Positions 1 through 64,000 of a stretch of DNA of 64,000 nucleotides are shown one piece after another. The notes beneath the pieces are model-generated. The model saw nothing but the letters and a program-made list of their open reading frames with translations, made no database searches and had not been told where the DNA came from. The translations under genes were made by a program, and so were the position numbers. Position 1 is the stretch's first letter, and each line of letters opens with the position of its first letter. Source of the stretch: an uncultured Gammaproteobacteria bacterium (lineage in GTDB: Bacteria; Patescibacteriota; Patescibacteriia; Patescibacteriales; UBA12465); NCBI GenBank assembly GCA_964522055.1, contig CAZFUP010000001.1, positions 8,577-72,576 on the forward strand. The letters run 5' to 3'.

Positions 1-19
1 ATATAGTCGTCTTGGACGC

Positions 20-931
20 TTGATTTTAATGCCAATAGAAGAAGGACAAAAATCAAAAATAACCTCAGCCAGCGGTGATAGTATAAGTTCTTTTCCTTGG
101 CTTGATAAAATAGCGCCTGATTCTAGTTTGGTTTTTGAGGATATAAATAATGATGGACAAGAAGAGATTATTATTGGTTCTGCTCCAGGCGAAGAAGCTG
201 AGGTTAGAATTTTTTCTTTAAAAGGTGATTTAATAAAAAAATTTCCGGTTGAATACGGGAATAATTTTAAAGGCGGTCTTAACATTGCTTTAGTTGGCTC
301 AACTGACAATGTTATTTCTGAAATAGCAGTTACGCCAGCTTCCAGTGGTCCTTCTGAGGTTAAAATTTTTGATTTAAATGGCCAATTAAAAAGAAGTTTC
401 TTTGCCGCTTCGCGCGAGTATCGTGGCTCTTTAAGTATTGCAGCTGGTGATTTAGAGGGGAATGGTGATGATAAAATAGTTGTAGCTTATGGTGCCGGAG
501 AAGAGCCGCATGTAAAAATTTTTGATCGCTATGGCAAGATAATTGGTGCATTTTTAGCTTATGAGAAGAATTTTCGTGGTGGCGTTTATTTAACCGTGTC
601 TAATTTGGATGGTAGGTATAATGGTAATAAAGAAGAGATAATTGTTTCCCCTGGTTTTGGCCGTAATCCAGAAGTGAAGATTTTTAACAATTATGGGCAA
701 GTACAGAAGAAGTTTTTAGCTTATGGAAAGAATTGGCATGGAGGGGTTAGAGTGGCCGCTGGGGATTTAAATAATGACGGACTTAGCGAAATAATTCTTG
801 GCGCGGCACCAGGTGCTACGCCACATGTACGTGTTTTTAATTATGCGGGCCAGCTACTTGAATCTTTTTATGCTTTTTCAAGCGATTTTGCTGGCGGCGT
901 TAAGCCTGGTATAATAAAGATAAATAATTAA
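20..931 (+). CDS. FG-GAP/VCBS-like repeat (beta-propeller) surface protein; may be 5' partial (frame is open to the window start, first in-frame start is TTG at 20)
   Basis: About five tandem ~45-aa repeats, each with a D-x-N-x-D-G...I(I/V)xG...(E/H)V(K/R)IF core (e.g. DINNDGQEEIIIGSAPGEEAEVRIF; DLNNDGLSEIILGAAPGATPHVRVF), typical of FG-GAP-type repeats. Confidence 0.5.
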   Translation: MILMPIEEGQKSKITSASGDSISSFPWLDKIAPDSSLVFEDINNDGQEEIIIGSAPGEEAEVRIFSLKGDLIKKFPVEYGNNFKGGLNIALVGSTDNVISEIAVTPASSGPSEVKIFDLNGQLKRSFFAASREYRGSLSIAAGDLEGNGDDKIVVAYGAGEEPHVKIFDRYGKIIGAFLAYEKNFRGGVYLTVSNLDGRYNGNKEEIIVSPGFGRNPEVKIFNNYGQVQKKFLAYGKNWHGGVRVAAGDLNNDGLSEIILGAAPGATPHVRVFNYAGQLLESFYAFSSDFAGGVKPGIIKINN

Positions 932-944
932 ATAAGAATAACTT

Positions 945-1970
945 ATGCCTAAGCAAATTATTTTTGACAAAAAAAATGTTATTGTCGCTGGTGGGGCTGG
1001 TTTTATCGGTTCACATCTTTGCGATGAATTAGTAAAAACCTGCAAAGTTATTTGCGTTGATGATTTTATTTCCGGTAGCGAAAAAAATATAGATCATCTT
1101 TTAGCTAATCCTGATTTTGTCTTTATCAATCACGATTTAAGCCAGCCATTTGATTTTGAAGCGGACGAATCTCTTAAGAAATTTAAGATAGAATTTCAGG
1201 GCATACAGGAAATATACAATCTAGCATGTCCTATGTCTCCTAAAAAGTTTTTAGATAATCGCTTGGATATTTTAAAGGCTAATTCAATTGTGGTCATGAA
1301 TTTATTGGAACTGGCACGGCGTTATGAAGCAAAATTTTTGCAATTTTCTTCTTCGGTTATTTATGGTCCTCGTCATAAAGATGAACCTAGTTTAAAATTT
1401 ACAGAAAGCGAACTTGGCCAGGTTGATATCTTATCTGAGCGCAGCGCTTATGATGAAGGTAAGCGTTTTGCTGAAACCATAGTTTATAATTATCGTTCTA
1501 TTTATAATATAGATGCTAAAATAGTCCGTTTATTTAGAATATATGGGCCACGCATGGAACATAATGACGATCAAATGATACCAGACTTTATCAATGATGC
1601 GCTTGATAATAAGGAGATTATTATTCCTGGTTTGGAAAATTTTTCTTCTTCTTTTTGTTATATAGAAGATGCTATAGATGCTGTTTCTAAAATTATGAAT
1701 AGTAATTTGCCAGGTCCTTTTAACATCGGATCTGATTTAGATGTCAAATTAGCAGATGTAGTTTCTTTAATTTGCAAACAGACTGGTTCTTCGTCTTTAA
1801 TTACTCATATAGATAGCCCATTGTTTGTTTCAGAATTAGTTTTACCAGATATAAAGAAAGCTAAAGATGAATTAGGCTGGATGCCAGTGGTAACTTTAGA
1901 AAATGGTTTAAAGAAAACAATTTTTGACATTGAAGCTAATAAACGTCTGCAAGGTTTTCATGCCGCTTAA
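945..1970 (+). CDS. NAD-dependent sugar epimerase/dehydratase (SDR family, UDP-glucuronate decarboxylase/UDP-sugar epimerase-like)
   Basis: N-terminal Rossmann motif VIVAGGAGFIGSHL; length and order of motifs typical of extended SDR sugar-nucleotide enzymes. Confidence 0.8.
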   Translation: MPKQIIFDKKNVIVAGGAGFIGSHLCDELVKTCKVICVDDFISGSEKNIDHLLANPDFVFINHDLSQPFDFEADESLKKFKIEFQGIQEIYNLACPMSPKKFLDNRLDILKANSIVVMNLLELARRYEAKFLQFSSSVIYGPRHKDEPSLKFTESELGQVDILSERSAYDEGKRFAETIVYNYRSIYNIDAKIVRLFRIYGPRMEHNDDQMIPDFINDALDNKEIIIPGLENFSSSFCYIEDAIDAVSKIMNSNLPGPFNIGSDLDVKLADVVSLICKQTGSSSLITHIDSPLFVSELVLPDIKKAKDELGWMPVVTLENGLKKTIFDIEANKRLQGFHAA

Positions 1971-2032
1971 AGATTATTTTCATAAAATTAAAAAAACAGC
2001 ACTTATCTAAGTGCTGTTTTAAAATAAAGTAA

Positions 2033-3076
2033 TTATTTTAAAATTTTATCTTGCAAGTCTTCTTTATCATCTGGTTTAAAAAGTATATCTTGTTGTAGCA
2101 TCATTTCTGGTATTCCGCCTATTCTAGCAGCAATAACTGGTAAATTTAACTTTTGCGCTTCGTAGATAGTGGTGGGTGAGTTTTCGTAACATAAAGAGGG
2201 AACTATTAATCTATCGCTTTTTTTCATAAAGTCATAGACATCAGAGCTTTCTAGTCTTCCTAGAAAATTAATAGCTGATGTATCATTAGCTATTTCTTTA
2301 GCTTTTTTAAGCACAGTACCATCTCCTATTATATTTAATTTTATCTCTGGCCTTATTTTTAAAGCTTCTTTAAAAGTTTTAATCAGAAATATAATACCTT
2401 TATGATTTTCAATTTGACCAACGAATAAGAAATTTTTAGCTATTTGTTTGTTTTCTGTTTTTTCTTCTTTTTTATCTATTATCATTAAAGGTTTAACTAT
2501 CAGCTTAGATTTTTTAAAGAATGATTTTTTTTGGTGTTCGTTTAAAAGCCAATGAGAAGGGGATATTACTTTAAAAGGTGAAGCAAAAAAGCGGGATGTA
2601 AAAAATTGGTATAGTTTGGCTAAGCAGCTATTTATAATATTTTCTTGGCCGAAAATTATTAAACCCGATGGATGAAGAAGCTGAATGTCATGTAAATAAT
2701 GTTCGTGCCTTATTCTCATTTTTCTTAGAAGAGCTGGTAATCTAAAGCCTATGCCCATGAGATTATGAGTAACTACTAAATCTGGTTTTTCTTTTTTTAA
2801 TATTTTCTTATAAATTTTTTTAAGAAAAAAAAGATTGTTAAGTTGCCAAATTAGTCGCCAAAAAAAGCAATAATTTGCTAGATTAAAATAATGAGAATTA
2901 ATAAAATATGAAAGACAGCTATTTTCTAGGGGTGTTTTAGCTTTTGGTGGTTTAGTGCTTATTAGAAAAACATCATGACCATCTTTTTGATAATCATTTA
3001 TCATTTTCTGGACCACTTTTTCCGCACCGCCACGACTAAAGGGACCATACAGATTGTTTATTAGAGCAATTTTCAT
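2033..3076 (-). CDS. Glycosyltransferase, GT4/GT1 family
   Basis: GT-B fold C-terminal region (IGDGTVLKK...PSLCYENSPTTIYEAQKLNLPVIAARIGGIPE) typical of GT4 enzymes. Confidence 0.7.
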   Translation of the reverse strand: MKIALINNLYGPFSRGGAEKVVQKMINDYQKDGHDVFLISTKPPKAKTPLENSCLSYFINSHYFNLANYCFFWRLIWQLNNLFFLKKIYKKILKKEKPDLVVTHNLMGIGFRLPALLRKMRIRHEHYLHDIQLLHPSGLIIFGQENIINSCLAKLYQFFTSRFFASPFKVISPSHWLLNEHQKKSFFKKSKLIVKPLMIIDKKEEKTENKQIAKNFLFVGQIENHKGIIFLIKTFKEALKIRPEIKLNIIGDGTVLKKAKEIANDTSAINFLGRLESSDVYDFMKKSDRLIVPSLCYENSPTTIYEAQKLNLPVIAARIGGIPEMMLQQDILFKPDDKEDLQDKILK

Positions 3077-4201
3077 TTATTTAAAAAGTTTGTTTAATTC
3101 ATTTTCCATTTTTTTTAAATCGTATTTTTTTTCGGCTAATTCTCTGGCCGCTATTGCCATTTTTCGGCGCAAGTCCTCATTGTTTAAAACAAAGTCTATT
3201 TTCTTTTTTAAATCATGGCTATCTTGTGGTTCCGCCACTAGGCCTTCTTTATTAGGGGTAAAGACTCGTCTTACTCCTGGTAAGTTGGAAGCAATGACTG
3301 GGACGCCACAAGCTAAAGCCTCAATTAGAACTATACCGAAAGCTTCGTTATTGTTAATAGAAGGGAGAATAAATAAATCAGCATTTTGAAAAGATCGAAT
3401 TAATTCTTTTTCTTCCAAACGTCCTAAAAACTCAACTTTATTTTCTAGTTTCAGATTTTTAGCTTGTTCTTCGTAGCGCCATTTTCTGTTGCCATCGCCT
3501 ACTATTTTTAATTTCCAATTGCGTTTAGTGGTTAGAAAAAGGGCTTCTAATAAAACTTCTATGCCTTTAAAATAATGAGCTTGATCTAAACCACCAACAA
3601 AAAGTAGGTTAAGGTCACGCTTAATGAATTTATCATTTACATAGCGGATAATAGCCTGAGCTTTGGCCAGGCTTTTGTTTTTTTGTTTTTGGTTAATTAG
3701 TTTAGGTTGGAATTTTTTTATATCTATACCAAAGGGAATTTCTTGAAATTTTTCTTTATGCTTGAAATAGTATTTTTTTATTGAGCTTGATTTTATATAA
3801 TCTAAACTAGCGCAAACAATAGTCTCAGCTTGATTTAAAAGAGATCTTAAAATCAAGCGACTAGGCAGGCTTAGTATTTTAGCTAACAAACTAAGACCTT
3901 TAACGTCCATGTGGTAATGAATAATTAATTTTTGTTTTTTGTGAAAAATTTTAAAAAGCCAAACTATTTCCGCTGTGCCAAAGAATGGATAATGAAGATA
4001 AATATAATCAAATTTTTTTAATTGCCAAAGTAGTTGGGGGAAGAAGGCCCCATGGCCATAACGTAAAAAAGCCTTAGTTGTATAAGGGGTAAAAGTTTTT
4101 ATTTCATGTTTATCACTTAACAATTCATTTATTTGTTTAGCGCTGTTTCCCATACCGCCGGCATAAGGGGGATAGGCGCAGACAATAGAAGCTATTTTCA
4201 T
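3077..4201 (-). CDS. Glycosyltransferase, GT4/GT1 family
   Basis: EAFGIVLIEALACGVPVIASNLPG motif (GT4 E-x7-E region); contiguous with preceding GT gene on same strand. Confidence 0.75.
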   Translation of the reverse strand: MKIASIVCAYPPYAGGMGNSAKQINELLSDKHEIKTFTPYTTKAFLRYGHGAFFPQLLWQLKKFDYIYLHYPFFGTAEIVWLFKIFHKKQKLIIHYHMDVKGLSLLAKILSLPSRLILRSLLNQAETIVCASLDYIKSSSIKKYYFKHKEKFQEIPFGIDIKKFQPKLINQKQKNKSLAKAQAIIRYVNDKFIKRDLNLLFVGGLDQAHYFKGIEVLLEALFLTTKRNWKLKIVGDGNRKWRYEEQAKNLKLENKVEFLGRLEEKELIRSFQNADLFILPSINNNEAFGIVLIEALACGVPVIASNLPGVRRVFTPNKEGLVAEPQDSHDLKKKIDFVLNNEDLRRKMAIAARELAEKKYDLKKMENELNKLFK

Positions 4202-4205
4202 GTAA

Positions 4206-4532
4206 TTATTTTTTTAAGCTTAAGGCTTCATTTAGCTTACTTATGTTTTTATCCATTTTAGCGATTTTAAGACGGAGGCGAAAAACTTGATAAAGTAAAA
4301 CTAAAACTGCTAAATAGACCAAGAAGTTTATCGCTGCTCCGGAAAAACCTAATATAGCAAGTAAGGCATCAATTTTTTTAATAAAAATAATAGCAGCTAG
4401 GGCTAAAAGCCAGAAGATAAGCCAGAGTAAAAATTCGCTACCATTTATTTCTTTTTTCTTTTTTTGTTTAAAAAGACGAAGCAGGAAGAATAGAATTATG
4501 ATAATGGCGATAAATTGTTGAAGCATATACAA
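4206..4532 (-). CDS. Small 3-TM membrane protein, DUF2304-like (commonly paired with GT2 genes)
   Basis: 108 aa, three hydrophobic helices plus C-terminal coiled tail; sits immediately downstream of a GT2 gene, as DUF2304 proteins typically do. Confidence 0.4.
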   Translation of the reverse strand: MYMLQQFIAIIIILFFLLRLFKQKKKKEINGSEFLLWLIFWLLALAAIIFIKKIDALLAILGFSGAAINFLVYLAVLVLLYQVFRLRLKIAKMDKNISKLNEALSLKK

Positions 4533-4535
4533 TAT

Positions 4536-5198
4536 TTAATTAATTAATTTTTGAATAATAATATCTTTTAATATCCTAAATCCACCACCTAGTCCTTGTC
4601 CGTATTCATGATAGATAACTTTAATAGGGACTTCTACAACCCTATCTCCGTTTTGAAAAAGACGATGGATTATCTCACTGCAGTGAGCCATCCTATCATT
4701 TTCAATTTTTAAATTCTTGGCGCTTTTGCGACTTAGGACGCGAAAACCACTTTGCGGATCGCTAAGGCGAATATTGAAAAAAAGGCGATTAATGAGACGA
4801 GCAAGCGGCATAATGACATGTTTTTTAAATTTGGGGAGATTAGAGTCTATTCCCAAAAAACGAGAGCCCAAAACAGCATCGGCTTTATTTTCTAAAATAG
4901 GTTTAACAAGGGCAGGGATGTCACTGGCTTGAAATTGATCATCGCCGTCAAAATGAACTATTATATCAGCACCTCTTTCAAGCGCTAAATTGGTGCCGGT
5001 TCTTAGCGCTGCTCCTTGGCCACGATTAATGATATGCCTTACAACCACCGCTTTAGTTTGGCTGGCAATAGTAAAGGTTTTATCTTTTGAGCCGTCATCT
5101 ACAACTATTATTTCATCGCTAAAAGACTGTAATTTTTCAATTATAGTCTTTATCTTTTTTTCTTCGTTATAAGCGGGAACAACGCAACTTATCTTCAT
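4536..5198 (-). CDS. Glycosyltransferase family 2 (polyprenol-phosphate sugar transferase, Dpm1/GtrB-like)
   Basis: N-terminal SCVVPAYNEE...VVDDGSKDKT and DGDDQ motifs characteristic of GT2/GT-A enzymes. Confidence 0.8.
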   Translation of the reverse strand: MKISCVVPAYNEEKKIKTIIEKLQSFSDEIIVVDDGSKDKTFTIASQTKAVVVRHIINRGQGAALRTGTNLALERGADIIVHFDGDDQFQASDIPALVKPILENKADAVLGSRFLGIDSNLPKFKKHVIMPLARLINRLFFNIRLSDPQSGFRVLSRKSAKNLKIENDRMAHCSEIIHRLFQNGDRVVEVPIKVIYHEYGQGLGGGFRILKDIIIQKLIN

Positions 5199-5200
5199 AT

Positions 5201-6223
5201 TTAAACAATTAAACCATTCTTTTTTTTATGGCGATAATCTTCTTTTAAGGAATGATAGCCATTTATAGTAGCTAGCTTAGCTGTCTTATGCCAAAAATCT
5301 GACTTATCTTTTTTAGACTTGCTTTCTAGTAAAAAATTTTTGATATTTTTATTTATTTCTAAAAATTCAAATAAGGCAATATTTTTTCTAGATAAGCGCT
5401 TTTTTTTATTGCCTGCATTCAGGCTTCTTTTTAAAGGATATATTCTTTGGTTGATGATAAGATGAAGATTGTCTATTTTTTCTTTTAGAGGTCTTTTTAA
5501 TTTTAGAATTGTTTCCAGTATCTTCCAGCTAGAATCAGAACTAGCAAGCCCTAATACCAATCGACCAGTGTTGGCGGCTGTGATAGCTTTTTGCCAATTT
5601 ATTTCTGAGTTAAGCGGGGCAATAATAATATCTGAATCGAGGTTAAGGATTTTATCCCAATTATAATTGTTTGCCTCAAGGCAATTTATATTTTCAAATT
5701 CATTCTCTAGGTTAAGTCCGAGGGAATAAGCACTTATTTTTGGACTATCTAATTCTTTAATAACAGCATTTAAGGTGGTACTTTTTCCTTGATTATCAGG
5801 TGAGCTGATAATAATTAGTCCGGATTTTTTCTTGAGTAAGCTTTTCAAAGTTTTAAGTTGCTCTCTTTCCATGCCTAATTGATTAAGGCGTAGTAATTGT
5901 TTTTCTTTAGGGATTATTTTGATTGTTATTCTATTGCCAAATTCAGAGGGGGTAATGCTTAAATAAAAACTGAGGCGATAATTAGAATCCAAAAAACGAC
6001 AATATTTTTTTTTAACAAGTTCATTGGAGGTTAGTTTAAAAATTTGCTCCAAACTATTATTTAAGTCTTTTTCTAGTTTTTTAGGCAGGGTAAAAGAATG
6101 ACTTTCGTTTCCTTGAAAAAAGTACTCTAAAGAAATGCCTTGTTTTTTGTTTTCTAAAGATATTTCGCTAGCTTCTTTAAAGGCAGCGTATTTAAATATC
6201 TTATTTATAATTTTTTTTGCCAT
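5201..6223 (-). CDS. Type II/IV secretion ATPase (PilB/PilT/GspE) family homolog with degenerate catalytic motifs (probable pseudo-ATPase)
   Basis: R(I)SxxPTxxGNRITIKII...LNQLG...GLIIISSPDNQGKSTTLNAV aligns to the GspE/PilB RVSTxPTxxGEKVVMRLL...GLILVTGPTGSGKSTTLYA region. AITAANTGRLVLGLASSDSS aligns to ALTAAETGHLVFxTLHTNSA. Walker A glycines, the Walker B Glu and the His-box His are substituted. Confidence 0.55.
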   Translation of the reverse strand: MAKKIINKIFKYAAFKEASEISLENKKQGISLEYFFQGNESHSFTLPKKLEKDLNNSLEQIFKLTSNELVKKKYCRFLDSNYRLSFYLSITPSEFGNRITIKIIPKEKQLLRLNQLGMEREQLKTLKSLLKKKSGLIIISSPDNQGKSTTLNAVIKELDSPKISAYSLGLNLENEFENINCLEANNYNWDKILNLDSDIIIAPLNSEINWQKAITAANTGRLVLGLASSDSSWKILETILKLKRPLKEKIDNLHLIINQRIYPLKRSLNAGNKKKRLSRKNIALFEFLEINKNIKNFLLESKSKKDKSDFWHKTAKLATINGYHSLKEDYRHKKKNGLIV

Positions 6224-6321
6224 AGTACTATTATTATAGCGTATTTTGTATTATTATAAAATATGTTAGAATAATTGTATTAAGCCTTATTTTAAAGACT
6301 TATTCTTAGATTTCCGATTTT

Positions 6322-6735
6322 ATGTCTTATTCTAGTTTTTATGCTCGTTTTTATTCCCGTCTAGAGAAAATAAAGGACTCTTTTTTGGAAATTTTCTCTT
6401 ATCGCTCTGGGGTTGTTTATGTCATTCTCTTGTCTTTTTATCAGCTTATTTTGTGGCTTGAAGCCTTTTTTATTAAAAAAATCTTGAGCGGGAAAATTGT
6501 AGTTTTACATTATAATATTGATTTCGGGATAGATCTTGTCGCCCCAGCTGCCTATATTTATTACTACCCATTACTAGCCTTAATAGTTGTGTTTTTAAAT
6601 TTTATACTGCTAATGTTTTTCTATAAGCGAAAAAATTTAAATGTTTTGATAAATTATCTTTTAGGAGGGGCTTTGCTTTTTAGTATTATTCTAAGCTTGG
6701 TTCTTCTGTCTGTTTATTTAATTAATTTTCGTTAA
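6322..6735 (+). CDS. Hypothetical integral membrane protein
   Basis: 137-aa ORF with several hydrophobic helices, immediately upstream of mraY; no recognisable motif. Confidence 0.35.
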   Translation: MSYSSFYARFYSRLEKIKDSFLEIFSYRSGVVYVILLSFYQLILWLEAFFIKKILSGKIVVLHYNIDFGIDLVAPAAYIYYYPLLALIVVFLNFILLMFFYKRKNLNVLINYLLGGALLFSIILSLVLLSVYLINFR

Positions 6736-6741
6736 TCTATT

Positions 6742-7791
6742 ATGTTAGGATTCTACTTAATTAAAATTCTATTTTTTTCAGTTTTAGCCTTTGCTGTTTC
6801 TTTTTTACTTACGCCAATCTTAACTCATTTTTTATATAAGTATAAATTAGGGAAGCAAATTAGAAATAGTGGATCCACTCCTATTTTTAGTGAACTTCAT
6901 GCACATAAGGCGGGAACGCCAACAATGGGGGGTGTTTTGATTTGGGGAACTTTGTTTATTTTAATTATCTTATTTTCTTTTTTTGCCGATGTTTTTCCTG
7001 ATAGTATTTTTAGGCATTTGAATTTTTTATCACGTTCTGAAACTTTATTACCACTGGGCGCTTTAATTGCAACTGCCTTAATTGGTTTAGTTGATGATTG
7101 GTTGGATGTTCGTGGCAAGGGAGTAAAAGGTGGCGGTGGATTAAAATTGCGCCATCGTTTGCTTGTTTATACCTTTATCGCTATTATCGGCGCTTTATGG
7201 TTTTATTTTAAACTTGATTGGACGATTTTTCATATTCCATTTTTAGGAAACTTTGAAATTGGTCCTTGGTATATTCCTATTTTTATTTTAGTGATAGTAG
7301 CAACTTCTTTTTCTGTTAACGAGACTGATGGTTTGGATGGTTTGTCAGGGGGAACATTGCTAGTTGCTTTTCTTTCTTATGGTATTATCGCTTTTTCTCT
7401 AGGACGTTATGATTTAGCCACTTTTTGTGCGGTTATAATTGGTGCTCTATCTGCTTTTTTGTGGTTTAATATTCCGCCAGCTCGTTTTTACATGGGAGAT
7501 ACGGGAGCGATGAGTCTAGGGGTAACACTTGGTATTATTGCCATGTTAACCAATAATGCCTTACTGCTTTTATTTTTTGGTCTTGTTTTTATAATTGAAT
7601 CTTTATCAGTTATTATTCAACTTATTTCTAAACGTTTGTTTAAGCGCAAGGTTTTTCTATCATCACCAATTCATCATCACTTTCAAGCAGTTGGCTGGTC
7701 TGAAGCTAAAGTAGTGATGCGCTTCTGGGTTATATCAGCCATGGGAGCAGTTACTGGCCTTATTATCTTTCTCCTTGATCAGAAATTTTAG
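6742..7791 (+). CDS. mraY: Phospho-N-acetylmuramoyl-pentapeptide transferase
   Basis: Conserved MraY motifs GLVDDWLDVRG, NETDGLDGL, FYMGDTGAMSLG; 10 TM topology. Confidence 0.9.
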   Translation: MLGFYLIKILFFSVLAFAVSFLLTPILTHFLYKYKLGKQIRNSGSTPIFSELHAHKAGTPTMGGVLIWGTLFILIILFSFFADVFPDSIFRHLNFLSRSETLLPLGALIATALIGLVDDWLDVRGKGVKGGGGLKLRHRLLVYTFIAIIGALWFYFKLDWTIFHIPFLGNFEIGPWYIPIFILVIVATSFSVNETDGLDGLSGGTLLVAFLSYGIIAFSLGRYDLATFCAVIIGALSAFLWFNIPPARFYMGDTGAMSLGVTLGIIAMLTNNALLLLFFGLVFIIESLSVIIQLISKRLFKRKVFLSSPIHHHFQAVGWSEAKVVMRFWVISAMGAVTGLIIFLLDQKF

Positions 7792-7819
7792 TTTAATTGT
7801 TGTGCTTTGAAAATAAATT

Positions 7820-8974
7820 ATGTTTTTAAAAACTTGGCGAAAAAAAATTTTTAATACGCGGCCAAACGAACATGAGCCTGATAAAAGTTTAATTAGTGCG
7901 GTCTTTTTTCTGCTAATTTTTGGATTAGTGATGCTTTTTAGTGCTTCATCGGTTGTCTCTTATGCTCGTTTTGGCAATACTTATCATTATTTTTTTCGTC
8001 AGTTTGTTTGGATTATTTTGTCTGTTGGCTTATTTTATTTAGTTAGCAAAATTGATTATCGGATTTTGAAAAAATTTGCTTCTTTTTTTCTCTTAGCCTC
8101 TATTCTTTTACTTATTTTAGTGTTTATTCCTGGCCTGCGAGCTGAATATGGAACTGCTCGTAGTTGGATTAATATTTTTGGTTATTCTTTCCAACCATCA
8201 GAGCTTGTAAAGCTTTCTTTTTTAATTTATTTGGCGACCTGGTTAGAAGCGAAGGGCGGCCAGCTTAATAGCGCTTCTTCTGGGATTATTCCTTTTTTAA
8301 TTGTTTTATTCCTTATTTCGGTTTTAATGTTTTTGCAGCCAGATCTTGGCACTTTATGTATTATTGTTGCTATGGCGGTTATGGTCTTTTTTGCCGGTGG
8401 CGGCAAGATTTTTCACCTCCTTCTAACTGGCGCCTTACTCGCCTTGGTTCTTTTTTCCGTTTTTAGTTTAAAAGGTGATAATTATCAAATGGATAGGTTT
8501 AAATGTTTAAAGGATCCAAGTTATAGTGCCCAAGATAAGTGTTATCAGATTAATCAATCTTTAATTGCAATTGGCTCTGGTGGTTGGTTTGGTAGGGGAA
8601 TAGGACAAAGTCGTCAAAAGTTTATGTATTTACCTGAAGTTTGGGGAGATTCAATTTTTCCAATTATTGCTGAAGAGATTGGTTTTGTTTTTAGCTCTCT
8701 TTTGATTTTACTTTATCTTTTTATCTTTTATCGGGGGCTTTTAATTGCCAGGGCTGCGCCAGATCTTTATGGCAGCATACTAGCTATTGGTATAGTTGCT
8801 TGGTTGTCGGTACAAACCTTTTTAAATATAGGTGGGATGATAAATTTAATTCCTATGACAGGAGTACCTTTGCCTTTTATTTCTGCTGGCGGATCTTCAA
8901 TTATGGCCAGCTTGCTGGCAATGGGAATTTTAGTTAATATCAGTAAACAGACTAAACAGTCTTATCGGCGTTAG
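7820..8974 (+). CDS. ftsW: SEDS-family peptidoglycan polymerase FtsW/RodA
   Basis: Polytopic membrane protein with SEDS signature region (GGWFGRGIGQS...LPEVWGDSIFPIIAEEIGF); position between mraY and murG. Confidence 0.8.
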   Translation: MFLKTWRKKIFNTRPNEHEPDKSLISAVFFLLIFGLVMLFSASSVVSYARFGNTYHYFFRQFVWIILSVGLFYLVSKIDYRILKKFASFFLLASILLLILVFIPGLRAEYGTARSWINIFGYSFQPSELVKLSFLIYLATWLEAKGGQLNSASSGIIPFLIVLFLISVLMFLQPDLGTLCIIVAMAVMVFFAGGGKIFHLLLTGALLALVLFSVFSLKGDNYQMDRFKCLKDPSYSAQDKCYQINQSLIAIGSGGWFGRGIGQSRQKFMYLPEVWGDSIFPIIAEEIGFVFSSLLILLYLFIFYRGLLIARAAPDLYGSILAIGIVAWLSVQTFLNIGGMINLIPMTGVPLPFISAGGSSIMASLLAMGILVNISKQTKQSYRR

Positions 8975-8992
8975 TTTGATAGATATAATTTT

Positions 8993-10138
8993 ATGGATAA
9001 CCATGAACAAGAAAAAAATTATACCTCTAATATAGTTTTTTCTGGTGGTGGAACTGGTGGTTCAGTTACTCCGCTTCTGGCTGTAGCTGAAGAACTTTTA
9101 CTGGAAGAGAAGCCTTTAAATTTATTTTTTGTTGGCTCCTGCGATGGCCCAGAAAAAGATATGGTAGCTGATTTTAAAGGAGCTTTATTTAAGTTTATCC
9201 CTATTCATTGTGGGAAATGGCGTCGTTATTTTTCTTTTCATAACTTTTTTGATTTATTTAAAATAATTATTGCTTTTTTTGAATCTTTTAAAATACTTAA
9301 GAAAACTAAAGCTGATTTAGTAGTTACTGCCGGTAGCTTTGTTAGCGTCCCTTTGGTCTTTGCGGCTTTTATAAAAAAAATTCCTGTTTTAGTGCATCAA
9401 CAGGATATAAGGGCGGGACTAGCTAATAAATTAATGGCACCATTTGCTCGGGTTATAACTATTAGTTTTGAAAAATCATTTGCTGATTATGGTCATAGGG
9501 CTGTTTGGACAGGGAATCCCTTAAAAGATGTTAGTGTTTATAAAAACAACAAAGAGGAAACTAAAAAGCGTTATGGTTTAAGAAATGACATGCCGCTTTT
9601 AGTGGTTATTGGCGGTGGAACTGGCGCTTTGGCTTTAAATGAATTAGTTTTTGAATCTCTTTCTGACCTTATTCCTTTTTGCCAGGTTATTCATTTTACC
9701 GGTAAGAATAAAGGCAGGGAAATGAAGGAAAAATTGGTAAACTATTATTCTTTTGAATTTTTAAGCCAAAATGAGGTTCTTTCTATACTAGCTGCGGCTG
9801 ATTTAGTCGTTTCTCGTTGTGGACTTGGTGTTTTAACAGAGCTAGCTGCTTTAGCTAAACCGGCTATTTTAATTCCTATGCCTGATTCTCATCAAGAAGA
9901 AAATGCTGCTGTTTTTGAAGATAATAAGGCGGCGCTTGTTTTAAATCAAAAAGAAATTAATCCCGTTTCTTTTACCAAGCAGATAAAAGAATTATTGCTT
10001 GACGAGGATAAACGCTTATCTTTAGCCAATAACATTAGTCGGATTATGAAAACTAGAGCAGCTTTAAATATCAGTGCTTTAATTTGGGAAATAGTTTGTG
10101 GGCGCAGAGGGGGTAATATAAAAGAATATGAAAAATAA
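8993..10138 (+). CDS. murG: UDP-N-acetylglucosamine--N-acetylmuramyl-(pentapeptide) pyrophosphoryl-undecaprenol N-acetylglucosamine transferase
   Basis: N-terminal G-loop IVFSGGGTGGSVTPLLAVAEEL and C-terminal GT-B region; dcw cluster position. Confidence 0.85.
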   Translation: MDNHEQEKNYTSNIVFSGGGTGGSVTPLLAVAEELLLEEKPLNLFFVGSCDGPEKDMVADFKGALFKFIPIHCGKWRRYFSFHNFFDLFKIIIAFFESFKILKKTKADLVVTAGSFVSVPLVFAAFIKKIPVLVHQQDIRAGLANKLMAPFARVITISFEKSFADYGHRAVWTGNPLKDVSVYKNNKEETKKRYGLRNDMPLLVVIGGGTGALALNELVFESLSDLIPFCQVIHFTGKNKGREMKEKLVNYYSFEFLSQNEVLSILAAADLVVSRCGLGVLTELAALAKPAILIPMPDSHQEENAAVFEDNKAALVLNQKEINPVSFTKQIKELLLDEDKRLSLANNISRIMKTRAALNISALIWEIVCGRRGGNIKEYEK

Positions 10139-11528
10139 AAAAATATATTTCATTGGAATTAAAGGAGTTGGCATGACTATGTTAGCTCAGTTTTTAAAAC
10201 AAAAGGGAAATATAATTAGCGGTTCTGATATTAAAGATACTTTTTTAACTGATGCTGTTTTGAAAAAAGAAAAAATTAGAGTTTTTACTCCACCAATGAA
10301 GAAAAATCTTTATCCTTTGCCGGATATGATAGTTCATTCTTCAGCTTTTACACCGCAAAATAATCCAGAAATGGCTCATATTTTAAGTAATCCAGTGATT
10401 TTTAAAAATATCCCTCTTATCTCTTATGCAGCCTGCCTGGGTCAGACTTTTAATGACTATTATGGCGTTGCTGTTTGTGGTAGCCACGGCAAAACAACCA
10501 CTTCAGCTTGGCTAGGCTATGTTTTAAAAAAAGCAGGCAAAGAGCCAAATGTCTTAGTTGGTTCTAGTGTTTTGCAGTTTAAGGGTAGCGCACTTGTTGG
10601 TCGATCGCGCTATTTTGTAGCTGAAGTTGATGAATATCAAAACAAACTTAAGTATTTTAATCCGCAGATGGCTTTAATTAATAATATTGAATTTGATCAT
10701 CCAGATTTTTTTCCTGATGAAAAAAGTTACATTAAAGTTTTTTCCGATTTTATTAAAAAGATACCGTCTCAAGGTTTCTTAATCGCTAATCATAGCGACA
10801 AAAATTTAAGAAAAATTACTTCACACTGCAAAGGGAGGGTTATTAGTTATGATGTTGAGATAGAAAAAGACAAGGCTGATTATGTCGCCTATGATTTAGA
10901 AATGAGAGGCGGGCGTCAATTTTTTAAGCTTGCTGGTCAAGGAACATTTTCAATCCGTTTGCTTGGTAAACACAATGTCTATAATGCTTTGGCTGTTATT
11001 GCTTCAGCTAGAGCCTTAAAGGTTTCTTGGCAGGATATTAAAAAACATTTAGCCGGATTTAAGGGGACGACCAGGAGAACACAAGTTATCGGTCATTTTA
11101 ATAAAGCTTTAATTATTGATGATTATGCTCATCATCCCAGTGAAATAAAAAGCACTTTAGCTGGTTTAAGGGCGCGTTTTAAAAAGAAGAGGATAATAAC
11201 GGTTTTTCATCCTCATACCTATACGCGTACCAAAGCCTTGTTTTCTGATTTTGTTAGTAGTTTTTTGGATGCAGATGAACTAATAGTTTTAGATATTTAT
11301 GGTTCTGCTCGTGAGAAACAGGGTGGCGTATCAAGTCATCAATTGGTAGAAGAAATTAAAGTTTATAATAAAAATAAATTAAAACAGCAAATAGTAAAAC
11401 ATATTCCTAAAATTAAGACAGCTGCTTGTTATCTAAAACCACGATTAAAAGAAAATGATGTTCTTGTTTTAATGGGAGCTGGTGACGTTTTTCGCTTAGC
11501 TGAGATTATTTTAGGAAAAGGAAAATAA
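10128..11528 (+). CDS. murC: UDP-N-acetylmuramate--L-alanine ligase
   Basis: IYFIGIKGVGMTMLAQFLKQKGNIISGSD (MurC N-terminal), Mur ligase P-loop GSHGKTTT; overlaps murG stop by 11 nt. Confidence 0.85.
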   Translation: MKNKKIYFIGIKGVGMTMLAQFLKQKGNIISGSDIKDTFLTDAVLKKEKIRVFTPPMKKNLYPLPDMIVHSSAFTPQNNPEMAHILSNPVIFKNIPLISYAACLGQTFNDYYGVAVCGSHGKTTTSAWLGYVLKKAGKEPNVLVGSSVLQFKGSALVGRSRYFVAEVDEYQNKLKYFNPQMALINNIEFDHPDFFPDEKSYIKVFSDFIKKIPSQGFLIANHSDKNLRKITSHCKGRVISYDVEIEKDKADYVAYDLEMRGGRQFFKLAGQGTFSIRLLGKHNVYNALAVIASARALKVSWQDIKKHLAGFKGTTRRTQVIGHFNKALIIDDYAHHPSEIKSTLAGLRARFKKKRIITVFHPHTYTRTKALFSDFVSSFLDADELIVLDIYGSAREKQGGVSSHQLVEEIKVYNKNKLKQQIVKHIPKIKTAACYLKPRLKENDVLVLMGAGDVFRLAEIILGKGK

Positions 11529-11529
11529 T

Positions 11530-13326
11530 ATGGCAGATGTTAATAATAAAGAAAAAGAAGTTGATAAAAAAATAATTTCTTGGAGTGATTTTTGGAAAGA
11601 GCTTTTTAAAATGATAAAGCCTTTTCGTTCTATTGCTCTTACCATTTTAGCAATTACTGTTTTAGCCTCTCTTTTAGATTTGGTGAAACCTTATATTTTA
11701 AAATGGTTGATTGATGGCTTAACGGAATTTAACCTAAGTGCCTTGGGCGATATGTTTAAGTTAATAGCGCTATATATTTTTACCGATCAATTTCAATCTT
11801 TGATTAAGTATTTCAACGATAGGCGCATTCTTCTTTTAATAGTTAAATTGGAATATTTCTTAGGGATGAAATCGCAGGAGAAACTTTTAAGCTTGAGCTT
11901 GGGTTATCACGAGAAAGAAAATACAGGTGCGAAAATAATTAAAATAGAACGTGGTTCTGATAAAATTACTAAATTTGTTGAGAATATTTGTTGGGAAATG
12001 ATGCCAACCACTATTCAGCTTCTTGTAACTATACCTGCTTTATTCTGGGCAGACTGGCGTATCGGCTTATCTTTTTTGATTTTTGCTCCCGCTTTTATTT
12101 ATGTTACTTATTGGTCTAATAAAAAAATGGTGCCAGTTCGTAGAGAAATCTTTAAAGATTATGAAACAGCTAGCGGTAAAATGGGGCAGGCAATCATTAA
12201 CATAAACGCAGTACAATCTTTTGTGCAAGAAGAGAATGAATTATCTGGCTTTGAAAAAATAAAAAGTTATATCCGTGATAATGAGAATAAGCAATGGAGT
12301 TGGATTATGAAAATAGGTTTGGGTCGTAATTTGATAGTTGATATTGGTCGTGGCAGTGTCTTGCTTTTGGGTGTTTATTTTGTTTCTCAAAACATAATTA
12401 GCGTTGGTTCTTTAATTTTTGCTTTTACTTTAAGCGAAAAGGCCTATGCTTCTTTGTATCGTCTAACTCGTTTTTATGACAGAATGGAAGAGGGTCGAGA
12501 AGGAATTAATCGCTTAATTGTTCTATTTAAATCTGAAAGTGAGATAAAAGAAAGAGAAGATGCCTATAATCCTAAAAATATAAAAGGTGAAATTGAATTT
12601 AAAAACGTCTCTTTTTCTTATAATGATAATTTGCATGCAGCTATTAATAATTTGAATTTAAAAATAGAAGCTGGCAAGGTAACGGCATTAGTTGGTCCTT
12701 CTGGTGGTGGAAAAACAACTTTAGCTCGTCTTATATATCGCCATTATGATCCGCAAAGAGGACAAGTATTGCTTGATGGCCGTAATTTACAAGAATATAA
12801 ACTTCATGGTTTTAGACGATTTCTTGCTATAGTTCCGCAAGAAGTGGAAATTTTTGATTTAAGTGTTAGAGATAATATCGCCTATGCTAAACCAGGGGCC
12901 AGTTTCAGTGAAATTGAAGAAGCGGCTAAAATAGCTAATGCTGAGGAATTTATTTTACAATTAAATGAGAAATACGACACAATGGTTGGAGAAAGAGGGA
13001 TAAAGCTATCTGGTGGGCAAAGACAAAGAATAGGAATCGCCCGAGCGATTTTAGCTAGCCCTAGTGTTTTGATATTTGATGAGGCAACTTCTAATTTAGA
13101 TAGTCAAAGTGAAAAGTTAATAAAAGATGCTATGGATAAAATTAGTCATAACAGAACGGTGGTAATTATTGCTCATCGTTTAAGTACTATTAAGAAAGCT
13201 GATAAGATAATTGTTTTAGAGAATGGTCAGGTGGTAGAAAACGGTACTCATCAAGAATTGTCTAAAGTTCAAGGTGGCCTTTATGCTAAACTTTTAAAAC
13301 TGCAAGAAATAGGAGAGGTAATTTAA
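11530..13326 (+). CDS. ABC exporter, fused permease/ATP-binding protein (MsbA/type I exporter-like)
   Basis: Six-TM N-terminal domain; Walker A GPSGGGKTT, ABC signature LSGGQRQRIGIARAIL, Walker B VLIFDEATS. Confidence 0.85.
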   Translation: MADVNNKEKEVDKKIISWSDFWKELFKMIKPFRSIALTILAITVLASLLDLVKPYILKWLIDGLTEFNLSALGDMFKLIALYIFTDQFQSLIKYFNDRRILLLIVKLEYFLGMKSQEKLLSLSLGYHEKENTGAKIIKIERGSDKITKFVENICWEMMPTTIQLLVTIPALFWADWRIGLSFLIFAPAFIYVTYWSNKKMVPVRREIFKDYETASGKMGQAIININAVQSFVQEENELSGFEKIKSYIRDNENKQWSWIMKIGLGRNLIVDIGRGSVLLLGVYFVSQNIISVGSLIFAFTLSEKAYASLYRLTRFYDRMEEGREGINRLIVLFKSESEIKEREDAYNPKNIKGEIEFKNVSFSYNDNLHAAINNLNLKIEAGKVTALVGPSGGGKTTLARLIYRHYDPQRGQVLLDGRNLQEYKLHGFRRFLAIVPQEVEIFDLSVRDNIAYAKPGASFSEIEEAAKIANAEEFILQLNEKYDTMVGERGIKLSGGQRQRIGIARAILASPSVLIFDEATSNLDSQSEKLIKDAMDKISHNRTVVIIAHRLSTIKKADKIIVLENGQVVENGTHQELSKVQGGLYAKLLKLQEIGEVI

Positions 13327-13332
13327 AAATAT

Positions 13333-14352
13333 ATGATAAATATTGAAAAAAATGTTAATTTACAAAAATTTAACACTTTAAGCATTCCTGTTTTAGCTAA
13401 GTTTTTTTGTTGTGTAAAAAATGAAGAAGAACTAAAAGAAGCTTTAGTTTGGGCAAAAACAAAGAAGAAAAAAATCTTTATTCTAGGTGGCGGTTCTAAT
13501 GTTTTATTTAGCAAAGATTTTCCAGGCTTGGTGATAAAAAACGAGATAAGAGGAATTAATTTAAAAAAATCTAAAGACAGAGTTGCTTTTGTTGAAGCCA
13601 TGTCTGGTGAAAACTGGACTAAATTGGTTGATTTTACCGTAAAAGCCAAATTATACGGTTTAGAAAACCTCTTCTTAATATACGGAACGGTTGGCGCTGC
13701 TCCTGTCCAAAATATCGGTGCTTATGGTGTTGAACTAAAAGACAGTTTTTTTTCTTTAAGGGCGCTTGATTTAAATTCTTTAAAAGAAAAAACATTTTTT
13801 TCTAAAGATTGTCGCTTTGCTTATCGCGATAGTGTTTTTAAAAATAAATATAAAGGACGATATTTTATTCTTTCAGTTACTTTTAAATTAAGTTACCGCA
13901 AACATTTTAATCTTAGTTACAAAGGGATATCTGAGGAGCTTATTAAACAAGGGGTAGGGAAACCGGAGCTTAGAGATTTAATAAAAGCAATAACATTAAT
14001 ACGGAACAGCAAGTTACCTAGTCCTGGTGCATTACCTAATGCCGGGTCATTCTTTAAAAATACGGAGGTTAGCAAGACGTGTTTTAATTCTTTAAAGAAA
14101 AAATATCCCGATATGCCTAGTTATGCTGGGGAAAGAGGAAAAATAAAGATTCCGACAGCTTGGTTAATAGAACAAGCTGGTTGGCGTGGGCGCAAGCTTG
14201 GTCCAGTATCTATGTTTGAAAAACAAGCTCTTATTATGGTAAATCATGGCGGAGCTACAGCTAAAGACGTTTTATCTTTAGCTAAAAAAGTAAAAGCGGT
14301 TGTAAAGAAGAAATTTGGGCTTGATATTTGTGAAGAGATTAATATAATATAA
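13333..14352 (+). CDS. murB: UDP-N-acetylenolpyruvoylglucosamine reductase
   Basis: FAD-binding ILGGGSNVLF motif and MurB C-terminal domain; dcw context. Confidence 0.8.
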   Translation: MINIEKNVNLQKFNTLSIPVLAKFFCCVKNEEELKEALVWAKTKKKKIFILGGGSNVLFSKDFPGLVIKNEIRGINLKKSKDRVAFVEAMSGENWTKLVDFTVKAKLYGLENLFLIYGTVGAAPVQNIGAYGVELKDSFFSLRALDLNSLKEKTFFSKDCRFAYRDSVFKNKYKGRYFILSVTFKLSYRKHFNLSYKGISEELIKQGVGKPELRDLIKAITLIRNSKLPSPGALPNAGSFFKNTEVSKTCFNSLKKKYPDMPSYAGERGKIKIPTAWLIEQAGWRGRKLGPVSMFEKQALIMVNHGGATAKDVLSLAKKVKAVVKKKFGLDICEEINII

Positions 14353-14367
14353 AGGAAAAGAAAAAAT

Positions 14368-16185
14368 ATGAATTCTCAAGAACTTCGTAAAAAATATTTA
14401 GATTTTTTTGCCACTAAAGATCATGCCATAATCTCTAGCGCTTCTTTAATTCCAGAAAATGATCCGTCAGCTCTTTTTATAAGTGCAGGCATGCATCCTT
14501 TGGTGCCTTATCTTTTAGGAGAAAAACATCCAGCCGGATCTCGTCTTACCAGTGCACAAAAATGTATAAGAACTGGCGACATAGAAGAAGTTGGTGATTG
14601 TGTTCATCATACTTTTTTTGAAATGATGGGTAATTGGTCACTGGGTGATTATTTTAAAGAGGAATCAATTAAATATTCTTGGGAGTTTTTAACTGATCCT
14701 AAATGGCTTAATTTGGATAAGAATCGTTTAGCAGTTTCTGTTTTTAAGGGCGATGAAGATGCTCCTTTTGATAGCGAAGCTTATAATTTATGGAAGGACA
14801 TTTTTGTAGCCAATGGTTTACCACTTGAGAGAATAGCCAAGTTACCTAAAAAGAATAATTGGTGGGAGCTGGCAGGAATAGGCGGTCCTTGTGGACCAGA
14901 TTCAGAGATTTTTTATTGGTCTGATAAAAATTCTTCTGCGCCAGATTACTTTAACGACGACAATGATTTATGGGTTGAAATTTGGAATAATGTTTTTATG
15001 GAGTATAGGAAAAGCGCAGATAGAAAATATGAACCGCTTAGCCAAAAGAATGTTGATACCGGTTTAGGGCTGGAAAGAGTTTTAGCTGTGTTAAGTGGCA
15101 CTTCTGATAATTATCAAACAGATTTATTTACCACCATTATTTCAAAGATAGAAGCTTTAAGTGGCCATTTGTATAATGAAAGCGAAGAGATAAAACGAAC
15201 AATTCGTATTATTGCCGATCACTTAAAAGCAGCTGTTTTTATTATCGGTGACCCACATGGCGTAACACCTTCAAACAATGATCAGGGTTATATAGTTAGA
15301 CGACTTATCAGAAGAGCTATTCGTTATGGTTTGAAATTAGAAATAGCAAAAGATGCTTGGACGGCTGATGTTGCTCAAGAGGTAATAGAAGTTTATAAAA
15401 ACATTTATAAGGAGTTGGAAGATAATAAAGATTTTATTATTGAAAATTTAACAAAAGAACAAGAGAAGTTTTCTAAAACACTAGAAAGAGGACTACAAGA
15501 GTTTAATAAATTGTCAGATACTAATATAAGTGGCGTAGCTGCCTTTAATCTTTATCAGAGCTATGGATTTCCTCTAGAGATTACCGAAGATTTAGCTCGT
15601 GAAAAAAACATAGAGGTTGATAGAGTTGGTTTTGAATTGGAATTAAAAAAACATCAAGATCTTTCTCGGACTGCTTCGGCTGGAAAGTTTAAAGGCGGGT
15701 TAGCTGATGGTGGCGAAGAGACGATAAAATTACATACCGCCGCTCATCTATTATTAGCTGCTTTGCGAAGAGTTTTAGGTGATCATGTTTTTCAAAAGGG
15801 AAGCAATATCACCTCAGAGAGACTACGTTTTGATTTTTCTCATCCAGAAAAAATGACAACAGAACAAATAGAAGAAGTGGAAAACTTGGTTAATGGAGCG
15901 ATTTCAAAAGATTTTTTAGTTATTTGCGAAGAATTAAACTTAGAAGAAGCTAGAAAAAGAGGGGCAATGGGAGTATTTGATTCTAAATATGATGAAAAAG
16001 TAAAAGTATTTACAGTTTCAAATTTAAATACAGATGGCACGCCTGATTTAAAAGAAGCTTATTCTCAGGAAATTTGTGGTGGCCCTCACGTAAAGAACAC
16101 TGGAATATTAGGTAAGTTTAAAATAATAAAGGAAGAATCTTCAAGCGCGGGGGTAAGAAGAATTAAGGCGGTTTTAGAAGATTAA
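14368..16185 (+). CDS. alaS: Alanine--tRNA ligase, short form lacking the C-terminal C-Ala/oligomerisation domain
   Basis: Class II AlaRS catalytic core (FFATKDHAIISSASLIPENDPSALFISAGMHP, HHTFFEMMGNWSLGDYFK); editing-domain zinc motifs HTAAHLL and CGGPHV present; only 605 aa. Confidence 0.85.
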   Translation: MNSQELRKKYLDFFATKDHAIISSASLIPENDPSALFISAGMHPLVPYLLGEKHPAGSRLTSAQKCIRTGDIEEVGDCVHHTFFEMMGNWSLGDYFKEESIKYSWEFLTDPKWLNLDKNRLAVSVFKGDEDAPFDSEAYNLWKDIFVANGLPLERIAKLPKKNNWWELAGIGGPCGPDSEIFYWSDKNSSAPDYFNDDNDLWVEIWNNVFMEYRKSADRKYEPLSQKNVDTGLGLERVLAVLSGTSDNYQTDLFTTIISKIEALSGHLYNESEEIKRTIRIIADHLKAAVFIIGDPHGVTPSNNDQGYIVRRLIRRAIRYGLKLEIAKDAWTADVAQEVIEVYKNIYKELEDNKDFIIENLTKEQEKFSKTLERGLQEFNKLSDTNISGVAAFNLYQSYGFPLEITEDLAREKNIEVDRVGFELELKKHQDLSRTASAGKFKGGLADGGEETIKLHTAAHLLLAALRRVLGDHVFQKGSNITSERLRFDFSHPEKMTTEQIEEVENLVNGAISKDFLVICEELNLEEARKRGAMGVFDSKYDEKVKVFTVSNLNTDGTPDLKEAYSQEICGGPHVKNTGILGKFKIIKEESSSAGVRRIKAVLED

Positions 16186-16211
16186 TTTTTTCGTTTCTTC
16201 TTTTTCAACCC

Positions 16212-16240
16212 TTGACAACTTATTCTCTTATCTCTATAAT
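16212..16240 (+). promoter_or_regulatory. Sigma-70-type promoter (TTGACA-17 nt-TATAAT) upstream of infA/alpha operon
   Basis: Exact consensus -35 TTGACA at 16212-16217, 17-nt spacer, exact -10 TATAAT at 16235-16240, ~90 nt upstream of infA start. Confidence 0.5.
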
Positions 16241-16327
16241 AGTTTTATTAAGAATATTATTACAAAAATTAATTTTTTATAATAGATTTTGATAAAGAGA
16301 AATCATTGATCTTTATCAAATTTTTTT

Positions 16328-16600
16328 GTGTTAATGTCAAAAGACCGGAAAAATAAAAATAATTCGCTAGACAGCAGTGCTATCTTGAACGCTAAGGATT
16401 TCATTGAAATGCAGGGCGAAGTTTTGGAGCTGATGCCAGCGGCCAGCTTCAAGGTGAAAATAGAAAATGGACACGAAATCCTTGCTCATTTATCCGGAAA
16501 AATGAGAATGAATAAGATCCGCTTGTTGCCGGGAGACAAGGTTAAACTCCAGATTAGTCCTTATGACCTGACTAAAGGGCGGATTACTTATCGCCTCTAA
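16328..16600 (+). CDS. infA: Translation initiation factor IF-1 (with short N-terminal extension)
   Basis: [47 protein letters not shown]...[11 protein letters not shown] matches the IF-1 S1-like fold sequence. Confidence 0.85.
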
Positions 16601-16624
16601 TTTAATTTTAATTTAGATTCTAAT

Positions 16625-16738
16625 ATGAAGGTAAGAGCCAGCGCTAAAAAAATTTGTAAAGATTGCAAGATAGTACGTCGCAAAGGTCGTGTTCATGTAA
16701 TCTGTAAAAACCCTAAGCACAAGCAAAGACAGGGCTAA
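16625..16738 (+). CDS. rpmJ: 50S ribosomal protein L36 (not in supplied ORF track; found by reading the sequence)
   Basis: ATG at 16625; translation [37 protein letters not shown], the canonical zinc-ribbon L36 sequence; TAA at 16736-16738. Confidence 0.85.
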
Positions 16739-16752
16739 TTTATAAATACTAT

Positions 16753-17148
16753 ATGGCAGTAAGAATTGCAGGGGTTAATATCCCAAATGACAAAAGAGTA
16801 GAAATTGCTCTAACTTATATCCACGGTATCGGCAAGACTAGATCTGGTCAGGTTTTGTTAGCCGCTAAAGTTGATAAGAACACTCGTGTTCAAGATTTAA
16901 AAGAAGAAGAAGTTAATCTTTTAAGAGAAATTATTGAAAAAAAATATACAGTTGAGGGTGATTTGCGTCGTGAAGTTCAAAGCAATATAAAACGTTTACG
17001 TGAAATTGGTTGTTATCGTGGTCTTCGCCACACTAAACATTTACCAGTTAGAGGGCAGAGAACTAAAACCAATAGCCGCACTGTTCGTGGTAATAAACGC
17101 GTGACCATGGGTAGTGGTAAATCTAAGGCTGGTTTACAGAAAACCTAA
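16753..17148 (+). CDS. rpsM: 30S ribosomal protein S13
   Basis: [31 protein letters not shown]...[25 protein letters not shown]. Confidence 0.95.
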
Positions 17149-17174
17149 TCCCTAATATTTATAAAGATTAAAAT

Positions 17175-17762
17175 ATGTCTGAAGAGATAAAAAAAGAAGC
17201 GGCGATTGAGGCCGGAGTCAAAGAAGCAGAAGAAGCTAAGAAAGTTTCTGTTGCTGAAGATAAAGTTAAAGACGAAAAAGAAGTCGAGGCTTTTTCTTTT
17301 GATTCCAGTGATGAAGAATTGCCAGAAGAAATAAAACAGAAATTAGAAAAAAATAAGCAGGCTAGAGCAAAAAAGAAATTAATTAAAAAGAAGAAAAAGA
17401 AAGTTGCTAAAGTGGTAAAAATTGGTCGTGCTTATGTTCAAGCTACCTATAACAATACCATGATTACTTTAACTGATAATAATGGTGATGTTATTTCTTG
17501 GGCTAGTGCTGGATTGGCTGGATTTAAAGGAGCCAAAAAAGCCACTCCTTATGCTGCCCAGATTATTACCAAAATTGCTGTTCAAAAAGCTAAGGAAGAA
17601 TATGGTTTACAAGAAGTAAGCGTATTTGTTTCTGGAGTTGGTACTGGTCGCGAAGCGGCTATCCGTGCTCTAAATGCTAACGGCCTAGAAGTTAATGCCA
17701 TTAAAGATACAACTCCTGTTCCTCATAATGGTTGCCGTCCTAAAAAACCACGTCGCGTTTAA
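17175..17762 (+). CDS. rpsK: 30S ribosomal protein S11 with ~65-aa acidic/lysine-rich N-terminal extension (true start could be an internal GTG)
   Basis: Core [50 protein letters not shown] matches S11; extension is low-complexity E/K-rich. Confidence 0.9.
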
Positions 17763-17774
17763 TTTTTAAATAAT

Positions 17775-18407
17775 ATGGGAAGAAATATTGATAATAAATG
17801 TAAGCAATGCCGTCGTATCGGCGAAAAACTTTTTCTAAAAGGTGATCGTTGCTTTACCGCTAAATGTGCTATGGTAAAGAGAAACTACGTTCCTGGATTT
17901 CATGGACCAAAAGGTCGCAAACGTTTAAGTGGTTATGGTTTACAGTTGCAAGAAAAGCAAAAGGCAAAAAAATACTATGGCTTATTAGAAAAGCAATTTC
18001 GCTTAATCTTTGTTAAAGCTTCTAAAATGCCTGGTGACGCTGGTAAGAATTTTTTGAAATTACTAGAAATGCGTTTAGATAACGTTATTTATCGTTTAGG
18101 CTTAGCTTCTTCTCGTGCGCAAGCTCGTCAAATGGTTACCCATGGACATTTTTCAGTAAATGATCGCAAGACTGATATTCCTTCTTTTTCTGTAAAAGAA
18201 GGGCAAGTAATAAAAATAAAGAAAAGTAGTCAAAATAACCGTTTCTTTAAGAATTTAAGTGAAAAATTAAAGAAATCAGAGGAAAGACCAAGTTGGTTAA
18301 ATTTTGACGTTAAAGAGTTGAGCGCTAAGGTATTACATAATCCTAAAGATAGTGATTTGCCTCAGAATATCAACGTTCAAATGATTATTGAGTATTACTC
18401 AAAATAA
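17775..18407 (+). CDS. rpsD: 30S ribosomal protein S4
   Basis: N-terminal zinc-finger-like CKQCRRIGEKLFLKGDRC and S4 domain. Confidence 0.9.
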   Translation: MGRNIDNKCKQCRRIGEKLFLKGDRCFTAKCAMVKRNYVPGFHGPKGRKRLSGYGLQLQEKQKAKKYYGLLEKQFRLIFVKASKMPGDAGKNFLKLLEMRLDNVIYRLGLASSRAQARQMVTHGHFSVNDRKTDIPSFSVKEGQVIKIKKSSQNNRFFKNLSEKLKKSEERPSWLNFDVKELSAKVLHNPKDSDLPQNINVQMIIEYYSK

Positions 18408-18434
18408 ATTAATTGTTTCAGAACAAGTTCAAAC

Positions 18435-19271
18435 TTGTTCTGGGCAGCATTATCTATGCAAAATATCGCTTTACCTAAAAAAATTAATTTTAAAGCCGGT
18501 GTCAACCCAAATGAGGGTATTGTCAGCGTCGAGCCATTATTTCCTGGTTATGGCATGACTTTAGGCAATTCTTTACGCCGTGTTTTATTATCTTCTTTAT
18601 CAGGCGCAGCCGTTATCGGCGTGAAAATAAAGGGGGCTAGCCATGAATTTATGGCTCTAAAGGGAATTAAAGAAGATGTCTTGGAAATAATTTTAAATTT
18701 AAAGCAATTACGTCTTAAGATTCATACTGATGAAGAGGTTCGTTTAGAGCTTAAGATTAAAGGTAAGAAGGTGGTAAAAGCATCTGACATTTCAAAAGAT
18801 AGCCAAGTGGAAATAAAGAATCCAGAATTAGTAATTGCCAACTTAACAGACGAAAACGCTGTTTTGGAAGCAGAGATCTGGGTGAAAGAAGGCCGTGGCT
18901 ACAGAATGCCGGAAGGAGCTAAAAATCAAAACAAGGAAATTGGTTATATTGAAATAGATTCTATGTTTTCACCAGTTATTCTTGTTTCAAGTAGTGTAGA
19001 AAACACTCGTGTTGGTAAAATGACTAATTGGGATAAATTGGTTTTAAATATTAAAACTGACGGTACTATTTCCTTTGAAGAAGCTTTTAATGAATCAGTT
19101 AGTATTTTAGTTAATCAGTATAGTTCATTGTTACCAGGGGGAATAAAAAGTGAAGAAGAAGATGGTGATAATGAAAAAGTTGTAGAAACTCCTGTTGAAG
19201 AAGAAGTAGTTGAAGAAGAAATTACCAAGAAAAAAGAAATTAAAGAAGTTAAAAAGAAAACTAAGAAATAA
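18435..19271 (+). CDS. rpoA: DNA-directed RNA polymerase subunit alpha, N-terminal domain only (no alpha-CTD); start may be at the internal Met (MQNIALPK, ~18456)
   Basis: GIVSVEPLFPGYGMTLGNSLRRVLLSSLSGAAVIGVKI matches alpha-NTD; protein ends in an acidic/lysine tail after ~235 aa of NTD. Confidence 0.85.
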   Translation: MFWAALSMQNIALPKKINFKAGVNPNEGIVSVEPLFPGYGMTLGNSLRRVLLSSLSGAAVIGVKIKGASHEFMALKGIKEDVLEIILNLKQLRLKIHTDEEVRLELKIKGKKVVKASDISKDSQVEIKNPELVIANLTDENAVLEAEIWVKEGRGYRMPEGAKNQNKEIGYIEIDSMFSPVILVSSSVENTRVGKMTNWDKLVLNIKTDGTISFEEAFNESVSILVNQYSSLLPGGIKSEEEDGDNEKVVETPVEEEVVEEEITKKKEIKEVKKKTKK

Positions 19272-19290
19272 AAAGTAAAAACTAGTTGAT

Positions 19291-19641
19291 ATGCGTCACA
19301 GAAATAAAAATAAAATTTTAGACAGAGCCAAGGGACCAAGAGAGTTAATGCTTCGTAATTTAGCATCTAGTATTTTGTTGTACGAAAAGGTAACAACAAC
19401 TAAAGCTAAAGCACAGGCAGTTAGACCTATGGTGGAAAAAATTATTACCTCAGCTAAGGCTGGTGATTTAGCCGCTCGTCGTGGTTTAATTAAGGTTCTA
19501 TTGCAAAAAAATTCAGTTAAAAAAGCCATTGAAGTTTTAGGAGTTCGTTATAAAGAACGACCAGGTGGTTACACTAGAACTACAAAGATAGGCGTAAGAG
19601 CCGGTGATGGAGCAGAGATGGTTCAAATCGAATTAGTATAA
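19291..19641 (+). CDS. rplQ: 50S ribosomal protein L17
   Basis: MRHRNKNKILDRAKGPRELMLRNLASSILLYEKVTTTKAKAQAVRPMVEKIIT. Confidence 0.9.
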   Translation: MRHRNKNKILDRAKGPRELMLRNLASSILLYEKVTTTKAKAQAVRPMVEKIITSAKAGDLAARRGLIKVLLQKNSVKKAIEVLGVRYKERPGGYTRTTKIGVRAGDGAEMVQIELV

Positions 19642-19645
19642 TTAT

Positions 19646-20002
19646 ATGAAAAATATTGAAAGAAAATTACATCAATTAGACGCTACTGATTCAACTGTTG
19701 GTCGTTTGGCAACAAAAATAGCTACTATTTTAAGAGGAAAAAATAAGCCAGAATATCAACCTCATTTAGATTTGGGTGATATTGTTGAGGTTAAAAATAT
19801 TTCTAAAATGAAATTTAGTGGCAAAAAATTAGATCAAAAGCAATATCATCATTACTCTGGTTATTTAGGTGGTCTGAAGAGTAAAAAAATGTCAGTTGTT
19901 TTTGAAAATAATCCAGGTAATGTTCTGTATAGAGCTGTTTCTGAAATGCTACCCCCAACTAAATTGAGGAACGGCATGTTAAAAAGATTAATCATTAAAT
20001 AA
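19646..20002 (+). CDS. rplM: 50S ribosomal protein L13
   Basis: TVGRLATKIATILRGKNKPEYQPHLDLGDIVEV; conserved adjacency to rpsI. Confidence 0.9.
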   Translation: MKNIERKLHQLDATDSTVGRLATKIATILRGKNKPEYQPHLDLGDIVEVKNISKMKFSGKKLDQKQYHHYSGYLGGLKSKKMSVVFENNPGNVLYRAVSEMLPPTKLRNGMLKRLIIK

Positions 20003-20003
20003 T

Positions 20004-20501
20004 ATGGCTGTAAAAAAGACACAAGATCTTCAAGATAATGAAGTTGAGATTACTGAACTAGATAATCTTGAAGCAGAAAGAGAATGGGCTAAAAACGAAA
20101 CAGCTGAGTTTGTCGGCAAATACACTAAAGCAGTTGGGCGTCGCAAGAAAGCAGTTGCACAAGTTCGTTTATATGAAAACGGCAAGGGTGTTATCATGAT
20201 TAATGGCCAGAGAGCAACTGAATATTTTCCTGGAAGCAGTTTTGGTTTAATTATTCAGCCACTTAAAGTAACTGGTCATTTAAGAGATTTTAACTTTTCT
20301 ATCATTGTTTCTGGTGGCGGAAAGATGGGGCAGGTTGACGCGGTCAGATTAGGAATTTCTCGAGCTATTTTTGCCCTATTCCCAGAAACTAAAGAAGCTC
20401 TAAAAGCTAATGACTTTTTAACTCGTGATCCAAGACAAGTAGAAAGAAAGAAACCTGGTTTGAGAAAAGCCAGAAAAGCCCCACAATGGAGCAAGCGTTA
20501 A
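20004..20501 (+). CDS. rpsI: 30S ribosomal protein S9 with N-terminal extension
   Basis: GRRKKAVAQVRLYENGKG...RKKPGLRKARKAPQWSKR C-terminus diagnostic of S9. Confidence 0.9.
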   Translation: MAVKKTQDLQDNEVEITELDNLEAEREWAKNETAEFVGKYTKAVGRRKKAVAQVRLYENGKGVIMINGQRATEYFPGSSFGLIIQPLKVTGHLRDFNFSIIVSGGGKMGQVDAVRLGISRAIFALFPETKEALKANDFLTRDPRQVERKKPGLRKARKAPQWSKR

Positions 20502-20520
20502 AAATAGTAAATTATATAAT

Positions 20521-20554
20521 AAAAAACCCGCTTATTGGCGGGTTTTTTGTTTTT
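20521..20554 (+). terminator. Rho-independent terminator after rpsI
   Basis: AAAAAACCCGCttattgGCGGGTTTTTTGTTTTT: 7-bp GC-rich stem, 6-nt loop, U-tract. Confidence 0.8.
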
Positions 20555-20630
20555 AAATGTAACTATGTTTGATATAACTTCAAAAATACAATAAAATAAA
20601 GTTATAAAATATATAAACTTATTTTTATAT

Positions 20631-21743
20631 ATGGCCTTTACCGAAAAAGACATTTTGGAGATAGAAAAAGAAGTTTCTAATTTAGAAAAAGCTCTTGGAA
20701 TATCTGCTAAGATACATCTACTTGAAAAAAATAAGGGCCTGCAAGTTAAGCCTGGTTTTTGGGATAAGCAAGAAGAGGCGATAAGAATAAATCAAGAAAT
20801 AGAAGTATTGAATAAACAGATTAATTCTTTTTTAGAAATAAGGAAAGAATTAAAGGAAATAAAAGAGCTTTTTGATTTAGTAAAAGCAGACAAGGAGGAT
20901 GTTTGGCTTAAGGAATTTGAAGAAAAATTTTTGCATTTGCAAAATAAATTTCAAAAACTTGAATTTTTTTCCTTATTTTCTGGCGAACATGATAATAAAG
21001 GAGCCTTCCTTTCACTTCATGCTGGCACTGGTGGTGTAGACGCTCAGGATTGGACACAAATGCTTGAGCGTATGTATCTGCGCTTTGCGGAACGTCAAGG
21101 TTGGCATGCTGAAATTTTAGACAGAAATTATGGTAATGAAGCAGGGTTAAAAACGACCACTTTGCGTTTTACTGGCCCTTGGGTTTATGGGTATTTAAAA
21201 TCAGAAAATGGTGTTCATCGTTTGCTTAGAAATTCTCCTTTTAACGCTGATGGTTTAAGACAGACATCATTTGCTCTTGTTGAAGTTATTCCTGAACTTG
21301 AGGGGCAAGTTGATTTTGAAATAAAAGATGAAGATATAAGAATTGATGTTTTTCGTTCATCTGGACCAGGCGGGCAAAGTGTTAACACCACTGATTCCGC
21401 TGTCCGTTTAACTCATATTCCGACTGGCATTAGTATTAGTTGTCAATCTGAACGCTCACAACATCAAAATAAAGAAAACGCTTTTAAGATTTTAAGAAAT
21501 AAGTTGTATCAACTAGCTTTGCAAGAAAAAGAGGTAGAAGAAAAAAAATTAAAAGGAAAAACGGTAAAGGCAGAATGGGGTCGACAGATTCGTTCTTATT
21601 TCCTTTACGGTAATCGTTTGATAAAAGATCATAGAAGTAATCTAGAAACAGCTAATATAGATGCTGTTTTAGATGGGGATTTAGAATCATTTATGCAGGC
21701 TTATTTACGTTGGTTGGAAAAAGAGAAGATAAATAAAGAATAG
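20631..21743 (+). CDS. prfB: Peptide chain release factor 2 (single ORF, no programmed frameshift)
   Basis: GGQ motif [24 protein letters not shown] and RF2-specific SPF motif (NSPFNA). Confidence 0.85.
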
Positions 21744-21802
21744 TTTTTAGTTTAAAATAATTTTAACATTTTTATTATAAAATACCCTACTAAGGGTATT
21801 TT

Positions 21803-23200
21803 ATGAATCAAAAAAATAAGTTATCTAGGTTTTTTTCTAGAAAATCTAATATTTTTCTTTTACTGAATTTGCTTTTTATTGCAATTATTTTTTTGCTTAG
21901 TTTTAATCCAGAAGTTTTTCGTCCTAAGATTAAAAAAGATGATATTGCCTATTACAGTAACCAAAAATTAACTTTTTCTGCCTGGGTTTGCGAGGAGGCA
22001 GATGTTGATTATAAGAGTAGGCGCCTGACACTTTGTGTAGAAGGGAATATAAGTGGGAGAGTTTTGATAAAAACTGATTTATACCCCGTTTATGATTATG
22101 GGGACATTTTAAATGTTTCTGGTTTTTTACAATTACCAGGGAAAATAGAGGACTTTGATTATGGAGCTTATTTAGCTAGGCATAATATCTATGCAGTAAT
22201 GTATTTTGCTAAAGTTGAGCAAGAAGGGTATAGGGATTTAGCTTGGCCCGAAAAAATTTATAAATATTTGTTAGAAAAAAAGCAGACATTAGCTTTTATT
22301 ATCAATCGTTATTTGCCAGAGCCGGAAGCAGGTTTAGCTAATGCTATCCTTTTAGGTTATAGACGAACTGTTTTAGAAGAAGATATGGCAATTTTTTCTC
22401 GAGTTGGGCTTAGTCATTTGATTGCTATTTCCGGTTCTCATATAACAATTTTAAGTGCCATGATAGTTAATTTTTTTCTGTTTTTAGGTTTAACCCGCCA
22501 ACGTTCTTTAATTTTAGTTTTTTTGTTTTTATTTATTTATCCGCTTATTACCGGTGCTTCTGCTTCTGCTGTTCGTTCAGCTATTATGGGGGCCTTAGTT
22601 TTTTTAGCAATTTTTTTCAAAAGAGAAAGCTCTTTACTAAGAGCCTTGATTTTATCTGCTAGTTTAATGCTTCTTCTAAACCCTCAACTTTTGTTTTTTG
22701 ATATCGGCTTCCAACTTTCTTTTGCTGCTTTAATAGGGATAATTTTTCTTTATCCTATAGGCGAGGAAAAAGGCAAAAAACTTCTTTCTTATTTTAAATT
22801 AAAAGGGAAGACATATAGAATAATTAAACTTTTTTTAGATACTGTTAATTTAACACTTGTTTCGCAAATTGTTATTTTACCTATTGCTCTTGTGAATTTT
22901 AAGCAACTATCACTTATTGCACCTATTGCTAACATTTTAGCCCTCTGGACATTTCCTCCTTTACTAGCTTCTTTGCTGGTGGCTATATTTTTAAGTTTGA
23001 TTTTTCCCGTGCTAGCTGTTTATTTTTTCTTCCCGTCTTATCTGTTATTAAAATATCTTTTTTTAATTTCTAATTTTTTAGCTTTGCCATCATTAGCTGC
23101 TCTTGATATTAGTTTTTTTAATTGGTATCTGGGTGGTTTATATTATCTTTTTTTAATTATTTTTATTTGGCATTTTAGAAAAAGAAAAAACCGCTTTTGA
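21803..23200 (+). CDS. comEC: ComEC/Rec2-family DNA internalisation channel protein (competence domain; no beta-lactamase domain)
   Basis: Polytopic membrane protein with DUF4131-like N-terminus and competence-domain motif LSHLIAISGSHITIL. Confidence 0.75.
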   Translation: MNQKNKLSRFFSRKSNIFLLLNLLFIAIIFLLSFNPEVFRPKIKKDDIAYYSNQKLTFSAWVCEEADVDYKSRRLTLCVEGNISGRVLIKTDLYPVYDYGDILNVSGFLQLPGKIEDFDYGAYLARHNIYAVMYFAKVEQEGYRDLAWPEKIYKYLLEKKQTLAFIINRYLPEPEAGLANAILLGYRRTVLEEDMAIFSRVGLSHLIAISGSHITILSAMIVNFFLFLGLTRQRSLILVFLFLFIYPLITGASASAVRSAIMGALVFLAIFFKRESSLLRALILSASLMLLLNPQLLFFDIGFQLSFAALIGIIFLYPIGEEKGKKLLSYFKLKGKTYRIIKLFLDTVNLTLVSQIVILPIALVNFKQLSLIAPIANILALWTFPPLLASLLVAIFLSLIFPVLAVYFFFPSYLLLKYLFLISNFLALPSLAALDISFFNWYLGGLYYLFLIIFIWHFRKRKNRF

Positions 23201-23212
23201 GAGCGGTTTTTT
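23183..23212. terminator. Bidirectional intrinsic terminator between convergent comEC and rpmB
   Basis: AAAAAACCGCTTTTGAGAGCGGTTTTTTC: hairpin CCGCT/AGCGG flanked by A-tract on one side and T-tract on the other. Confidence 0.7.
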
Positions 23213-23213
23213 C

Positions 23214-23498
23214 TTATTTCTTTAAAGTTTTACTTTTTTTAACTGCGCTTTTAGCACCAGCTTTTTTTGTTTTAGGAGCTTTCTTTTCTCCTTCCTTTAG
23301 GGCTGGTTTTCTTTTTGCCTTTACTCTTTTTGGTTTGTCCATGGTTCTAAGACAAGAAGTACAAAGACGTAATTTTAATCCATCTACTACCTTGGTTTGC
23401 AAATTAATATTTTGTCTTTTTAAAGTCTTAATTTTAGAATGAGAGCGAGAAGCGCCTTTTGTCGCGCTGCGGCCACATAGATCGCATTTTTTTGCCAT
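23214..23498 (-). CDS. rpmB: 50S ribosomal protein L28 (zinc-ribbon type) with lysine/alanine-rich C-terminal tail
   Basis: MAKKCDLCGRSATKGASRSHSKIKTLKRQNINLQTKVV...CTSC matches L28; the C-terminal ~40 aa is a histone-H1-like K/A-rich tail (KPKRVKAKRKPALKEGEKKAPKTKKAGAKSAVKK). Confidence 0.8.
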   Translation of the reverse strand: MAKKCDLCGRSATKGASRSHSKIKTLKRQNINLQTKVVDGLKLRLCTSCLRTMDKPKRVKAKRKPALKEGEKKAPKTKKAGAKSAVKKSKTLKK

Positions 23499-23609
23499 AT
23501 TAATTCTGTGTTTAACTTAGTTTAGTAATTGTTTTTATATTAACAACCTTTTAAAAATTAATCAAGTTATGCTAAACTATAGTTAGACTTTATTTATTTA
23601 GACCTTATT

Positions 23610-24209
23610 ATGATTTATCTCTTTCAAATTATTGTTTTAGTTTTGTCAGCTGTTATGCATGAATATATGCATGGTTTTGTAGCTTATCGTTTAGGAGACA
23701 GAACAGCTAAAGATGCTGGTCGTTTAACTTTAAATCCCTTTAAGCATTTAGAGTGGTTTGGTTCTTTCTTTTTGCCTTTGGTAATGATTATTAGTAATAT
23801 GCCTTTTCTTTTTGCTTGGGCTAAACCAGTTCCTTATAATCCCTATAATTTAAAAGATAAAAAATATGGAGAGGCAAAAGTCGCTATTGCTGGATCTTTA
23901 GGTAATCTAATTATTGCTTTATTCTTTGGTTTGTTTATTAGGATGTTTCCTATGCTTAATATCACCTTTTTATCTCTTTTAAGCGTTATTGTTTATATTA
24001 ATTTAATATTAGCTGTATTTAACTTAGTGCCTATTCCGCCACTTGATGGTTCTAAAGTATTAGCTGCCTTTTTATCTCCACGTGCTCGGGAAAAATTTTT
24101 ATCTTTAGAGCGCTTTGGTTTAGTGCTAGTTATTTTGTTTGTAATGTTAGCTGGTTCAACTATTGTTCCAGTTGTTGGATTTTTATTTGATCTTATTGTT
24201 GGGAAATAG
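23610..24209 (+). CDS. Peptidase M50 family (site-2 protease-like) membrane metalloprotease
   Basis: HExxH motif AVMHEYMHGF within a TM helix and LDG motif NLVPIPPLDGSKV. Confidence 0.75.
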   Translation: MIYLFQIIVLVLSAVMHEYMHGFVAYRLGDRTAKDAGRLTLNPFKHLEWFGSFFLPLVMIISNMPFLFAWAKPVPYNPYNLKDKKYGEAKVAIAGSLGNLIIALFFGLFIRMFPMLNITFLSLLSVIVYINLILAVFNLVPIPPLDGSKVLAAFLSPRAREKFLSLERFGLVLVILFVMLAGSTIVPVVGFLFDLIVGK

Positions 24210-24265
24210 ATGGGGAAGGTTGATAAAAAGAGATTAGAGTTACTTAAATTAAAGTTGTTTATATC

Positions 24266-24294
24266 TTGACTTATATTTTGTATTTTGTTAAATT
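24266..24294 (+). promoter_or_regulatory. Candidate promoter of the str operon (rpsL-rpsG-fusA-tuf)
   Basis: TTGACT at 24266-24271, 17-nt spacer, TG-extended -10 TAAATT at 24289-24294, ~105 nt upstream of rpsL. Confidence 0.4.
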
Positions 24295-24401
24295 GTATTA
24301 GTACTAAAAAACATATATAAACCATCCTGAATTATCAGGATATTTTTAATATATCTATATTATATTCCCAGTTTTAATTGGGTAAAATTTATTAAGAAAC
24401 T

Positions 24402-24818
24402 ATGCCAACTACTAATCAGCTAGTCCGTCGTGGCCGTAAAAAAATTGCTAAAGGTAAAAATGCTATTGCTTTACACAGCAGTCTTGATTCTTTGCATCGC
24501 AAAAAAAGAGAAACTGCCAAAGGCGCTCCTTTTAAACAAGGTGTTTGTTTAAAGGTAACAACTACTACTCCTAAAAAACCAAACTCAGCTTTACGTAAGA
24601 TTGCTCGTGTTCGTCTGTCTAATGGAATGGAAGTTACTGCTTATATTCCAGGAATGGGACACAACTTGCAAGAACACTCTATTGTCTTAGTCAAGGGAGG
24701 AAAAACTAAGGATTTACCAGGTGTTCGCTATAAAGTTGTTCGTGGCGTATTTGACGCTTCTGGTGTTGAAGCTAGACGTCAGGGCCGCAGTTGCTATGGC
24801 GCTAAAAAACCAAAATAA
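24402..24818 (+). CDS. rpsL: 30S ribosomal protein S12
   Basis: [14 protein letters not shown]...[28 protein letters not shown]. Confidence 0.95.
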
Positions 24819-24832
24819 TAACATAAAAAAAT

Positions 24833-25306
24833 ATGAGAGGAAAAGCAGCTCCTAAAAGGGCGATTGAAGGTGATTCAAAATATAACGACCAAAATATTGC
24901 CAAATTCATCAATTATGTGATGGAAAGAGGAAAAAAATCAACAGCTGAGACTATTGTCTACAAGGCTTTTGATATTTTAAAAGATAAAACAAAACAAGAT
25001 CCACGCCATATTTTTAATAAGGCGATTAAAAAAGTCTCTCCATTAGTTGAAGTTCGTGGTAAGAGAGTTGGTGGTGCTAATTACCAGGTTCCTTTTCAGG
25101 TCCGTGGTGAAAGACGTTATTTCTTGGGCTGTAACTGGATTATTAAGGCGGCTAATGATAGAAAAGGACGTTCAACTGCTGAAAAATTAGCCACAGAAAT
25201 ACTAGACGCTTCAAATGGAGAAGGTACAGCTGTGAAGAAGAGAGAGGCTGTCCATAAGATGGCTGAAGCTAATAAGGCTTTTGCTCATTTTTCTCGCGCT
25301 AGATAA
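24833..25306 (+). CDS. rpsG: 30S ribosomal protein S7
   Basis: S7 signature KKSTAETIVYKAFDIL...VEVRGKRVGGANYQVP. Confidence 0.95.
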   Translation: MRGKAAPKRAIEGDSKYNDQNIAKFINYVMERGKKSTAETIVYKAFDILKDKTKQDPRHIFNKAIKKVSPLVEVRGKRVGGANYQVPFQVRGERRYFLGCNWIIKAANDRKGRSTAEKLATEILDASNGEGTAVKKREAVHKMAEANKAFAHFSRAR

Positions 25307-25334
25307 TTTTAATTTTTTTATTATTTTATAATTT

Positions 25335-27413
25335 ATGTCTCGTGATTATACCTTAGAGCACATTCGTAATATTGGAATCATGGCTCACATTGATGCTGGT
25401 AAAACAACCTTTACCGAGCGCGTTCTTTTTTATACTGGTAAGAAACATAAGATAGGTGAAACCCATGAAGGTCAAGCTGATATGGATTGGATGGAACAAG
25501 AAAAAGAAAGAGGCATTACTATTACTTCAGCAGCAACAACTTGTTTTTGGAAGAATAATAAAATTAATATTATTGATACTCCTGGGCACGTTGACTTTAC
25601 CGTTGAAGTAGAACGTTCTTTACGTGTCTTAGATGGCGCTGTGGCTGTTTTTGATGGTCAAGCTGGCGTTGAGCCACAATCAGAAACTGTTTGGCGTCAA
25701 GCTGATAAATATCATGTCCCACGTCTTTGTTTTGTAAATAAAATGGATAAAATGGGGGCTGATTTTTACATGAGTTTAAAATCTATCCGTGATCGTTTAA
25801 GCGCTAAAGCAGTAGCTATTCAGCTTCCTATTGGAGCAGAGGATAATTTAAGTGGTGTAGTTGATATTTTAGAGAAAAAAGCTTACACATTTTCTGGTTT
25901 TAATGGAGTTGATATAAAAGAAGTGCCTATTCCAGAAGACATGAAAACAAAAGTTGACCAGTTTCATAATGAATTAATAGAAAGAGCAGTTGAGTGTGAT
26001 GAGGCGACTATGGAAAAATATTTAGCTGGTCAGGAAATAAATACAGAAGAATTAAAGAAGGCTATTCGCAAGGGGGTAATTAATAATGAGTTATATCCAG
26101 TAATGTGTGGCACTGCTTTGCAAAACATTGGTATTCAATTAGTACTAGATGCAGTTAGTGAATACCTACCATCCCCACTTGATTTACCAGAGATTGAAGC
26201 TCATGACGCAAGTGATGTTGAAAAGACTGTTTTAATTTCAGCTGACGATGACAAACCTTTTATTGGCTTAGCTTTTAAAATCGCTACTGATCCTTTTGTT
26301 GGAAAATTATGCTTTGTTCGTGTTTATCAAGGTGTTTTAACTTCTGGTTCATATATTTTTAATTCCTCTAAAGATTCAAAAGAAAGAGTTGGACGTTTAG
26401 TCCGTATGCACGCTAATCATCGTGAAGAGATAAAAGAAATTCGCGCTGGTGATATTGCTGCTGTTATTGGTTTGAAAAATACTACAACAGGTAACACTTT
26501 ATGTGATGAGAATAGTCAGACACTTCTTGAAGCTATTACTTTTCCTGAACCAGTTATTAAAATTGCTGTTGAACCTAAAACTAAGGCTGATCAGGAAAAA
26601 ATGGGCGTTGCCTTGCAACGTTTAGCTGAAGAAGATCCAACTTTTAGAGTTGAAACTGATGCAGAAACAAATCAAGTTCTTATCTCTGGTATGGGCGAAC
26701 TTCATTTAGATATTATTGTTGATCGTATGCGTCGTGAATTTGGCGTTGAGGCTAATGTTGGCAATCCTCAAGTTTCATATCGCGAAACAATTACTAAAGT
26801 TGCTGAAGCAGAACACAAATATGCTAAGCAATCCGGAGGACGTGGTCAATATGGACATTGTTCTTTGCGCATTGAGCCTTTAGAGGCTGGCAAGGGTTTG
26901 GAATTTGTTGATGAAGTTAAAGGCGGCGTTATCCCTAAAGAATATATTCCAGCGATTGAAAAAGGTTTTAGAGAAGCAGTATTAAGTGGTACGGTTGCTG
27001 GATATCCAATGGTAGATGTAAAGGCAGCTGTTTTCTATGGTTCCTATCATGAAGTTGACTCTTCTGAAATTGCCTTTAAATTAGCAGCTATCCATGCTTT
27101 TAGAGATGCTTGTCAAAAAGCCGGAGCAGTATTGTTAGAACCGATTATGAAAGTTGAAGTAACTACTCCTGAAGAATATATGGGAAATATTATTGGCGAT
27201 TTAAGTAGTAAAAGGGGACAGATTGAAGAAATGTCTGATAGGGCGAATGTAAAAGTAGTTCGCGCCAAAGTTCCGCTTGCAGAAATGTTTGGTTATTCTA
27301 CCGCCTTACGTTCTATGTCTCAGGGAAGAGCTAATTATGTTATGGAATTTGCTAATTATTCTGAAGTACCAAAGAATGTATTAGAGGAGATAAGGGCAAA
27401 GCAAGGAAAATAG
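25335..27413 (+). CDS. fusA: Elongation factor G
   Basis: G1 [10 protein letters not shown]3 DTPGHVDF, G4 NKMD; 692 aa with domains II-V. Confidence 0.95.
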
Positions 27414-27448
27414 TTGGTAAAATTTTATTCAATTAAGTTTTAAAATGT

Positions 27449-27829
27449 ATGTTTCCTGAACAATTGAAAAAAATTCTTAATTTAATAAAAAGAAACAGGG
27501 AAAGAGTTATTCTTTTTGATTCACAGAACCCGGACGACTCTTATGTTTTAATGGATTTAGATGCTTATTCAAAAATAAATCAATTTAAGAAAGATGTATC
27601 TGTGGAAGAAGAAAATGATTTAAAAGAAGATGAGAAAAAGCCTGTAAATAAAGTATTAAAAGAAGAAAAAGAAAATTTGACAGAAGAAGATTTAACTGAT
27701 AAAATAAATCGCGAAATATCTGCATGGAAAAACAATCAAGATGCGGATTCTTCAATTGTAGATGACAGGCCAAAAAAGGCTTGGAGTATTCCTTCGCAAG
27801 TTAAAAATAAAGCGCAGGAAGTTGAGTAA
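27449..27829 (+). CDS. Hypothetical acidic protein inserted between fusA and tuf
   Basis: 126-aa ORF, E/D/K-rich low complexity in the C-terminal half; no recognisable motif. Confidence 0.4.
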   Translation: MFPEQLKKILNLIKRNRERVILFDSQNPDDSYVLMDLDAYSKINQFKKDVSVEEENDLKEDEKKPVNKVLKEEKENLTEEDLTDKINREISAWKNNQDADSSIVDDRPKKAWSIPSQVKNKAQEVE

Positions 27830-27938
27830 TAATAGATAAATTTAATAATTTAATTAATTAATTAACTTAGTTTGGCTGGTTTCCCCAGGGAAAGAAACTT
27901 TGTCGCTTATTAAGCGGTGAAGGCCTTACAAAAAAAAC

Positions 27939-29129
27939 ATGGCTGCAGAAAAATTTGAAAGATCAAAACCCCATGTAAACGTTGGTACTATTGGCCACGT
28001 TGATCATGGAAAAACGACATTAACAGCGGCGATGCTGGCTGTTTTTAATGCTAAAGGCATGAATGCTTCCAAAAAGGATGTTGGTGAAATTGACGCCGCT
28101 CCGGAAGAAAAAGCTCGTGGTATTACCATTGCGACTACTCACGTTGAGTATGAATCTGAAAAGAGACACTATGCTCACGTTGATTGTCCTGGTCACGCCG
28201 ATTATGTTAAGAACATGATCACTGGTGCTGCTCAAATGGATGGTTCTATTTTAGTTGTGTCCGCTACTGACGGTCCTATGCCTCAGACCAGAGAACACAT
28301 CTTATTAGCTCGTCAAGTTGGCGTTCCTTATATCATTGTTTTCTTGAACAAATGCGATATGGTAGAAGACAAGGAATTAATTGACTTGGTTGAAGAAGAA
28401 GTTCGTGATTTATTAAAGAAATACGAATTTCCTGGAGACACCACTCCAATTATCCGTGGCTCTGCCTTAAAGGCTCTTGAGAATCCAGAAGGACCAGATG
28501 CTGAACCGCTTCTACAATTAATGGAAGCGCTTGATACTTATATTCCTGATCCAGCTCGTGATATTGACCATCCATACTTAATGCCTATTGAAGATATTTT
28601 TTCAATTGAAGGCCGCGGTACTGTTGTAACTGGTCGTATTGAAAGAGGTGTTGTTAATGTTGGCGACGAAGTTGAAATTGTTGGTTTAATGGATACTAAG
28701 AAAACAACAGTTACTGGAGTTGAAATGTTTAACAAATCTCTTGATCGCGGAGAAGCTGGCGATAATGCCGGAATTTTGCTTCGTGGAACAAAGAAGAATG
28801 AAGTTGAACGTGGACAGGTTTTATGTAAACCAGGTTCTATCACTCCTCATACTGAATTTTCTGCTGAAGTTTATGTTTTAACCAAAGAAGAAGGTGGTCG
28901 TCACAAGCCTTTCTTCAATGGTTATAAACCACAGTTTTATTTTAAGACCACTGATGTTACTGGTGATATTACATTACCAGCTGGAACAGAAATGGTTATG
29001 CCTGGCGACACAGTTAATTTGAATATCAAATTAATTGCTCCAATTGCTTTAGAAGATAAGCAAAAGTTTACCATCCGCGAAGGTGGAAGAACTGTTGGCG
29101 CTGGTGTTGTTACTAAGATTATCAAATAA
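27939..29129 (+). CDS. tuf: Elongation factor Tu
   Basis: [25 protein letters not shown] motifs; 396 aa. Confidence 0.97.
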
Positions 29130-29196
29130 AATTGGCACTTTACCTCGTTCTTTCAAAGAAAGGACGAGGTTGTAGTGTTAATTTAATAATTTAATT

Positions 29197-29532
29197 ATGT
29201 CCGAAACTAAAAAAGAAGCGAGCGAATTTAAACAACGCATTAGAATTAAAATCAAGGCTTTTGATCATAAGATTATTGATCAGTCTACAAAAACTATCAT
29301 TGAAACAATAGAACGTTCCGATGCACAATTTTTTGGTCCAATTCCTTTGCCAACAGAGAAAAAGAAGTATACGGTCAACCGTTCAACCTTTGTTCATAAA
29401 GATGCCCGTGATCAATATGAAATGCGTATTCATAAACGCATGATTGATATTATTGACCCGACTGCTAAAACGATTGAAGATTTAACCAGTTTAAATTTAC
29501 CAGCAGGGGTTGACGTGGAAATTAAAATGTAG
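29197..29532 (+). CDS. rpsJ: 30S ribosomal protein S10
   Basis: [40 protein letters not shown]...[18 protein letters not shown]. Confidence 0.95.
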
Positions 29533-29733
29533 TAGTATTACCAAGTAATATAATAATTTACTGAGGCTAGTTCGAATAACTCTTTTTAAGAAAGTGTTTG
29601 AACAGAAATTAGTAAAAATTTGGAGGTAAACCAGCTTAAAACTATAAAAGAAAAAAAGAATAGCTAATTGCGGTTATTTTTATAGTTTATTGCAGCTGGT
29701 TTCGGCCAGTTTTTTGTTTAAATATAGACAAAT

Positions 29734-30537
29734 ATGAAATTTATTTTAGGAAAAAAATTAAGCATGACCCAGGTCTGGAAAAATGATAAGGTTATGGCTG
29801 TTACTCCGGTTCTAGCCGGCCCTTGTGTTGTTACTCAGGTAAAAACTGCAAACAGTGATGGTTATGAAGCTTTGCAAATAGCTTTTGGAACAAGAAAGGA
29901 AAAGAATATTAATAAACCACAACTAGGTCACTTTAAAGCAGCCGATGTTAAACCAGCTCATGTTAGGGAATTTAGATTGGAAAAAGCTGATAACTTTAAA
30001 ATAGGTGATGTTGTTAGCGTGGAATCTTTTACAGAAGGTGAGACTATAAATGTTAGCGGTGTTTCTAAGGGTAAAGGTTTTCAAGGTGTGGTAAAACGTC
30101 ATGGTTTTCATGGGTTTAGAAAAACCCACGGTAATAAAGATCAAGAAAGAATGCCTGGTTCTATTGGACCTAAAGGTCCAGCTCATGTTTTTAAAGGAAC
30201 TAAGATGGGTGGCCGCATGGGTGGAGAAAAAGTAACAACAACTAATTTAGAAATTGCTTCTATTGATGCAGAAAAAAATATAATTTATGTAAAAGGAGCT
30301 GTTCCAGGAGCAATAAATTCTCTTGTTTCTATTGCTTCCCATGGTGAATTACAAGTTAATTTAAAAGCGACTTCTGTTCCTGAAGAAAAAATTGAAGAAA
30401 AGAAAGAAGAAGTAGTGGAAGTAGAAACAGTAGAAGAAAAAACTGAAGAAAAGAAAGAAGAAGTAGCGGAAGTAAAAGAACCAGAAATAAAAGAAGAAGA
30501 AAAGAAGGAAGATAAAAAAGAAGAAGCGCAAGCTTAA
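29734..30537 (+). CDS. rplC: 50S ribosomal protein L3 with E/K-rich C-terminal extension
   Basis: Core L3 motifs (KGKGFQGVVKRHGF, GSIGPKGPAHVFKGTKMGGRMG); ~55-aa C-terminal tail of EEKKEEV repeats. Confidence 0.9.
   Translation: MKFILGKKLSMTQVWKNDKVMAVTPVLAGPCVVTQVKTANSDGYEALQIAFGTRKEKNINKPQLGHFKAADVKPAHVREFRLEKADNFKIGDVVSVESFTEGETINVSGVSKGKGFQGVVKRHGFHGFRKTHGNKDQERMPGSIGPKGPAHVFKGTKMGGRMGGEKVTTTNLEIASIDAEKNIIYVKGAVPGAINSLVSIASHGELQVNLKATSVPEEKIEEKKEEVVEVETVEEKTEEKKEEVAEVKEPEIKEEEKKEDKKEEAQA
30393..30474 (+). repeat. Near-perfect 31-nt direct repeat (30/31 identical; copies start 51 nt apart) inside the rplC tail-coding region
   Basis: TGAAGAAAAGAAAGAAGAAGTAGTGGAAGTA at 30393-30423 and TGAAGAAAAGAAAGAAGAAGTAGCGGAAGTA at 30444-30474. 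Confidence 0.8.
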
Positions 30538-30561
30538 AAATTAAGTAATTGATTTATCAAT

Positions 30562-31212
30562 ATGTCATTAAAGATAAAAGTTTATAACCAAGCCGTTGAG
30601 CCTCTTAAGGATTTAGAATTATCAGCTAAAATTTTTGGAGTTGAAGTTAATAATGAATTACTTCATCAAGCAGTTATGACCCAAATGGCTGGAAGTCGTC
30701 AGGTCTTAGCACATACTAAAGGCAGAGCTGAGGTTTCTGGTGGCGGAAAAAAACCTTGGAAACAAAAGGGAACTGGACGTGCTCGTGCTGGTAGCAGCCG
30801 TTCTCCAATTTGGATAGGTGGTGGCGTTACTTTTGGTCCAACTAAAGAGCGTAATTTTAAAAAGAAAATAAATCAGAAAATGAAACAAAAAGCCTTGTTT
30901 ATGGCTTTAAGCGATAAGGTGGCAAATCAAGCTTTAGTTGTTTTAGAAAATTTAGATTTTTCAGAATATAAGACTAAGAAGTTTAATGAAATTTTAACTA
31001 AGGTAGAAAAAGAAATTTTAAAAAACGATCGTCGAAATATATTAGTTGTAAATGAATCATCAGAAGAAAAGGCAAAATATTCAGGACGCAATCTTTCTGG
31101 TGTTAAGGTTATTAACTCAGAAAATATAAATCTTTTAGATTTATTGAATTATAAAAATATTTTATTGACGGAAAAGGTTATTACTGACTTATCCGCTCGT
31201 TATCAGAAATAA
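30562..31212 (+). CDS. rplD: 50S ribosomal protein L4
   Basis: RAGSSRSPIWIGGGVTFGP motif; S10 operon position. Confidence 0.9.
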   Translation: MSLKIKVYNQAVEPLKDLELSAKIFGVEVNNELLHQAVMTQMAGSRQVLAHTKGRAEVSGGGKKPWKQKGTGRARAGSSRSPIWIGGGVTFGPTKERNFKKKINQKMKQKALFMALSDKVANQALVVLENLDFSEYKTKKFNEILTKVEKEILKNDRRNILVVNESSEEKAKYSGRNLSGVKVINSENINLLDLLNYKNILLTEKVITDLSARYQK

Positions 31213-31238
31213 TTTTAAATCATTGAGTAAAGAAAAAT

Positions 31239-31700
31239 ATGGCTTTATTTGGCAATAAAAAGAAAGAGGAAACTGCTCCTAAAAATGCTCCTAAAAAAGA
31301 AGCTAAGGTAACAGTTAAATCAGAAGAGGCAGTTAGCATGAAGGACTTGTATACTGAAAGTGGCAGCAAGACTGTTAAGGCGGTTGATAATAAGACAAAA
31401 AAAACAAGTGTTTCAGTTAATATAAATAACATTTTAATTAGACCGCTTGTTACCGAGAAGGCGACTAATTTAAATTCTGCCGGTAAGTATGTTTTTGTAG
31501 TTTCTTTAAAGGCTAATAAAATTGAGATTGCTAAGGCAGTTGAAAGTATTTATGGCATAAAGCCATTGCAGGTTAATTTATCTAATGTAAAAGGGAAGAG
31601 AGTTGCTCGCGGTAGAATACGTGGACAGAGAAGTAATTGGCGCAAGGCAATTATTACCTTACCAGCTGGTAAATCAATTAAGATTTACGAAGGCGTTTAA
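31239..31700 (+). CDS. rplW: 50S ribosomal protein L23 with lysine-rich N-terminal extension
   Basis: LIRPLVTEKATNLNSAGKYVFVVSLKANKIEIAKAVESIYGIKP matches L23; the first ~55 aa are K-rich. Confidence 0.85.
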   Translation: MALFGNKKKEETAPKNAPKKEAKVTVKSEEAVSMKDLYTESGSKTVKAVDNKTKKTSVSVNINNILIRPLVTEKATNLNSAGKYVFVVSLKANKIEIAKAVESIYGIKPLQVNLSNVKGKRVARGRIRGQRSNWRKAIITLPAGKSIKIYEGV

Positions 31701-31726
31701 TTTTCAAGACTATCATTTGAATTTAT

Positions 31727-32566
31727 ATGGGTATTAAAAAAGTAAAAGCAAATACACCGGGCAGACGTCAAGCAACTTTTGACGATTTTAAAGATTTAAG
31801 TAAATCTACACCCGAAAAAAGATTGCTTGTTCCTAAAAAGAAAAGAGGCGGTCGCAACAGCCAAGGAAAAATAACTGTTCGCCATCGTGGTGGCGGAACA
31901 AAGCGTTTTGTTCGTTTAGTAGATTTTAAAAGGGATAAATTTAATATCCCAGCTACTGTTGCTACTATTGAATATGATCCAAATCGTGGTGCTCGTTTAG
32001 CTTTATTAAATTATGCTGATGGTGAAAAAAGATATATCATTGCTCCTTTGGGGGTGAAGGTAGGAGATAAATTAATGAACTCTAAAGAATTAATTGAAAT
32101 TAAACCAGGTAATGCTTTGCCTTTGAAATTTATTCCAGCCGGCATGCCTATTAGTTTAGTTGAACTTGAACCTGGCGAAGGGGCAAAAATTGCTCGTGGT
32201 GCTGGTAATGTTGTTTATGTCATGGGCGTTGAAGGAAAATATGCTCAAGTCAAGATGCCATCAGGTGAAATTCGTAAGATAAAAAAAGAATGTTTGTGCA
32301 CAGTTGGTCAAGCTAGTAATCCTGATAAACGCCATATTTCTCTTGGAAAAGCTGGTCGTACAAGATATCTTGGTTTTCGTCCTACTGTTCGTGGTACAGC
32401 TATGAATCCAGTTGATCATCCTCATGGTGGTGGTGAAGGTAAACAATCTATTGGTTTACGTCATCCTAAGACTCCTTGGGGTAAGCCAGCTCTAGGAGTA
32501 AAGACTAGACGCAAGCATCCTTCAGATAAGTTGATTGTTAAAAGACGTGCTAAGCGTAAGAAATAA
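31727..32566 (+). CDS. rplB: 50S ribosomal protein L2
   Basis: HPHGGGEGK and RHRGGGTKR motifs. Confidence 0.95.
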
Positions 32567-32587
32567 TTTGTAATTAGAAATATAAAT

Positions 32588-32875
32588 ATGTCCAGAAGTT
32601 TAAAAAAAGGACCATACGTAAATTTACGTTTGATTAATAAAATAAAAAATCTAAAACCAGGCGATAAAACAGTTATCAAGGTTTGGGATAGAGCGGCTAC
32701 TATTACCCCAGAAATGGTTGGTTTTACTTTAGGCGTTCACAATGGCAAGACACATGTACCTGTTTATGTAGTTGAAAATATGGTTGGTCATCGTTTAGGT
32801 GAATTTTCTTTAACTCATAAGTTTGTAAGTCATGGTGGAAAGATGGCCAAGTCTCAAGCAGCGGCTAAAAAATAA
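32588..32875 (+). CDS. rpsS: 30S ribosomal protein S19
   Basis: [11 protein letters not shown]...[13 protein letters not shown]. Confidence 0.95.
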
Positions 32876-32887
32876 TTTTTAACATAT

Positions 32888-33430
32888 ATGGAAGTAAAAG
32901 CCAGTTTAAAACATTTAAGGATGTCAGCCCAAAAAACACGTTTGGTTATTGACGTTATTCGCAAGATGCCAGCAGAAGCAGCTCTTGATCAATTGAAATT
33001 TATTAACAAAAAAGCTGCTTTGCCTGTAGCTACCTTAATTCGTAGCGCAATTGCTAACGGCGTTAATACCTATGGCCTAGAAGCTGATAATTTGTATATT
33101 AAAGAAATAAGAGCTGACGAAGGCGTTACTCTAAAACGTTGGATGCCAAGAGCACATGGAAGAGCGACTGCAATCAGAAAAAGAGCTTGTCATATTAATC
33201 TTATTTTGGCAGAAATAAAAGAAAGTGGACATAAGGAGAAGAAGGTTGTAAAGGCAGCTGATCCAGTTAAATTAGAAAAATTAGCCGCTGATGCTAAATC
33301 AGCAAAAACATCTAAGGTTGGTAAAGCAAAAACAGCTGATAAATCTGAAGCACTTGACCCAAGACTAGAAAGTAATAAAACTGAAGGGAAAGGTTTCTCT
33401 GCTAAAATGTTTAGACGTAAGGCTGGTTAA
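32888..33430 (+). CDS. rplV: 50S ribosomal protein L22 with C-terminal K/A-rich extension
   Basis: MEVKASLKHLRMSAQKTRLVIDVIR... core L22; ~60-aa basic tail. Confidence 0.9.
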   Translation: MEVKASLKHLRMSAQKTRLVIDVIRKMPAEAALDQLKFINKKAALPVATLIRSAIANGVNTYGLEADNLYIKEIRADEGVTLKRWMPRAHGRATAIRKRACHINLILAEIKESGHKEKKVVKAADPVKLEKLAADAKSAKTSKVGKAKTADKSEALDPRLESNKTEGKGFSAKMFRRKAG

Positions 33431-33465
33431 TAAATATATTTGGTAAATAAATTTCTTAAATACAT

Positions 33466-34143
33466 ATGGGAAAAAAAGTAAATCCAAAAATACTCCGCAT
33501 GGGCATCACTAAAACGTGGGCATCAGTTTGGTTTGAAAGCGGCGAAAAATATATCAAGAATGTCCGTCAGGATGTTTTGGTGCGCAAATATTTAATTCGT
33601 GAATTCAAAGAAGCCGGAATTGATAGAGTAGAAATAATTCGCAGTTTGAATAAAATTGAGATAACAATTACAACCGCTAAGCCTGGGTTAATAATTGGTC
33701 GTGGTGGCAACGGCGTTGATGAATTGAAAAAGAAATTGCATGATAAATTTTTAAAGAATTTCCGTTTGGGAGAAATTAATTTAAATATCAAAGAAGCTAG
33801 CCGTCCAGGTCTAAGCGCTCAGATTGTTGTTCAATCAATGATAATGGATATTGAAAAAAGAATGCCTTTTAGAAAAGTTATGAAACAGACTATTTCTAAA
33901 GTAGAAAGAGCTGGAGCTTTAGGTGTTAAGGTAGTTGTTGGCGGACGTTTAAATGGTGCTGAAATTGCTCGTAGTGAAAAATTAGTTTCTGGAAAAGTTC
34001 CTTTGCAGACATTGCGTGCTGATATTGATTATGCTCGTGGAGCTGCTCATACTACTTATGGAGCAATTGGAATAAAAGTCTGGATATATAAAGGGGAAGT
34101 TTTTGAAAAAGAAGCCAAGGCAGGCGAAGTGATTACCAATTAA
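33466..34143 (+). CDS. rpsC: 30S ribosomal protein S3
   Basis: KH domain plus S3 C-terminal domain (GIKVWIYKGEV). Confidence 0.95.
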   Translation: MGKKVNPKILRMGITKTWASVWFESGEKYIKNVRQDVLVRKYLIREFKEAGIDRVEIIRSLNKIEITITTAKPGLIIGRGGNGVDELKKKLHDKFLKNFRLGEINLNIKEASRPGLSAQIVVQSMIMDIEKRMPFRKVMKQTISKVERAGALGVKVVVGGRLNGAEIARSEKLVSGKVPLQTLRADIDYARGAAHTTYGAIGIKVWIYKGEVFEKEAKAGEVITN

Positions 34144-34164
34144 AATAAATAAAGTTTTTGTTAT

Positions 34165-34572
34165 ATGTTAATGCCAAAGAAAACTAAATGGAGAAAAGAT
34201 CAGAAAAGACGTCGCGGCGGAAAAGCAACCCGTAATTTAAATATAAGTTTTGGAAGCTATGGGCTTAAAGCTTTGACTCCTTGCTGGGTATCAGCTCGTC
34301 AAATTGAATCAGCTCGTCGTGTGATGACTAAATACGTTAAGAAGACTGGTCGCATTTGGATTAGAATATTTCCTGATAAGCCAGTGACTGCTCACGGTGG
34401 AGAAATTCCTATGGGTAAAGGTAAAGGTGCAGTTGATTATTATGTCGCTATTGTTAAACCGGGCATGGTAATGTTTGAAATGGAAGGAATTGATAAAGAA
34501 ACAGCCAAAAAAGCAATGGAATTAGCTGGCCATAAATTACCAGTTAAATGTCAGTTTATCAGCAAAGAGTAA
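34165..34572 (+). CDS. rplP: 50S ribosomal protein L16
   Basis: MLMPKKTKWRKDQKRRRGG...RIFPDKPVT. Confidence 0.95.
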   Translation: MLMPKKTKWRKDQKRRRGGKATRNLNISFGSYGLKALTPCWVSARQIESARRVMTKYVKKTGRIWIRIFPDKPVTAHGGEIPMGKGKGAVDYYVAIVKPGMVMFEMEGIDKETAKKAMELAGHKLPVKCQFISKE

Positions 34573-34595
34573 TTTATTAGAATGCGAATAAAAAT

Positions 34596-34781
34596 ATGGA
34601 ATTTAAAGATTTAAAAAATAAAGATAAGAAAGAATTACAAGGCCTTTTGCTTTCAAATCGTGAAAAGTTAAGAGAGCTACGTTTTAAAGATTCTAATAAG
34701 CAACTAAAAAATGTTCGCGAAATCAGAGCGATAAAGGTTTTAATTGCTCAGATTCTTACTTTATTAAATAAGCAAAAATAA
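34596..34781 (+). CDS. rpmC: 50S ribosomal protein L29
   Basis: 61 aa helical protein in conserved position between rplP and rpsQ. Confidence 0.85.
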   Translation: MEFKDLKNKDKKELQGLLLSNREKLRELRFKDSNKQLKNVREIRAIKVLIAQILTLLNKQK

Positions 34782-34782
34782 T

Positions 34783-35058
34783 ATGTCCGCTAAAAAAATA
34801 ACTCCTGAAGTTGCAACTGAAAAAAAAGAAGTCATTGTAAAAAAGTTTAATGGTGTAGTTATTAGTGATAAGAGTGATAAGACAGTGGTTGTAAATGTTG
34901 AATCAGTTAAAGTTCACCCTAAATACAAAAAGCGCTATGTTGTTAGCCGTCATTATAAAGTTCATGATGAGAAGAATGAATGTAAGATTGGCGACAAAGT
35001 TGTTTTCATTGAATGTCGTCCTTTAAGTCGTGATAAGCGCTGGCGCATTATTAAATAA
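34783..35058 (+). CDS. rpsQ: 30S ribosomal protein S17
   Basis: GVVISDKSDKTVVVNVE...HPKYKKRY OB-fold S17 pattern. Confidence 0.9.
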   Translation: MSAKKITPEVATEKKEVIVKKFNGVVISDKSDKTVVVNVESVKVHPKYKKRYVVSRHYKVHDEKNECKIGDKVVFIECRPLSRDKRWRIIK

Positions 35059-35082
35059 CAAGAAGGTAGTTGAAATAAATAT

Positions 35083-35457
35083 ATGATTCAAGTCCAAACT
35101 AAATTAAAAGTAGCTGATAATTCTGGAGCCAAAGAAATTATGTGTATCCGTGTTTTAGGCGGGTACAAAAGACGCTATGCTCGTATTGGTGATGTAATCG
35201 TGGCCGCTGTTAAAAGTGCTACTCCTCATGCTGCTATTAAAAAGGGTGACGTGATAAAAGCGGTAGTGGTTCGTACTAAAAAAGAAATTCGCCGTCAAGA
35301 TGGTTCTTATTTACGTTTTAGTGATAATGCAGCAGTTGTAATTAACGACGCTGTAAAGAAAGAACCAAAGGGAACCCGTATTTTTGGTCCAGTTGCTCGT
35401 GAGATAAGAAGAGCTGGATTTATGAAAATTGCTTCTCTAGCTCCAGAAGTTCTATAA
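35083..35457 (+). CDS. rplN: 50S ribosomal protein L14
   Basis: [27 protein letters not shown]. Confidence 0.95.
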
Positions 35458-35476
35458 ATTCAAGACAAATAAAAAT

Positions 35477-35800
35477 ATGAATATCAAAAAGAACGATAAA
35501 GTTGAAATTTTAACAGGAAAAGACAAGGGTAAGACTGGAAAGGTCCTACAAGTCTTAGCTAGTTCAGGGCGCGTTAGCGTTGAAGGCTTGAATTTATTAA
35601 TTAAACATTTACGTCCTAATCGTAGCGGTGAAAAGGGACAGAGAATTGAATTCCCATCTTTTATTAATTTGTCCAATGTCGCTTTAGTCTGTCCTAAATG
35701 TGGTAAAAAAACTCGAGTTTCTTATAAAATAGTGAAAACAGAAGGTGGAAAAGATAAGAAGTTTAGAGTTTGTAAAAAATGCACAGAAACAATTGATTAA
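35477..35800 (+). CDS. rplX: 50S ribosomal protein L24 (KOW domain) carrying a C-terminal CxxC...CxxC zinc-ribbon
   Basis: KKNDKVEILTGKDKGKTGKVLQV KOW motif; C-terminus CPKCGKKTRVSYKIVKTEGGKDKKFRVCKKC. Confidence 0.9.
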   Translation: MNIKKNDKVEILTGKDKGKTGKVLQVLASSGRVSVEGLNLLIKHLRPNRSGEKGQRIEFPSFINLSNVALVCPKCGKKTRVSYKIVKTEGGKDKKFRVCKKCTETID

Positions 35801-35810
35801 TTTTAAAACT

Positions 35811-36356
35811 ATGAGATTAAAAGAGAAATACAAGAAAGAAATCACTAAAGCTCTGGCTGAAAAGTTTTCTTATGACAATAAATTCCTTATCCCTCGTTTA
35901 GAGAAGGTTGTTTTAAATGTTGGTTTCGGCCGTCATTTTAAAGAAAAGGAATATATTGCTAGTGTAGAAAAAGGTTTAACAAAATTAAGCGGTCAAAAAA
36001 TAGTTTTTACAAAAGCAAAAAAATCAATTTCTGCTTTCAAAATTAGAGACGGCTTAGTAATCGGCGCTAAGGTAAGTTTAAGAGGTGATAGAATGTATGA
36101 TTTTGTTGAAAAATTAGTAAATATCACTTTTCCACGTGTTCGTGATTTTCGCGGCATTAGTGAAAAGGCGATTGATAAGACTGGAAATTTGACAGTTGGT
36201 TTTAAAGAATATGTCGCTTTTCCAGAAATTCATATTGAAGACGTTGATCACGTTTTCGGTTTAGAAGTCTGCTTGGTCAGCACGGCTAAAAATAGGGAAG
36301 AAGGTTTAGAGTTTTTCCGTTTATTAGGATTCCCTTTTAAAAAGAACAGCAAATAA
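35811..36356 (+). CDS. rplE: 50S ribosomal protein L5 (start placed at the internal ATG 35811 rather than the overlapping ORF start 35745)
   Basis: MRLKEKYKKEITKALAEKFSYDNKF... typical L5 N-terminus; upstream part of the ORF overlaps rplX. Confidence 0.85.
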   Translation: MRLKEKYKKEITKALAEKFSYDNKFLIPRLEKVVLNVGFGRHFKEKEYIASVEKGLTKLSGQKIVFTKAKKSISAFKIRDGLVIGAKVSLRGDRMYDFVEKLVNITFPRVRDFRGISEKAIDKTGNLTVGFKEYVAFPEIHIEDVDHVFGLEVCLVSTAKNREEGLEFFRLLGFPFKKNSK

Positions 36357-36365
36357 TTTAAATCT

Positions 36366-36551
36366 ATGGCAAGAACTGCATTAATTGTAAAAGCAAGCAG
36401 AAAACCAAAGTTTTCTACTAGAAAGATAAATCGCTGCTGGCGCTGCGGTCGTATTCATGGTTATATCGGCGATTTTAAATTGTGCCGCATTTGCTTCCGG
36501 GAACTCGCTGATAATGGCGACCTTCCAGGAATTACCAAGTCTAGCTGGTAA
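36366..36551 (+). CDS. rpsN: 30S ribosomal protein S14, zinc-binding type Z
   Basis: [20 protein letters not shown] four-Cys motif in a 61-aa protein. Confidence 0.9.
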
Positions 36552-36593
36552 TAGATTATTTGGTAAATAAGTTATTAAGTATTCACTAAAAAT

Positions 36594-37004
36594 ATGATGG
36601 ATCCCATCGCAGACATGTTCACAAGAATTAGAAACGCTTCAGCTGTTAAAAAAACAGAGATTGTTTTGCCAATGAGCAAATTAAAGTATGAAGTTGCTAA
36701 GATTTTGGAAAAAGAAGCTTTAATTAAAAAAGCAGAAATTGTTCCTGGCGGATTAGCTGGTAAGCATACTAATTTTGATGAACTAAAACTTTATTTGAAA
36801 TATCACAAAAACGGCAAACCGCAGATTAGTTCTATTAAAAAAATTAGTCGACCTGGTTTAAAGATTTATGTTAGTAAAGACGAAATACCAACAGTTTTGA
36901 ATAATTTTGGTATAGCTATCATCTCTACTTCCAAGGGTTTAATGACTAACAAAGAAGCTAAGAAACAAAAAATTGGCGGCGAAGTGCTGGGAGAAATTTA
37001 TTAA
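36594..37004 (+). CDS. rpsH: 30S ribosomal protein S8
   Basis: MMDPIADMFTRIRNA N-terminus. Confidence 0.95.
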   Translation: MMDPIADMFTRIRNASAVKKTEIVLPMSKLKYEVAKILEKEALIKKAEIVPGGLAGKHTNFDELKLYLKYHKNGKPQISSIKKISRPGLKIYVSKDEIPTVLNNFGIAIISTSKGLMTNKEAKKQKIGGEVLGEIY

Positions 37005-37026
37005 ATAATAAGTAAGAATATTTTAT

Positions 37027-37572
37027 ATGTCACGTTTAGGAAAATTGCCAATTAAATTACCAGCTGGAGTACAAGCTACTATTACTGCTAAAGAAATAGT
37101 TTTTAAAGGACCCAAAGGAGAATTCACATTAGCTCAGAACCCTTTAATCGAGGTAAAGTTATTAAATGACGAGATAATCATTACTCCTTTTAATAAGGAG
37201 GCTAGTAATGCTAGCGCTATGTGGGGTCTTGTTTGGAGCTTGGTCCGTAATTCAGTTATCGGTGTTAGTGAAGGATTTAGTAAAAAATTGGAAATAAACG
37301 GAGTTGGTTATAAAGCCAATGTAAGTGGTGATAAACTTAACTTAAGTCTTGGCTATTCTCATCCTATTGAATTTAAATTACCAAAAGGAATAACGGCTAT
37401 TGTTGAAGGAAATAGTATTACCATTAGCGGAATTGATAAATGTTTGGTTGGAGAAATGGCTGCTCAGATTAGAAAATTACGTAAGCCAGAGCCATACAAG
37501 GGCAAAGGTGTTAAATATTCTGATGAAATCATCAGACGTAAAGCCGGTAAATCGGCTGCTAAAGGTAAATAA
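37027..37572 (+). CDS. rplF: 50S ribosomal protein L6
   Basis: MSRLGKLPIKLPAGV... two L6 alpha/beta domains. Confidence 0.95.
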   Translation: MSRLGKLPIKLPAGVQATITAKEIVFKGPKGEFTLAQNPLIEVKLLNDEIIITPFNKEASNASAMWGLVWSLVRNSVIGVSEGFSKKLEINGVGYKANVSGDKLNLSLGYSHPIEFKLPKGITAIVEGNSITISGIDKCLVGEMAAQIRKLRKPEPYKGKGVKYSDEIIRRKAGKSAAKGK

Positions 37573-37599
37573 TTTCAGATTTAAAAGTGATTTAATTAT

Positions 37600-37953
37600 A
37601 TGGATAAAAATAAGGCAAAAAATCAGAAAAATGATCGTCGTCATGCTAAGGTCCGCTCTACTATTTCCGGAACAGCTGATCGTCCTCGTTTGAGCGTTTT
37701 TCGTTCTAATCGTGGTATGTTTATACAGTTAATAGATGATTTAGCAGGAAAGACATTATTGAGCGTTTCTAGTTTGGAGATAAAGACTAAAGCTGCTAAA
37801 ATTGATTTAGCTAAAGAATTAGGTTCTTTGCTAGCTAAAAAAGCTGGGGAGGCAAAAATTAAAAAAGTTGTCTTTGATCGTAGTTCCTATAAATACCATG
37901 GTCGCGTTAAGGCTTTAGCAGAAGGCGCTCGCGAAGGCGGTTTAGAATTTTAA
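37600..37953 (+). CDS. rplR: 50S ribosomal protein L18
   Basis: RPRLSVFRSNRGMFIQLIDD...KVVFDRSSYKYHGRVKALAEGAREGGLEF. Confidence 0.95.
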   Translation: MDKNKAKNQKNDRRHAKVRSTISGTADRPRLSVFRSNRGMFIQLIDDLAGKTLLSVSSLEIKTKAAKIDLAKELGSLLAKKAGEAKIKKVVFDRSSYKYHGRVKALAEGAREGGLEF

Positions 37954-37993
37954 TATTATATTTTTCCTTTGATGGGAAATTAAACATTGCAAT

Positions 37994-38629
37994 ATGTCTG
38001 AGCTTAAAAAAAGTACAAACGAAAATAATCCTGCCGAGGTTTCCAAGAAAGCAGCCGCAACAGTTGCTGGCGATATTTATGGAGAAAGAAAGCCAAAGCA
38101 AAATTCTTCTTTTAGAGGACGTCGTGGCGGCCGTGATGATAAGCCAAAGGATGATATGGAACAGAGAATTCTAGAAATAGCGCGCGTTACTCGTGTTATG
38201 GCTGGTGGTAAGAGAATGAATTTTAGAGCTTGTGTTGCAATTGGTGATAAGAAGGGTAGTGTTGGAATTGGATTAGGTAAGGGAGCTGATGTGACTTTAG
38301 CTGTAAATAAAGCAGTAAACAAAGCTAAAAAAACTTTAATAAAAGTACCGATGGTAAATGAAACTATCCCTCATGAAGTGTATTTAAAAATGGGAGCAGC
38401 TCGCTTACTTTTAAAACCAGCCAAAAAAGGAAGAGGTGTTATTGCTGGAGGGGTTACTCGTGTTATTTTAGAATTAGCTGGCGTTAATAATGTTACCAGT
38501 AAGACACTAGGAACTAAGAATAAGATTAATAATGCTGCTTGCACAATTAAAGCTTTAGATTCATTGAGAAAAGTAGAAACAAAAGAAAAGGCAGAAGTAG
38601 ATAAAAAAGAAAAAGAAGCTAAGAAATAA
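37994..38629 (+). CDS. rpsE: 30S ribosomal protein S5 with N- and C-terminal basic extensions
   Basis: RVTRVMAGGKRMNFRACVAIGDKKGSVGIGLGKGADV core. Confidence 0.9.
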   Translation: MSELKKSTNENNPAEVSKKAAATVAGDIYGERKPKQNSSFRGRRGGRDDKPKDDMEQRILEIARVTRVMAGGKRMNFRACVAIGDKKGSVGIGLGKGADVTLAVNKAVNKAKKTLIKVPMVNETIPHEVYLKMGAARLLLKPAKKGRGVIAGGVTRVILELAGVNNVTSKTLGTKNKINNAACTIKALDSLRKVETKEKAEVDKKEKEAKK

Positions 38630-38666
38630 AAAATAAAAGGGCAATAAATCGAAACATTCAACTTAT

Positions 38667-39080
38667 ATGTTATCACTCAATACTCTTAAAAAAACTAAAG
38701 GATCTTCTAAAAAAATCAAACGTGTCGGTCGCGGTAATGCTTCTGGACATGGTACTTATAGTACTCGTGGTCTTAAAGGGCAAAAATCTCGCTCCGGTGT
38801 TAGTAATTTAAAACGTTTAGGAATGCGTAAACAGTTGTTAGCTATTCCTAAATCACGCGGATTTAAATCTTTAAAACCAAAGAATCAGGCAATAAGCGTT
38901 AGGGTAATTAATAACAATTTTAAAGATGGAGAAATAGTAAACCCAAGTATTTTAGCTGAAAAGAAATTAATTTCTTCAGTTGATAAGCCGGTGAAGATTT
39001 TAGGAAAAGAAAAATTAACAGTTAAGGTTACTTTTGAAAAAGTGCTAATGAGCGAGTCAGTTAAAGAGCAACTTAAATAA
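38667..39080 (+). CDS. rplO: 50S ribosomal protein L15 (follows rpsE directly; no rpmD/L30 gene between)
   Basis: GSSKKIKRVGRGNASGHGTYSTRGLKGQKSRSG. Confidence 0.9.
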   Translation: MLSLNTLKKTKGSSKKIKRVGRGNASGHGTYSTRGLKGQKSRSGVSNLKRLGMRKQLLAIPKSRGFKSLKPKNQAISVRVINNNFKDGEIVNPSILAEKKLISSVDKPVKILGKEKLTVKVTFEKVLMSESVKEQLK

Positions 39081-39091
39081 TTTAGATTTTT

Positions 39092-40363
39092 ATGTTTAGC
39101 AAATTAGAACAAATCTGGAAAGCAAGAGACTTAAGAAATAATATTCTTTTTGTTCTTGGTATTCTGGTTGTTTTTCGTTTTGCCGCCCATATCCCTATTC
39201 CTGGAGTTGACGCTATTGCTTTAAAGAATCTGTTTGCCTCTAATCAAATACTGGGATTAATGAATCTCTTTTCTGGTGGTGGCATGGAAAATTTTTCTAT
39301 TGTCATGATGTCAGTTGCTCCTTATATTACTTCTTCTATTATCTTCCAACTTTTAGGCATGATAGTCCCAAAGATTGAAGAAATGCAGAAAGAAGAAGAT
39401 GGCCGCCAGAAGATAAATATGTGGACACGTTGGCTAACTGTTCCTTTAGCAGCTATGCAAGCTTATGGAATGATTACTTTACTACGTCGCAGTGCAGCTG
39501 GCATATTAGGTGATATTGGTTTTTTTGATTTTTTTGTAATTATTATTACTGTTACTGCTGGAACTGTTTTCGTTGTTTGGCTAGGAGAACTTATTTCTGA
39601 AAAGAAAGTTGGCAATGGTATTTCTTTGTTAATTTTTGCTGGGATTATTTCTGGTTTACTACAAACCGTTAGACAGCTTATTCTTACTTTTGATTCTTCT
39701 CAATTATTCATGTTACTTGGCTTTATTGCTATTGCTATTATTACTATTATTGGCGTTGTTATTATCAACGAAGGGCAACGTAATATCCCAGTGCAGTATG
39801 CCAGACAAATTCGTGGTAATAGAGCTTTTGGTGGTACAAGTACACATTTACCTTTAAGGGTAAATATGGCTGGCGTTATTCCAATTATTTTTGCTATTTC
39901 AGTTGTCCTATTTCCATCAATGATAGCTCAATTTTTAATACATGCTAAAAGTCTTTGGTTAGTTAATTTAGCTAATTGGACTATAGAGATGTTTAACAAT
40001 CAGCTTTTTTACGGTATTACCTATTTTATTTTAGTTTTTGCTTTCACTTATTTTTATACTGAAGTTGTTTTTCATCCTAAACAAATCTCAGAGAACTTAC
40101 AAAAGCAGGGTGGATTCATTCCAGGAATAAGACCAGGCAAAGCTACTAGTGATTATTTAGCAAATACTACTCATAAGATAGTTTTAGTTGGCGCTTTATT
40201 TCTTGGTTTAATTGCTGTTTTGCCTTTAATCATGCGTTATTTTACCGGTGTTGATGCTTTTACTATTGGTGGTACTAGTTTGCTTATTGTTGTCGCGGTT
40301 GTTATTGAAACCGTCAAGCAGATTGAAGCCCAGCTTACCATGAGAGAATACGACGGACTTTAA
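39092..40363 (+). CDS. secY: Protein translocase subunit SecY
   Basis: 10-TM protein, conserved position after rplO. Confidence 0.9.
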   Translation: MFSKLEQIWKARDLRNNILFVLGILVVFRFAAHIPIPGVDAIALKNLFASNQILGLMNLFSGGGMENFSIVMMSVAPYITSSIIFQLLGMIVPKIEEMQKEEDGRQKINMWTRWLTVPLAAMQAYGMITLLRRSAAGILGDIGFFDFFVIIITVTAGTVFVVWLGELISEKKVGNGISLLIFAGIISGLLQTVRQLILTFDSSQLFMLLGFIAIAIITIIGVVIINEGQRNIPVQYARQIRGNRAFGGTSTHLPLRVNMAGVIPIIFAISVVLFPSMIAQFLIHAKSLWLVNLANWTIEMFNNQLFYGITYFILVFAFTYFYTEVVFHPKQISENLQKQGGFIPGIRPGKATSDYLANTTHKIVLVGALFLGLIAVLPLIMRYFTGVDAFTIGGTSLLIVVAVVIETVKQIEAQLTMREYDGL

Positions 40364-40387
40364 ATAGATTATTATATTTGAAATAAA

Positions 40388-40420
40388 AAAGCGGCTTTAT
40401 TGCCGTCTTTTTTTATGGTA
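40388..40420 (+). terminator. Candidate intrinsic terminator after secY
   Basis: AGCGGCtttattGCCGTCT short GC stem followed by TTTTTTT. Confidence 0.45.
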
Positions 40421-40450
40421 TAATTAAAAAATAAGTTTAAATATAATAAC

Positions 40451-40744
40451 ATGGGATTAGATAAAATTGCACAAGATTCCAAGAAGATGACTAGCTATCG
40501 CTTGGATCAAAAAATTGATAAATTGCTTCGCACTAATCCTTCTTTTAAAAATTTACAGGATAACAAAAAATTAGTCTTTGACTTAATTTCAGATTATAAA
40601 AAGAAGATGCGTCGCGGCATTTCAGTTTCGTCCCTTACTATCCGAAAAGATATGTATCATCTTTATAAAAACAGAATAGAACTTGGTTTGAGTAAATCAG
40701 ACCTTGATGACTTGCGTGATTTACTAGCCTCTTTTAAATCTTAA
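40451..40744 (+). CDS. Hypothetical protein (occupies the slot where adk usually sits between secY and map)
   Basis: 97-aa ORF, no recognisable motif; not adenylate kinase (no P-loop). Confidence 0.4.
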   Translation: MGLDKIAQDSKKMTSYRLDQKIDKLLRTNPSFKNLQDNKKLVFDLISDYKKKMRRGISVSSLTIRKDMYHLYKNRIELGLSKSDLDDLRDLLASFKS

Positions 40745-40749
40745 ATAAT

Positions 40750-41580
40750 ATGATATATATAAAATCTGAAGATGAAATAAGAATAATACGCGAAGGTGGT
40801 AAGCGCCTGTCGGCTATATTAAAAAAATTAGTTTCAGCGACAAAGCCTGGAGTAGAGACGGCTTTTTTAGAAGACATGGCCTGTCGTTTAATAGAAGAAG
40901 TTGGCGGTCGGCCAGCTTTTAAAAATTATCCTATGGGCGGCGGCCTGTTTTTTCCTTCGGCTGTTTGTGTTTCTATAAACGATGAGGTTGTTCATGGAGT
41001 AGCTTTGCCTAGTAGAATTATTAAAGAAGGAGATATAGTAGATCTTGATATCGGTATGGAGTGGCCGATATTGCCTGAGCTTAGAGAGAAATTTAAAGCA
41101 CCGGTAAACCCTCATTCTAAGTTAGGTGGGTTTTATACCGATATGTGTACAACTGTTCCAGCCGGGAAGATAAATCAAGAAGTAAAACAATTGTTAAAAG
41201 TTTCAGAAGAATGTTTAAAGAAAGCTTTAAAAAAAGTAAGGCCGGGAAAAAAGATAAATGATTTAGCTAGAGTAATTGAAAATCATGCCGAAAGCTATGG
41301 TTATGGAGTAGTTCGTGATTTAGTTGGTCATGGTGTCGGTTATTTTGCTCATGAGGAGCCTGACGTCTTTAACTTTACAATCAGTGAGGATTCTTCAGAA
41401 AATGTTACTTTAGAGGAAGGGATGGTTATTGCTATTGAACCAATGATAAATATGGGAACGTGGCGGGTAAGGATAGCAAAGAATGGTTATACCTTTAAAA
41501 CAGCCGATGGCTCTTTAAGTGCTCATTTTGAACACACAGTCGCAGTTACTAGACGCGGTTGTGAAATATTAACTTTTTAA
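40750..41580 (+). CDS. map: Methionine aminopeptidase type I
   Basis: Pita-bread fold metal ligands (DIVDLDIGME, HGVGYFAHEEP, EPMI, EHT). Confidence 0.9.
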   Translation: MIYIKSEDEIRIIREGGKRLSAILKKLVSATKPGVETAFLEDMACRLIEEVGGRPAFKNYPMGGGLFFPSAVCVSINDEVVHGVALPSRIIKEGDIVDLDIGMEWPILPELREKFKAPVNPHSKLGGFYTDMCTTVPAGKINQEVKQLLKVSEECLKKALKKVRPGKKINDLARVIENHAESYGYGVVRDLVGHGVGYFAHEEPDVFNFTISEDSSENVTLEEGMVIAIEPMINMGTWRVRIAKNGYTFKTADGSLSAHFEHTVAVTRRGCEILTF

Positions 41581-41585
41581 AATGT

Positions 41586-41966
41586 GTGGGGGTAAAGAAA
41601 TATCTAGGAATAGATTGGGGAGAAAAGAGAATAGGACTAGCTTTAGCTGATTACGAGACTAGGTTGGCTTTGCCTTTTAAAACGGTGTCTAGTTTAAAGG
41701 ATGTTTTAGAGATAATAGATGAAGAGGAAATAAGTGATGTTATAATTGGCTCGCCACAAAAAATGAGTGGTCAAAAAGCTGATAATCCTCTTTGGCTTGA
41801 TTTTGTAAGGCAACTGGGAGTAAAAAATAAAGCTTCTTTACATTTTTTAGATGAACGTTTAAGCAGTTTGGCTGCTGATGCGTTATCGGGAAAAAAGAAG
41901 GATAAGGCAAATCGAGATGAAATTGCTGCTACTATAATTTTACAAGATTACTTAGACAGGAATTAG
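41586..41966 (+). CDS. ruvX: Putative pre-16S rRNA nuclease/Holliday junction resolvase-like YqgF (RuvX)
   Basis: LGIDWGEKRIGLALAD N-terminal RNase H-like motif. Confidence 0.8.
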   Translation: MGVKKYLGIDWGEKRIGLALADYETRLALPFKTVSSLKDVLEIIDEEEISDVIIGSPQKMSGQKADNPLWLDFVRQLGVKNKASLHFLDERLSSLAADALSGKKKDKANRDEIAATIILQDYLDRN

Positions 41967-41975
41967 TTTTTTCCT

Positions 41976-42731
41976 ATGAGTGAAACCAAGATATCTCAAG
42001 CCATTGTTTTAAACCGTTTAGATTACCGTGAGAGCGATTCTTTATTATCTGTTTATACTGCTAATTTTGGAAAATTATCATTACTGGCTCGTGGTACTAA
42101 AAAAATTAATTCTAAATTGAGTGGGCATCTGGAGCCTTTCAGCTTGATTGATATTTTAATAATCAAAGGACGCGGCTTTGATTATATAGGAAGTGCCTTT
42201 TCAAGAAGGGCGTTTTTAAATATAAAAAATGATTTAAATAAACTGTATTATGCTGGGGCGGGGATAAGGAGTTTTAATCGCTTGGTAAAAGAAGGGGAAA
42301 AAGATGAAAATTTATTTTTCTTGCTAAAAGGGTTTTTAGAATTATTAGATGATTATAGAGAAGATTTAAGCAAGGAGAGAGGAGAAATATTTTATTCCTT
42401 TTTTATTTTGAAATTGCTTTTGGAGCTTGGTTATGGCCCAGAAATGTATGAATGCCTGGATTGCCATACTAAAATTAAGACAGGAAAAAATTATTTTAAT
42501 CTAAAAAATGGTGGCCTGATTTGTTCCGATTGTTTTAATAGGCAACCTTTTGTTTACCAAAAAGATGGGTTATTGGCTCCAGAAATACTTCAAATATCAG
42601 ATAATTCTATAAAGCTTATTCGTCTTATTACTAGCAACGAATTAGGGGTAGTTAAAAAGCTGTATTTAGAAAAGAAATATATTCACGAATTGGCAGTTTT
42701 AATTGACAGTTTCTTGGATTTTAGGCTTTAA
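41976..42731 (+). CDS. recO: DNA repair protein RecO
   Basis: N-terminal OB fold (QAIVLNRLDYRESDSLLSVYTANFGKLSLLARG) and C-terminal zinc motif CLDC...CSDC. Confidence 0.8.
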   Translation: MSETKISQAIVLNRLDYRESDSLLSVYTANFGKLSLLARGTKKINSKLSGHLEPFSLIDILIIKGRGFDYIGSAFSRRAFLNIKNDLNKLYYAGAGIRSFNRLVKEGEKDENLFFLLKGFLELLDDYREDLSKERGEIFYSFFILKLLLELGYGPEMYECLDCHTKIKTGKNYFNLKNGGLICSDCFNRQPFVYQKDGLLAPEILQISDNSIKLIRLITSNELGVVKKLYLEKKYIHELAVLIDSFLDFRL

Positions 42732-42866
42732 TTACTATCTATTTTTAGGTTTTTTGAGAAAATATTATTCTTGCTAAAAGAATAAAAATAGGTTACTATT
42801 TAGTTAGTTAAATAAAAAATTTAGAGTAAATCTGGCTCTTTTTAAGTGCTGGATTAATTTGTTTTT

Positions 42867-44660
42867 ATGTTAAGAACTCATACTTGTGGAGAATTAAAAA
42901 ACAGTCATTTGGGCCAGGAAGTAGTCTTAGCTGGTTGGATAAATAGCTTAAGAAATCTCGGAGGCCTAATTTTTATTGATTTGCGTGATAGATATGGTTT
43001 GGTGCAAATAAAAATAGATCCACAAACTAATCCTAAATTAGCGGAATTTGCTAGCCAGTTTCATTCAGAGTGGGTGATAAAGGTAAAGGGTCAGGTTTCA
43101 GCTCGCCCAGAGGAAATGAAAAATTTGAAGATGATAACTGGAGAAATTGAAATAATTGCTTTGGAGCTTGAAATATTAAGTCGGGCTGAACTTATGCCCT
43201 TTGAGATTAATGATGAAAAAAATGGTGAAGCTAATGAAGCTTTGCGTTTGAAATATCGCTTTTTAGATTTACGTCGCCCAAAGTTACAAAAAATGTTAAC
43301 TAGTAAAGATCTTTTTATTAGGCATATTAGAGATTATTTTTACAGGCAAGGTTTTACAGAAATACAAACACCTATTTTAGCTAATTCTTCGCCTGAAGGA
43401 GCGCGTGATTTTTTAATTCCATCTCGTCTGTATCCTGGAAAATTTTATGCCTTGCCACAGGCACCACAGCAATTTAAACAACTGTTAATGGTTGGTGGTT
43501 TGGATAAATATTTCCAAATCGCTCCTTGTTTTCGCGATGAAGATCCGCGTCTTGATAGACACTATGGTGAATTCTATCAGCTTGATATGGAAATGAGTTT
43601 TGTAGAACAGGAAGATATATTTAAAATCATGGAACCGTTGATGATAGAGTTGACTGAAAAATTTAGTGAAAAAAAATTGTGTAATATTTTGCCAGACGGT
43701 CGCTTTATGCGTCTATCTTGGCGGGAGGCTATGGATAAATATGGAACAGATAAGCCAGATTTGCGTTTTTCTTTAGAAATTAAAGATGTAAGTGAGCTTG
43801 TAAAGGATTGTGATTTTAGTGTTTTCTCTGAAGCGATAAAAAATAAAGGAGTGGTTAAAGCCCTGAAAATTGATGGCGGCGCTAAGTTTACCCGCCGGGA
43901 AATAGACGAGTTAACTGAATTAGCAAAAAAACGTGGCGCTAAGGGTTTGGCCTATTTAAACAAAAAAGATGGTTTGGTAAATTCTTCTTTTGCTAAGTTT
44001 TTTAAACCAGAAAATTTAAATGATTTAGCAAGGGCTTGCGAGGTTAAAGAAGGGGATATTGTTTTCTTTGCAGCTGATAATTGGCGAACAACTTGTAATG
44101 TCTTGGGAGCGGTTAGAAATGAAGTTGCCACTCGCCTAGGATTAAAGAATAATAGTTTAGCTGCTTGGGCTTGGATTGTTGATTTTCCTATGTATGATTA
44201 TTCTGATATTGAAGAGGGACGAATTGATTTTGGACATAACCCCTTTTCCATGCCTCAGGGAGGAATGAAAGCGCTTGAAGAAAAAAATCCTTTAGATATA
44301 CTAGCCTATCAATATGATTTAGTGTTAAATGGTTTTGAGGTTTCAAGCGGTGCAATTCGCAATCATGAACCAGAGATAATGTATAAGGCTTTTGAAATTG
44401 CTGGTTACTCACAAGAGGAAGTTGATAAACGTTTTGGTGCAATGATTAAGGCTTTTTCATATGGAGCGCCGCCTCATGGCGGCAATGCTCCAGGAATAGA
44501 CCGCTTGATTATGGTGCTAAACGATTGGGATTCTATTCGTGATATTTATGCCTTTCCTAAAGATGCTAAAGGAAGAGATTTAATGACTGACACTCCAGGA
44601 GAGGTATATCCTAAACAACTTGAAGAGTTAAACATTACTATTTTAAAAGAAAAAAAATAA
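42867..44660 (+). CDS. aspS: Aspartate--tRNA ligase (bacterial type)
   Basis: Class II motifs incl. [24 protein letters not shown] and GGxxxGxDR (GGNAPGIDR). Confidence 0.9.
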
Positions 44661-44679
44661 TTTCAGATATTTTAAAGAT

Positions 44680-46071
44680 ATGAAAAATGTATTAATAAAA
44701 TCACTATACCGCGATACAGAAGCCTATTTGGGTAAACAGATAAAAATAGCTGGCTGGGTTAGAACTTCACGCAATTCTAAAGAGTTTGGTTTTATTGAAG
44801 TAAATGATGGCTCATTTTTTAGAGGCTTGCAAATAGTATTTGATAATAAGTTAGATAATTTTTCAGAACTTGAAAAGATAAATATCGGCTCATCTTTAGA
44901 AGCAGAAGGGGAGTTAGTTGAATCACCTGCGGCTGGCCAGTCTTTTGAACTTAAGGCTTTAAAGATTACTGTTATTTCTCAGGCGCAAGAAGATTATCCG
45001 CTGCAAAAGAAAAAGCATGGTTTTGAATTTTTAAGAACTATTGCTCATTTACGTGGTCGCAGTAATACTTTCTCTGCTGTTTTTAGATTACGTTCAACTT
45101 TAAGTTATGCTATCCATAAATTTTTTCAAGAAGAAGGTTTTTCTTATATCCACACGCCAATAATTTCTACTAGTGATTGTGAGGGTGCCGGTGAAATGTT
45201 TAATGTTACCACTTTAGATTTAAATAATTTACCACGTGATAGTAAGGGGGGAATTGATTTTAAGGAAGATTTTTTTGGTAAGAAAGCTGGATTGACAGTT
45301 AGCGGCCAGTTAAATGCCGAAGCTTTAGTAATGGGGTTAAATAAAGTTTATACTTTTGGTCCAACTTTTAGAGCAGAAAATTCCTATACTACTAGACATG
45401 CTTCCGAGTTTTGGATGATGGAGCCAGAAATGGCTTTTGCTGATTTAAACGATGACATGGATATGGAAGAGAAGATGCTTAAGTATTTAATCAATTATGT
45501 TTTACAAGAGATTCCTGAAGAAATGGAATTTTTTGATAAGTTTATCGAAAATGGTTTAATAGAACGATTGCGCAAATTAGTTAATTCTGATTTTCGTCGC
45601 ATGACTTATACAGAGGCCATTGAAATACTAGAAAAATCAGGAAAGAAATTTGAATATCCGGTTAAATGGGGAATTGATTTACAGACTGAACATGAAAGAT
45701 ATATTTCTGAAGAAATTGTCGGTGGGCCAGTTTTTTTAACTGACTATCCTAAGGAAATAAAAGCTTTTTATATGCGTTTAAATGATGACGGCAAGACAGT
45801 GGCCGCCGTTGATTTGCTTGTTCCGGGTATAGGGGAAATTATTGGTGGGAGCCAGAGAGAGGAGCGTTTGGATATACTAGAAAAGAGAATGGCAGAAATG
45901 GGCTTAGAAAAAAAAGATTATGAATGGTATTTAGATTTACGTCGTTTTGGGTCAGTTAAACACGCTGGCTTTGGATTAGGCTTTGAACGTTTAATAATGT
46001 ATTTATCAGGTATGGCCAATATCCGTGATGTTATTCCTTTTCCTAGAACACCTAAAAACGCTGAATTCTAA
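44680..46071 (+). CDS. asnS: Asparagine--tRNA ligase
   Basis: [21 protein letters not shown] and class II motif 3 GFGLGFERL; 463 aa. Confidence 0.85.
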
Positions 46072-46076
46072 AAAAT

Positions 46077-47114
46077 ATGAGTTTTTTATCTTCACCTATC
46101 TTATTCCTTTTTATCATTCTTCCTTTGCCGGCAATTCTAATAATTTCTATTGTCTTGGCGGCTCGGGATTCAAAAAAACATATGAATACGAAACACGATG
46201 CTAAATATACTTTCTACTATCTCCTTTCTTTAGTTGCTTTGATTTTTATGGCTATTTCTGTTGGCATGGTTGCTTTTGGTATTATTGATAAAACAATTCC
46301 AGATATTTTAAATTATTATAACTATTCTTCCGTTGATAGCCGTTTAAAATTTGCTATTTCCGCTTTACTTATTTCTATCCCTGTTTTTTATTCCGTGTCT
46401 TGTTTAATAAATCGGGGTTTGCGTTGTCAGGAGCTTGATAAGGAATCACCTATTCGTCGTTGGTTAACTTATTTTATTATTTTAGTTTCTTCTTTAATAA
46501 TACTTGGCTCTTTTGTTAGTCTTGTAAACAGTTTTCTTTCTGGAGAATTAACGGTCCGTTTTATTTTGAAAGTGGCCTCTGTTTTGCTTATCGCTGGGAT
46601 AAGTTTTTCTTTCTATCTCTATGATGTTAAAAGAGAGAGTCCTGAAAAAAAAGACAGGGTAACAAAAATTTTCTTTGTAGTAACTCTATTTTTAGTTGTT
46701 TCTGTTTTTGTGGCTGCTTGGTTTTTTGTAGAATCTCCTCAGAAGACTCGGGCTCGTCGTATAGATAATTTAATTTTAAATAATTTTTCTAATTTAGAAA
46801 GTTCTATAAACAGTTATTATACTTATAATAAAAAGTTGCCAGAAAAAATTAGCGATTTATCTTTAAATCAACAAATTTATTTTAACCCAGAATTTGCCCT
46901 TGATCCCGAAAGCAATGAGGAGATAGGGTATAACAAGATAAATGACAGCGAGTTTGAACTCTGTGCTAATTTTAGAACCAGTAGTTATGAAGAAGATCAA
47001 AACGATCCGCGTCTTCGTTTAAATGGTAACAATCAAGAGCATAATAGCGGTTATCAATGTTTATCAAGAAAATTGTGGATTGAAAATGCAGAAGCTACTA
47101 TAGAAAAGAAATAA
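46077..47114 (+). CDS. Hypothetical membrane protein (N-terminal multi-TM region plus soluble C-terminal domain)
   Basis: Hydrophobic helices over the first ~200 aa; no catalytic motif. Confidence 0.4.
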   Translation: MSFLSSPILFLFIILPLPAILIISIVLAARDSKKHMNTKHDAKYTFYYLLSLVALIFMAISVGMVAFGIIDKTIPDILNYYNYSSVDSRLKFAISALLISIPVFYSVSCLINRGLRCQELDKESPIRRWLTYFIILVSSLIILGSFVSLVNSFLSGELTVRFILKVASVLLIAGISFSFYLYDVKRESPEKKDRVTKIFFVVTLFLVVSVFVAAWFFVESPQKTRARRIDNLILNNFSNLESSINSYYTYNKKLPEKISDLSLNQQIYFNPEFALDPESNEEIGYNKINDSEFELCANFRTSSYEEDQNDPRLRLNGNNQEHNSGYQCLSRKLWIENAEATIEKK

Positions 47115-47116
47115 TT

Positions 47117-47845
47117 ATGCTTGATTTTACCACTGAAAAATTTTCTGGACCGTTGGGCTTGCTTTTAAGTTTAATTGAAAGTGAGGAAATGGATATTACG
47201 GAAATAAACTTGGCAAAAATTGCCGATGATTATGTTAACCGTATTCGCCTGGCTGAAAATATAGATCCCGATGAACTGGCAGATTTTTTAGTTGTAGCCG
47301 CTAAATTGTTGTTTATTAAATCAAAAGCGCTCTTACCTTATCTTTATACCAAAGAAGATGAAGAAGAAGTGAGCGATTTAGAGAGACAGCTGAGAATGTA
47401 TAAAGAATTTGCTTTAGCCAGTGAGAAGATAAAAGACATGATTGCCTTAAAACGTTTTTTATTTTTACCGCCTCTTATAAAAAATCGTCGTCAACAATTT
47501 AATATTCCTGTTTTTACCGCTCCAATTAAAGTTAACCCCAAGTTGCTTAAGGAAATTTTACTGAATTTATTATCAGAGCTTTCTAAAAAGGTAGAAGCTA
47601 GACTGCCAGAAACCAGATTGGAACCGAAAATAAATATTGAAGATAGGATAAAATCAATTAGGGAAATGCTTCTTAAGAAGATTAAAATTAATTTTTCTAA
47701 GATGCTTTCAGGAGCACAGAGCAAGACCGAGTTGATAGTAAATTTCTTGGCGGTTTTAGAGCTGGCTAAACAGAAAGAGTTAAATTTTGAACAGGATGAA
47801 TTATTTAGCGAAATAAATCTTATTCCTTATAAAAATCAAGATTAA
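47117..47845 (+). CDS. scpA: Segregation and condensation protein A (kleisin)
   Basis: MLDFTTEKFSGPLGLLLSLIESEEMDITEINLAKIADDY N-terminus typical of ScpA. Confidence 0.8.
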   Translation: MLDFTTEKFSGPLGLLLSLIESEEMDITEINLAKIADDYVNRIRLAENIDPDELADFLVVAAKLLFIKSKALLPYLYTKEDEEEVSDLERQLRMYKEFALASEKIKDMIALKRFLFLPPLIKNRRQQFNIPVFTAPIKVNPKLLKEILLNLLSELSKKVEARLPETRLEPKINIEDRIKSIREMLLKKIKINFSKMLSGAQSKTELIVNFLAVLELAKQKELNFEQDELFSEINLIPYKNQD

Positions 47846-47866
47846 TTTAAAAATAGTAACCATATT

Positions 47867-48421
47867 ATGTCTTTACAAGCACAACTTGAATCATTATTAT
47901 TTGTCGCCATTAAACCTTTGTCTTTAAAGGAATTATCTAAATTAACTAGCGCTAAAGATAAAGAAGTAGAAGAGGCTTTAAAAAATTTAGCACTTTTTTA
48001 TAAAGAGAATAAAAGTGGCTTGTCCTTAGTGGAAAATGGTAAGCAGTATCAACTAACAACTTCATCTGAAAATTCAGCTTTAATTCAAGATTTTCTAAAA
48101 GATGAAACCAGTGGTGAGCTTTCTCAGCCCAGCTTAGAAGCTTTAACTATAATTGCCTATCGCGGGCCAATAGGAAAATTGGAGTTGGAAAAAATAAGAG
48201 GTGTAAATTGTAGCTTAATTATCCGTAATTTGCTGTTAAGAGGATTAATAGAGGAAAAGTATAATAAAGAAAAAGATGAAAATTATTATGTAGTGACCCA
48301 TGATTTTATTCGTTTTCTTGGTTTAGGTAACTTAGGCGAATTACCCGATTATGAAAAATTACACAGCGATTCTTTAATGTCTGAAATTATTGATACGCCG
48401 GAAAAAGAAAATAATTTTTAA
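47867..48421 (+). CDS. scpB: Segregation and condensation protein B
   Basis: LESLLFVAIKPLSLKELSKL winged-helix ScpB N-terminus; adjacent to scpA. Confidence 0.8.
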   Translation: MSLQAQLESLLFVAIKPLSLKELSKLTSAKDKEVEEALKNLALFYKENKSGLSLVENGKQYQLTTSSENSALIQDFLKDETSGELSQPSLEALTIIAYRGPIGKLELEKIRGVNCSLIIRNLLLRGLIEEKYNKEKDENYYVVTHDFIRFLGLGNLGELPDYEKLHSDSLMSEIIDTPEKENNF

Positions 48422-48426
48422 AAATA

Positions 48427-49311
48427 ATGTTAAATTTGTTTATAAAAATAATAGTATTAGTTTCTTTGTCATCAGCTCAGATGGTGGAAGTGCCTAATTT
48501 TAACAAGGAAGATTCTTCTTTCTTGATGAATTTTAATTTGGAGGCAGAAGAGCTTGGTTTAGCGGCTAATAAAGCTTTGGTTATTTCTTCTGATGGCCGA
48601 GCAGTTTTTTATGAAAAAGAAGCTGACACTATTCAAGCGATTGCCAGTATTACCAAATTAATGACAGCTTTAGTATTTTTGGATAATAATCCGGGCTGGG
48701 AGGAAACTTACACTATTAGAAGAGAAGATAATATAGAGGGTGGAAGACTACATCTTTTTTTAGGGGAAGAAGTTTATATCCGTGATCTTTTAGCAACCAG
48801 TTTAGTTGCTTCTGATAATGGAGCAACTCAAGCTCTGGTTCACGCTAGTGGGTTAAGCACAGAAGAGTTTGTAGTGGCGATGAATGAAAAAGCTAAAAAA
48901 CTTTCTCTTTTTAAAACTAATTTTGTTGATCCGATTGGTTTGAGTGATTACAATGTTTCTACTGCTAAAGAAGTTGCCCTTTTAGCTAAAGAGGCTTTAA
49001 ATAATCCCGAGATATCAAGATTAACACAACAGAAAGAATATCAGTTTAAAACTTTAAATGGTCGGGATAAGAAAATAGAATCTACTAATTATTTATTGTT
49101 TAGTGAAAACGGTAATGATTTTTCAATTTTAGGTTCTAAAACTGGATACACTGAAGCAGCTGGCTATTGTTTTGTTGGGCGTTTTCAAAATCCTGATGGA
49201 CGCGAAGTTATTTCAGTTGTTTTAGGAAGTGATGGCAAGAATGAGCGCTTTAAAGAGAGCCGTGTTTTGATAAATTGGGTTTTTAATAATTATAGTTGGA
49301 AGGTGAGTTAA
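48427..49311 (+). CDS. D-alanyl-D-alanine carboxypeptidase (peptidase S11, low-MW PBP)
   Basis: SxxK (ASITK), SxN (ASDNG) and KTG (GSKTGYT) active-site triad motifs; N-terminal signal-like segment. Confidence 0.8.
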   Translation: MLNLFIKIIVLVSLSSAQMVEVPNFNKEDSSFLMNFNLEAEELGLAANKALVISSDGRAVFYEKEADTIQAIASITKLMTALVFLDNNPGWEETYTIRREDNIEGGRLHLFLGEEVYIRDLLATSLVASDNGATQALVHASGLSTEEFVVAMNEKAKKLSLFKTNFVDPIGLSDYNVSTAKEVALLAKEALNNPEISRLTQQKEYQFKTLNGRDKKIESTNYLLFSENGNDFSILGSKTGYTEAAGYCFVGRFQNPDGREVISVVLGSDGKNERFKESRVLINWVFNNYSWKVS

Positions 49312-49835
49312 TTTTTATGACGTTTATAAATAAATTATATTTTAGTTTTCGTAATTCTTTTGCTTGTCGTTTGCCACGTTTTTATAATTTTTGTGAAACA
49401 AAAAAATCAGTTGTTAAGTTTATGATAGCTGGCTGTATAGCTGGTGGTACACATTTAGTTTTTCTGGCCATTTTTTATGACCTTTTTAACTGGCCCATTG
49501 TCTTATCTACTAGTATTGCCTTTATTTCTGCTTTTGTGACCAGTTTTTCTTTGCAGAAATTATGGACATTTAGAGATTTTAGTCAGAAAAGAGCGGTTAG
49601 ACAATTTTCTTTGTATATTATAAACGCTTTTTTTACTCTAAATGTTAACGGATTTTTTATGCACTTGTTAGTTGATCGTTATAGTATTTGGTATCTTTTT
49701 TCACAGATTATTGTTAATATTTCTTTAGGAGTATACAACTTCTTTATTTATCGCTTCTTAGTTTTTCGTAAACAAAAAAATGAAATTAATTGTAAACAAG
49801 AAAAGATTAGAGCAAGCGCCGGAGACTTGGCTTAG
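49296..49835 (+). CDS. GtrA-family membrane protein (polysaccharide synthesis/flippase-associated); true start probably downstream of 49296
   Basis: FMIAGCIAGGTHLVFLAIFYDLF...SFSLQKLWTFRDF, typical 4-TM GtrA pattern. Confidence 0.65.
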   Translation: MEGELIFMTFINKLYFSFRNSFACRLPRFYNFCETKKSVVKFMIAGCIAGGTHLVFLAIFYDLFNWPIVLSTSIAFISAFVTSFSLQKLWTFRDFSQKRAVRQFSLYIINAFFTLNVNGFFMHLLVDRYSIWYLFSQIIVNISLGVYNFFIYRFLVFRKQKNEINCKQEKIRASAGDLA

Positions 49836-50109
49836 AAGAGCTGGTTATGCTTTTATTCCCGAAAGAGAAGATGGAGAGCCAAGTTTTGCTCGTCGTTTAA
49901 CTCGTGATTTCTATCCTCGTTTTCATATTTATTTTAAAGAGCAAAAATCAGCTAGTGGTGACGATTTAGTTATTTTTAATCTTCATTTAGATCAAAAAAG
50001 ACCAGGTTATATAGGATACAATCGTCATAATGCAGAATATGAAGGGGAAGTGGTAGAAAGAGAAATGGAAAGACTCAAGTCCTTTTTATTGCCTGATTTT
50101 TTAAATTAA
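49780..50109 (+). CDS. Hypothetical protein (5' end overlaps the gtrA-like ORF; start uncertain)
   Basis: 109-aa ORF upstream of dnaG; no recognisable motif; not rpsU. Confidence 0.3.
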   Translation: MKLIVNKKRLEQAPETWLRRAGYAFIPEREDGEPSFARRLTRDFYPRFHIYFKEQKSASGDDLVIFNLHLDQKRPGYIGYNRHNAEYEGEVVEREMERLKSFLLPDFLN

Positions 50110-50115
50110 TAAACT

Positions 50116-51921
50116 ATGGGTCAAGCTGAGGAGATAAAATCAAAATTGGATATTGTGGAAGTAATTCGTGAGTATATCCCGGTAAAAGCAGTTGGTGCTA
50201 ATTTTCAAGCACTTTGCCCTTTTCATAATGAAAAAACACCGTCTTTTGTTATTTCTCCAGATAAGCAAATTTGGCATTGTTTTGGCTGTGGTCGTGGTGG
50301 CGATGTTTTTTCTTTTATAATGGAAAAAGAAGGTTTAAGTTTTTCTGAAGCTTTACGTCTTTTAGCTCCTAAAGCTGGAGTAGTCTTAAAATATGAAAAC
50401 AAGGAAGAGCACTCTAAGCGCAATCGATTACTTGATGTCTTGGAATTAGCCGGAAAATATTATGCTCATGTTCTTAGCACTTCAAGCGGTGAAGCGGCTA
50501 GGCGGTATTTAAAAGAGAGACGATTAAAAGAGGAAATTATTAACACTTGGCAACTTGGCTATAGCCCTGAATCTTGGGATGGCTTATATAAATTTTTAAA
50601 AGCCAGACCACTACAGGGGAAGAAATATAGTGATGAGGAAATAGTGGCAGCGGGACTGGTGATAAAAAGAGATAATTCTGGTTTTTATGATAGATTCCGT
50701 GATCGCATTATGTTTCCTATTAAAGACGCAAACGGTAATCTTATTGCCTTTACCGCTCGAATTAATCCAGAAAAAGAAGCGACGGAAAAAGTGGGGAAAT
50801 ATATAAATAGTCCGCAGACAAGTGTTTATGATAAAAGTCGGGTGTTATTTGCCTTAGATAAGGCCAAAGAAGCAATTAGGAAGGAGAACTTAGCAATTGT
50901 CGTAGAAGGACAAATGGATGCCATTTCTTGCCATCAGAGTGGCTTTCAAAACGTAGTCGCCTCTTCAGGGACAGCTTTAACAACAGAACAAGTTTCTTTA
51001 TTGAAAAGATTTAGTAATAATGTCGCTTTAGCTTTTGATATGGATCAGGCCGGACAGATGGCTGCTGATAGAGGGATAAAAGAAGTTTTAGCGCAAGAGT
51101 TAAATTTAAAAATAATAGTTTTGCCAAACGGGAAAGATCCAGATGAATGTTTAAAGAATGGTCCAGATGATTTCAGGCAGGCGATTATAAATGCTAAGCC
51201 AGTGCTGGAGTATTATTTTGAAAAAATAAGTGCGCCTTTAGATTTATCTAATTTAGATAATAAGATAAAAGTACGTAGCCAAATGTTTAACATGATAGAT
51301 TTGGTTAAGAATCAAACAGAACAGGGCTATTGGTTAAAAAAAGTTAGTGAAGAATTAGATTTTGCCGAAGAAGATGTTCGTAGCGAATTTAAATCTTGGA
51401 AAGGAAAACAGAGACCGGAATTTGTTAAGAAAGAGGCAGGGGAAGAGAAAAAAACTGAGCTTCGTTTACGTGAAGATAGATTAGCGGAATTAGCCCTTTC
51501 TTTGGTGGTGAAGTTTCCGGAATTATTTTCTTATACTCTGGCTAATTTAGAGCCGGAGCACATGAGCGGAGAAGAAAATCTTAGGTTTTACAAGCATCTT
51601 ATAATCTATTATAATAAGACTAATAGTTTTTCGTATGACGATTTTCAATCCTATCTAAAAGAACAAGTAGGGGGTTTAGAAAAGTTATTAGATAAGCTGG
51701 TTCTTTTGGGTGAAAAAGATTTCTATGATCTTGATGTTGACAGAGCAAAAATTGAATTGATAAAGATAGTAATTGAGTTAAAGAAGTTTAATTTTCAGAA
51801 AAAGATAAAGAATTTAGAAAAAGAAATTACTCGTGCTGAAAAGGAAGGGCGAGCTGAAGAGATAGAAACATTAATGCAAGAGTTAAAAAATTTAATGGAT
51901 GAGATCAAAAGATTAATTTAG
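50116..51921 (+). CDS. dnaG: DNA primase
   Basis: CHC2 zinc finger [46 protein letters not shown]. Confidence 0.9.
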
Positions 51922-51928
51922 CTATATT

Positions 51929-53308
51929 ATGGCAAAGCAAATAAAACAAAAGAAAAAAGTAATGTCTAAGAAAGTTAGCGTTAAGAAGGCTCCGCTTAAA
52001 AAAACGGTTAACCAGAAGAAAGTTAGCGCTAAAAAAACAAAGGCAAATAAAACAGCTTTAAAGAAGCCGTTGGTTAAGGTTAAGAAAAAAACGGAGAAAA
52101 TAAGCCCTAAGAAGGTGATAAAGAAAAAGAAAGAAGTAAAGCAAAAAAAGAAAGCAACTATAAAATTAGTAAAGATAAAAAAAAGCGAAGTTAAGGAAGT
52201 TATAAAACCAACAGAAGAAGCCATGAAGAGGCTTGTAGATAAGGGACGACTGAGAGGTTTTATTACCGAAACAGAACTGTTATATCTTTTTCCAGAAATA
52301 GAAGAGTATGTTTATGAATACGATGTTTTTTTAGGAGAACTACAAAAGAACGGAATTAGAATCGCTGAGGACTCTGGTCGTATTTTAGATATGATAGAGA
52401 AAAAGACCAATGAAGAAGCAACTAGTGGCAAAACTCTCGCTCAGCAAAATGCCATGAATATAGATTTGTCTAAATTAAGCGCCGATTCTATCCAAATGTA
52501 TTTAAAGGAAATAGGGAAGGTTCCGCTTCTAAGTGGGGAAGAAGAGGTCGAGCTGGCTAAAAGAAAAGAAAAAGGGGACAGAGAGGCGGAAAAGAAAATT
52601 ATTGAAGCTAACTTGCGCTTAGTTGTTTCAATCGCCAAGAAATTTGCTGGCGCTAAAGGCATGAGTCTTTTAGATTTAATTCAAGAGGGTAATATCGGCT
52701 TGTTTAGAGCGGTTGAAAAATTTGAATATAGAAAAGGTTTTAAATTTTCAACCTATGCTACTTGGTGGATACGACAAGCAATTACTCGGGCCTTAGCCGA
52801 TCAGTCCAGAACTATTCGTATTCCGGTTCATATGGTGGAAACTATTAATAAATTTCAGCAAATACAACGTAATCTTATTCAAGAATTAGGCCGAGAACCG
52901 TTAGCTGAAGAGATAGCTGCTGAAATGGGAGAAGAGATTGATAAGGTAAGATATATAATGAAAATTTCTCAGGATACTATATCTCTTGAAACAACAATAG
53001 GTGATGATGAAGAAGATTCAACACTAGAGGATTTTATCGAAGATGTAAAAAATGTTACCCCAGATCATGCAGCTGCTTTGCAGCTTCTACGTGATTATGT
53101 AAAAAATATTGTAGCTCAACTATCACCTCGTGAGCAGAAAATTCTAGAAATGAGATTTGGCTTGGTAGATGGTGTTGCTCATACTTTAGAAGAGGTTGGC
53201 CAAGAATTTGAAGTTACCCGTGAACGTATTCGTCAGATTGAATCTAAAGCTCTGGAGAAAATTAGAAAACTTAAAGGACTTGAGAAGTTAAGAGATTTTG
53301 CCGGATAA
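51929..53308 (+). CDS. rpoD: RNA polymerase sigma factor RpoD (sigma-70) with ~100-aa lysine-rich basic N-terminal region in place of acidic region 1.1
   Basis: Region 2 [40 protein letters not shown], region 4 HTH; N-terminus [29 protein letters not shown]... Confidence 0.9.
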
Positions 53309-53314
53309 TTTTAT

Positions 53315-53788
53315 ATGGATAAAGCCAAGCAAGTAGGAATAAGTTTCGGACTTACCTCAGCTGTAATAACGACTCTTGGATTAATGGTTGGACTTGATGC
53401 TAGCACGGGTTCAAAAGAAGCTGTGATAGCCGGAATATTAACAATTGCTATAGCAGATGCTTTTTCTGACTCTTTAGGCGTTCATTTAGCTAAAGAATCA
53501 GAAGGGAATTTTCATTCTAGACAAGTTTGGCAGGCGACATTTTCTACCTTTTTTTATAAGTTAGTATTTGCCCTAACTTTTTTAATTCCTGCTATTTTTC
53601 TTAAATCGCCTTGGTCGCTTTATGTAGCAATCGCTTGGGGAACACTCATTTTAACAGTTTTAAATATAAATATCGCTAAAAGAAATCATGAGAAACCAGT
53701 TAAGGTTATAGCTGAACATTTATTAATAGCCGCTGCAGTTGTTCTAATTAGTTATTTAGCAGGTAGGTCTATTTCTAGATTATTTTAA
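53315..53788 (+). CDS. Hypothetical small membrane protein (possibly VIT1/CCC1-like)
   Basis: 157 aa, 4-5 hydrophobic helices; weak resemblance only. Confidence 0.35.
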   Translation: MDKAKQVGISFGLTSAVITTLGLMVGLDASTGSKEAVIAGILTIAIADAFSDSLGVHLAKESEGNFHSRQVWQATFSTFFYKLVFALTFLIPAIFLKSPWSLYVAIAWGTLILTVLNINIAKRNHEKPVKVIAEHLLIAAAVVLISYLAGRSISRLF

Positions 53789-53874
53789 GCCTTATTGACA
53801 GAGAAACTGTTTCTGCTAAAATAGGAGTATAAAATGTTTTAAGACATTTTTGTTTTTTGGAGACAATTTAATAT

Positions 53875-53949
53875 TCCCGGGTAGCGCAGCGGTAGCGCAG
53901 TTGGCTGTTAACCAATTGGTCGTCGGTTCGAATCCGACCCCGGGAGCCA
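53875..53949 (+). tRNA. tRNA-Asn (anticodon GTT), CCA encoded
   Basis: Hand-folded cloverleaf: acceptor TCCCGGG/CCCGGGA, D-arm GCGC-AGCGGTA-GCGC, anticodon arm GTTGG-CTGTTAA-CCAAT (anticodon GTT at 53907-53909), T-arm GTCGG-TTCGAAT-CCGAC, discriminator G, CCA. Confidence 0.9.
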
Positions 53950-54007
53950 ACCTAGTACGTCTTTCGAGAGACCCATTCTCGTCAAAAGACGTAGTAAACT
54001 GCAAAAA

Positions 54008-54037
54008 ACATCTCAAATTGAGGTGTTTTTTGTTTTT
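54008..54037 (+). terminator. Rho-independent terminator downstream of tRNA-Asn
   Basis: ACATCTC-aaatt-GAGGTGT 7-bp stem (one G.U) followed by TTTTTGTTTTT. Confidence 0.7.
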
Positions 54038-54107
54038 GACTTTTTGGCTAAAAAATGAGAATATTAATAATATATAAAGTTTTGATAAATAAAAAATAAA
54101 CTCAGCT

Positions 54108-56231
54108 ATGGCTTATAACGGTAGAAAATTGAATAAATATATTTGGATTCCGAAATCAAAAACTGACCTAAGGGAATATAGGGAATTTTTGAAAATTTGT
54201 GATTCTCTTGAAAAAAGAGATGGGTTTTTTAATGATAAAACTATCGGGGAAGAAATGGTTAGTTTAAGGGCTATTGTGGATAGAGATAACACTGCTTCGT
54301 CATATATAGAAAAATATAAAGATAAAAAAGTTGGAGATCAGTCTTATGTGAGTAATGCCAGAATGCTTATAAGAATTTTTAGGTGGTTAGGCTTTATAAC
54401 TAAAGATTATAATCAGGAGATAGATGGAAAGTATTATTTGACTCCGTATGGAAAAGAATTACTTGAATTTCGTGGGCCGATCAAGGAAGAAGAAATTGAT
54501 ATTTTCAGAAATGCTTTTGCTAATATGAGATTTTTTAGTCAAAACGATGATATTAATTATAGAAATTATTATTTTAAGCAAAGGCCATTTTTTAATTTGA
54601 TAAGATTTTTAGATATATTAAATTATGCTTCTCATTACGAGCTAGCTCTTTCAGCACTAGTTTTAAAAGATGAATCTGCGACCGAGATCAAAGAAAAAAT
54701 TGATAAAATAATAAAATGTAGAAAGGAAAAAAATATAAGATGGTTAATGAATGAATATGATTTGGATTGCGATAATAAAAGTCGAGTAACTGGAATATAT
54801 GATGGCCCAAAAGTTTTATTGTCGTTTGCTAAGCAAATGGGGTTAGCAGAAGAGATGGATTTAAGAAGCCCTCAAAACAAAGAAGAATACAAATTGTATA
54901 AAAGGATGTATAGTGACAGTGGTCAGATTTCCGAAAAAAGTGTTAAAAAAATAACAAGAATTACTAAGCTTGGTAAAGATTTTGTTAAAAAATTTGGTGA
55001 TAAAAAATTATTATGGTTCAATGATCTGAATGTGGCAGAAGTAGCTCTTCTATTGCTCGTGATGAAGAATGAAAGCGCTTCAACTTTAGATCTAAAAGAA
55101 CTTGGATTAGAACCAGACAGTTTAAACGATATTTTTATTGTTGAGAATAACAAGGTAGGTGTTGTTGAATCTTTTAATTTTGATTTATATAGAGATGTTC
55201 CTTATGAGGATAGAAAAAAAGTTATTTCATTGATTAACAAAGTTGATAAAAATTTTTTCTCTCATTCATTAAAACATAATACTGATAGCAATAAACAAAT
55301 ATATATTCAAAACGCTGATTACATGGAATGTAAAGAATGCTATTTTGGAAAATGTGCTTTCTATAGAAATAAAATAGACAGTTTTGGAGGTAGTGACAGA
55401 TTTTCAAGCAGAGTGTGCCCAGAAAATTTACTAAATTTTGACGATAAAGGTTATTTGCATATTGATAGCGAAGAATGTGTTGGTTGTGGCCTATGTTTTA
55501 TTTCTTGCCCTTTTGCCGCTATATCAATAGATGAAAATAGCAAATGTTTTAAAAATGAATCAACTAATTCTGGGGAGCTGATTGATATAAGAAAAAAAGA
55601 GGAGTTGACTATTTTATCAGAAAATAAAGCTGAACAAAAAAACAATATATCTTTAAGTGATATACCAACTTTAGTCAATAATTTTATTGATAAGATAAAT
55701 AGACCTGGTAAGAAATGGGATAAGGATCGTTGCTATACCTATGTAAGAAATGTTTTTAGAATATTTGATGTAGATGCTGTGTATTCAGGTTCTGGCGGAA
55801 TGAAAACAAGGTCGGATGTATCCATAATTTCTCCTTTTGTAGCTGTCAGTGAGGTTAAAAGTCCAGCAGAGTCGCCTATAAATTTAAAAGCTGTAAGACA
55901 GGCTGTTGACGCTGCTGTTCAGTCTGAAACGAAACTAACTATGGCAATCGGTTTAACAACACATAGTGGAGCCGTGGATCAGGAAACAAAATATTTTAAA
56001 ACCATGGGAATAGGTGTTTTATTGTTGGAAATAAAATATATTTCTTTTATTTCTTTTCTGAGTTTATTTGTTAAATTTACTCCGGATTCATTAAAAAGAT
56101 TAATATCTAATAATAGAGGGCTTTTTGGAAAAAATGAATTAAAAAAATACCTATTTGATGAAATAGATATTTTAAACAGTGATATAAATAAAGAGGAACT
56201 AATAGCAGTAATTGATAAATTGTTTATTTAA
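54108..56231 (+). CDS. Candidate restriction endonuclease-like protein with embedded 2x[4Fe-4S] ferredoxin-like cysteine motif and C-terminal PD-(D/E)xK-like motif
   Basis: Eight Cys around aa 430-480: CKECYFGKC...VCP...CVGCGLCFISCP (canonical CxxCxxCxxxCP). D-x13-E-V-K (SDVSIISPFVAVSEVKS) near aa 590. Convergent with, and overlapping by 8 nt, two DNA methyltransferase genes. Confidence 0.4.
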   Translation: MAYNGRKLNKYIWIPKSKTDLREYREFLKICDSLEKRDGFFNDKTIGEEMVSLRAIVDRDNTASSYIEKYKDKKVGDQSYVSNARMLIRIFRWLGFITKDYNQEIDGKYYLTPYGKELLEFRGPIKEEEIDIFRNAFANMRFFSQNDDINYRNYYFKQRPFFNLIRFLDILNYASHYELALSALVLKDESATEIKEKIDKIIKCRKEKNIRWLMNEYDLDCDNKSRVTGIYDGPKVLLSFAKQMGLAEEMDLRSPQNKEEYKLYKRMYSDSGQISEKSVKKITRITKLGKDFVKKFGDKKLLWFNDLNVAEVALLLLVMKNESASTLDLKELGLEPDSLNDIFIVENNKVGVVESFNFDLYRDVPYEDRKKVISLINKVDKNFFSHSLKHNTDSNKQIYIQNADYMECKECYFGKCAFYRNKIDSFGGSDRFSSRVCPENLLNFDDKGYLHIDSEECVGCGLCFISCPFAAISIDENSKCFKNESTNSGELIDIRKKEELTILSENKAEQKNNISLSDIPTLVNNFIDKINRPGKKWDKDRCYTYVRNVFRIFDVDAVYSGSGGMKTRSDVSIISPFVAVSEVKSPAESPINLKAVRQAVDAAVQSETKLTMAIGLTTHSGAVDQETKYFKTMGIGVLLLEIKYISFISFLSLFVKFTPDSLKRLISNNRGLFGKNELKKYLFDEIDILNSDINKEELIAVIDKLFI

Positions 56232-56994
56232 TAGCAGACAACCTTTTTTTTGCAATTTTAATATAATCATTATTGAGTTCGAATCCAATATAGTTTCTAT
56301 TATTTATTTTAGCGCTCACTAATTCACTCCCAGATCCAGCAAATGGAACAAGTATTAAATCATTTTCATTTGAAAAATGTTTTATTATTTTGTCGCATAT
56401 GGCTATTGGTTTCTGTGTTGGGTGCTCCACTTTCTCTTTTTCAAAATTTTTTCCTGCTAGTGTTGGTATTTGCCAAACATCACCGCCATGTTTTCCTAAT
56501 GGGTTAGGCATCCATGATTTTCCATTTTTAGTTATTTTATATTTAATCCTATCAGCGCTTTTGTAAGGCTCTCTTATTGGGTGGTATGTATATTTTTTTG
56601 ATTTTGTAAACCAAAGTAATGGTTCATAGTTTGCTGATGGTTTTTTGGTATAACCTGACCAGCCATTTTCATAAAACCATATAAACATTCTTCCATATTT
56701 TAACCCTAGCTCATATAAATAGCATTGTGTGTAACAAATATAATCATGAATACCATATACAAATATAGATCCATTGTCTTTTAAAACTCTTTTTGATTCT
56801 TTTAGCCATTCTTTGCTCCATTCGAACCAATCTTCAACGTTTTCCCATTTATCACTATTGTTGCCAAAATCTTTGTTTAAATTATATGGTGGGTCAATAA
56901 TAATCAAATCTACCGAGTTATCAGGTAGATTTTTCATTAATTTAACACAATCTCCACTATATATTTTATTTTTTTGAATTTTTATCTTTTGCAT
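56224..56994 (-). CDS. DNA methyltransferase, beta-class amino-MTase (N6-adenine or N4-cytosine), DPPY type
   Basis: N-terminal IYSGDCVKLMKNLPDNSVDLIIIDPPYN (motif IV) and C-terminal HPTQKPIAICDKII...LVPFAGSGSE (motifs X/I). Confidence 0.85.
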   Translation of the reverse strand: MQKIKIQKNKIYSGDCVKLMKNLPDNSVDLIIIDPPYNLNKDFGNNSDKWENVEDWFEWSKEWLKESKRVLKDNGSIFVYGIHDYICYTQCYLYELGLKYGRMFIWFYENGWSGYTKKPSANYEPLLWFTKSKKYTYHPIREPYKSADRIKYKITKNGKSWMPNPLGKHGGDVWQIPTLAGKNFEKEKVEHPTQKPIAICDKIIKHFSNENDLILVPFAGSGSELVSAKINNRNYIGFELNNDYIKIAKKRLSAIK

Positions 56995-57880
56995 TTTGTA
57001 AAATCAATATGTATTGATGATGAATATTGGGAACATAAGCATATGGATATCCATATGGGTAAACCTTTTTTCTGCTTTGGTATAAAACAGTAATACCTTT
57101 TAGAACGAAATTTCCCTTGGATTCTATATAATTGGATAGATCAGTATGAAAAGGGTATAATCTCTCTTTGTGTCTAAGGTCACTGACTACGATTGCAATG
57201 TATTTTTTATTTTTTAATATTCTGTGGCAATCGTTAAAAAAATCTCCGAGAACTTCTATGAATTTATTATAGTTTTTAATTGTGGAAATATCATTTTTGT
57301 TTCCATCGCTGTATTTTGTATCCAATTTATTATTAAGCCTTTCTTGTTTTGCTTTATGATCAATTTTTTCTAGTATGTTCCAATATGGAGGACTTGTAAC
57401 AATAAAATCGAAAAAATCATTTTCAATTTTTTTAATTTCTTTTATTGAATCGCCGTTGATAATTTTCTGCTCTGGATATTTATTTGGGTAATCAACTATT
57501 TCTTTTTTTAATCTTTTTTTGGATAGATCGGAATATTTTTTCATCAGTTCTATCCCATATCCAATTCTACCGCTAAGAGCAGTTGCTTTTAGGGTTGACC
57601 CTACTCCCAAAAACGGATCAAGAACTTTATCCTGTTTTTTTGTAAAAAAATTTATCAGCCTAGAAACATCCTGATAAGAATATGGTGCGGGGTGCATTCT
57701 TTCTATTTCGGTATCCTTATGTTTGGCCCCCAAACCTTTCTGTAGAAACACAGATATTGTTTCCGGTATCCATTCTTTCGAAGTTAAATCATTTAGTTTG
57801 TTTCTTTTATCGTAAATGCCCCTTTCGCCTTTATCAACCCCGTTTTTGCTTTTTTTTGTTGTTTTTTCTTCTTTTTTCAT
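56966..57880 (-). CDS. DNA methyltransferase (amino-MTase, SPPY type, probably N4-cytosine or N6-adenine; motif order X-I...IV)
   Basis: HPAPYSYQDVSRLINFF...VLDPFLGVGST (motifs X/I) followed by FDFIVTSPPYWN (motif IV); overlaps downstream MTase by 29 nt. Confidence 0.8.
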   Translation of the reverse strand: MKKEEKTTKKSKNGVDKGERGIYDKRNKLNDLTSKEWIPETISVFLQKGLGAKHKDTEIERMHPAPYSYQDVSRLINFFTKKQDKVLDPFLGVGSTLKATALSGRIGYGIELMKKYSDLSKKRLKKEIVDYPNKYPEQKIINGDSIKEIKKIENDFFDFIVTSPPYWNILEKIDHKAKQERLNNKLDTKYSDGNKNDISTIKNYNKFIEVLGDFFNDCHRILKNKKYIAIVVSDLRHKERLYPFHTDLSNYIESKGNFVLKGITVLYQSRKKVYPYGYPYAYVPNIHHQYILILQNAKDKNSKK

Positions 57881-57925
57881 ATTTATTATAATACCATAAA
57901 AATGGCAAAAGTCATATACCTAATA

Positions 57926-59245
57926 TTAAATAAAAATTTGCTTGTTTTTCATTGTTAATCTGCTTTGAAGATTGGAAAGCAAATCTCTTTTTTCTATAAT
58001 ACTGCCTTCTTTGAGAATATATTTGGCATAATTTCTCATATCTACATCTTTCTGCTTTTCAAAATCTTTAGACTCTGTTTTTAGAATACTTCTACTAAAT
58101 TTATAATATCGTTCAACTTCTTCTTTAAACTGTCCTTGTATGCCAAGGATATTTAGGTCAATTTTATCAATCAGGTGGGATAGTTGGATTATTAATTCTT
58201 CTTCTCTTAAATAACCCCCTTTACAATGTAGGTTCCTAGCTCTTGTGCATCCATAATAAACATATCTTCTAACTGAGCCATCGCTCAGTTTTTTAAATTT
58301 TTCGTCAGCTGTGATTCCAGATCCACAATGACCGCATTTAATTAATTTAGTGAAAGCAAACTCTTTACATTCGTGTCTCTCGATATTATCTCTATCCAAT
58401 CTCTCTCTGGCTTTTTGAAATAACACCTTAGTAATGATTGGATCTTGTTTGCCTTGATACCATTTATCACTACCTATGGGATATTCAAATTCTCCGCAGT
58501 AATATGGATCGGCCAGTATTCTATAAATCATACTAAGAGTAAGATTTTTATTATTTTTTGTTTTAAAATCTGTTTCATTTACTATCCATCTTAGCAGTTG
58601 TCTGCCACTCCAATTTTCATAGGCCACTTTCTCGAATAATTTTTTAATATATGGCGCCCTCTTTGGGTCTATAAAAACTTTTTTATCGCCTTTGTCAGCA
58701 TATTTGTCATGAATATATCCAAGGGGTGCTGGTCCTGGTCGCCAACCTTTTTCGCACTTTGCTCTTAGCCCTCGTTTAACATTTATGCCTTTGTGGTCGT
58801 TTTCGAGCTTGGCTTGAGATCCAAGAATCATTAGAAGAAACTTCTCGTTGGGGTTATTTGTAAACTTTTGGCCATGCGTTCTTATCTCTTGAAGTCTACC
58901 TTGATCCATTAAGTCCACTACAGCCCCTAAATCGCCCGCATTACGGCTTAAGCGGTCTGGTGCCAAGCAAAGTATCCCATTAAACATTCCAGTCCTTATA
59001 TCGGCCAGTAATTGGTTGTAGACGGGTCTTTGGCCAGAATCCTTGGCTGAATGACTTTCTCGTCTTATATCGGCTATCTCCATGTTTTCAGCCTTTGCCA
59101 TTTCCAGCATCTCTTTTATTTGAGAATCAATAGAAAGGGCTTGCTGTTCGTCTGATTCTGTTGATTTTCTTGCATATAGGCAATACTTGATGGGAATTAC
59201 CTCTTGAACCCTTGTAAAACCCACGGTTTGTTGTTGTGTTTCCAT
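57926..59245 (-). CDS. Large serine recombinase (resolvase-domain integrase/transposase-type)
   Basis: N-terminal resolvase catalytic domain YCLYARKSTESDEQQALSIDSQ (Ser nucleophile) and ...RLSRN; recombinase domain; C-terminal zinc ribbon CGHCGS...YYGCTRARNLHC. Confidence 0.85.
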   Translation of the reverse strand: METQQQTVGFTRVQEVIPIKYCLYARKSTESDEQQALSIDSQIKEMLEMAKAENMEIADIRRESHSAKDSGQRPVYNQLLADIRTGMFNGILCLAPDRLSRNAGDLGAVVDLMDQGRLQEIRTHGQKFTNNPNEKFLLMILGSQAKLENDHKGINVKRGLRAKCEKGWRPGPAPLGYIHDKYADKGDKKVFIDPKRAPYIKKLFEKVAYENWSGRQLLRWIVNETDFKTKNNKNLTLSMIYRILADPYYCGEFEYPIGSDKWYQGKQDPIITKVLFQKARERLDRDNIERHECKEFAFTKLIKCGHCGSGITADEKFKKLSDGSVRRYVYYGCTRARNLHCKGGYLREEELIIQLSHLIDKIDLNILGIQGQFKEEVERYYKFSRSILKTESKDFEKQKDVDMRNYAKYILKEGSIIEKRDLLSNLQSRLTMKNKQIFI

Positions 59246-59282
59246 ATTTTTACTAATTTTACTTAATTACAACAACATTAAT

Positions 59283-59650
59283 GACGCGACCCGCAAAGGT
59301 AGTCCAGGCCCCTGAAGTAGACAAACTGTTGGTAACTAAACTTTACTTTTATGCCTTTTTAAGCTATATTTTAAGTGCGAAACCACAATTGAATTTTCGA
59401 AAGACGTGCTTAAAAAGTACGGTCTCTTGTATATAGGAACGGGCACTCCGACCCATACAAGAGGCAGTCTTTCGGGACACCAATTGTGGTTTCGCAACCA
59501 GGTCGGGTGTCCGTTTTTGTTTTCGGGCATTTGACGTTTTATAAATCAAGTTAAGAGGGGGCATAACCTGCTGAGGCTGGTGGCCGTTCCTCCGGCCGAG
59601 CCGGACCGGAATCGGCCACCAGCCAACCTCGGGCAGGTTTGGCTATATGC
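59283..59650. ncRNA. Candidate structured non-coding RNA(s)/recombination-associated structured region (unclassified). Contains a ~120-nt extended hairpin (59376-59496) and a GC-rich (~65% GC) multi-helix element (59556-59645)
   Basis: Perfect 16-bp inverted repeat TGCGAAACCACAATTG (59376-59391)/CAATTGTGGTTTCGCA (59481-59496). Nested perfect IRs CGAAAGAC/GTCTTTCG and CTCTTGTAT/ATACAAGAG. 10-bp IR CTGGTGGCCG/CGGCCACCAG plus ACCTGC/GCAGGT. GC content far above the ~35% background. No ORF of note. Confidence 0.35.
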
Positions 59651-59710
59651 TGTTAATTAATCGCTTGGCACATTGACCTTTGTTCCGTGCTATTTTGAGA
59701 ATAGAGCAAT

Positions 59711-59740
59711 AAAAAAACACCAAAAAGAGAATTTTTGGTG
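59711..59740 (-). terminator. Rho-independent terminator (minus strand) for ORF 59813-60433
   Basis: On minus strand: CACCAAAAA-ttctc-TTTTTGGTG perfect 9-bp stem followed by TTTTTTT. Confidence 0.7.
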
Positions 59741-59812
59741 AATGTTTTGTGAAAGTATATATCAAAAAATCGCCCTTTTTGACCGATTTTCTAAGTTATT
59801 AACATTCACTGT

Positions 59813-60433
59813 TTATTTTGTTGATTTATTGAATTCTGGGCGGTATTTAAAAGGGATTGCTTTTGTTGGTGTTTTATAGTTATTTTGTGATTTTTGTATA
59901 AGACATAAAATATATTTAGATTCTTTAGCTATCCTTCCGTTAGTATCTTCAATTTCCTGCCTAAACACTCTGGAATCGATTTCATCTTTAGGTTTTTTGC
60001 CTAGATTTTTTATCCAACCATTGTAATCATGATATGTCTTAGCCCCATCTTGGTTATTATAGAAGAACCATATAATTAAGGCCCTTTGGCCATCAACCGG
60101 AATCTCGTCGTCTAAGTATTTGATAATTATTTGGCCGCTATTATCATTGCGTGTAATCACTAGTTTTTCTTTAGCCTTTTTTGTTTCTTGGTTTTCTGAT
60201 TCGTCATTTAGAAAATTTGATGTTGGATTTATAAGCCAAATGACCTTTCTGATTATATCGGAGTTTCTCATTCTGATAATTATTTTTTCTCGCCACCCTT
60301 GTTCTATTAACTTGAAGTATAAAAATCTGGCAAAAATGAAAAATAAAATAACTACCATTAGAAAAATAATGGTCATATTCCATATTGATTTAGTTGCCTC
60401 ATGAAGAGCTGAGGCGAATGCTGGGTCTGCCAT
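59813..60433 (-). CDS. Hypothetical membrane-anchored protein (single N-terminal TM helix plus ~165-aa soluble domain)
   Basis: IWNMTIIFLMVVILFFIFARFLYF hydrophobic segment near N-terminus; no recognisable motif; lies in the accessory island. Confidence 0.45.
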   Translation of the reverse strand: MADPAFASALHEATKSIWNMTIIFLMVVILFFIFARFLYFKLIEQGWREKIIIRMRNSDIIRKVIWLINPTSNFLNDESENQETKKAKEKLVITRNDNSGQIIIKYLDDEIPVDGQRALIIWFFYNNQDGAKTYHDYNGWIKNLGKKPKDEIDSRVFRQEIEDTNGRIAKESKYILCLIQKSQNNYKTPTKAIPFKYRPEFNKSTK

Positions 60434-60508
60434 ATTAAGTAAATATAAAACGTTATTTAGTTATTGTCAAAATCGAAAATGTCTTTTAATACTTAATGTT
60501 AATTTTTT

Positions 60509-60537
60509 TTGACTTTTTTGCTTAAAAATTGTAAGAT
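60509..60537 (+). promoter_or_regulatory. Candidate promoter for ORF 60550-61320
   Basis: TTGACT at 60509-60514, 17-nt spacer, TAAGAT at 60532-60537 preceded by TG. Confidence 0.3.
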
Positions 60538-60549
60538 TTAAGCAGATTT

Positions 60550-61320
60550 ATGAATTTATCTTTTAACGCTGCTTTGGCAGATAATTACACGAGCCAATCA
60601 CAAAAAATTAGAGTATTGACCGAAAGCTGGGTTGATAAAAATGCCTATTGCCCTAATTGTGGGCAGTTAAACGTAGATAAATACGGAAACAATAAACCGG
60701 TGGCCGATTTTTATTGTCCAAATTGCCATGAAGATTATGAATTAAAGAGTAAAAAAGATAGCGTTGGCGCAAAAATTGTTGACGGAGCTTATCGAACAAT
60801 GATTGAAAGATTAAATAGCAGTAATAACCCAAATTTCTTTTTATTAAATTATGATCTTGATGCTTTAGAGGTTTTAAATTTTTTAGTCATACCAAAACAT
60901 TTTTTTATTCCCGGAATCATTGAAAAAAGAAAACCGTTGGCAGAAACCGCCAGGCGAGCCGGTTGGATAGGCTGTAATATATTATTACACGGAATTCCGC
61001 AGTCCGGAAAAATATATTTTGTTAAAAATAAGATTGTTCAACCCAAGGAATTAGTTTTATCTGAATGGAAAAAGACTTTATTTTTAAGAGAAGAAAAAGA
61101 AGCTAGTGCAAAGGGTTGGTTGCTGGATATTATGAATTGCGTGGAAAAATTTAGAGGCAGAGAATTTTCGCTGGGCGAAGTTTATAAGTTTGAAGCCGGA
61201 TTGAGCAGGAAGTATCCTGATAACCGTCATATCAAAGATAAAATTCGTCAGCAGCTCCAATTCTTAAGAGATAAGAGGTATTTAAAATTTATAAATCGTG
61301 GAACCTATAAATTATTATAA
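60550..61320 (+). CDS. Zinc-ribbon-containing nuclease-like protein, candidate restriction endonuclease (possibly DpnI/Dam-replacing-family-like, methyl-directed)
   Basis: Two CPNC pairs (YCPNCGQ...FYCPNCHEDYELKSKK) with D-x10-E-L-K spacing reminiscent of PD-(D/E)xK; basic C-terminal region (RQQLQFLRDKRYLKF) compatible with a winged helix; located between defence-type genes. Confidence 0.4.
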   Translation: MNLSFNAALADNYTSQSQKIRVLTESWVDKNAYCPNCGQLNVDKYGNNKPVADFYCPNCHEDYELKSKKDSVGAKIVDGAYRTMIERLNSSNNPNFFLLNYDLDALEVLNFLVIPKHFFIPGIIEKRKPLAETARRAGWIGCNILLHGIPQSGKIYFVKNKIVQPKELVLSEWKKTLFLREEKEASAKGWLLDIMNCVEKFRGREFSLGEVYKFEAGLSRKYPDNRHIKDKIRQQLQFLRDKRYLKFINRGTYKLL

Positions 61321-61346
61321 TTTTTATACTGATTTAATAAAAAATT

Positions 61347-62711
61347 ATGAAACAAATAATAAATTACGATAAATTAATAGTCAATCCAGAAAACTATCGC
61401 TTTGATCCAGTGGATGGCCAGGAACAAGCAATAGATTTAATGATTGAAGAAAAGGGAGCGGAAATATTAAATATGGCGAAACATATCCTTGAAAAGGGCT
61501 TGGATCAGGCCAAGGATTTGAGGGTTTTAGAATTAAAAAATAAAGAGTATCTCGTTTTAGACGGCAATAGAAGAATTGTCGCAATCAAATGTCTTCATAA
61601 TCCGGAGTTAGTAAAAAATAAAAAATTACAAAATGCATTTAAATCACTTTTAAAGACTGGTAAGAAGCCAATATCAAAAATATTGTGTTTTGTGTATTTG
61701 AACGAAAAAGACGCGGCAGAATGGATTAAGTTAGACCACACCGGAAAAAACGATGGAGTTGGACAAGATTCTTGGGGTTCGCCTGAAAAAGAAAGATTTG
61801 GATATAAATTTGAAGGAACGATATCCCCGGCCATGCAAGCGGTTAATATCATAGAAAAAGAACTTGGCAAAAAAATTAATACTAAAAAATTAAAGATATC
61901 CACAGTAAATCGCATATTATCTAGCCCTGACGCTCGTTTATATGTAGGTGTGAATGTTGATAAAGGCAATTTAACTTTTACTTGTGATAAAAACGAGGCA
62001 ATTAAACGATTAGACACTTTGGTTGATAAGATTATTACAAGTAATGTTACTGTTGGCACTGTATATCACAAACCTCAAATAGTAGAGTTTGTTACAGATC
62101 TTTACGGCGCAAAACCTGCTACGTGTAAAAAGCCAACCCTTCCTTTTCCAAGTGTTAGTAATGTGTCTGTCGGTGGTAAGGCCGTACCAGGCACATTAGT
62201 GAAAAATGACTGGATTGATTATAAGGAATATACCGCATATAATGGACCTGAAAAAGTAAAGAAATTACTTAATGAAATGAGGTCATTAGACCCAAAACAA
62301 AATGCAAATATATTAATGCCAGCTTTGCGTGTTTTGTTGGAATTATGTTTATATGATAAATTAAGACAGACAGGACATATCGTAAAATTAGTAAATATTT
62401 ATAAATCTAATATAAAGAATGAAAATACTAATAGAGCTAAGAAGGGAGCGGCCTTAATTTCTGAAAAAAAGAATTGGACGCCAAGTTTTAGAGAAATGCT
62501 AAATTATATTGTCGAAGAAAATAGCGGTGTAATTAATGACCCGCAAGCGCGAGAAATTTTAGAAAAAAAGATTAAAAAGGAAGATAATTTTGTAAAAGGT
62601 CTTAACGATTTCATACATAATGTCCACGATATTCCTGCTAAAGACGATCCAGAAAAAACCTGGAGCGGATTCGGTCGATTACTTTTTGATATAATTAAAG
62701 ATATAAAATAG
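61347..62711 (+). CDS. ParB/Srx-fold (ParBc, ParB-like nuclease/NTPase domain) protein with uncharacterised C-terminal region
   Basis: N-terminal LIVNPENYRFDPV (PNPxQPR-like box) and RVLELKNKEYLVLDGNRRIVAIKCL (GERRxRA-like arginine finger) typical of the ParB N-terminal domain; no ParA partner nearby. Confidence 0.6.
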   Translation: MKQIINYDKLIVNPENYRFDPVDGQEQAIDLMIEEKGAEILNMAKHILEKGLDQAKDLRVLELKNKEYLVLDGNRRIVAIKCLHNPELVKNKKLQNAFKSLLKTGKKPISKILCFVYLNEKDAAEWIKLDHTGKNDGVGQDSWGSPEKERFGYKFEGTISPAMQAVNIIEKELGKKINTKKLKISTVNRILSSPDARLYVGVNVDKGNLTFTCDKNEAIKRLDTLVDKIITSNVTVGTVYHKPQIVEFVTDLYGAKPATCKKPTLPFPSVSNVSVGGKAVPGTLVKNDWIDYKEYTAYNGPEKVKKLLNEMRSLDPKQNANILMPALRVLLELCLYDKLRQTGHIVKLVNIYKSNIKNENTNRAKKGAALISEKKNWTPSFREMLNYIVEENSGVINDPQAREILEKKIKKEDNFVKGLNDFIHNVHDIPAKDDPEKTWSGFGRLLFDIIKDIK

Positions 62712-62720
62712 CAAATAAAT

Positions 62721-63590
62721 ATGTTTTTTTCCCCATTACGCTACCCTGGCGGTAAAAATAAACTAGCAAAATTTATTGCTATGATTTGTTTTGAAAATGA
62801 TATTAATGGACATTATATTGAGCCCTACGCCGGCGGAGCCGCAGTAGCTTTATATTTATTGATTAATGATAAAGTTTCTAAAATAACTATAAATGATAAA
62901 GATCGCTCAATTTATGCTTTTTGGTATTCTGTTTTAAATCATACAACTAAATTTTGTAATTCAATTAATAACACAGAGATAAATGTTAAAAATTGGAAAA
63001 AATTTAAGGAAGTTCAAAAAAATAAAGAAACTGCTGATTTATTTACTTTAGGTTTTTCAACATTTTTTCTTAATCGTACAAATGTTTCCGGCATTATCGA
63101 CGGCGGTATTATTGGTGGGCTAAAACAAGTGGGCAATTACAAGATTAATTGCAGATTTAATAAAAAAACTTTAATTGAAAGAATTAAAAAAATCGCTTCT
63201 TGTAAAGATAAAATAGAATTATACAATTTAGATGCCTTGGATTTAATTAAAAGAATTAATAAAGAATGCAGAAGTTCAAATAAAATATTTTATTTTGACC
63301 CTCCGTATTATTTAAAAGGCGAATCGCTATATTTAAATTGTTATAAGCCAGACGACCATAAACAAGTTAGTGAAGAAATAATAAAGATTAAAAATGCGAA
63401 ATGGATAGTTTCTTATGACAATACGACGGAGATAAAAAAGTTATATAGTAATTGTCAAAAAATTGAATATTCATTTTTTCATACAGCACGCGAAGCAAAA
63501 ATAGGGAAAGAAATTTTATTTTTTTGTGATAAGCTTAAAGTTCCGGTCGTACCAGACCCAACAAGACTTGTCGAAAATGATTATGAATAA
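62721..63590 (+). CDS. DNA adenine methyltransferase, Dam/D12 class (N6-adenine)
   Basis: N-terminal FSPLRYPGGKNKLAKFI (D12-class AdoMet motif), catalytic FYFDPPYY. Confidence 0.8.
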   Translation: MFFSPLRYPGGKNKLAKFIAMICFENDINGHYIEPYAGGAAVALYLLINDKVSKITINDKDRSIYAFWYSVLNHTTKFCNSINNTEINVKNWKKFKEVQKNKETADLFTLGFSTFFLNRTNVSGIIDGGIIGGLKQVGNYKINCRFNKKTLIERIKKIASCKDKIELYNLDALDLIKRINKECRSSNKIFYFDPPYYLKGESLYLNCYKPDDHKQVSEEIIKIKNAKWIVSYDNTTEIKKLYSNCQKIEYSFFHTAREAKIGKEILFFCDKLKVPVVPDPTRLVENDYE

Positions 63591-64000
63591 TTTTAATAAA
63601 GAAGAATTTGAAAAATTAAAAAACAAAGTAGACGCCGAATATAAAAGTATCGGCAGTATTTATAGTCCAGCATTAAAATCTAATATCGCGTTTAATTCTA
63701 ATGGTTTTCATCATTTACGTTATGATAATACCAGGGCTGAAAGAAGTAAGCCGGCTCAGTTAAATAAATTTAGATTTTTTGGCGATGCAATAAATTCAAT
63801 TAAAATTTCAACGACTATTCAAGAGTATCGACGAGTTAAAAATTTCATATGCGGTAAAGAATCTGTTGTAGAGTGGTTTGCTTTTTGGTCTATAACTAGT
63901 TTTATAAAACAGATTAGAATTAGAGTTATAGTTAGAAGAGTGGGCGGAGAAGACGGACAATTTCATTTTTGGAGTGTTATGCCATTTTGGTCTCTTCAAC
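63583..64000 (+). CDS. Hypothetical protein, 3' partial (runs off window end; start overlaps Dam stop, ATGAATAA)
   Basis: ATG at 63583; open frame to the window end, translating MNNFNKEEFEKLKNKVDAEYKSIGSIYSPALKSNIAFNSNGFHHLRYDNTRAERSKPAQL...; not listed in the ORF track because no stop lies within the window. Confidence 0.35.
   Translation, partial: MNNFNKEEFEKLKNKVDAEYKSIGSIYSPALKSNIAFNSNGFHHLRYDNTRAERSKPAQLNKFRFFGDAINSIKISTTIQEYRRVKNFICGKESVVEWFAFWSITSFIKQIRIRVIVRRVGGEDGQFHFWSVMPFWSLQ

What the first reader, a model, noticed from the sequence alone, without database searches (positions are those of the whole stretch)
53950..64000. Accessory defence/mobile island inserted immediately downstream of tRNA-Asn
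Upstream of tRNA-Asn (53875-53949) the window is densely housekeeping: ribosomal operons, dnaG-rpoD. Directly after the tRNA terminator the content switches to defence and mobile-element genes. These are a restriction-endonuclease-like protein, two DNA methyltransferases, a large serine recombinase, a structured non-coding region, a membrane-anchored unknown, a zinc-ribbon nuclease-like protein, a ParB-fold protein, a Dam-class methyltransferase and at least one more ORF. tRNA 3' flanks are classic integration hot spots, and a recombinase sits in the middle of the island. The right-hand boundary is beyond the window. Several members have no confident family assignment, so this is the most likely location of an undescribed system.
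Basis: partly seen in the sequence, partly recalled or inferred. Interest (0 to 1): 0.75.

Follow-up and report, generated by a model that had tools for sequence, protein, structure and literature searches.

The report
tRNA-targeted serine-recombinase defence island
The region after tRNA-Asn is a mobile-looking island of phage-defence genes, built around a serine recombinase and a structured small RNA that recur next to tRNA genes in many ultra-small (CPR) bacteria, a target that a 2014 paper said was unknown for serine integrases.

Summary
From the 3' end of tRNA-Asn (53949) to the window end the content switches to accessory genes.

Contents of the island:
- a type IIS restriction-modification module: a FokI/BspD6I-like nuclease with an inserted ferredoxin domain, plus two methyltransferases
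- a 439-aa large serine recombinase (LSR)
- a promoter-driven structured RNA
- a membrane-anchored winged-helix protein
- a DpnI-family methyl-directed nuclease
- the two-gene PD-Lambda-5 system
- a small conserved unknown protein

Comparative evidence for mobility:
- I collected 150 distinct homologues of this LSR. In 64 of 83 informative loci a tRNA gene lies within 7 kb of the LSR 3' end. All 64 are convergent with the LSR.
- These tRNAs usually carry a shared trailer motif (window 53962-53974).
- LSRs 96-98% identical to this one sit in genomes whose rpoD is only about 70% identical, and each carries different cargo.
- A sister island (L081) ends with a displaced copy of the tRNA 3' end.

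The RNA beside the LSR is Rfam's orphan LOOT RNA in the sister islands. In the window it is a LOOT-like variant.

The closest analogues are SCCmec and the Dehalococcoides ssrA islands. The defence systems themselves are known kinds. What looks new is the integration module: a tRNA-targeting LSR plus LOOT RNA. The right boundary, excision and the RNA's role remain untested.

The parts
53875..53949 (+). tRNA-Asn(GTT). This is the integration target and the proximal junction (attL side).
   Evidence: ARAGORN; Rfam tRNA 71.5 bits. It is 97.6% identical to the tRNA-Asn of relative L002, which diverges right after the discriminator base.
53950..54044 (+). Element-side junction module. It holds the trailer motif TTTCGAGAGACCC (53962-53974) inside the stem-loop 53956-53993, then a terminator at 54001-54033.
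   Evidence: 88% identical to the tRNA-Asn trailer of L081 and 82% to the tRNA-Gln trailer of L093. The motif T(A/T)TCG(A/G)N(1-3)AGACC is present after 35 of 47 distinct LSR-linked tRNAs and after 1 of 22 other tRNAs in the same loci.
54036..54065 (+). Cargo promoter module (TTGACT-N18-AATATT) driving ORF1.
   Evidence: Promoter scan. At up to 9 mismatches the 30-mer occurs only twice in the 64-kb window. In 3.3 Mb of loci it otherwise occurs in the L093 family, after its tRNA-Gln junction, with two weaker 7-mismatch matches in L102 and L138.
54108..56231 (+). Type IIS-like restriction endonuclease with an inserted 2x[4Fe-4S] ferredoxin domain.
   Evidence: Fer4 Pfam hits at residues 435-473. 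The family has about 40 proteins with invariant D570/E582/K584 and 8 conserved Cys. The AF2 model has pLDDT 88.7. Best PDB folds are N.BspD6I and FokI, E about 4e-7, prob 1.0. Homologues at 45% and 33% identity keep the same R-> <-M <-M layout, one with a C-protein.
56224..56994 (-). N6/N4 DNA methyltransferase M1 of the type IIS module.
   Evidence: PF01555 4.8e-54; PADLOC MTase_II 3.2e-63.
56966..57880 (-). N6/N4 DNA methyltransferase M2, with permuted motif order.
   Evidence: PF01555 3.1e-22 in two stretches; PADLOC MTase_II 4.1e-31.
57926..59245 (-). Large serine recombinase (439 aa), the presumed integrase of the island.
   Evidence: Resolvase + Recombinase + Zn_ribbon_recom, all above the Pfam cut-offs. 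The catalytic YARKS motif is invariant in 17 homologues. The best NCBIfam hit is CcrB at 3.4e-32, below its cut-off. The best 120 listed homologues are 63-100% identical.
59246..59376 (.). Divergent promoter region. It carries the LSR leader, with a hairpin (59229-59238 x 59269-59277) around the start codon, and the promoter of the RNA gene (TTTACT-17-TATATT, 59342-59370).
   Evidence: Conserved with L081, L258 and L261; promoter scan.
59377..59527 (+). LOOT-like structured small RNA ('type A'). It has an outer helix, an inner hairpin whose loop pairs with the 3' tail, and a U-run.
   Evidence: z = -8.15. Homologues in L099, L086, L118 and L261 show compensatory changes. It occupies the same position and shares the promoter, loop and tail with the Rfam LOOT RNA of L081 (69.5 bits). 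The Rfam LOOT model itself does not hit the window.
57928..59552 (.). The conserved integration module (LSR plus RNA gene) as one block.
   Evidence: 96.7% nt identity over 1625 nt with L261, which has different genes on both sides. 90.5-90.7% identity over 57928-59374 with L081 and L258.
59566..59638 (.). Unique GC-rich (71%) 73-nt hairpin. Unexplained.
   Evidence: It is the only 60-nt stretch with at least 60% GC in the window. It has no relatives in any locus or in IMG/VR. Only spurious miRNA-model hits were found.
59718..59740 (.). Bidirectional terminator-like hairpin closing ORF5.
   Evidence: Terminator scan.
59813..60433 (-). ORF5: an N-terminal TM helix plus a C-terminal OmpR/ToxR-like winged-helix domain. 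A rare family.
   Evidence: No Pfam, PADLOC or NCBIfam hit. Only 15 cluster representatives in 1.84 billion proteins. The AF2 model has pLDDT 75.8. Foldseek hits are SaeR, ArlR, NsrR, ToxR, CadC and PhoB DNA-binding domains, prob 0.97-1.0 but E only >= 1.5e-2.
60509..60538 (+). Second copy of the cargo promoter module, in front of DpnI.
   Evidence: 6 mismatches out of 30 to 54036-54065.
60550..61320 (+). DpnI-family methyl-directed (type IIM) restriction endonuclease.
   Evidence: PF06044 3.5e-82 and PF17726 4.5e-30; PADLOC mREase_II 2.3e-116.
61347..62711 (+). PD-Lambda-5 subunit A.
   Evidence: PADLOC PD-Lambda-5_A 5.8e-78. No Pfam or PDB sequence hit.
62721..63590 (+). PD-Lambda-5 subunit B, a D12/Dam-class adenine methyltransferase.
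   Evidence: PADLOC PD-Lambda-5_B 1.8e-117; PF02086 7.6e-19.
63577..64000 (+). ORF9: the 5' 141 codons of a 153-aa Patescibacteria-wide protein of unknown function. It overlaps the end of PD-Lambda-5 B by 14 nt.
   Evidence: 144 homologues, none with a Pfam domain. A 53%-identical homologue lies in a glycosyltransferase cluster, not a defence context. Whether it belongs to the island is open.

Best explanation
The region is the visible 10 kb of an integrative genomic island that sits in the 3' end of tRNA-Asn.

The core is a 1.6-kb integration module (57928-59552). It holds a CcrB-like large serine recombinase and a divergently transcribed structured small RNA of the LOOT type. There is a junction module on the tRNA side.

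Inferred mechanism. The recombinase joins an element site to the chromosomal tRNA gene. That element site carries a copy of the tRNA 3' end followed by the TATCGRNAGACC-type motif. Integration regenerates the tRNA and pushes the old 3' end to the far side of the island. Repeated integrations, together with exchange between the conserved modules, then swap and stack cargo.

The cargo occupies two variable slots.
- Slot 1, between the tRNA and the recombinase, carries a type IIS restriction-modification system.
- Slot 2, beyond the RNA gene, carries a membrane-tethered winged-helix protein, a DpnI-type methyl-directed nuclease and PD-Lambda-5.

What is shown:
- the gene content
- the family-wide link between the LSR, a convergent tRNA and the motif
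- near-identical recombinases with different cargo
- boundary repeats in sister islands
- the RNA's structure and its association with the LSR

What is inferred:
- that this LSR catalyses integration and excision
- where the crossover lies
- how cargo is replaced
- what the RNA does
For: (1) Family-wide geometry.
- There are 150 distinct LSR genes. 64 have a tRNA within 7 kb of the LSR 3' end, and all 64 are on the opposite strand.
- 19 loci have at least 7 kb of sequence there and no tRNA. Only 2 of 71 have a tRNA within 7 kb on the 5' side.
- The targets are Ser 35, Gln 12, Asp 6, Asn 4, Arg 2, Glu 2, and Met, Lys and Trp 1 each.

(2) Trailer motif. A shared motif follows 35 of 47 LSR-linked tRNAs and 1 of 22 other tRNAs in the same loci. 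The window's trailer matches those of L081 (tRNA-Asn) and L093 (tRNA-Gln).

(3) Horizontal spread.
- The LSR is 96% aa / 90.5% nt identical to that of L081. rpoD of the same two genomes is 70% aa / 77% nt identical and dnaG 72-73% nt.
- Four islands with LSRs 96-100% identical in protein (90-97% nt) carry four different slot-1 cargos. In L081 and L261 homology breaks at the LSR stop codon.

(4) Boundary repeats.
- L081 has a displaced pseudo-tRNA 3' end plus motif plus terminator 14 kb from the tRNA.
- L149 has a 48-nt repeat.
- L164 has four junction copies that delimit 2-3 kb cassettes.
- Viral contig L192 has an attP-like pseudo-tRNA end plus motif with no tRNA.

(5) The recombinase looks intact. 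It has all three LSR domains and an invariant catalytic motif.

(6) The RNA.
- LOOT (RF03000) scores above the gathering threshold in L081, L110, L155, L131 and L158.
- My own model finds it in 31 of 86 metagenomic or assembly LSR loci searched (several are copies of one island) and in 19 of 68 viral LSR loci. It finds none in 15 LSR-free control loci of about 256 kb.
- 95% of cells are paired and 45 of 50 pairs covary. This includes a 14-bp loop-to-tail helix rich in U-G pairs, which fixes the transcribed strand.

(7) Cargo. In 43 loci the slot-1 cargo includes many R-M and Shedu-type defence genes.

(8) Precedent. Dehalococcoides ssrA islands have the same layout: a CcrB-like serine recombinase on the reverse strand next to attL, tandem islands and direct repeats (PMC3146451).
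Against: - No displaced tRNA-Asn fragment or other boundary repeat exists between 54.1 and 64.0 kb, so this island's far end is unseen.
- There is no evidence of excision, of a circular form or of a true empty site in the same species. L002's motif-free tRNA-Asn sits in a different gene neighbourhood, and both L001 and L002 contigs stop at or just after the tRNA.
- Serine integrases need only a 2-bp overlap. The 45-100-nt repeats seen in L081 and L149 are what tyrosine-integrase islands typically leave.
- The LSR is not at the island's edge in the window.
- 19 informative loci have no nearby tRNA.
- No directionality factor was identified.
- The window's RNA does not reach any score with Rfam's LOOT model. 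Only five type-A sequences are known, counting the window and the 96.7%-identical L261.
- The defence-rich description of the cargo is qualitative. Non-defence genes also occur there.
Confidence: 0.75

Rival explanations
1. This is a recombination hot spot rather than a self-mobile element. The locus after the tRNA is a long-lived variable region. Homologous recombination between conserved anchors (tRNA plus trailer, LSR gene, RNA gene) replaces cargo taken up from relatives. The LSR is a resident with some other or lost role.
For: In L081 and L261, homology between near-identical islands ends sharply at module edges (57928, 59370-59374, 59552). This is as expected for exchange between conserved anchors. 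No boundary repeat lies in the window. Most loci show no second junction copy within +/-10 kb.
Against: The same LSR family with the same trailer motif sits at nine different tRNA species, which requires site-specific movement. LSR DNA identity (90-97%) far exceeds that of housekeeping genes (72-77%) between the same genomes. Displaced pseudo-tRNA ends and an attP-like site exist. The two models are not exclusive: hot-spot exchange probably acts on top of integration.
Confidence: 0.15
2. The island was integrated by another enzyme, either a tyrosine integrase lying beyond the window or one acting in trans. The LSR is then cargo with a different job, such as inversion, resolution or developmental excision like XisF.
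For: Long direct repeats covering the tRNA 3' end (L081, L149) are the classical signature of tyrosine-integrase tDNA islands (PMC4383910). The LSR lies mid-island. XisF is the second-best NCBIfam hit.
Against: No tyrosine integrase appears among the called genes of the whole 14-kb L081 island or of the other loci whose gene tables were returned. The strict convergent LSR-tRNA geometry (64 of 64) and 10 cases with under 250 nt between them tie the LSR itself to the junction. No long inverted repeats flank any segment in the window.
Confidence: 0.07
3. It is a decayed prophage that integrated at the tRNA and has kept only its integrase and defence (moron) genes.
For: 68 homologous LSRs lie on IMG/VR 'viral' contigs. 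PD-Lambda-5 was first described as a compacted prophage-borne system (PMC9519451).
Against: No family search of the nine island proteins returned a phage structural, packaging or lysis family. PHROGs was not run. The precomputed Pfam tables of the sister islands show none either. Many IMG/VR contigs end at the tRNA, as predicted island borders do. The viral status of those contigs was not tested.
Confidence: 0.03

Closest known systems
Dehalococcoides ssrA-specific genomic islands (DsiB integration module; McMurdie et al. 2011, PMC3146451)
   Same: - A CcrB-like large serine recombinase lies on the reverse strand next to attL.
- The target is the 3' end of a small stable RNA gene.
- Direct repeats of that 3' end mark island ends.
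- Several islands accrete in tandem, some without a recombinase.
- A structured tRNA-like RNA and ParB-domain and methylase genes sit in or near the module.
   Different: - The target here is ordinary tRNA genes of at least nine amino-acid types, not ssrA.
- There is no second small recombinase (DsiA).
- The RNA is LOOT or LOOT-like, not a pseudo-tRNA-Gly.
- The cargo is defence genes rather than reductive dehalogenases.
- The host is Patescibacteria.
Staphylococcal cassette chromosome (SCCmec) elements with Ccr recombinases
   Same: - The recombinase is a large serine recombinase, and CcrB is the best NCBIfam hit.
- The recombinase sits between two variable regions.
- Integration is at the 3' end of a conserved gene.
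- From general knowledge of SCC: short direct repeats lie at the junctions, composite tandem arrays are common, and R-M genes are frequent cargo.
   Different: - The CcrB score is 112 bits against a cut-off of 900, so this LSR is not a Ccr orthologue.
- There is a single recombinase gene.
- The target is tRNA genes, not rlmH.
- An associated structured RNA is present.
tDNA genomic islands as defined by Islander/TIGER (tyrosine integrases)
   Same: There is an intact tRNA at one end, and the element restores the tRNA 3' end. A displaced tRNA fragment lies at the other end in sister islands L081 and L149, and there is an integrase on board.
   Different: The integrase is a serine, not a tyrosine, recombinase. 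The 2014 Islander paper states that serine integrases were not known to target tRNA genes (PMC4383910). From memory, unchecked: the small resolvase-like integrase of Ralstonia phage phiRSM uses a tRNA-Ser 3' end. Only the reference was seen here.
LOOT RNA motif (Rfam RF03000; Weinberg et al. 2017 set)
   Same: Sister islands carry bona fide LOOT RNAs (57-72 bits, gathering score 46.4). The window's RNA has the same position, orientation and promoter. It also shares the hairpin with the conserved ACGG...CGACC loop and the 3' tail that pairs with that loop.
   Different: The window's RNA lacks the GCCUAAAC...CAUGGC helix and the two GAAA-capped hairpins. It encloses the core in a long outer helix instead. 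The Rfam model gives no hit even at E <= 10. The 14-bp loop-to-tail pairing lies outside the 121-position Rfam model. The main text of the 2017 paper does not discuss LOOT, and I found no paper linking LOOT to a recombinase or to tRNA-linked islands. Its function is unknown.
FokI / BspD6I-type type IIS restriction-modification systems
   Same: The predicted full-length fold matches N.BspD6I and FokI. There is a C-terminal PD-ExK site and two separate methyltransferases, as expected for an asymmetric site.
   Different: An approximately 80-residue 2x[4Fe-4S] ferredoxin-like domain with 8 conserved Cys is inserted between the recognition and cleavage parts. Recognition site, cleavage and cluster binding are untested.
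PD-Lambda-5 (Vassallo et al. 2022) and DpnI type IIM enzymes
   Same: Both PD-Lambda-5 proteins are present, adjacent and in A-B order, with strong PADLOC scores. The DpnI match is full length with both Pfam domains.
   Different: They lie directly side by side in a Patescibacteria island. Activity and specificity are untested.

Membership tests
Large serine recombinase (serine integrase) | N-terminal resolvase catalytic domain, plus Recombinase domain, plus zinc beta-ribbon domain | tested here: met
   PF00239 1.3e-19, PF07508 4e-11, PF13408 4e-08, all above the curated cut-offs.
Large serine recombinase (serine integrase) | Conserved catalytic serine in the Y-x-R-x-S motif | tested here: met
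   Y24 A25 R26 K27 S28 are invariant in 17 homologues down to 63% identity.
Large serine recombinase (serine integrase) | Catalyses attP x attB recombination | not testable with these tools
   Needs an in vitro or in vivo assay.
tDNA-integrated genomic island | Intact tRNA gene at one end, with element-derived sequence starting at its 3' end | tested here: met
   tRNA-Asn 53875-53949. The trailer is shared with islands at other tRNAs and is absent from L002's tRNA-Asn.
tDNA-integrated genomic island | Displaced tRNA 3' fragment (direct repeat) at the far end | tested here: inconclusive
   None within 54.1-64.0 kb, and the island runs off the window. It is present in sister islands L081, L149 and L164.
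tDNA-integrated genomic island | Absent from the same site in related genomes (empty site) | tested here: inconclusive
   L002's tRNA-Asn has a plain terminator and no motif. However, the contig ends 150 nt later and the neighbourhood differs. L001 ends inside the tRNA.
SCC elements / Ccr recombinases | Recombinase is a CcrA/B/C orthologue | tested here: not met
   CcrB is the best NCBIfam hit, but at 111.8 bits against a cut-off of 900.
SCC elements / Ccr recombinases | Integration at the 3' end of rlmH (orfX) | tested here: not met
   The target is tRNA-Asn. Across the family it is nine tRNA types.
Dehalococcoides ssrA-GI | Serine recombinase on the reverse strand adjacent to attL of a stable-RNA gene | tested here: met
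   64 of 64 are convergent, and 10 lie within 250 nt of the tRNA. In the window 3.9 kb of cargo intervenes.
Dehalococcoides ssrA-GI | Target is ssrA, with a DsiA small recombinase partner | tested here: not met
   No tmRNA in the window. No second recombinase among the island ORFs.
LOOT RNA (RF03000) | Score at or above Rfam's gathering threshold (46.4 bits) | tested here: not met
   No LOOT hit in the window at E <= 1, nor at E <= 10 on 59250-59720. L081, L110, L155, L158 and L131 score 57-72 bits.
LOOT RNA (RF03000) | Shared core: hairpin with an ACGG..CGACC loop pairing to a 3' tail before a U-run, at the same locus position | tested here: met
   Alignments of type A and type B. nhmmer links the two types. 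L261, L258 and L081 show the RNA types swapped at the same place.
Type IIS restriction-modification system | FokI-like architecture: recognition domains plus a separate PD-ExK cleavage domain | tested here: met
   Foldseek hits to N.BspD6I and FokI at E about 4e-7. D570/E582/K584 are invariant.
Type IIS restriction-modification system | Linked methyltransferase(s) covering both strands of an asymmetric site | tested here: met
   Two N6/N4 MTases are conserved next to the nuclease in three unrelated contexts. Strand specificity is not testable.
Type IIS restriction-modification system | Cleavage at a fixed distance outside an asymmetric site | not testable with these tools
   Biochemistry is needed.
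DpnI (type IIM) | DpnI catalytic domain plus C-terminal winged helix | tested here: met
   PF06044 274.9 bits and PF17726 104.1 bits.
DpnI (type IIM) | Cuts only G(m6A)TC | not testable with these tools
   Biochemistry is needed.
PD-Lambda-5 | Both components A and B, adjacent | tested here: met
   A 5.8e-78 and B 1.8e-117, with genes 9 nt apart.
PD-Lambda-5 | Protects against phage | not testable with these tools
   Shown for the E. coli system only (PMC9519451).

The most novel reading that the evidence does not exclude
LOOT and LOOT-like RNAs are working parts of the serine-recombinase integration module. For example, the RNA could set recombination directionality or timing in place of, or together with, a protein directionality factor. 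It could also stabilise the excised circle. If so, this would be a serine integrase system with an RNA component. It would also be a widespread family of serine integrases that has specialised on tRNA genes in CPR bacteria. I tested direct guide-like pairing to the tRNA/att region and found no support for it, so any role would be regulatory or structural rather than target-reading.
Probability: 0.2. Interest if true: 0.85.

Novelty: new variant of a known kind. Interest (0 to 1): 0.6.

Why it matters
If the recombinase is the integrase, this is a large and easily recognised family of serine integrases that use tRNA genes as landing sites. The Islander authors wrote in 2014 that serine integrases were not known to do this (PMC4383910). 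Tools built on that assumption may miss such islands.

It gives the orphan LOOT RNA (Rfam RF03000, known only from metagenomes) its first genomic context. LOOT lies beside this recombinase in about a third of loci, so its function becomes experimentally approachable.

It shows how genome-reduced Patescibacteria may exchange defence systems. Conserved integration modules have cargo slots that turn over faster than the recombinase itself.

Compact (about 440 aa) serine integrases with short, tRNA-like target sites may also interest genome engineers.

The ferredoxin-bearing FokI-like nuclease is a separate small curiosity for restriction enzymology.

Tried and rejected
- Retrieving DNA beyond 64000. 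Exact look-ups of window proteins (PD-Lambda-5 B, LSR) are not on record, so the right boundary could not be read.
- Boundary repeats inside the window. None were found. The only repeat is a 30-42-nt promoter module.
- RNA-guide idea (bridge-RNA-like). The longest LOOT-versus-own-tRNA/att match averages 7.5 nt, against 7.2 +/- 1.1 nt for mismatched pairs. The window's 11-nt match (TCGAAAGACGT) equals the maximum seen among mismatched pairs. Rejected.
- Antisense control of the LSR leader by LOOT. Own duplex energy is -57.0 and cross -56.6 +/- 10 kcal/mol. No support.
- The idea that the RNA's 3' tail is homologous to the tRNA trailer motif, which would place the crossover inside the RNA gene. 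The tails vary without tracking the trailer motifs of their own loci. Dropped.
- The idea that the type A hairpin loop (TCCGACCC) is a decayed tRNA-Asn fragment. The same loop occurs in islands at tRNA-Gln and tRNA-Ser. Rejected.
- Rfam on the window's non-coding region. Only the tRNA and meaningless miRNA-model hits on the GC hairpin.
- GC hairpin. No copy in the window or in the loci held at that point, and none in IMG/VR.
- Whether 54036-54065 is just the organism's generic promoter. No: it occurs only twice in 64 kb.
- ParB fold of PD-Lambda-5 A. No Pfam or PDB sequence support. Both structure-prediction jobs went to ORF1 and ORF5.
- ORF9 as a third PD-Lambda-5 gene. A homologue lies in a non-defence cluster, so the link is unsupported.
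- Literature searches for serine integrases at tRNA genes in CPR found nothing specific.

Full report
**1. What is in the sequence**

ARAGORN and Rfam place a single tRNA, tRNA-Asn(GTT), at 53875-53949. Upstream lie dnaG (50116-51921), rpoD (51929-53308) and a VIT1-like membrane protein (53315-53788).

Downstream the order is:
- a stem-loop (53956-53993), a terminator (54001-54033) and a promoter-like module (54036-54065)
- ORF1 (54108-56231, +)
- two N6/N4 methyltransferases (56224-56994 and 56966-57880, -)
- a 439-aa large serine recombinase, LSR (57926-59245, -)
- 567 nt without ORFs
- ORF5 (59813-60433, -)
- a DpnI-family gene (60550-61320, +)
- PD-Lambda-5 A and B (61347-62711 and 62721-63590, +)
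- ORF9, from 63577 to the window end

GC content differs only slightly from the rest of the window. The case for an island rests on comparison, not on composition.

**2. The organism and the locus in relatives**

rpoD relatives place the window in Patescibacteria, close to a Falkowbacteria MAG (L001, 87% identity). L001's contig ends inside its tRNA-Asn. L002's contig ends 150 nt after its tRNA-Asn. L002's tRNA-Asn is 97.6% identical to the window's. It diverges directly after the discriminator base into a plain terminator. This is consistent with an unoccupied site, but the surrounding genes differ and the contig is short, so it is not proof.

**3. The recombinase is the key**

The best 120 listed LSR homologues are 63-100% identical. 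P0006 is 96% identical in protein and 90.5% in DNA, including the 125 nt upstream. It lies in a genome whose rpoD is 70% identical in protein (77% nt) and whose dnaG is 72-73% nt identical. There it again sits just downstream of dnaG-rpoD-x-tRNA-Asn.

The genes around P0006 differ from the window's. A type III R-M system with a C-protein-like HTH lies on the tRNA side. A ParB-MTase, another MTase and a Hachiman-like HamA plus helicase lie on the other side.

Two more near-identical LSRs (P0004 in L258, P0003 in L261) carry two further cargo sets.
- L261 shares window 57928-59552 at 96.7% over 1625 nt and nothing else.
- L081 and L258 share 57928-59374 at about 90.6%, plus the tRNA trailer.

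The conserved unit is therefore the LSR gene, its leader and the adjacent RNA gene. In L081 and L261 homology stops at the LSR stop codon. With L261 it also stops 25 nt after the RNA's U-run.

**4. A family-wide link to tRNA genes**

I collected LSR loci from metagenome contigs, from assemblies and from IMG/VR. After removing duplicates there are 150 distinct LSR genes.
- In 64 a tRNA gene lies within 7 kb of the LSR 3' end. All 64 are on the opposite strand.
- 19 loci have at least 7 kb of sequence on that side and no tRNA. The rest are too short to tell.
- Only 2 of 71 have a tRNA within 7 kb on the other side.
- The tRNAs are Ser (35), Gln (12), Asp (6), Asn (4), Arg and Glu (2 each), and Met, Lys and Trp (1 each).
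- The distance ranges from 95 nt to 6.9 kb (median 2.1 kb). Ten are under 250 nt. The minimal layout is therefore tRNA, then junction, then LSR, and cargo can sit between them.

**5. The junction**

A motif T(A/T)TCG(A/G)N(1-3)AGACC(C/G) occurs 13-22 nt after the tRNA end in 35 of 47 distinct LSR-linked trailers. It occurs after only 1 of 22 other tRNAs in the same loci, and that one looks like a second junction.

The window's trailer is 88% identical to L081's (tRNA-Asn) and 82% to L093's (tRNA-Gln). It therefore belongs to the element, not to the tRNA locus.

Evidence for the far junction in other loci:
- L081 has a decayed tRNA T-arm/acceptor copy followed by the motif and a terminator, 14 kb from the tRNA.
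- L149 has a 48-nt repeat at 13 kb.
- L164 has four junction copies that cut the region into 2-3 kb cassettes, one of them holding the LSR.
- The viral contig L192 has a pseudo-tRNA 3' end plus the motif without any tRNA, as an attP would look.

In the window no second junction copy exists up to 64000.

**6. The 'structured non-coding region'**

The + strand folds better than the - strand (-172.7 against -150.9 kcal/mol; z -8.5 against -6.2). A promoter-like site (59342-59370) precedes a 150-nt RNA (59377-59527) that ends in a U-run. This RNA is transcribed away from the LSR.

In L081 the same position holds Rfam's LOOT RNA (RF03000; 69.5 bits against a gathering score of 46.4). LOOT is also called in L110, L155, L158 and L131.

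I built a covariance model from nine such RNAs, including their 3' tails.
- It finds LOOT in 31 of 86 metagenomic or assembly LSR loci searched (several are copies of one island) and in 19 of 68 viral LSR loci.
- It finds none in 15 LSR-free control loci of about 256 kb.
- Of 34 RNAs with mapped positions, 16 lie within 700 nt upstream of the LSR and divergent from it. Seven lie directly 3' of the LSR on the same strand. Eleven lie elsewhere in the island.

On the 32-sequence alignment 95% of cells pair and 45 of 50 pairs change on both sides. No shuffle reaches the observed values. That includes a 14-bp helix between the loop of the long hairpin and the 3' tail just before the U-run. This helix is a pseudoknot lying outside the 121-position Rfam model. 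Its many U-G pairs fix the transcribed strand. One caveat applies: the alignment was fitted to a model that contained this helix. The long hairpin was not in the model, and it still pairs in 85% of cells with 9 of 10 pairs covarying.

The window's RNA is a variant I call type A, also found in L099, L086, L118 and L261.
- It keeps the promoter, the hairpin with the ACGG..CGACC loop and the complementary tail.
- It replaces the other LOOT helices with a long outer helix whose arms covary.
- Rfam's LOOT model does not hit it even at E <= 10, so I do not file it as a LOOT member.

After the module ends, the window has a unique 71%-GC 73-nt hairpin (59566-59638). It has no relatives anywhere I could search. 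In the sister islands L261, L081 and L258 a small TM-protein gene follows the RNA at the corresponding position.

**7. What the RNA does**

This is unknown.
- A guide-like role is not supported. Complementarity to the island's own tRNA or junction is no better than to other islands' (7.5 nt against 7.2 +/- 1.1 nt).
- Pairing with the island's own LSR leader is no better than with others'.
- LOOT is absent from the main text of Weinberg et al. 2017. It appears only as an example family in the Rfam 14 paper and in a covariation methods paper.
- I found no paper linking it to a recombinase.

**8. The cargo**

ORF1 belongs to a family of about 40 proteins of 700-745 aa.
- D570, E582 and K584 are invariant, and eight Cys are conserved.
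- Homologues at 45% and 33% identity, in unrelated contexts, keep the same layout of nuclease followed by two convergent MTases. One is preceded by a C-protein.
- The AF2 model (pLDDT 88.7) matches N.BspD6I and FokI over its full length (E about 4e-7, prob 1.0).

ORF1 is therefore a type IIS-like enzyme with a ferredoxin insertion, and M1/M2 are its methylases.

The other cargo genes:
- DpnI is unambiguous (PF06044 3.5e-82, PF17726 4.5e-30).
- Both PD-Lambda-5 components match strongly (5.8e-78 and 1.8e-117).
- Vassallo et al. describe PD-lambda-5 as a compacted R-M plus Abi system and needed an mrr-deleted host for it. A methyl-directed DpnI enzyme next to a Dam-class methylase implies that the methylase does not make G(m6A)TC.
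- ORF5 is a rare protein, with 15 cluster representatives in 1.84 billion. It has a TM helix and a C-terminal domain that resembles OmpR/ToxR winged helices in the model. The fold-search E-values are weak but the hits are consistent.
- ORF9 is a common 153-aa Patescibacteria protein without annotation. A homologue lies in a glycosyltransferase cluster, so it may or may not belong to the island.

Across 43 loci the slot between the tRNA and the LSR holds type II, IIG and III R-M genes, Shedu, DUF4238 and others. It also holds some non-defence genes.

A 30-nt promoter module follows the junction (54036-54065) and recurs before DpnI (60509-60538). At up to 9 mismatches it occurs nowhere else in the window. 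In 3.3 Mb of loci it otherwise occurs after the tRNA-Gln junction of the L093 family, with two weaker 7-mismatch matches in L102 and L138. This hints that the DpnI block once sat next to a junction.

**9. Interpretation**

The best explanation is an integrative island of the SCC or ssrA-GI kind. Its integrase is this LSR and its target is the tRNA 3' end. Cargo is stacked and swapped around a conserved LSR-plus-RNA module.

The rivals are:
- a pure recombination hot spot
- integration by an unseen tyrosine integrase
- a decayed prophage

These are less likely, for three reasons. The geometry is strict across nine tRNA types. The LSR is much more conserved than housekeeping genes between the same genomes. 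Displaced tRNA ends exist with no tyrosine integrase among the called genes in the loci I read. Hot-spot exchange probably acts in addition to integration.

What is not shown:
- catalysis
- the crossover point
- the far end of this particular island
- a directionality factor
- any function for the RNA

**10. Comparison with known systems and novelty**

The closest described systems are the Dehalococcoides ssrA islands and SCCmec.
- The ssrA islands have a CcrB-like DsiB on the reverse strand next to attL, tandem islands, 20-bp repeats and a pseudo-tRNA in the module (PMC3146451).
- CcrB is the best NCBIfam hit for this LSR but falls far below the family cut-off.
- The Islander paper stated that serine integrases were not known to target tRNA genes (PMC4383910).
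- Small serine recombinases have recently been used as markers for defence genes (PMC13552941).

I rate this as a new variant of a known kind. The island concept and the defence systems are known. Two things appear undescribed in the literature I could search: a tRNA-targeting large-serine-recombinase family, and its link to LOOT RNA.

Noticed in passing
window 59566-59638: A near-perfect 73-nt hairpin of 71% GC in a 33% GC genome. It is the only 60-nt stretch with at least 60% GC in the whole window. It starts 14 nt after the conserved LSR+RNA block ends. No relatives were found in any fetched locus or in IMG/VR.
   Followed up: partly
window 54108-56231 (residues ~400-480): The FokI/BspD6I-like restriction enzyme carries an inserted ferredoxin-type domain with eight conserved cysteines (two predicted 4Fe-4S clusters). 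The insertion is conserved across about 40 homologues, and the two homologues whose loci were inspected have the same two-methylase layout. I know of no described precedent, but I did not search REBASE or the literature for one.
   Followed up: partly
window 60550-61320 and 62721-63590: A DpnI-family nuclease, which cuts methylated GATC, lies directly upstream of a Dam-class adenine methyltransferase (PD-Lambda-5 B). They can coexist only if that methylase, and M1/M2, do not produce G(m6A)TC. The E. coli PD-lambda-5 needed an mrr-deleted host (PMC9519451).
   Followed up: no
window 59229-59238 and 59269-59277: An inverted repeat (TGTTGTTGTG / ACAACAACA) brackets the LSR start codon and ribosome-binding region. 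It is conserved in L081. It is a likely translational control hairpin in the LSR leader.
   Followed up: no
window 54036-54065 and 60509-60538: A 30-nt promoter-like module occurs only twice in the 64-kb window: after the tRNA junction and in front of DpnI. In 3.3 Mb of other loci it recurs after the tRNA-Gln junction of the L093 family, with two weaker 7-mismatch matches (L102, L138). This suggests the DpnI/PD-Lambda-5 block was once junction-adjacent.
   Followed up: partly
L164:6600-14360: Four copies of the tRNA-Ser 3' end plus motif junction divide the region into 2-3 kb cassettes, only one of which holds the LSR. This is a tandem, integron- or SCC-like array.
   Followed up: partly
L192:14038-14081: On a 56-kb IMG/VR contig, a pseudo-tRNA 3' end followed by the junction motif lies 2.7 kb from the LSR with no tRNA gene present. 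It is a candidate attP of a non-integrated element.
   Followed up: no
L258:11313-11498 and L261:2387-2572: A conserved 61-aa ORF overlaps the 3' end of the LSR gene on the opposite strand in two sister islands. It is absent from the window. It is a possible directionality factor or regulator.
   Followed up: no
L261:341-757, L081:9264-9662, L258:9269-9661: In the sister islands the LOOT or LOOT-like RNA is followed on the same strand by a small gene for a TM protein. In the window this gene is replaced by the GC hairpin. The RNA could be a leader for that gene in some elements.
   Followed up: no
window 63577-64000: ORF9 overlaps the end of PD-Lambda-5 B by 14 nt. It belongs to a Patescibacteria-wide family of 150-160-aa proteins with no annotation. 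A homologue sits after a NUDIX gene in a glycosyltransferase cluster.
   Followed up: partly
L001 and L002 contig ends: The two closest relatives' contigs both break at or within 150 nt after tRNA-Asn. This is what population-level variation or repeats at this site would cause in metagenome assemblies.
   Followed up: no

What the first reader, a model, noticed from the sequence alone, without database searches (positions are those of the whole stretch)
59283..59650. ~370-nt non-coding region packed with nested perfect inverted repeats and a GC-rich multi-helix element, directly upstream of the serine recombinase
Between the recombinase start (59245) and the minus-strand terminator at 59711-59740 there is no credible ORF. 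The region contains (i) a ~120-nt extended hairpin formed by a perfect 16-bp IR (59376-59391 with 59481-59496), with two further perfect inner helices of 8 and 9 bp, a symmetric 6x6 internal loop and a 22-nt apical loop (AUAGGAACGGGCACUCCGACCC). It also contains (ii) a 59556-59645 segment at roughly 65% GC in a ~35% GC genome, with a perfect 10-bp IR (CTGGTGGCCG/CGGCCACCAG) extended by ACCTGC/GCAGGT and GAGG/CCTC. GC-rich, helix-dense islands in AT-rich genomes are nearly always functional structured RNAs. Candidates are a housekeeping RNA such as SRP RNA (the 3' side reads ...CCACCAGCCAACCUCGGGCAGG, loosely reminiscent of the 4.5S AGCAGCCAAGGCAG region) or RNase P RNA. The alternative is a recombinase-associated guide or regulatory RNA, or att site.
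Basis: seen in the sequence. Interest (0 to 1): 0.7.

Follow-up and report, generated by a model that had tools for sequence, protein, structure and literature searches.

The report
LOOT-like structured RNA beside a recombinase
The first big hairpin is a real, conserved, previously uncatalogued structured RNA of candidate-phyla (Patescibacteria) bacteria, related to the orphan "LOOT" RNA and often found next to one family of large serine recombinases, while the GC-rich second hairpin has no relatives and stays unexplained.

Summary
The inverted repeats are real and far beyond chance. The region is a composite. (1) 59281-59337 holds recombinase leader boxes and a 21-bp site, GTAGACAAACTGTTGGTAACT, conserved across a very large Patescibacteria family of large serine recombinases. 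Two direct copies of this site flank inserts in three related loci, so it is probably the att site. (2) 59342-59370 is a conserved promoter. It drives a ~148-nt plus-strand RNA (59377-59524, with an anti-tail to ~59537) that belongs to a family of at least 95 distinct sequences. Covariation for three helices is strong: 92.7% of cells pair, against 35-47% in slid controls. The 3' tail before a U tract is complementary to the apical loop. No Rfam family matches, so it is not SRP, RNase P, 6S or tmRNA. In the closest relatives, Rfam LOOT RNA (RF03000) occupies the same slot behind the same promoter, and it shares the long hairpin, tail and U tract. The window RNA is therefore a new LOOT-related variant. 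Most members sit 20-80 nt upstream of highly diverse same-strand ORFs. The best reading is a leader or small RNA with a pseudoknot-type terminator. (3) The GC-rich hairpin at 59556-59645 is an orphan that replaces the ORF present in near-identical relatives. I found no evidence that the RNA guides recombination.

The parts
57926..59245 (-). Large serine recombinase, 439 aa, with Resolvase, Recombinase and Zn-ribbon domains
   Evidence: Pfam finds all three domains. R26 and S28 in YARKS are invariant in the alignment. The best named relatives, CcrB and XisF, score below their cut-offs. At least 582 relatives occur in GTDB Patescibacteria genomes.
59229..59277 (-). Hairpin around the recombinase start codon, with 9-nt perfect arms at 59229-59237 and 59269-59277
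   Evidence: Listed as I16. Analogous arm pairs with different sequences are seen in many homologous loci. The feature was not formally tested.
59281..59307 (.). Conserved recombinase leader boxes ATGACGC (59281-59287) and AGTCCAG (59301-59307)
   Evidence: ATGACGC is present at this position in 59 of 80 GTDB loci. No consensus RNA fold was found, with an alifold energy of -0.4 kcal/mol. These are probably DNA or protein-binding boxes.
59317..59337 (.). 21-bp site GTAGACAAACTGTTGGTAACT, the putative recombination (att-like) site
   Evidence: It occurs once in the window. Two direct copies flank inserts of 0.7, 1.1 and 4.6 kb between the recombinase leader and the RNA in L083, L130 and L201, and shuffled sequence gives no matches. 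In loci without a recombinase, homology begins exactly at this site, just after the terminator of the upstream gene.
59342..59370 (+). Sigma-70-type promoter of the RNA: TTTACT, 17 nt, TATATT
   Evidence: Found by the promoter scan. Across 97 family members the -35 positions are 69-97% conserved, the -10 positions 80-99%, and G at -14 96%. Homology to the LOOT-bearing relatives ends at the -10 box, at 59370.
59377..59524 (+). Structured RNA ('type 1', LOOT-related). P1 is 59377-59391 / 59481-59495; P2 is 59398-59405 / 59467-59474; P2a is 59406-59420; P3 is 59422-59432 / 59455-59465. The apical loop is 59433-59454, the bulge GGACAC 59475-59480, the tail GGUCGGGUGUCCG 59501-59513 and the U tract 59514-59523.
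   Evidence: Covariance model R1 scores it at 143 bits, E = 1e-34. The family alignment is A2. 92.7% of cells pair and 34 of 48 pairs change on both sides. There are 214 G-U cells against 27 A-C cells, which places the RNA on the plus strand. The tail is complementary to loop segments 59440-59446 and 59448-59453, as read from the sequence and seen.
59524..59546 (+). Anti-tail CGGGCAUUUGAC (59524-59535), which pairs with the tail and encloses the U tract, followed by UUUUAUAAAU. This is the end of the conserved module.
   Evidence: This is 'hairpin 2' in the fold. Tail and anti-tail are complementary in the family: median -11.2 against -5.5 kcal/mol, with 51 of 94 flanks at z < -2. Identity of 96.9% to L239 stops at 59546.
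59556..59645 (.). Orphan GC-rich hairpin of about 35 bp
   Evidence: It folds to -59.9 kcal/mol on the plus strand and -54.3 on the minus strand. Rfam gives only miRNA-precursor-like noise, far below the gathering scores. No homolog appears in any fetched locus or in IMG/VR. L145, L239 and L240 carry a 138-140-aa ORF at this place instead.
59711..59747 (-). Intrinsic terminator of the convergent 206-aa gene (59813-60433)
   Evidence: Found by the terminator scan.

Best explanation
The interval is a composite control region with four parts.

Shown:
- Positions 59377-59524 on the plus strand encode a ~148-nt structured RNA, transcribed divergently from the recombinase from a conserved sigma-70-type promoter (59342-59370).
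- The RNA belongs to a previously uncatalogued family found so far only in Patescibacteria-type contigs. It has a three-way junction (P1, P2, P2a, P3) and a 22-nt conserved apical loop.
- Its 13-nt 3' tail sits directly before a U tract. The tail is complementary to the apical loop, and alternatively to a conserved bulge and to an anti-tail just downstream.
- The family is a structural variant of the orphan Rfam LOOT RNA. In the closest relatives, LOOT sits in exactly this slot behind the same promoter, and it shares the long hairpin, the tail and the U tract.

Inferred mechanism:
- The nascent tail pairs with the apical loop. This forms a pseudoknot-type helix directly upstream of the U tract.
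- That helix terminates transcription and releases a ~150-nt RNA.
- Transcripts that escape termination refold, tail to anti-tail, and run into the next gene.
- The element therefore works as an attenuating 5' leader for whatever gene lies downstream. The signal it senses is unknown.

Other parts:
- The 21-bp site at 59317-59337 and the boxes at 59281-59307 belong to the large serine recombinase. The site is probably its att site and the boxes its operator region.
- In this genome the downstream ORF has been replaced by an orphan GC-rich hairpin (59556-59645), so here the RNA stands alone.
For: The family and its structure:
- There are 95 distinct members.
- P1, P2 and P3 show changes on both sides in 28 of 33 pairs. 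92.7% of cells pair, against 35-47% when partners are slid. 0 of 500 shuffles reach the observed values.
- The helices hold 214 G-U cells against 27 A-C cells.
- The promoter is conserved.
- Each locus holds one copy.

Tail pairings:
- The bulge GAYACY pairs with the tail in 98.9% of cells, and the only changes are C to U opposite G.
- Between type 1 and the LOOT of L208, the loop-tail pairs change compensatorily: loop GGACAU with tail GUGUCC becomes loop GGUCU with tail AGACC.
- In all 18 LOOT members analysed, the tail's best partner is the apex of the long hairpin, with covarying sequences. The median z is -2.7.
- The anti-tail is enriched: 51 of 94 flanks have z < -2.

Leader role:
- Of 123 loci scanned, 82 yielded a same-strand ORF starting within 250 nt of the tail motif. 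Most of these start 20-80 nt after the U tract.
- These ORFs fall into about 45 unrelated groups.
- Only 14 of 91 flanks could hold their own promoter, against 6.0 +/- 2.7 expected by chance.

LOOT relation.

The site.
Against: - No transcript data exist, so the RNA ends are inferred.
- The tail was fixed by the search pattern used to collect the family. Loop-tail covariation within type 1 therefore cannot be measured and rests on comparison with LOOT.
- P1 (14 bp) and the tail pairings may be sterically incompatible, and which structure forms in the cell is unknown.
- In the window and several other loci no same-strand ORF follows, yet the RNA is intact. That fits a trans-acting RNA.
- Rfam files LOOT as a small RNA.
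- The diversity of downstream genes argues against a metabolite riboswitch.
- About 15% of flanks could carry an internal promoter.
Confidence: 0.55

Rival explanations
1. The RNA is an autonomous trans-acting small RNA gene with its own promoter and terminator. It acts on other targets. The variable DNA and the recombinase lie next to it only because the conserved RNA gene, or the 21-bp site beside it, is an integration hotspot, as tRNA and tmRNA genes are for genomic islands.
For: - It has a strong conserved promoter and a U-tract 3' end.
- The RNA is intact in the window without a downstream ORF.
- 63 of the 94 loci with room upstream lack an adjacent recombinase and have ordinary upstream neighbours such as a tRNA, LexA or Xer.
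- Homology between loci ends right after the RNA.
- Rfam types LOOT as a small RNA.
Against: - The anti-tail beyond the U tract is conserved, which an RNA ending at the U tract would not need.
- Same-strand ORFs start so close to the U tract, often 20-50 nt, that they must be co-transcribed.
- No target is known.
Confidence: 0.3
2. The RNA is a cofactor of the adjacent large serine recombinase. It could be a guide or scaffold for site choice, or a regulator of recombinase expression or directionality. Recombinase, site and RNA would then form one recombination system.
For: - Type 1 or LOOT RNA lies directly beside the recombinase gene in 31 of 94 metagenome loci and in about 16 of 80 GTDB loci, on either side of the gene.
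- The module 57928-59546 moves as a unit, 96.9% identical to L239 with unrelated flanks.
- The 21-bp site abuts the RNA promoter.
Against: - There is no mutual information between site variants and variable RNA positions: maximum 0.32 against a shuffled 95th percentile of 0.37.
- The window and L081 share the same core of the site (AAACTGTTGGTAACT) but have different P1 sequences.
- About 50 of the 80 GTDB recombinase loci show neither type-1 RNA nor LOOT within 4 kb.
- About two thirds of the RNA loci have no adjacent recombinase.
- Large serine recombinases are known to recognise DNA through protein domains alone. A 2026 review lists RNA guidance only for IS110/IS1111.
Confidence: 0.06
3. 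The inverted repeats act at the DNA level. They would be recombinase-binding or crossover sites for an invertible segment such as an invertible promoter, or cruciform signals, and not an RNA.
For: - There is a perfect 16-bp inverted repeat next to a recombinase gene.
- Invertible promoters beside invertases are a known arrangement (my own knowledge).
Against: - Helix positions change by compensatory substitutions with many G-U pairs, 214 against 27 A-C. These would be mismatches on the other strand or in a protein-recognised repeat.
- No locus shows the inverted orientation among 120 or more copies.
- The RNA occurs without any recombinase in most loci.
Confidence: 0.03
4. The GC-rich segment 59556-59645 is a functional structured RNA of its own, or part of the same RNA.
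For: - It is the most GC-rich spot in a 33.5% GC window and forms a very stable hairpin of -59.9 kcal/mol.
- It lies downstream of the RNA promoter on the same strand.
Against: - No homolog appears in 240 related loci, including three with 93-98% identical flanking modules, which carry an ORF there instead.
- Rfam gives only sub-threshold miRNA-like matches on both strands.
- It is a near-perfect long hairpin without junctions, which is more typical of a repeat or mobile-element remnant. GC-rich hairpins of an IS200-like element occur at the equivalent place in L201.
- No U tract follows it.
Confidence: 0.1
5. The region is a housekeeping RNA (SRP, RNase P, 6S or tmRNA), or else a decayed coding remnant.
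For: The short string ACCAGGUCGGGU resembles ACCAGGUCAGGU of E. coli 4.5S RNA. This comparison comes from my own memory of that sequence.
Against: - No Rfam match to any of these families appears at gathering scores or at E<=10.
- ARAGORN finds no tmRNA.
- The overlapping ORFs are not conserved.
- The substitution pattern is helix covariation, not codon-like.
Confidence: 0.01

Closest known systems
LOOT RNA (Rfam RF03000; Weinberg et al. 2017, PMC5737381), an orphan RNA motif
   Same: - It sits in the same genomic slot: behind the same site and promoter, beside recombinases 96% identical to the window's.
- The long hairpin is homologous: CCUAU...ACGG.C.UUCCGACCAG...UAGGA.
- It follows the same logic of a tail complementary to the hairpin apex, then a U-rich tract, then an anti-tail.
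- It shares the ACAAUUGAAU string near the 5' end.
- It shows the same association with diverse downstream ORFs, many with N-terminal hydrophobic stretches.
   Different: - The window RNA does not match the LOOT covariance model, even at E<=10.
- It lacks LOOT's 5' hairpin and its two GNRA-tetraloop hairpins.
- Instead it has a 14-bp closing helix P1, helix P2, and a P2a branch that forms a three-way junction.
Transcription-attenuating leaders and riboswitch expression platforms (terminator versus alternative pairing)
   Same: - It has a 5' position before same-strand ORFs.
- It has a U tract preceded by a helix-forming segment with at least two competing partners.
- Its junction and loop nucleotides are conserved.
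   Different: - No ligand or binding protein is known.
- The downstream genes are unrelated to each other.
- The terminator helix would be made with a distant hairpin loop, as a pseudoknot, rather than a simple hairpin.
- The window copy has no gene to regulate.
Type III toxin-antitoxin loci (ToxIN): promoter, structured RNA, leaky terminator, protein gene
   Same: - The order of parts is the same: promoter, RNA, terminator, ORF.
- The location is also similar, in mobile or defence regions.
   Different: - There are no tandem RNA repeats.
- The downstream proteins are not a conserved toxin family.
- None of the proteins scanned against Pfam or PADLOC (window neighbours and ORFs around the RNA in L081/L083) matched a ToxN-like family. 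The downstream ORFs of the other loci were only clustered, not scanned.
Cassette chromosome recombinases (CcrA/B of SCCmec) and other large serine integrases with an att site beside a conserved gene
   Same: - The protein has the same three-domain architecture, and CcrB is the best named match.
- A short specific site lies next to a conserved gene and is duplicated around inserted DNA.
- The surroundings are variable cargo and defence genes.
   Different: - The scores are far below the family cut-offs: 112 bits against a cut-off of 900.
- The conserved neighbour is an RNA gene, not rlmH.
- The recombinase is conserved at 57-76% identity across hundreds of Patescibacteria species.
- No element ends have been defined.
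Bridge RNA and seekRNA of IS110/IS1111
   Same: A structured non-coding RNA is encoded immediately upstream of a recombinase gene.
   Different: - The enzyme is a serine recombinase, not a DEDD transposase.
- The RNA is divergent and has its own promoter.
- The variable RNA positions show no covariation with the DNA site.

Membership tests
LOOT RNA (RF03000) | Scores at or above the gathering threshold (46.4 bits) of the Rfam covariance model | tested here: not met
   No LOOT match appears in the window at gathering scores or at E<=10. Type-1 loci L003 and L081 also gave none, while eight true LOOT copies scored 58-95 bits in the same run.
LOOT RNA (RF03000) | Series of hairpins capped by stable tetraloops: a 5' hairpin inside a 4-bp helix, a long hairpin, then two GNRA hairpins | tested here: not met
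   The Rfam consensus is shown. The window RNA instead has P1, P2, P2a and P3. Only the long hairpin is shared.
LOOT RNA (RF03000) | Apex of the long hairpin complementary to the 3' segment before a U-rich tract. This property was found here and is not part of the Rfam model. | tested here: met
   For LOOT, the partner lies at positions 54-80 in all 18 members analysed, and 14 of the 18 have z < -2. In the window, loop 59440-59453 pairs with tail 59501-59513 over 13 bp with one bulge, and the pairs change compensatorily relative to L208.
Bacterial SRP RNA, RNase P RNA, 6S RNA and tmRNA | Match to the Rfam models, or to ARAGORN for tmRNA | tested here: not met
   The only gathering-level hit in the 64 kb is tRNA-Asn. 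No match to these families appears at E<=10 in 58900-60100. ARAGORN finds no tmRNA.
Conserved structured RNA (generic) | Compensatory covariation in the proposed helices above controls, with strand asymmetry (G-U) | tested here: met
   34 of 48 pairs change on both sides. The covariation score is 0.421 against 0.194 for shuffles (0 of 500 reach it) and 0.07-0.13 for slid partners. There are 214 G-U cells against 27 A-C cells. Caveat: the sequences were collected with an exact 18-mer in the tail.
Cis-acting transcription attenuator or riboswitch | Lies in the 5' UTR of a same-strand gene that lacks its own promoter | tested here: inconclusive
   This holds for most family members: 82 loci have a same-strand ORF close by, and only 14 of 91 flanks have a possible own promoter. 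It does not hold in the window, where no ORF follows.
Cis-acting transcription attenuator or riboswitch | Terminator helix plus U tract with a mutually exclusive alternative pairing | tested here: met
   The tail can pair with the loop, the bulge or the anti-tail, and the U tract is 59514-59523. This rests on sequence analysis only; termination itself was not measured.
Cis-acting transcription attenuator or riboswitch | Binds a ligand or factor that shifts the structures | not testable with these tools
   This needs in-line probing or transcription assays.
Large serine recombinase | Resolvase catalytic domain with the nucleophile serine, plus the Recombinase domain and zinc ribbon | tested here: met
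   PF00239, PF07508 and PF13408 all score above their cut-offs. R26 and S28 are invariant in 21 homologs.
att site of a serine integrase | Short specific sequence found as direct copies at both junctions of inserted DNA | tested here: met
   L083 has two identical 21-mers 688 bp apart around one ORF and its terminator. L130 and L201 are similar. Shuffled DNA gives 0 matches in 1.48 Mb. Only three such loci were found.
att site of a serine integrase | Imperfect dyad symmetry around a central crossover dinucleotide, and recombination by the enzyme | tested here: inconclusive
   No clear dyad is seen by eye in 59300-59345. Recombination cannot be tested with these tools.
Integron | Tyrosine IntI integrase, attI, and arrays of cassettes each ending in an attC hairpin | tested here: not met
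   The enzyme is a serine recombinase. There is one RNA copy per locus and no arrays. Only 3 of the 57 loci that carry the site have two copies of it.
Bridge or seek RNA systems | IS110-type DEDD recombinase, with RNA loops that covary with target and donor DNA | tested here: not met
   The protein domains differ. The mutual-information test was negative.

The most novel reading that the evidence does not exclude
The recombinase, the 21-bp site, the shared promoter and an exchangeable LOOT-type RNA together form a gene-capture and expression platform in Patescibacteria, with a large serine recombinase as its enzyme. Incoming DNA such as defence genes or surface-protein genes would be integrated at the site. 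It would then be expressed under the control of the RNA leader, or the RNA would itself take part in recombination or its control. This would give the orphan LOOT RNAs their first function and describe an integron-like system built on a different enzyme class.
Probability: 0.12. Interest if true: 0.85.

Novelty: new variant of a known kind. Interest (0 to 1): 0.6.

Why it matters
- LOOT is one of the well-supported orphan RNA motifs. Rfam types it as a small RNA, the searchable literature gives no function, and from my own recollection of its database description it was known only from metagenomes.
- This work places LOOT and a new sister architecture in candidate-phyla-radiation bacteria.
- It shows that both share a hidden element: the hairpin apex, tail, U tract and anti-tail. 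That element looks like an expression switch.
- It ties both RNAs physically to one of the most conserved large serine recombinase families of these organisms and to variable defence or cargo DNA.
- This yields concrete experiments: termination assays, and recombination assays on a defined 21-bp site.
- It also defines a new RNA family that could be added to Rfam.
- If the RNA controls acquired genes or recombination, it would be a new regulatory principle in organisms where very little regulation is understood.

Tried and rejected
- **Housekeeping RNAs.** An Rfam scan of the whole window and a permissive scan of 58900-60100 gave no SRP, RNase P, 6S, tmRNA, riboswitch or ribozyme match. Only miRNA-like noise appeared on the GC hairpin.
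- **Small protein gene.** The ORF starting in ATGACGC is not conserved.
- **RNA structure in the recombinase leader.** alifold on 64 leaders gave no consensus fold, at -0.4 kcal/mol.
- **Tandem arrays of RNA-bearing cassettes.** Model R1 finds exactly one copy per locus. L103 does have a LOOT copy 1.4 kb upstream of the type-1 RNA.
- **Minimal IS-like element made of recombinase plus leader.** There is no site-like sequence after the recombinase stop codon, and the flanks differ from the first base.
- **Second copy of the 21-bp site in the window.** None was found with up to 3 mismatches.
- **Guide-target covariation between site and RNA.** The test was negative.
- **Internal promoter for the downstream ORFs.** Only a weak enrichment was seen, 14 of 91 flanks.
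- **Homologs of the GC hairpin.** None appeared in 213 loci at the time of the test. The IMG/VR pattern scan returned 25 unrelated GC-rich sequences.
- **Similarity to deposited phages.** None was found.
- **Literature.** Nothing was found on LOOT function, on RNA motifs of Patescibacteria, or on RNA-linked serine recombinases.
- **Failed call.** One NCBIfam call failed because of a wrong coordinate reference.
Full report
**Observation**

- The 16-nt perfect inverted repeat lies at 59376-59391 / 59481-59496. Two inner helices and a 22-nt apical loop follow.
- In the second segment, a 12-bp perfect repeat GGCTGGTGGCCG lies at 59575-59586 / 59613-59624, where 0.01 matches are expected by chance.
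- That second segment has 64-68% GC in a window of 33.5% GC and is the most GC-rich spot of the 64 kb.
- The 515-nt intergenic region folds far better than shuffles on both strands, and better on the plus strand (-193.5 kcal/mol, z = -8.9) than on the minus strand (-162.2, z = -6.5).
- Only short, unconserved ORFs overlap it.

**What it is not**

Rfam 15 finds only tRNA-Asn in the whole window. In 58900-60100 nothing relevant appears at E<=10. The GC hairpin draws sub-threshold matches to miRNA-precursor models on both strands, which is what any long hairpin does. ARAGORN finds no tmRNA. SRP, RNase P, 6S and tmRNA are therefore excluded at the sensitivity of those models.

**The recombinase and its own signals**

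Gene 57926-59245 (minus strand) encodes a three-domain large serine recombinase. Its catalytic R26 and S28 are invariant among homologs.
- The family is very large and unusually conserved. 8000 proteins were scored at E<=1e-10, and the 120 best listed are 63-100% identical to the query. At least 582 relatives occur in GTDB species genomes, and the 80 kept loci come largely from Patescibacteria-type MAGs.
- In 59 of the 80 loci fetched, the sequence upstream of the start codon holds the same boxes. In window orientation these are ATGACGC, about 11 nt, AGTCCAGA, then ..AGTAGAC-AAnnTGTTGGTAACT.
- These boxes show no consensus RNA fold, so I read them as DNA-level signals.
- The last 21 bp, GTAGACAAACTGTTGGTAACT (59317-59337), behave like a recombination site. 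In L083 two identical copies flank a 0.7-kb insert of one ORF plus its terminator, placed between the recombinase leader and the RNA promoter. L130 and L201 show the same arrangement with 1.1-kb and 4.6-kb inserts. Shuffled DNA gives no match to the site.
- In about 20 loci that have the RNA but no recombinase, similarity begins exactly at this site, immediately after the terminator of an unrelated upstream gene.
- The window has a single copy.

**The RNA**

The first nhmmer search showed that the big hairpin is conserved in L002-L004, with different stem sequences.
- 95 distinct sequences align over about 150 nt.
- With a manually drawn structure (P1 14 bp, P2 8 bp, P2a, P3 11 bp, plus a 3-bp loop hairpin), 92.7% of cells pair, against 35-47% when partners are slid by 1-3 columns.
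- 34 of 48 pairs change on both sides. None of 500 shuffles reaches any of the five measures.
- The helices hold 214 G-U cells against 27 A-C cells, so the structure belongs to the plus-strand transcript.
- A promoter sits at a fixed distance upstream: TTTACT at -35 to -30, G at -14, and TATATT at -12 to -7, each position 69-99% conserved.
- Covariance model R1 finds exactly one copy in the window (59377-59524, 143 bits) and one per related locus.
- One caveat applies. Because the family was collected through an invariant tail, variation in that tail could not be sampled.

**The 3' end is the interesting part**

The tail GGUCGGGUGUCCG (59501-59513) directly precedes UUUUUGUUUU. It has three possible partners.
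- The first is the apical loop, CGGGCAC-U-CCGACC at 59440-59453, giving 13 bp with one bulged base.
- The second is the conserved bulge GAYACY next to P1. It pairs in 98.9% of cells, and its only variation is C to U opposite G.
- The third is an anti-tail just after the U tract (59524-59535, 'hairpin 2').
- The anti-tail is a family feature. Over 94 distinct flanks, the tail/flank duplex energy has a median of -11.2 against -5.5 kcal/mol for shuffled flanks, and 51 flanks have z < -2.

**Relation to LOOT**

The recombinases closest to the window's (96% amino-acid identity, L204-L211) share the leader, site and promoter at about 90% nucleotide identity. Similarity stops at 59370, the end of the -10 box, and a different RNA follows. 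Rfam identifies that RNA as LOOT (RF03000), with scores of 58-95 bits in eight loci.
- nhmmer finds LOOT in 21 of the 80 GTDB recombinase loci. Eight copies lie upstream and divergent at 157-229 nt, the same slot as the window RNA. Five lie 9-62 nt downstream of the recombinase on the same strand.
- A global alignment of type 1 (L081) with the LOOT of L208 shows homologous blocks: the promoter, the long hairpin with the loop ACGG.C.UUCCGACCAG, and the tail, U tract and anti-tail.
- Where the loop differs (GGACAU against GGUCU), the tail differs in a compensating way (GUGUCC against AGACC).
- In all 18 LOOT copies analysed, the 17 nt before the U-rich tract find their best partner in the apex of the long hairpin (positions 54-80). 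The sequence pairs differ widely between members; the median z is -2.7, and 14 of 18 are below -2.
- LOOT copies also have a covarying anti-tail.
- The Rfam model does not include this tail.
- The window RNA therefore fails LOOT membership. It scores no hit and lacks the 5' hairpin and the two GNRA hairpins. It does share LOOT's core and its genomic role, so I class it as a new structural variant of a LOOT-like superfamily.
- I found no published function for LOOT.

**Context**

- Among 94 type-1 loci with room upstream, 31 have the recombinase divergent at about 120-210 nt, and a few more have it 0.65-7 kb away behind inserts. The rest have other neighbours: a tRNA, LexA, Xer, or a recurrent ~240-aa protein.
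- Downstream, 82 loci have a same-strand ORF that usually starts 20-80 nt after the U tract.
- These ORFs fall into about 45 unrelated groups. Many have an N-terminal hydrophobic stretch suggesting membrane or secreted proteins, judged by eye.
- Only 14 of 91 flanks could hold a promoter of their own, against 6.0 +/- 2.7 by chance. Most of these genes must therefore be transcribed through the RNA.
- The window module 57928-59546 is 96.9% identical to L239 and 93% identical to L240, while both flanks are unrelated.
- The surroundings are defence genes: type II methyltransferases, a DpnI-like enzyme and PD-Lambda-5 in the window, and other restriction-modification genes in the relatives.

**The GC-rich hairpin**

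Positions 59556-59645 form a near-perfect hairpin of about 35 bp.
- No related locus has it. L145, L239 and L240 are identical to the window up to 59546 and continue with a 138-140-aa ORF.
- A pattern scan of IMG/VR found only unrelated GC-rich DNA.
- It is not followed by a U tract.
- It remains unexplained. A remnant of a small mobile element is possible, since an IS200-like element with GC-rich end hairpins abuts the 21-bp site in L201. I have no direct evidence for that.

**Mechanism and rivals**

The best-supported reading is that the RNA is a leader with a terminator made by a long-range pairing. As the tail emerges, it pairs with the exposed apical loop directly upstream of the U tract. 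This releases a ~150-nt RNA. Polymerases that escape allow the tail to pair with the anti-tail and continue into the downstream gene.
- Shown: the RNA family, its helices, its strand, its promoter, the complementarities and their conservation, and the gene arrangement.
- Inferred: termination, the switch itself, and any signal it senses.
- The main rival is an autonomous small RNA whose conserved gene, with the adjacent site, marks an integration hotspot. The intact, gene-less window copy fits this rival. The conserved anti-tail and the tightly spaced downstream ORFs do not.
- A role as cofactor or guide of the recombinase is not excluded by the physical linkage. It has no positive support: the mutual-information test was negative, most recombinase loci lack these RNAs, and no RNA-guided serine recombinase is reported in a 2026 review.
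- DNA-level inversion sites, housekeeping RNAs and a coding remnant are rejected.

**Verdict**

The element is a new LOOT-related RNA variant with strong comparative support. It comes with a newly seen link between LOOT-type RNAs, a conserved Patescibacteria serine recombinase and a defined 21-bp site. Function is still inferred, and the GC-rich hairpin remains an orphan.

Noticed in passing
L006, L017, L026, L038, L040, L067, L076 (upstream of the recombinase); L010, L015, L019, L031, L033 (downstream): Rfam LOOT RNA, an orphan motif, lies directly beside this recombinase family in GTDB MAGs, many of them labelled Patescibacteria. It is present in 21 of 80 loci. This gives LOOT a likely host phylum and a gene association.
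   Followed up: partly
LOOT copies, for example L010:1634-1800, L019:5363-5530, L040:3600-3772 (minus strand): LOOT transcripts have a 3' tail, not included in the Rfam model, that is complementary to the apex of the long hairpin. A U-rich tract and a covarying anti-tail follow. L040 and L103 then have a canonical terminator whose 5' arm is also complementary to the tail.
   Followed up: partly
window 57928-59546: The recombinase, leader, site, promoter and RNA form a sharply bounded 1.62-kb module that is 96.9% identical to JGI contig Ga0116247_10029066 (L239). The DNA on both sides is unrelated, so the module is either exchanged as a unit or serves as a conserved anchor between variable regions.
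   Followed up: partly
L083:4936-4956 and 5624-5644; L130:681 and 1755; L201:625 and 5215: Direct copies of the 21-bp site bracket inserted DNA between the recombinase leader and the RNA promoter. The L201 insert ends with an IS200-like TnpA and GC-rich hairpins.
   Followed up: partly
L081 and L083 (IMG/VR contig 3300042286_000458): One 32.5-kb 'viral' contig carries two diverged paralogous copies, 75-88% identical, of the whole module: recombinase, RNA, 138-aa ORF, HTH protein, and two methyltransferases, one of them fused to ParB-N.
   Followed up: no
L015, L021, L036, L037, L044, L045, L049, about 60-120 nt beyond the site: Another subgroup of recombinase loci has a different conserved block after the site: a direct repeat AACCTATGA(A/T)AACCTATGAA followed by TTGAC. 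It could be an operator and promoter of another kind.
   Followed up: no
window 59229-59277: A 9-bp perfect helix, UGUUGUUGU/ACAACAACA, encloses the recombinase start codon and the region where a ribosome-binding site would lie. Arms with different sequences occur at the same place in many homologs, which suggests translational control of the recombinase.
   Followed up: partly
window 56224-57880 and 60550-63590: This is a defence-island context. It holds two type II N6/N4 methyltransferases downstream of the recombinase, a DpnI-like methyl-directed endonuclease, and a PD-Lambda-5 A/B pair. The 206-aa ORF at 59813-60433 has no family match.
   Followed up: partly
L088, L097, L102, L180, L197, L106, L125, L168, L150, L108 (upstream of the RNA): In ten loci without a recombinase, the gene before the RNA encodes the same ~240-aa protein, with a conserved ..TRAKNRAI.. 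core and a C-terminus ..ASD.ISELL... It was not identified.
   Followed up: no
L014:5359-5501: A weak match to the type-1 RNA model (27 bits, E = 1e-4) lies just downstream of the recombinase. It may be a divergent family member.
   Followed up: no
window 53875-53949: tRNA-Asn (GTT) lies 4 kb from the recombinase, at the transition from the ribosomal and core gene block to the variable region.
   Followed up: no

Follow-up and report, generated by a model that had tools for sequence, protein, structure and literature searches.

The 256-aa gene at positions 60550-61320 of the window, by which we mean the whole 64-kb stretch of DNA that was analysed, is by its sequence a predicted full-length and intact member of the DpnI family of Type IIM restriction endonucleases, a family that is already known. 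This gene and a neighbouring PD-λ-5 defence system sit in an ordinary mobile defence island of a Patescibacteria genome. The original prediction had seen a paradox here, a DpnI-like nuclease living beside a Dam-class adenine methyltransferase (MTase). That paradox dissolves because the MTase can be recognized as part of PD-λ-5, where it is not a Dam-family enzyme but the cognate partner of an intervening ParB-like gene. Once this middle gene is recognized, the window itself contains a restriction enzyme of a well-understood type, and the defence island around it is typical. Taken as a whole, the explanation that we consider likely is that of a stand-alone DpnI-family enzyme beside an autonomous PD-λ-5 system, with an MTase that most likely modifies a site other than GATC. 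The features discussed below are listed in Table 1.

Table 1. Features of the defence island in the window, and residues of the DpnI homologue compared with R.DpnI.
Feature	Position or residues	Strand	Basis or state in the window protein
tRNA-Asn(GTT), left island border	53875..53949	+	ARAGORN, Rfam, blastn synteny
Separate R-M-like module: 707-aa protein (+), two beta-class N6_N4 MTases (-)	54108..57880	.	Pfam, NCBIfam, motif scan, PDB ferredoxin-only hits
Large serine recombinase of the island	57926..59245	-	Pfam Resolvase, Recombinase, Zn_ribbon_recom
DNA homology block, 84-86% identity, common to the window and the DpnI loci L001-L004 and L015	60483..61359	+	blastn
Promoter-like site TTGACT-17-TAAGAT, 12 nt 5' of the DpnI ATG, within the conserved upstream block	60509..60537	+	consensus scan only
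Predicted DpnI-family Type IIM restriction endonuclease gene, 256 aa	60550..61320	+	Pfam, PDB, PADLOC, dN/dS
N-terminal PD-(D/E)XK catalytic domain with Cys4 zinc site, aa 1-181	60550..61092	+	mapping onto R.DpnI
C-terminal winged-helix m6A-sensing domain, aa 187-254	61108..61311	+	Pfam DpnI_C
PD-λ-5_A homologue, 454 aa	61347..62711	+	PADLOC, AF2 model, Foldseek, conserved columns
PD-λ-5_B homologue, D12-class MTase, 289 aa, DPPY motif IV at residue 193	62721..63590	+	Pfam PF02086, PADLOC
Catalysis	E25, D53, E64, K66		identical, same positions
Zinc binding (predicted)	C34, C37, C56, C59		identical
Guanine and minor-groove readout	R.DpnI Q18, N48, D78, R126, R135		identical; window numbering N48, R127, R136
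Methyl pocket	R.DpnI L129, W138, G140		identical; window numbering L130, W139, G141
Winged-helix pocket	R.DpnI K229, R231, Q232, Q235		identical; window numbering K231, R233, Q234, Q237
Winged-helix pocket	R.DpnI E228		D230

The open reading frame starts with ATG and provides 256 codons of protein. Both Pfam models of the family matched this protein above their gathering scores: DpnI (PF06044) over residues 1-181 (profile positions 1-182 of 183, E=3.5e-82, 274.9 bits against a gathering score of 26.7) and DpnI_C (PF17726) over residues 187-254 (profile positions 2-69 of 70, E=4.5e-30, 104.1 bits against 23). The PADLOC model mREase_II (Type II methyl-directed REase) scored 385.7 bits. The sole solved relative is the crystal-structure sequence of R.DpnI (PDB 4ESJ/4KYW), which aligns with residues 1-255 at 51% identity, and this full-length match (E=3.9e-85) places membership in the DpnI family beyond chance. 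The DpnI/Dam-replacing architecture that had been suggested earlier is thus confirmed by the two Pfam matches, the end-to-end alignment with R.DpnI and the retention of its functional residues, and the basic C-terminal region that had been proposed as a winged helix is the part covered by DpnI_C. These same matches contradict the possibility that the protein lacks any similarity to DpnI or to the PD-(D/E)xK fold. The two CPNC motifs are present as described (C34-P-N-C37 and C56-P-N-C59), but they only partly bracket the proposed D...ELK segment, since D53 lies between them whereas E64-L-K66 sits five residues past the second. In a wider homologue search, at least 7,999 DpnI-family matches had E<=1e-20, and the best of these come almost entirely from metagenome-assembled genomes of Patescibacteria (CPR). 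One database entry (P0001) is 100% identical to the window protein.

A protein with paired cysteines might instead be an unrelated zinc-ribbon DNA-binding protein or a transcription factor, and weak zinc-ribbon hits in Pfam and NCBIfam do occur over residues 28-70. However, these hits are below cut-off, and the full-length DpnI match in which they fall outscores them by about 250 bits. Moreover, in R.DpnI the same four cysteines bind structural zinc within the nuclease domain (PMC3424567). We therefore reject the zinc-ribbon reading, to which we assign a vanishingly small probability.

For a closer comparison with R.DpnI, residue roles were taken from two papers on its structure (PMC4117772, PMC3424567) and mapped by alignment. 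Of the 21 residues checked, 20 are identical in the window protein, including 16 of 16 in the catalytic domain and four of five in the winged helix, and the sole change (E228 to D) is conservative. Among the residues that read the G:C pairs and m6A (Q18, N48, R126, L129, R135, W138, G140, E228, K229, R231, Q232 and Q235), 11 of 12 are identical. Because these functional residues match those of R.DpnI, we infer that the window enzyme would be specific for Gm6ATC. The gene has a dN/dS of 0.06-0.08 relative to orthologues that include those with 89-91% amino acid identity, which indicates strong purifying selection and therefore a gene that is intact and maintained.

With an overall identity of only 51% and one altered residue in the winged-helix pocket, the homologue could conceivably have drifted to another methylated target or to methylation-independent cleavage, such that GATC methylation would be irrelevant to it. 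This is exceedingly improbable, given that all catalytic-domain residues published as contacting bases or forming the methyl pocket (Q18, N48, R126, L129, R135, W138 and G140) are unchanged, and that the specificity of R.DpnI is reported to be robust to pocket substitutions (PMC4117772). Recognition of Gm6ATC hence remains our preferred assignment. The window protein and R.DpnI of Streptococcus pneumoniae, a Type IIM enzyme, are also nearly equal in length (256 aa versus 257 residues in the solved chain), and they share two domains, the Cys4 zinc site, the catalytic E/D/E-x-K residues, the N48/R126/R135 and L129/W138/G140 sets and the winged-helix recognition helix. Besides the level of identity and the E228 substitution, they differ in their hosts, which are a member of the Patescibacteria (CPR) and the pneumococcus, respectively. 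The pneumococcal DpnI cassette consists of dpnC and dpnD, whereas the neighbours in the window are different and PD-λ-5 lies downstream.

Following the tRNA-Asn gene, the island carries in order a 707-aa Fe-S protein, two N6_N4 MTases, a serine recombinase, a 206-aa ORF, the DpnI gene, a 454-aa gene and a D12 MTase. Elsewhere in the window, the ORFs are arranged as in an ordinary chromosome. The same tRNA-Asn borders DpnI-bearing islands in two of the loci used for comparison (L001 and L015); the islands differ, and all are located at the rpoD/tRNA-Asn site. The flanking dnaG-like and rpoD-like genes were assigned from L001, where their counterparts carry Pfam annotations. To locate the far border of the island, we searched the 64-kb window for a second copy of the 3' end of tRNA-Asn and found none. 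A gene-poor stretch of 570 bp (59245-59813) separates the serine recombinase from the 206-aa ORF; it matches no Rfam family and contains a bidirectional terminator-like hairpin with a 9-bp stem (59718-59740).

Comparison with other DpnI loci demonstrates that the DpnI gene is a module of its own. The block of DNA homology shared with these loci consists of the gene and about 45-65 bp upstream, and it ends at the gene ends. The closest homologues, at 89-91% amino acid identity, are followed by cargo other than PD-λ-5. For example, the gene in L001 precedes a 78-aa gene and Shedu, and that in L003 precedes an AAA_15 ATPase and has a HEPN_Swt1 gene upstream. Across 80 DpnI loci from species-representative genomes we found no conserved DpnI neighbour, with Pfam families recurring in at most 3-4 of the approximately 135 neighbouring ORFs on each side. 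Gene order thus shows DpnI to be a stand-alone module.

In several loci (L001, L003, L004, L010 and L011), DpnI or PD-λ-5 is carried as cargo on small integrative elements, which have a gene for a tyrosine integrase or for a large serine recombinase as well as one for a replication protein of the REP_ORF2-G2P/RepSA type. These elements appear to belong to one family in Patescibacteria, with exchangeable defence cargo that includes Shedu, AAA_15, HEPN_Swt1, PD-λ-5 and DpnI.

The space between the DpnI gene and the MTase is filled by the 454-aa ORF (61347-62711), which was absent from the original prediction. All three genes share one strand and are separated by 26 nt and 9 nt. In the PADLOC search, the PD-Lambda-5_A model recognized the 454-aa protein with 260.8 bits and the PD-Lambda-5_B model recognized the MTase with 389.8 bits; the two proteins are here called A and B. 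A functional selection in E. coli uncovered PD-λ-5, whose source was E. coli ECOR7. Its discoverers called it 'ParB/HEPN, methyltransferase' and a compact 'RM+Abi' system of prophages; phage protection has been shown only for the ECOR7 version (Vassallo et al. 2022, PMC9519451). In the AF2 model of A (pLDDT 89), a disordered linker (residues 269-285) separates two domains. The N-terminal one, approximately 265 residues long, has Foldseek matches to Noc, ParB and KorB (prob 1.00, E=3e-4 and above), and conserved columns reveal an LDGNRR motif that is invariant across A homologues. The C-terminal domain (residues 290-454) is confidently modelled as helical and has no significant Foldseek similarity to HEPN (E>1); HHsearch support for HEPN in the original PD-λ-5 was also weak (PMC9519451).

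In seven of seven other loci examined that encode an A homologue, a D12 MTase is located directly 3' of A and DpnI is absent, and the same A-B pair is carried by Paracoccus phage Pkon1. The 454-aa gene and the D12 MTase are thus a predicted autonomous PD-λ-5 defence pair, separate from DpnI, and modularity is demonstrated for both systems. As in E. coli ECOR7, the pair comprises adjacent, co-directional genes for A (about 450 aa, with a ParB-like N-terminus) and for a D12 MTase. Unlike the prototype, which resides in an enterobacterial prophage, the window pair is located in a chromosomal island of a CPR organism, and the C-terminal domain of its A protein is without significant similarity to HEPN.

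The A protein is hypervariable. When the window gene (61347-62711) is compared with those of L015 (9005-10393) and L031 (9592-10869), amino acid identity to the L015 protein is 28% over the N-terminal 150 residues with no significant similarity beyond, and the L031 protein matches significantly only within the ParB-like domain, at 35% over 96 residues. There is no DNA homology between the A genes of the window and L015, whereas the DpnI and MTase genes on either side are 85-86% identical in DNA sequence. The B protein of the window is 84% identical to that of L015 and 64% identical to that of L031. This pattern suggests domain or allele shuffling of the A effector. Many database homologues of A share only its N-terminal 57-74%. 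A metagenome scan with the MTase recovered only the L015 contig again and one short contig.

A record of how DpnI genes have been exchanged appears to be preserved in related loci. The pneumococcus has complementary DpnI and DpnII cassettes, and Neisseria has a 'dam-replacing gene'; the same either/or logic is seen in loci of Patescibacteria. A 5' fragment of an N6_N4 MTase gene, 40-181 codons in length, lies directly upstream of DpnI in 12 of the 80 loci (L058, L033, L020, L094, L024, L070, L022, L071, L055, L050, L053 and L037; see for example L024:7796-7996 and L058:3589-4131). The fragment ends within a few nucleotides of the DpnI start in 10 of these, and in the other two (L070 and L050) the alignments run 42 and 114 nt past it. 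These stumps include the motif FADPPYxLSNGG and are 46-91% identical to the MTase of L099, which partners an R.DpnII-family nuclease (genes at 6211-7020 and 7022-7882). In such loci, DpnI occupies the exact place of the 3' part of the MTase and the nuclease, and the junctions fall at several different codons inside the MTase gene. R.DpnII itself is present in none of the 80 DpnI loci, and the window has no such MTase remnant upstream of DpnI. The stumps look like a fossil of the replacement of DpnII cassettes by DpnI, with several points of truncation, and would then record DpnII-to-DpnI switching outside the pneumococcus and Neisseria.

The most distant DpnI-like proteins, at 33-41% identity, are encoded in L089 (8001-8762), L093 (8001-8942) and L091, with greater protein lengths in L091 and L093. 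In L089 and L093, the DpnI-like gene has a complete DpnA-like N6_N4 MTase gene 0.5-2 kb upstream. These three may be DpnI relatives with another specificity, or they may represent genuine nuclease/MTase pairs.

Whether DpnI is compatible with B depends on the site that B methylates. The MTase had been described as a Dam-class enzyme 1.4 kb away from the nuclease gene. Its D12 class (PF02086, E=7.6e-19) and its position 1.4 kb downstream on the same strand are as stated, but assignment to the Dam family does not hold, as NCBIfam TIGR00571 (Dam) scores 55.4 bits against a cut-off of 114.85. A sequence search of the PDB detected none of the solved Dam (EcoDam), T4 Dam and DpnM enzymes even at E<=10, and its only match was M.CbeI (7M6B), an alpha-class N4-cytosine MTase. 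Hence B resembles the GATC-specific D12 MTases Dam and DpnM in its PF02086 class and its DPPY catalytic motif, yet differs from them in falling below the family cut-off and in having M.CbeI as its nearest solved relative. The window contains three MTase-like ORFs, none of which reaches the Dam-family cut-off. GATC occurs 112 times in the window, and we infer that these sites are probably unmethylated in the host, although a Dam gene may lie in the part of the genome beyond these 64 kb. Among 4-bp palindromes in the window, TCGA is the most depleted (42 observed versus 93 expected, O/E 0.45); the O/E of GATC is 0.69.

Other evidence on the site comes from the prototype and from gene linkage. 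E. coli MG1655 is dam+, and its DNA is already Dam-methylated. Cloning of the E. coli PD-λ-5 required a derivative of MG1655 from which mrr had been deleted (PMC9519451). That this deletion was needed in such a host implies that the PD-λ-5 mark differs from that of Dam. In the window, as in L015 and L031, an intact B gene lies 3' of DpnI. In codon alignments of the window and L015, dS is 0.75 for DpnI and 0.77 for B, with dN/dS values of 0.08 and 0.11, while synonymous change in the dnaG-like and rpoD-like flanking genes has reached saturation (pS 0.85-0.95). The equal dS values, the low dN/dS and the saturated core together indicate that DpnI and B moved together and that both were kept functional. 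In L099, PD-λ-5 adjoins a DpnII-type system, and its occurrence beside both DpnI and a DpnII-type system indicates that it tolerates both states of GATC methylation.

The original prediction had offered three ways out of the supposed conflict: an MTase with a specificity other than GATC, a nuclease that recognizes another modified motif, or antagonistic regulation of the two. The indirect evidence favours the first. Given the score below the Dam cut-off, the cloning in a Δmrr dam+ host, the intact B genes beside DpnI, the equal dS of DpnI and B, the MTase stumps and the arrangement in L099, the site of the MTase is very probably not GATC. No recognition site for any PD-λ-5 MTase is reported in PMC9519451, in the Paracoccus phage paper or in the later literature that was searched. 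The MTase is 41-48% identical to homologues in phage and prophage records, and at this distance it might not share the specificity of the E. coli enzyme that was tested.

A true conflict would exist if the MTase methylated GATC or a site containing it, in which case the DpnI homologue might be inactive, tightly repressed, or switched on only upon loss of the island or phage infection, as in addiction or abortive infection. The D12 class does contain Dam, and in L099 a B homologue with 69% identity immediately precedes an N6_N4 MTase and R.DpnII, an order that resembles dpnM-dpnA-dpnB. Nevertheless, B is always paired with A and never with a DpnII nuclease (seven of seven loci), and the truncation of DpnII-type MTases that abut DpnI shows the form that a genuine incompatibility takes. 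The DpnI homologue has intact catalytic and recognition residues, apart from the conservative change at E228, and is under purifying selection. The low Dam score of B, its lack of detectable relationship to solved Dam enzymes and the Δmrr requirement of the prototype in a dam+ strain also speak against GATC as its site. We thus regard a true conflict as very improbable, and favour an MTase that modifies another sequence.

A different question is whether the three genes form one selected unit, possibly a single operon, in which the methylation-dependent and protecting arms close each other's escape routes. They are on the same strand with short gaps, and no terminator-like site is evident between DpnI and A. 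The order DpnI, A, B recurs in L015, which shares ancestry with the window, and independently in L031, and the equal dS of DpnI and B against saturated core genes speaks for joint movement. However, PD-λ-5 is present in only two of the 80 DpnI loci, DpnI is present in none of the seven other PD-λ-5 loci, and the closest DpnI homologues have other downstream cargo. Moreover, the gap between DpnI and A varies (26, 234 and 820 nt), A-B pairs elsewhere have their own upstream regions, and the clustering of genes in defence islands explains the linkage. A three-gene unit is therefore decidedly unlikely. The shared order may reflect just defence-island linkage with allele swapping, although the fact that the two systems co-occur in two of 80 species-level loci as well as in the window, and that DpnI and B have diverged equally, could point beyond passive linkage. 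A broader proposal is that DpnI and PD-λ-5 form a co-selected and co-mobilised composite in Patescibacteria, with the hypervariable ParB-like effector swapped as a cassette and with DpnI spreading by replacement of DpnII-type GATC R-M cassettes, as the MTase stumps in about 15% of loci would reflect. This we consider unlikely, and two separate modules remain our preferred reading.

By homology, the DpnI enzyme would act as a two-domain monomer in which the catalytic domain, stabilized by its Cys4 zinc site, and the winged helix both recognize fully methylated Gm6ATC. It would cut within this site and destroy incoming Dam-methylated phage or other foreign DNA, and host GATC sites would stay unmethylated and hence safe. 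The MTase would serve as the modification subunit of PD-λ-5, together with the ParB-like/helical effector A, and not as an antagonist of DpnI. The two modules lie side by side on a mobile island and have recently travelled together; DpnI would target Dam-marked DNA, and PD-λ-5 would presumably attack DNA that is without its own mark. More generally, the abundance of the DpnI family in Patescibacteria implies that GATC would commonly be unmethylated in these organisms and that Dam-methylated invaders would be targeted. Co-residence with DpnI also offers a handle on the specificity of the PD-λ-5 MTase, which must be compatible with DpnI.

Another module in the same island includes the 707-aa protein (54108-56231, + strand), which has a 4Fe-4S dicluster ferredoxin-like domain at approximately residues 400-480 and a C-terminal D...EVK motif that resembles PD-(D/E)XK. 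Adjoining its gene are two overlapping genes for beta-class MTases, M1 (56224-56994) and its neighbour (56966-57880), both on the - strand; one has a DPPY motif and the other SPPY. PADLOC gave no match for this module. The 707-aa protein may be a restriction endonuclease that carries an Fe-S domain and acts at an asymmetric site. M1 was also considered as a DpnA-like GATC MTase, which we judged unlikely, as it is 31% identical to the DpnII-associated MTase of L099 and is paired with an SPPY MTase and the 707-aa protein in what looks like an asymmetric-site system. Finally, in at least three of the DpnI loci, a lexA-like repressor gene that encodes LexA_DNA_bind and Peptidase_S24 domains directly precedes the DpnI gene in the same orientation (L019:7323-7991, L043:7392-7982 and L059:7386-7976).
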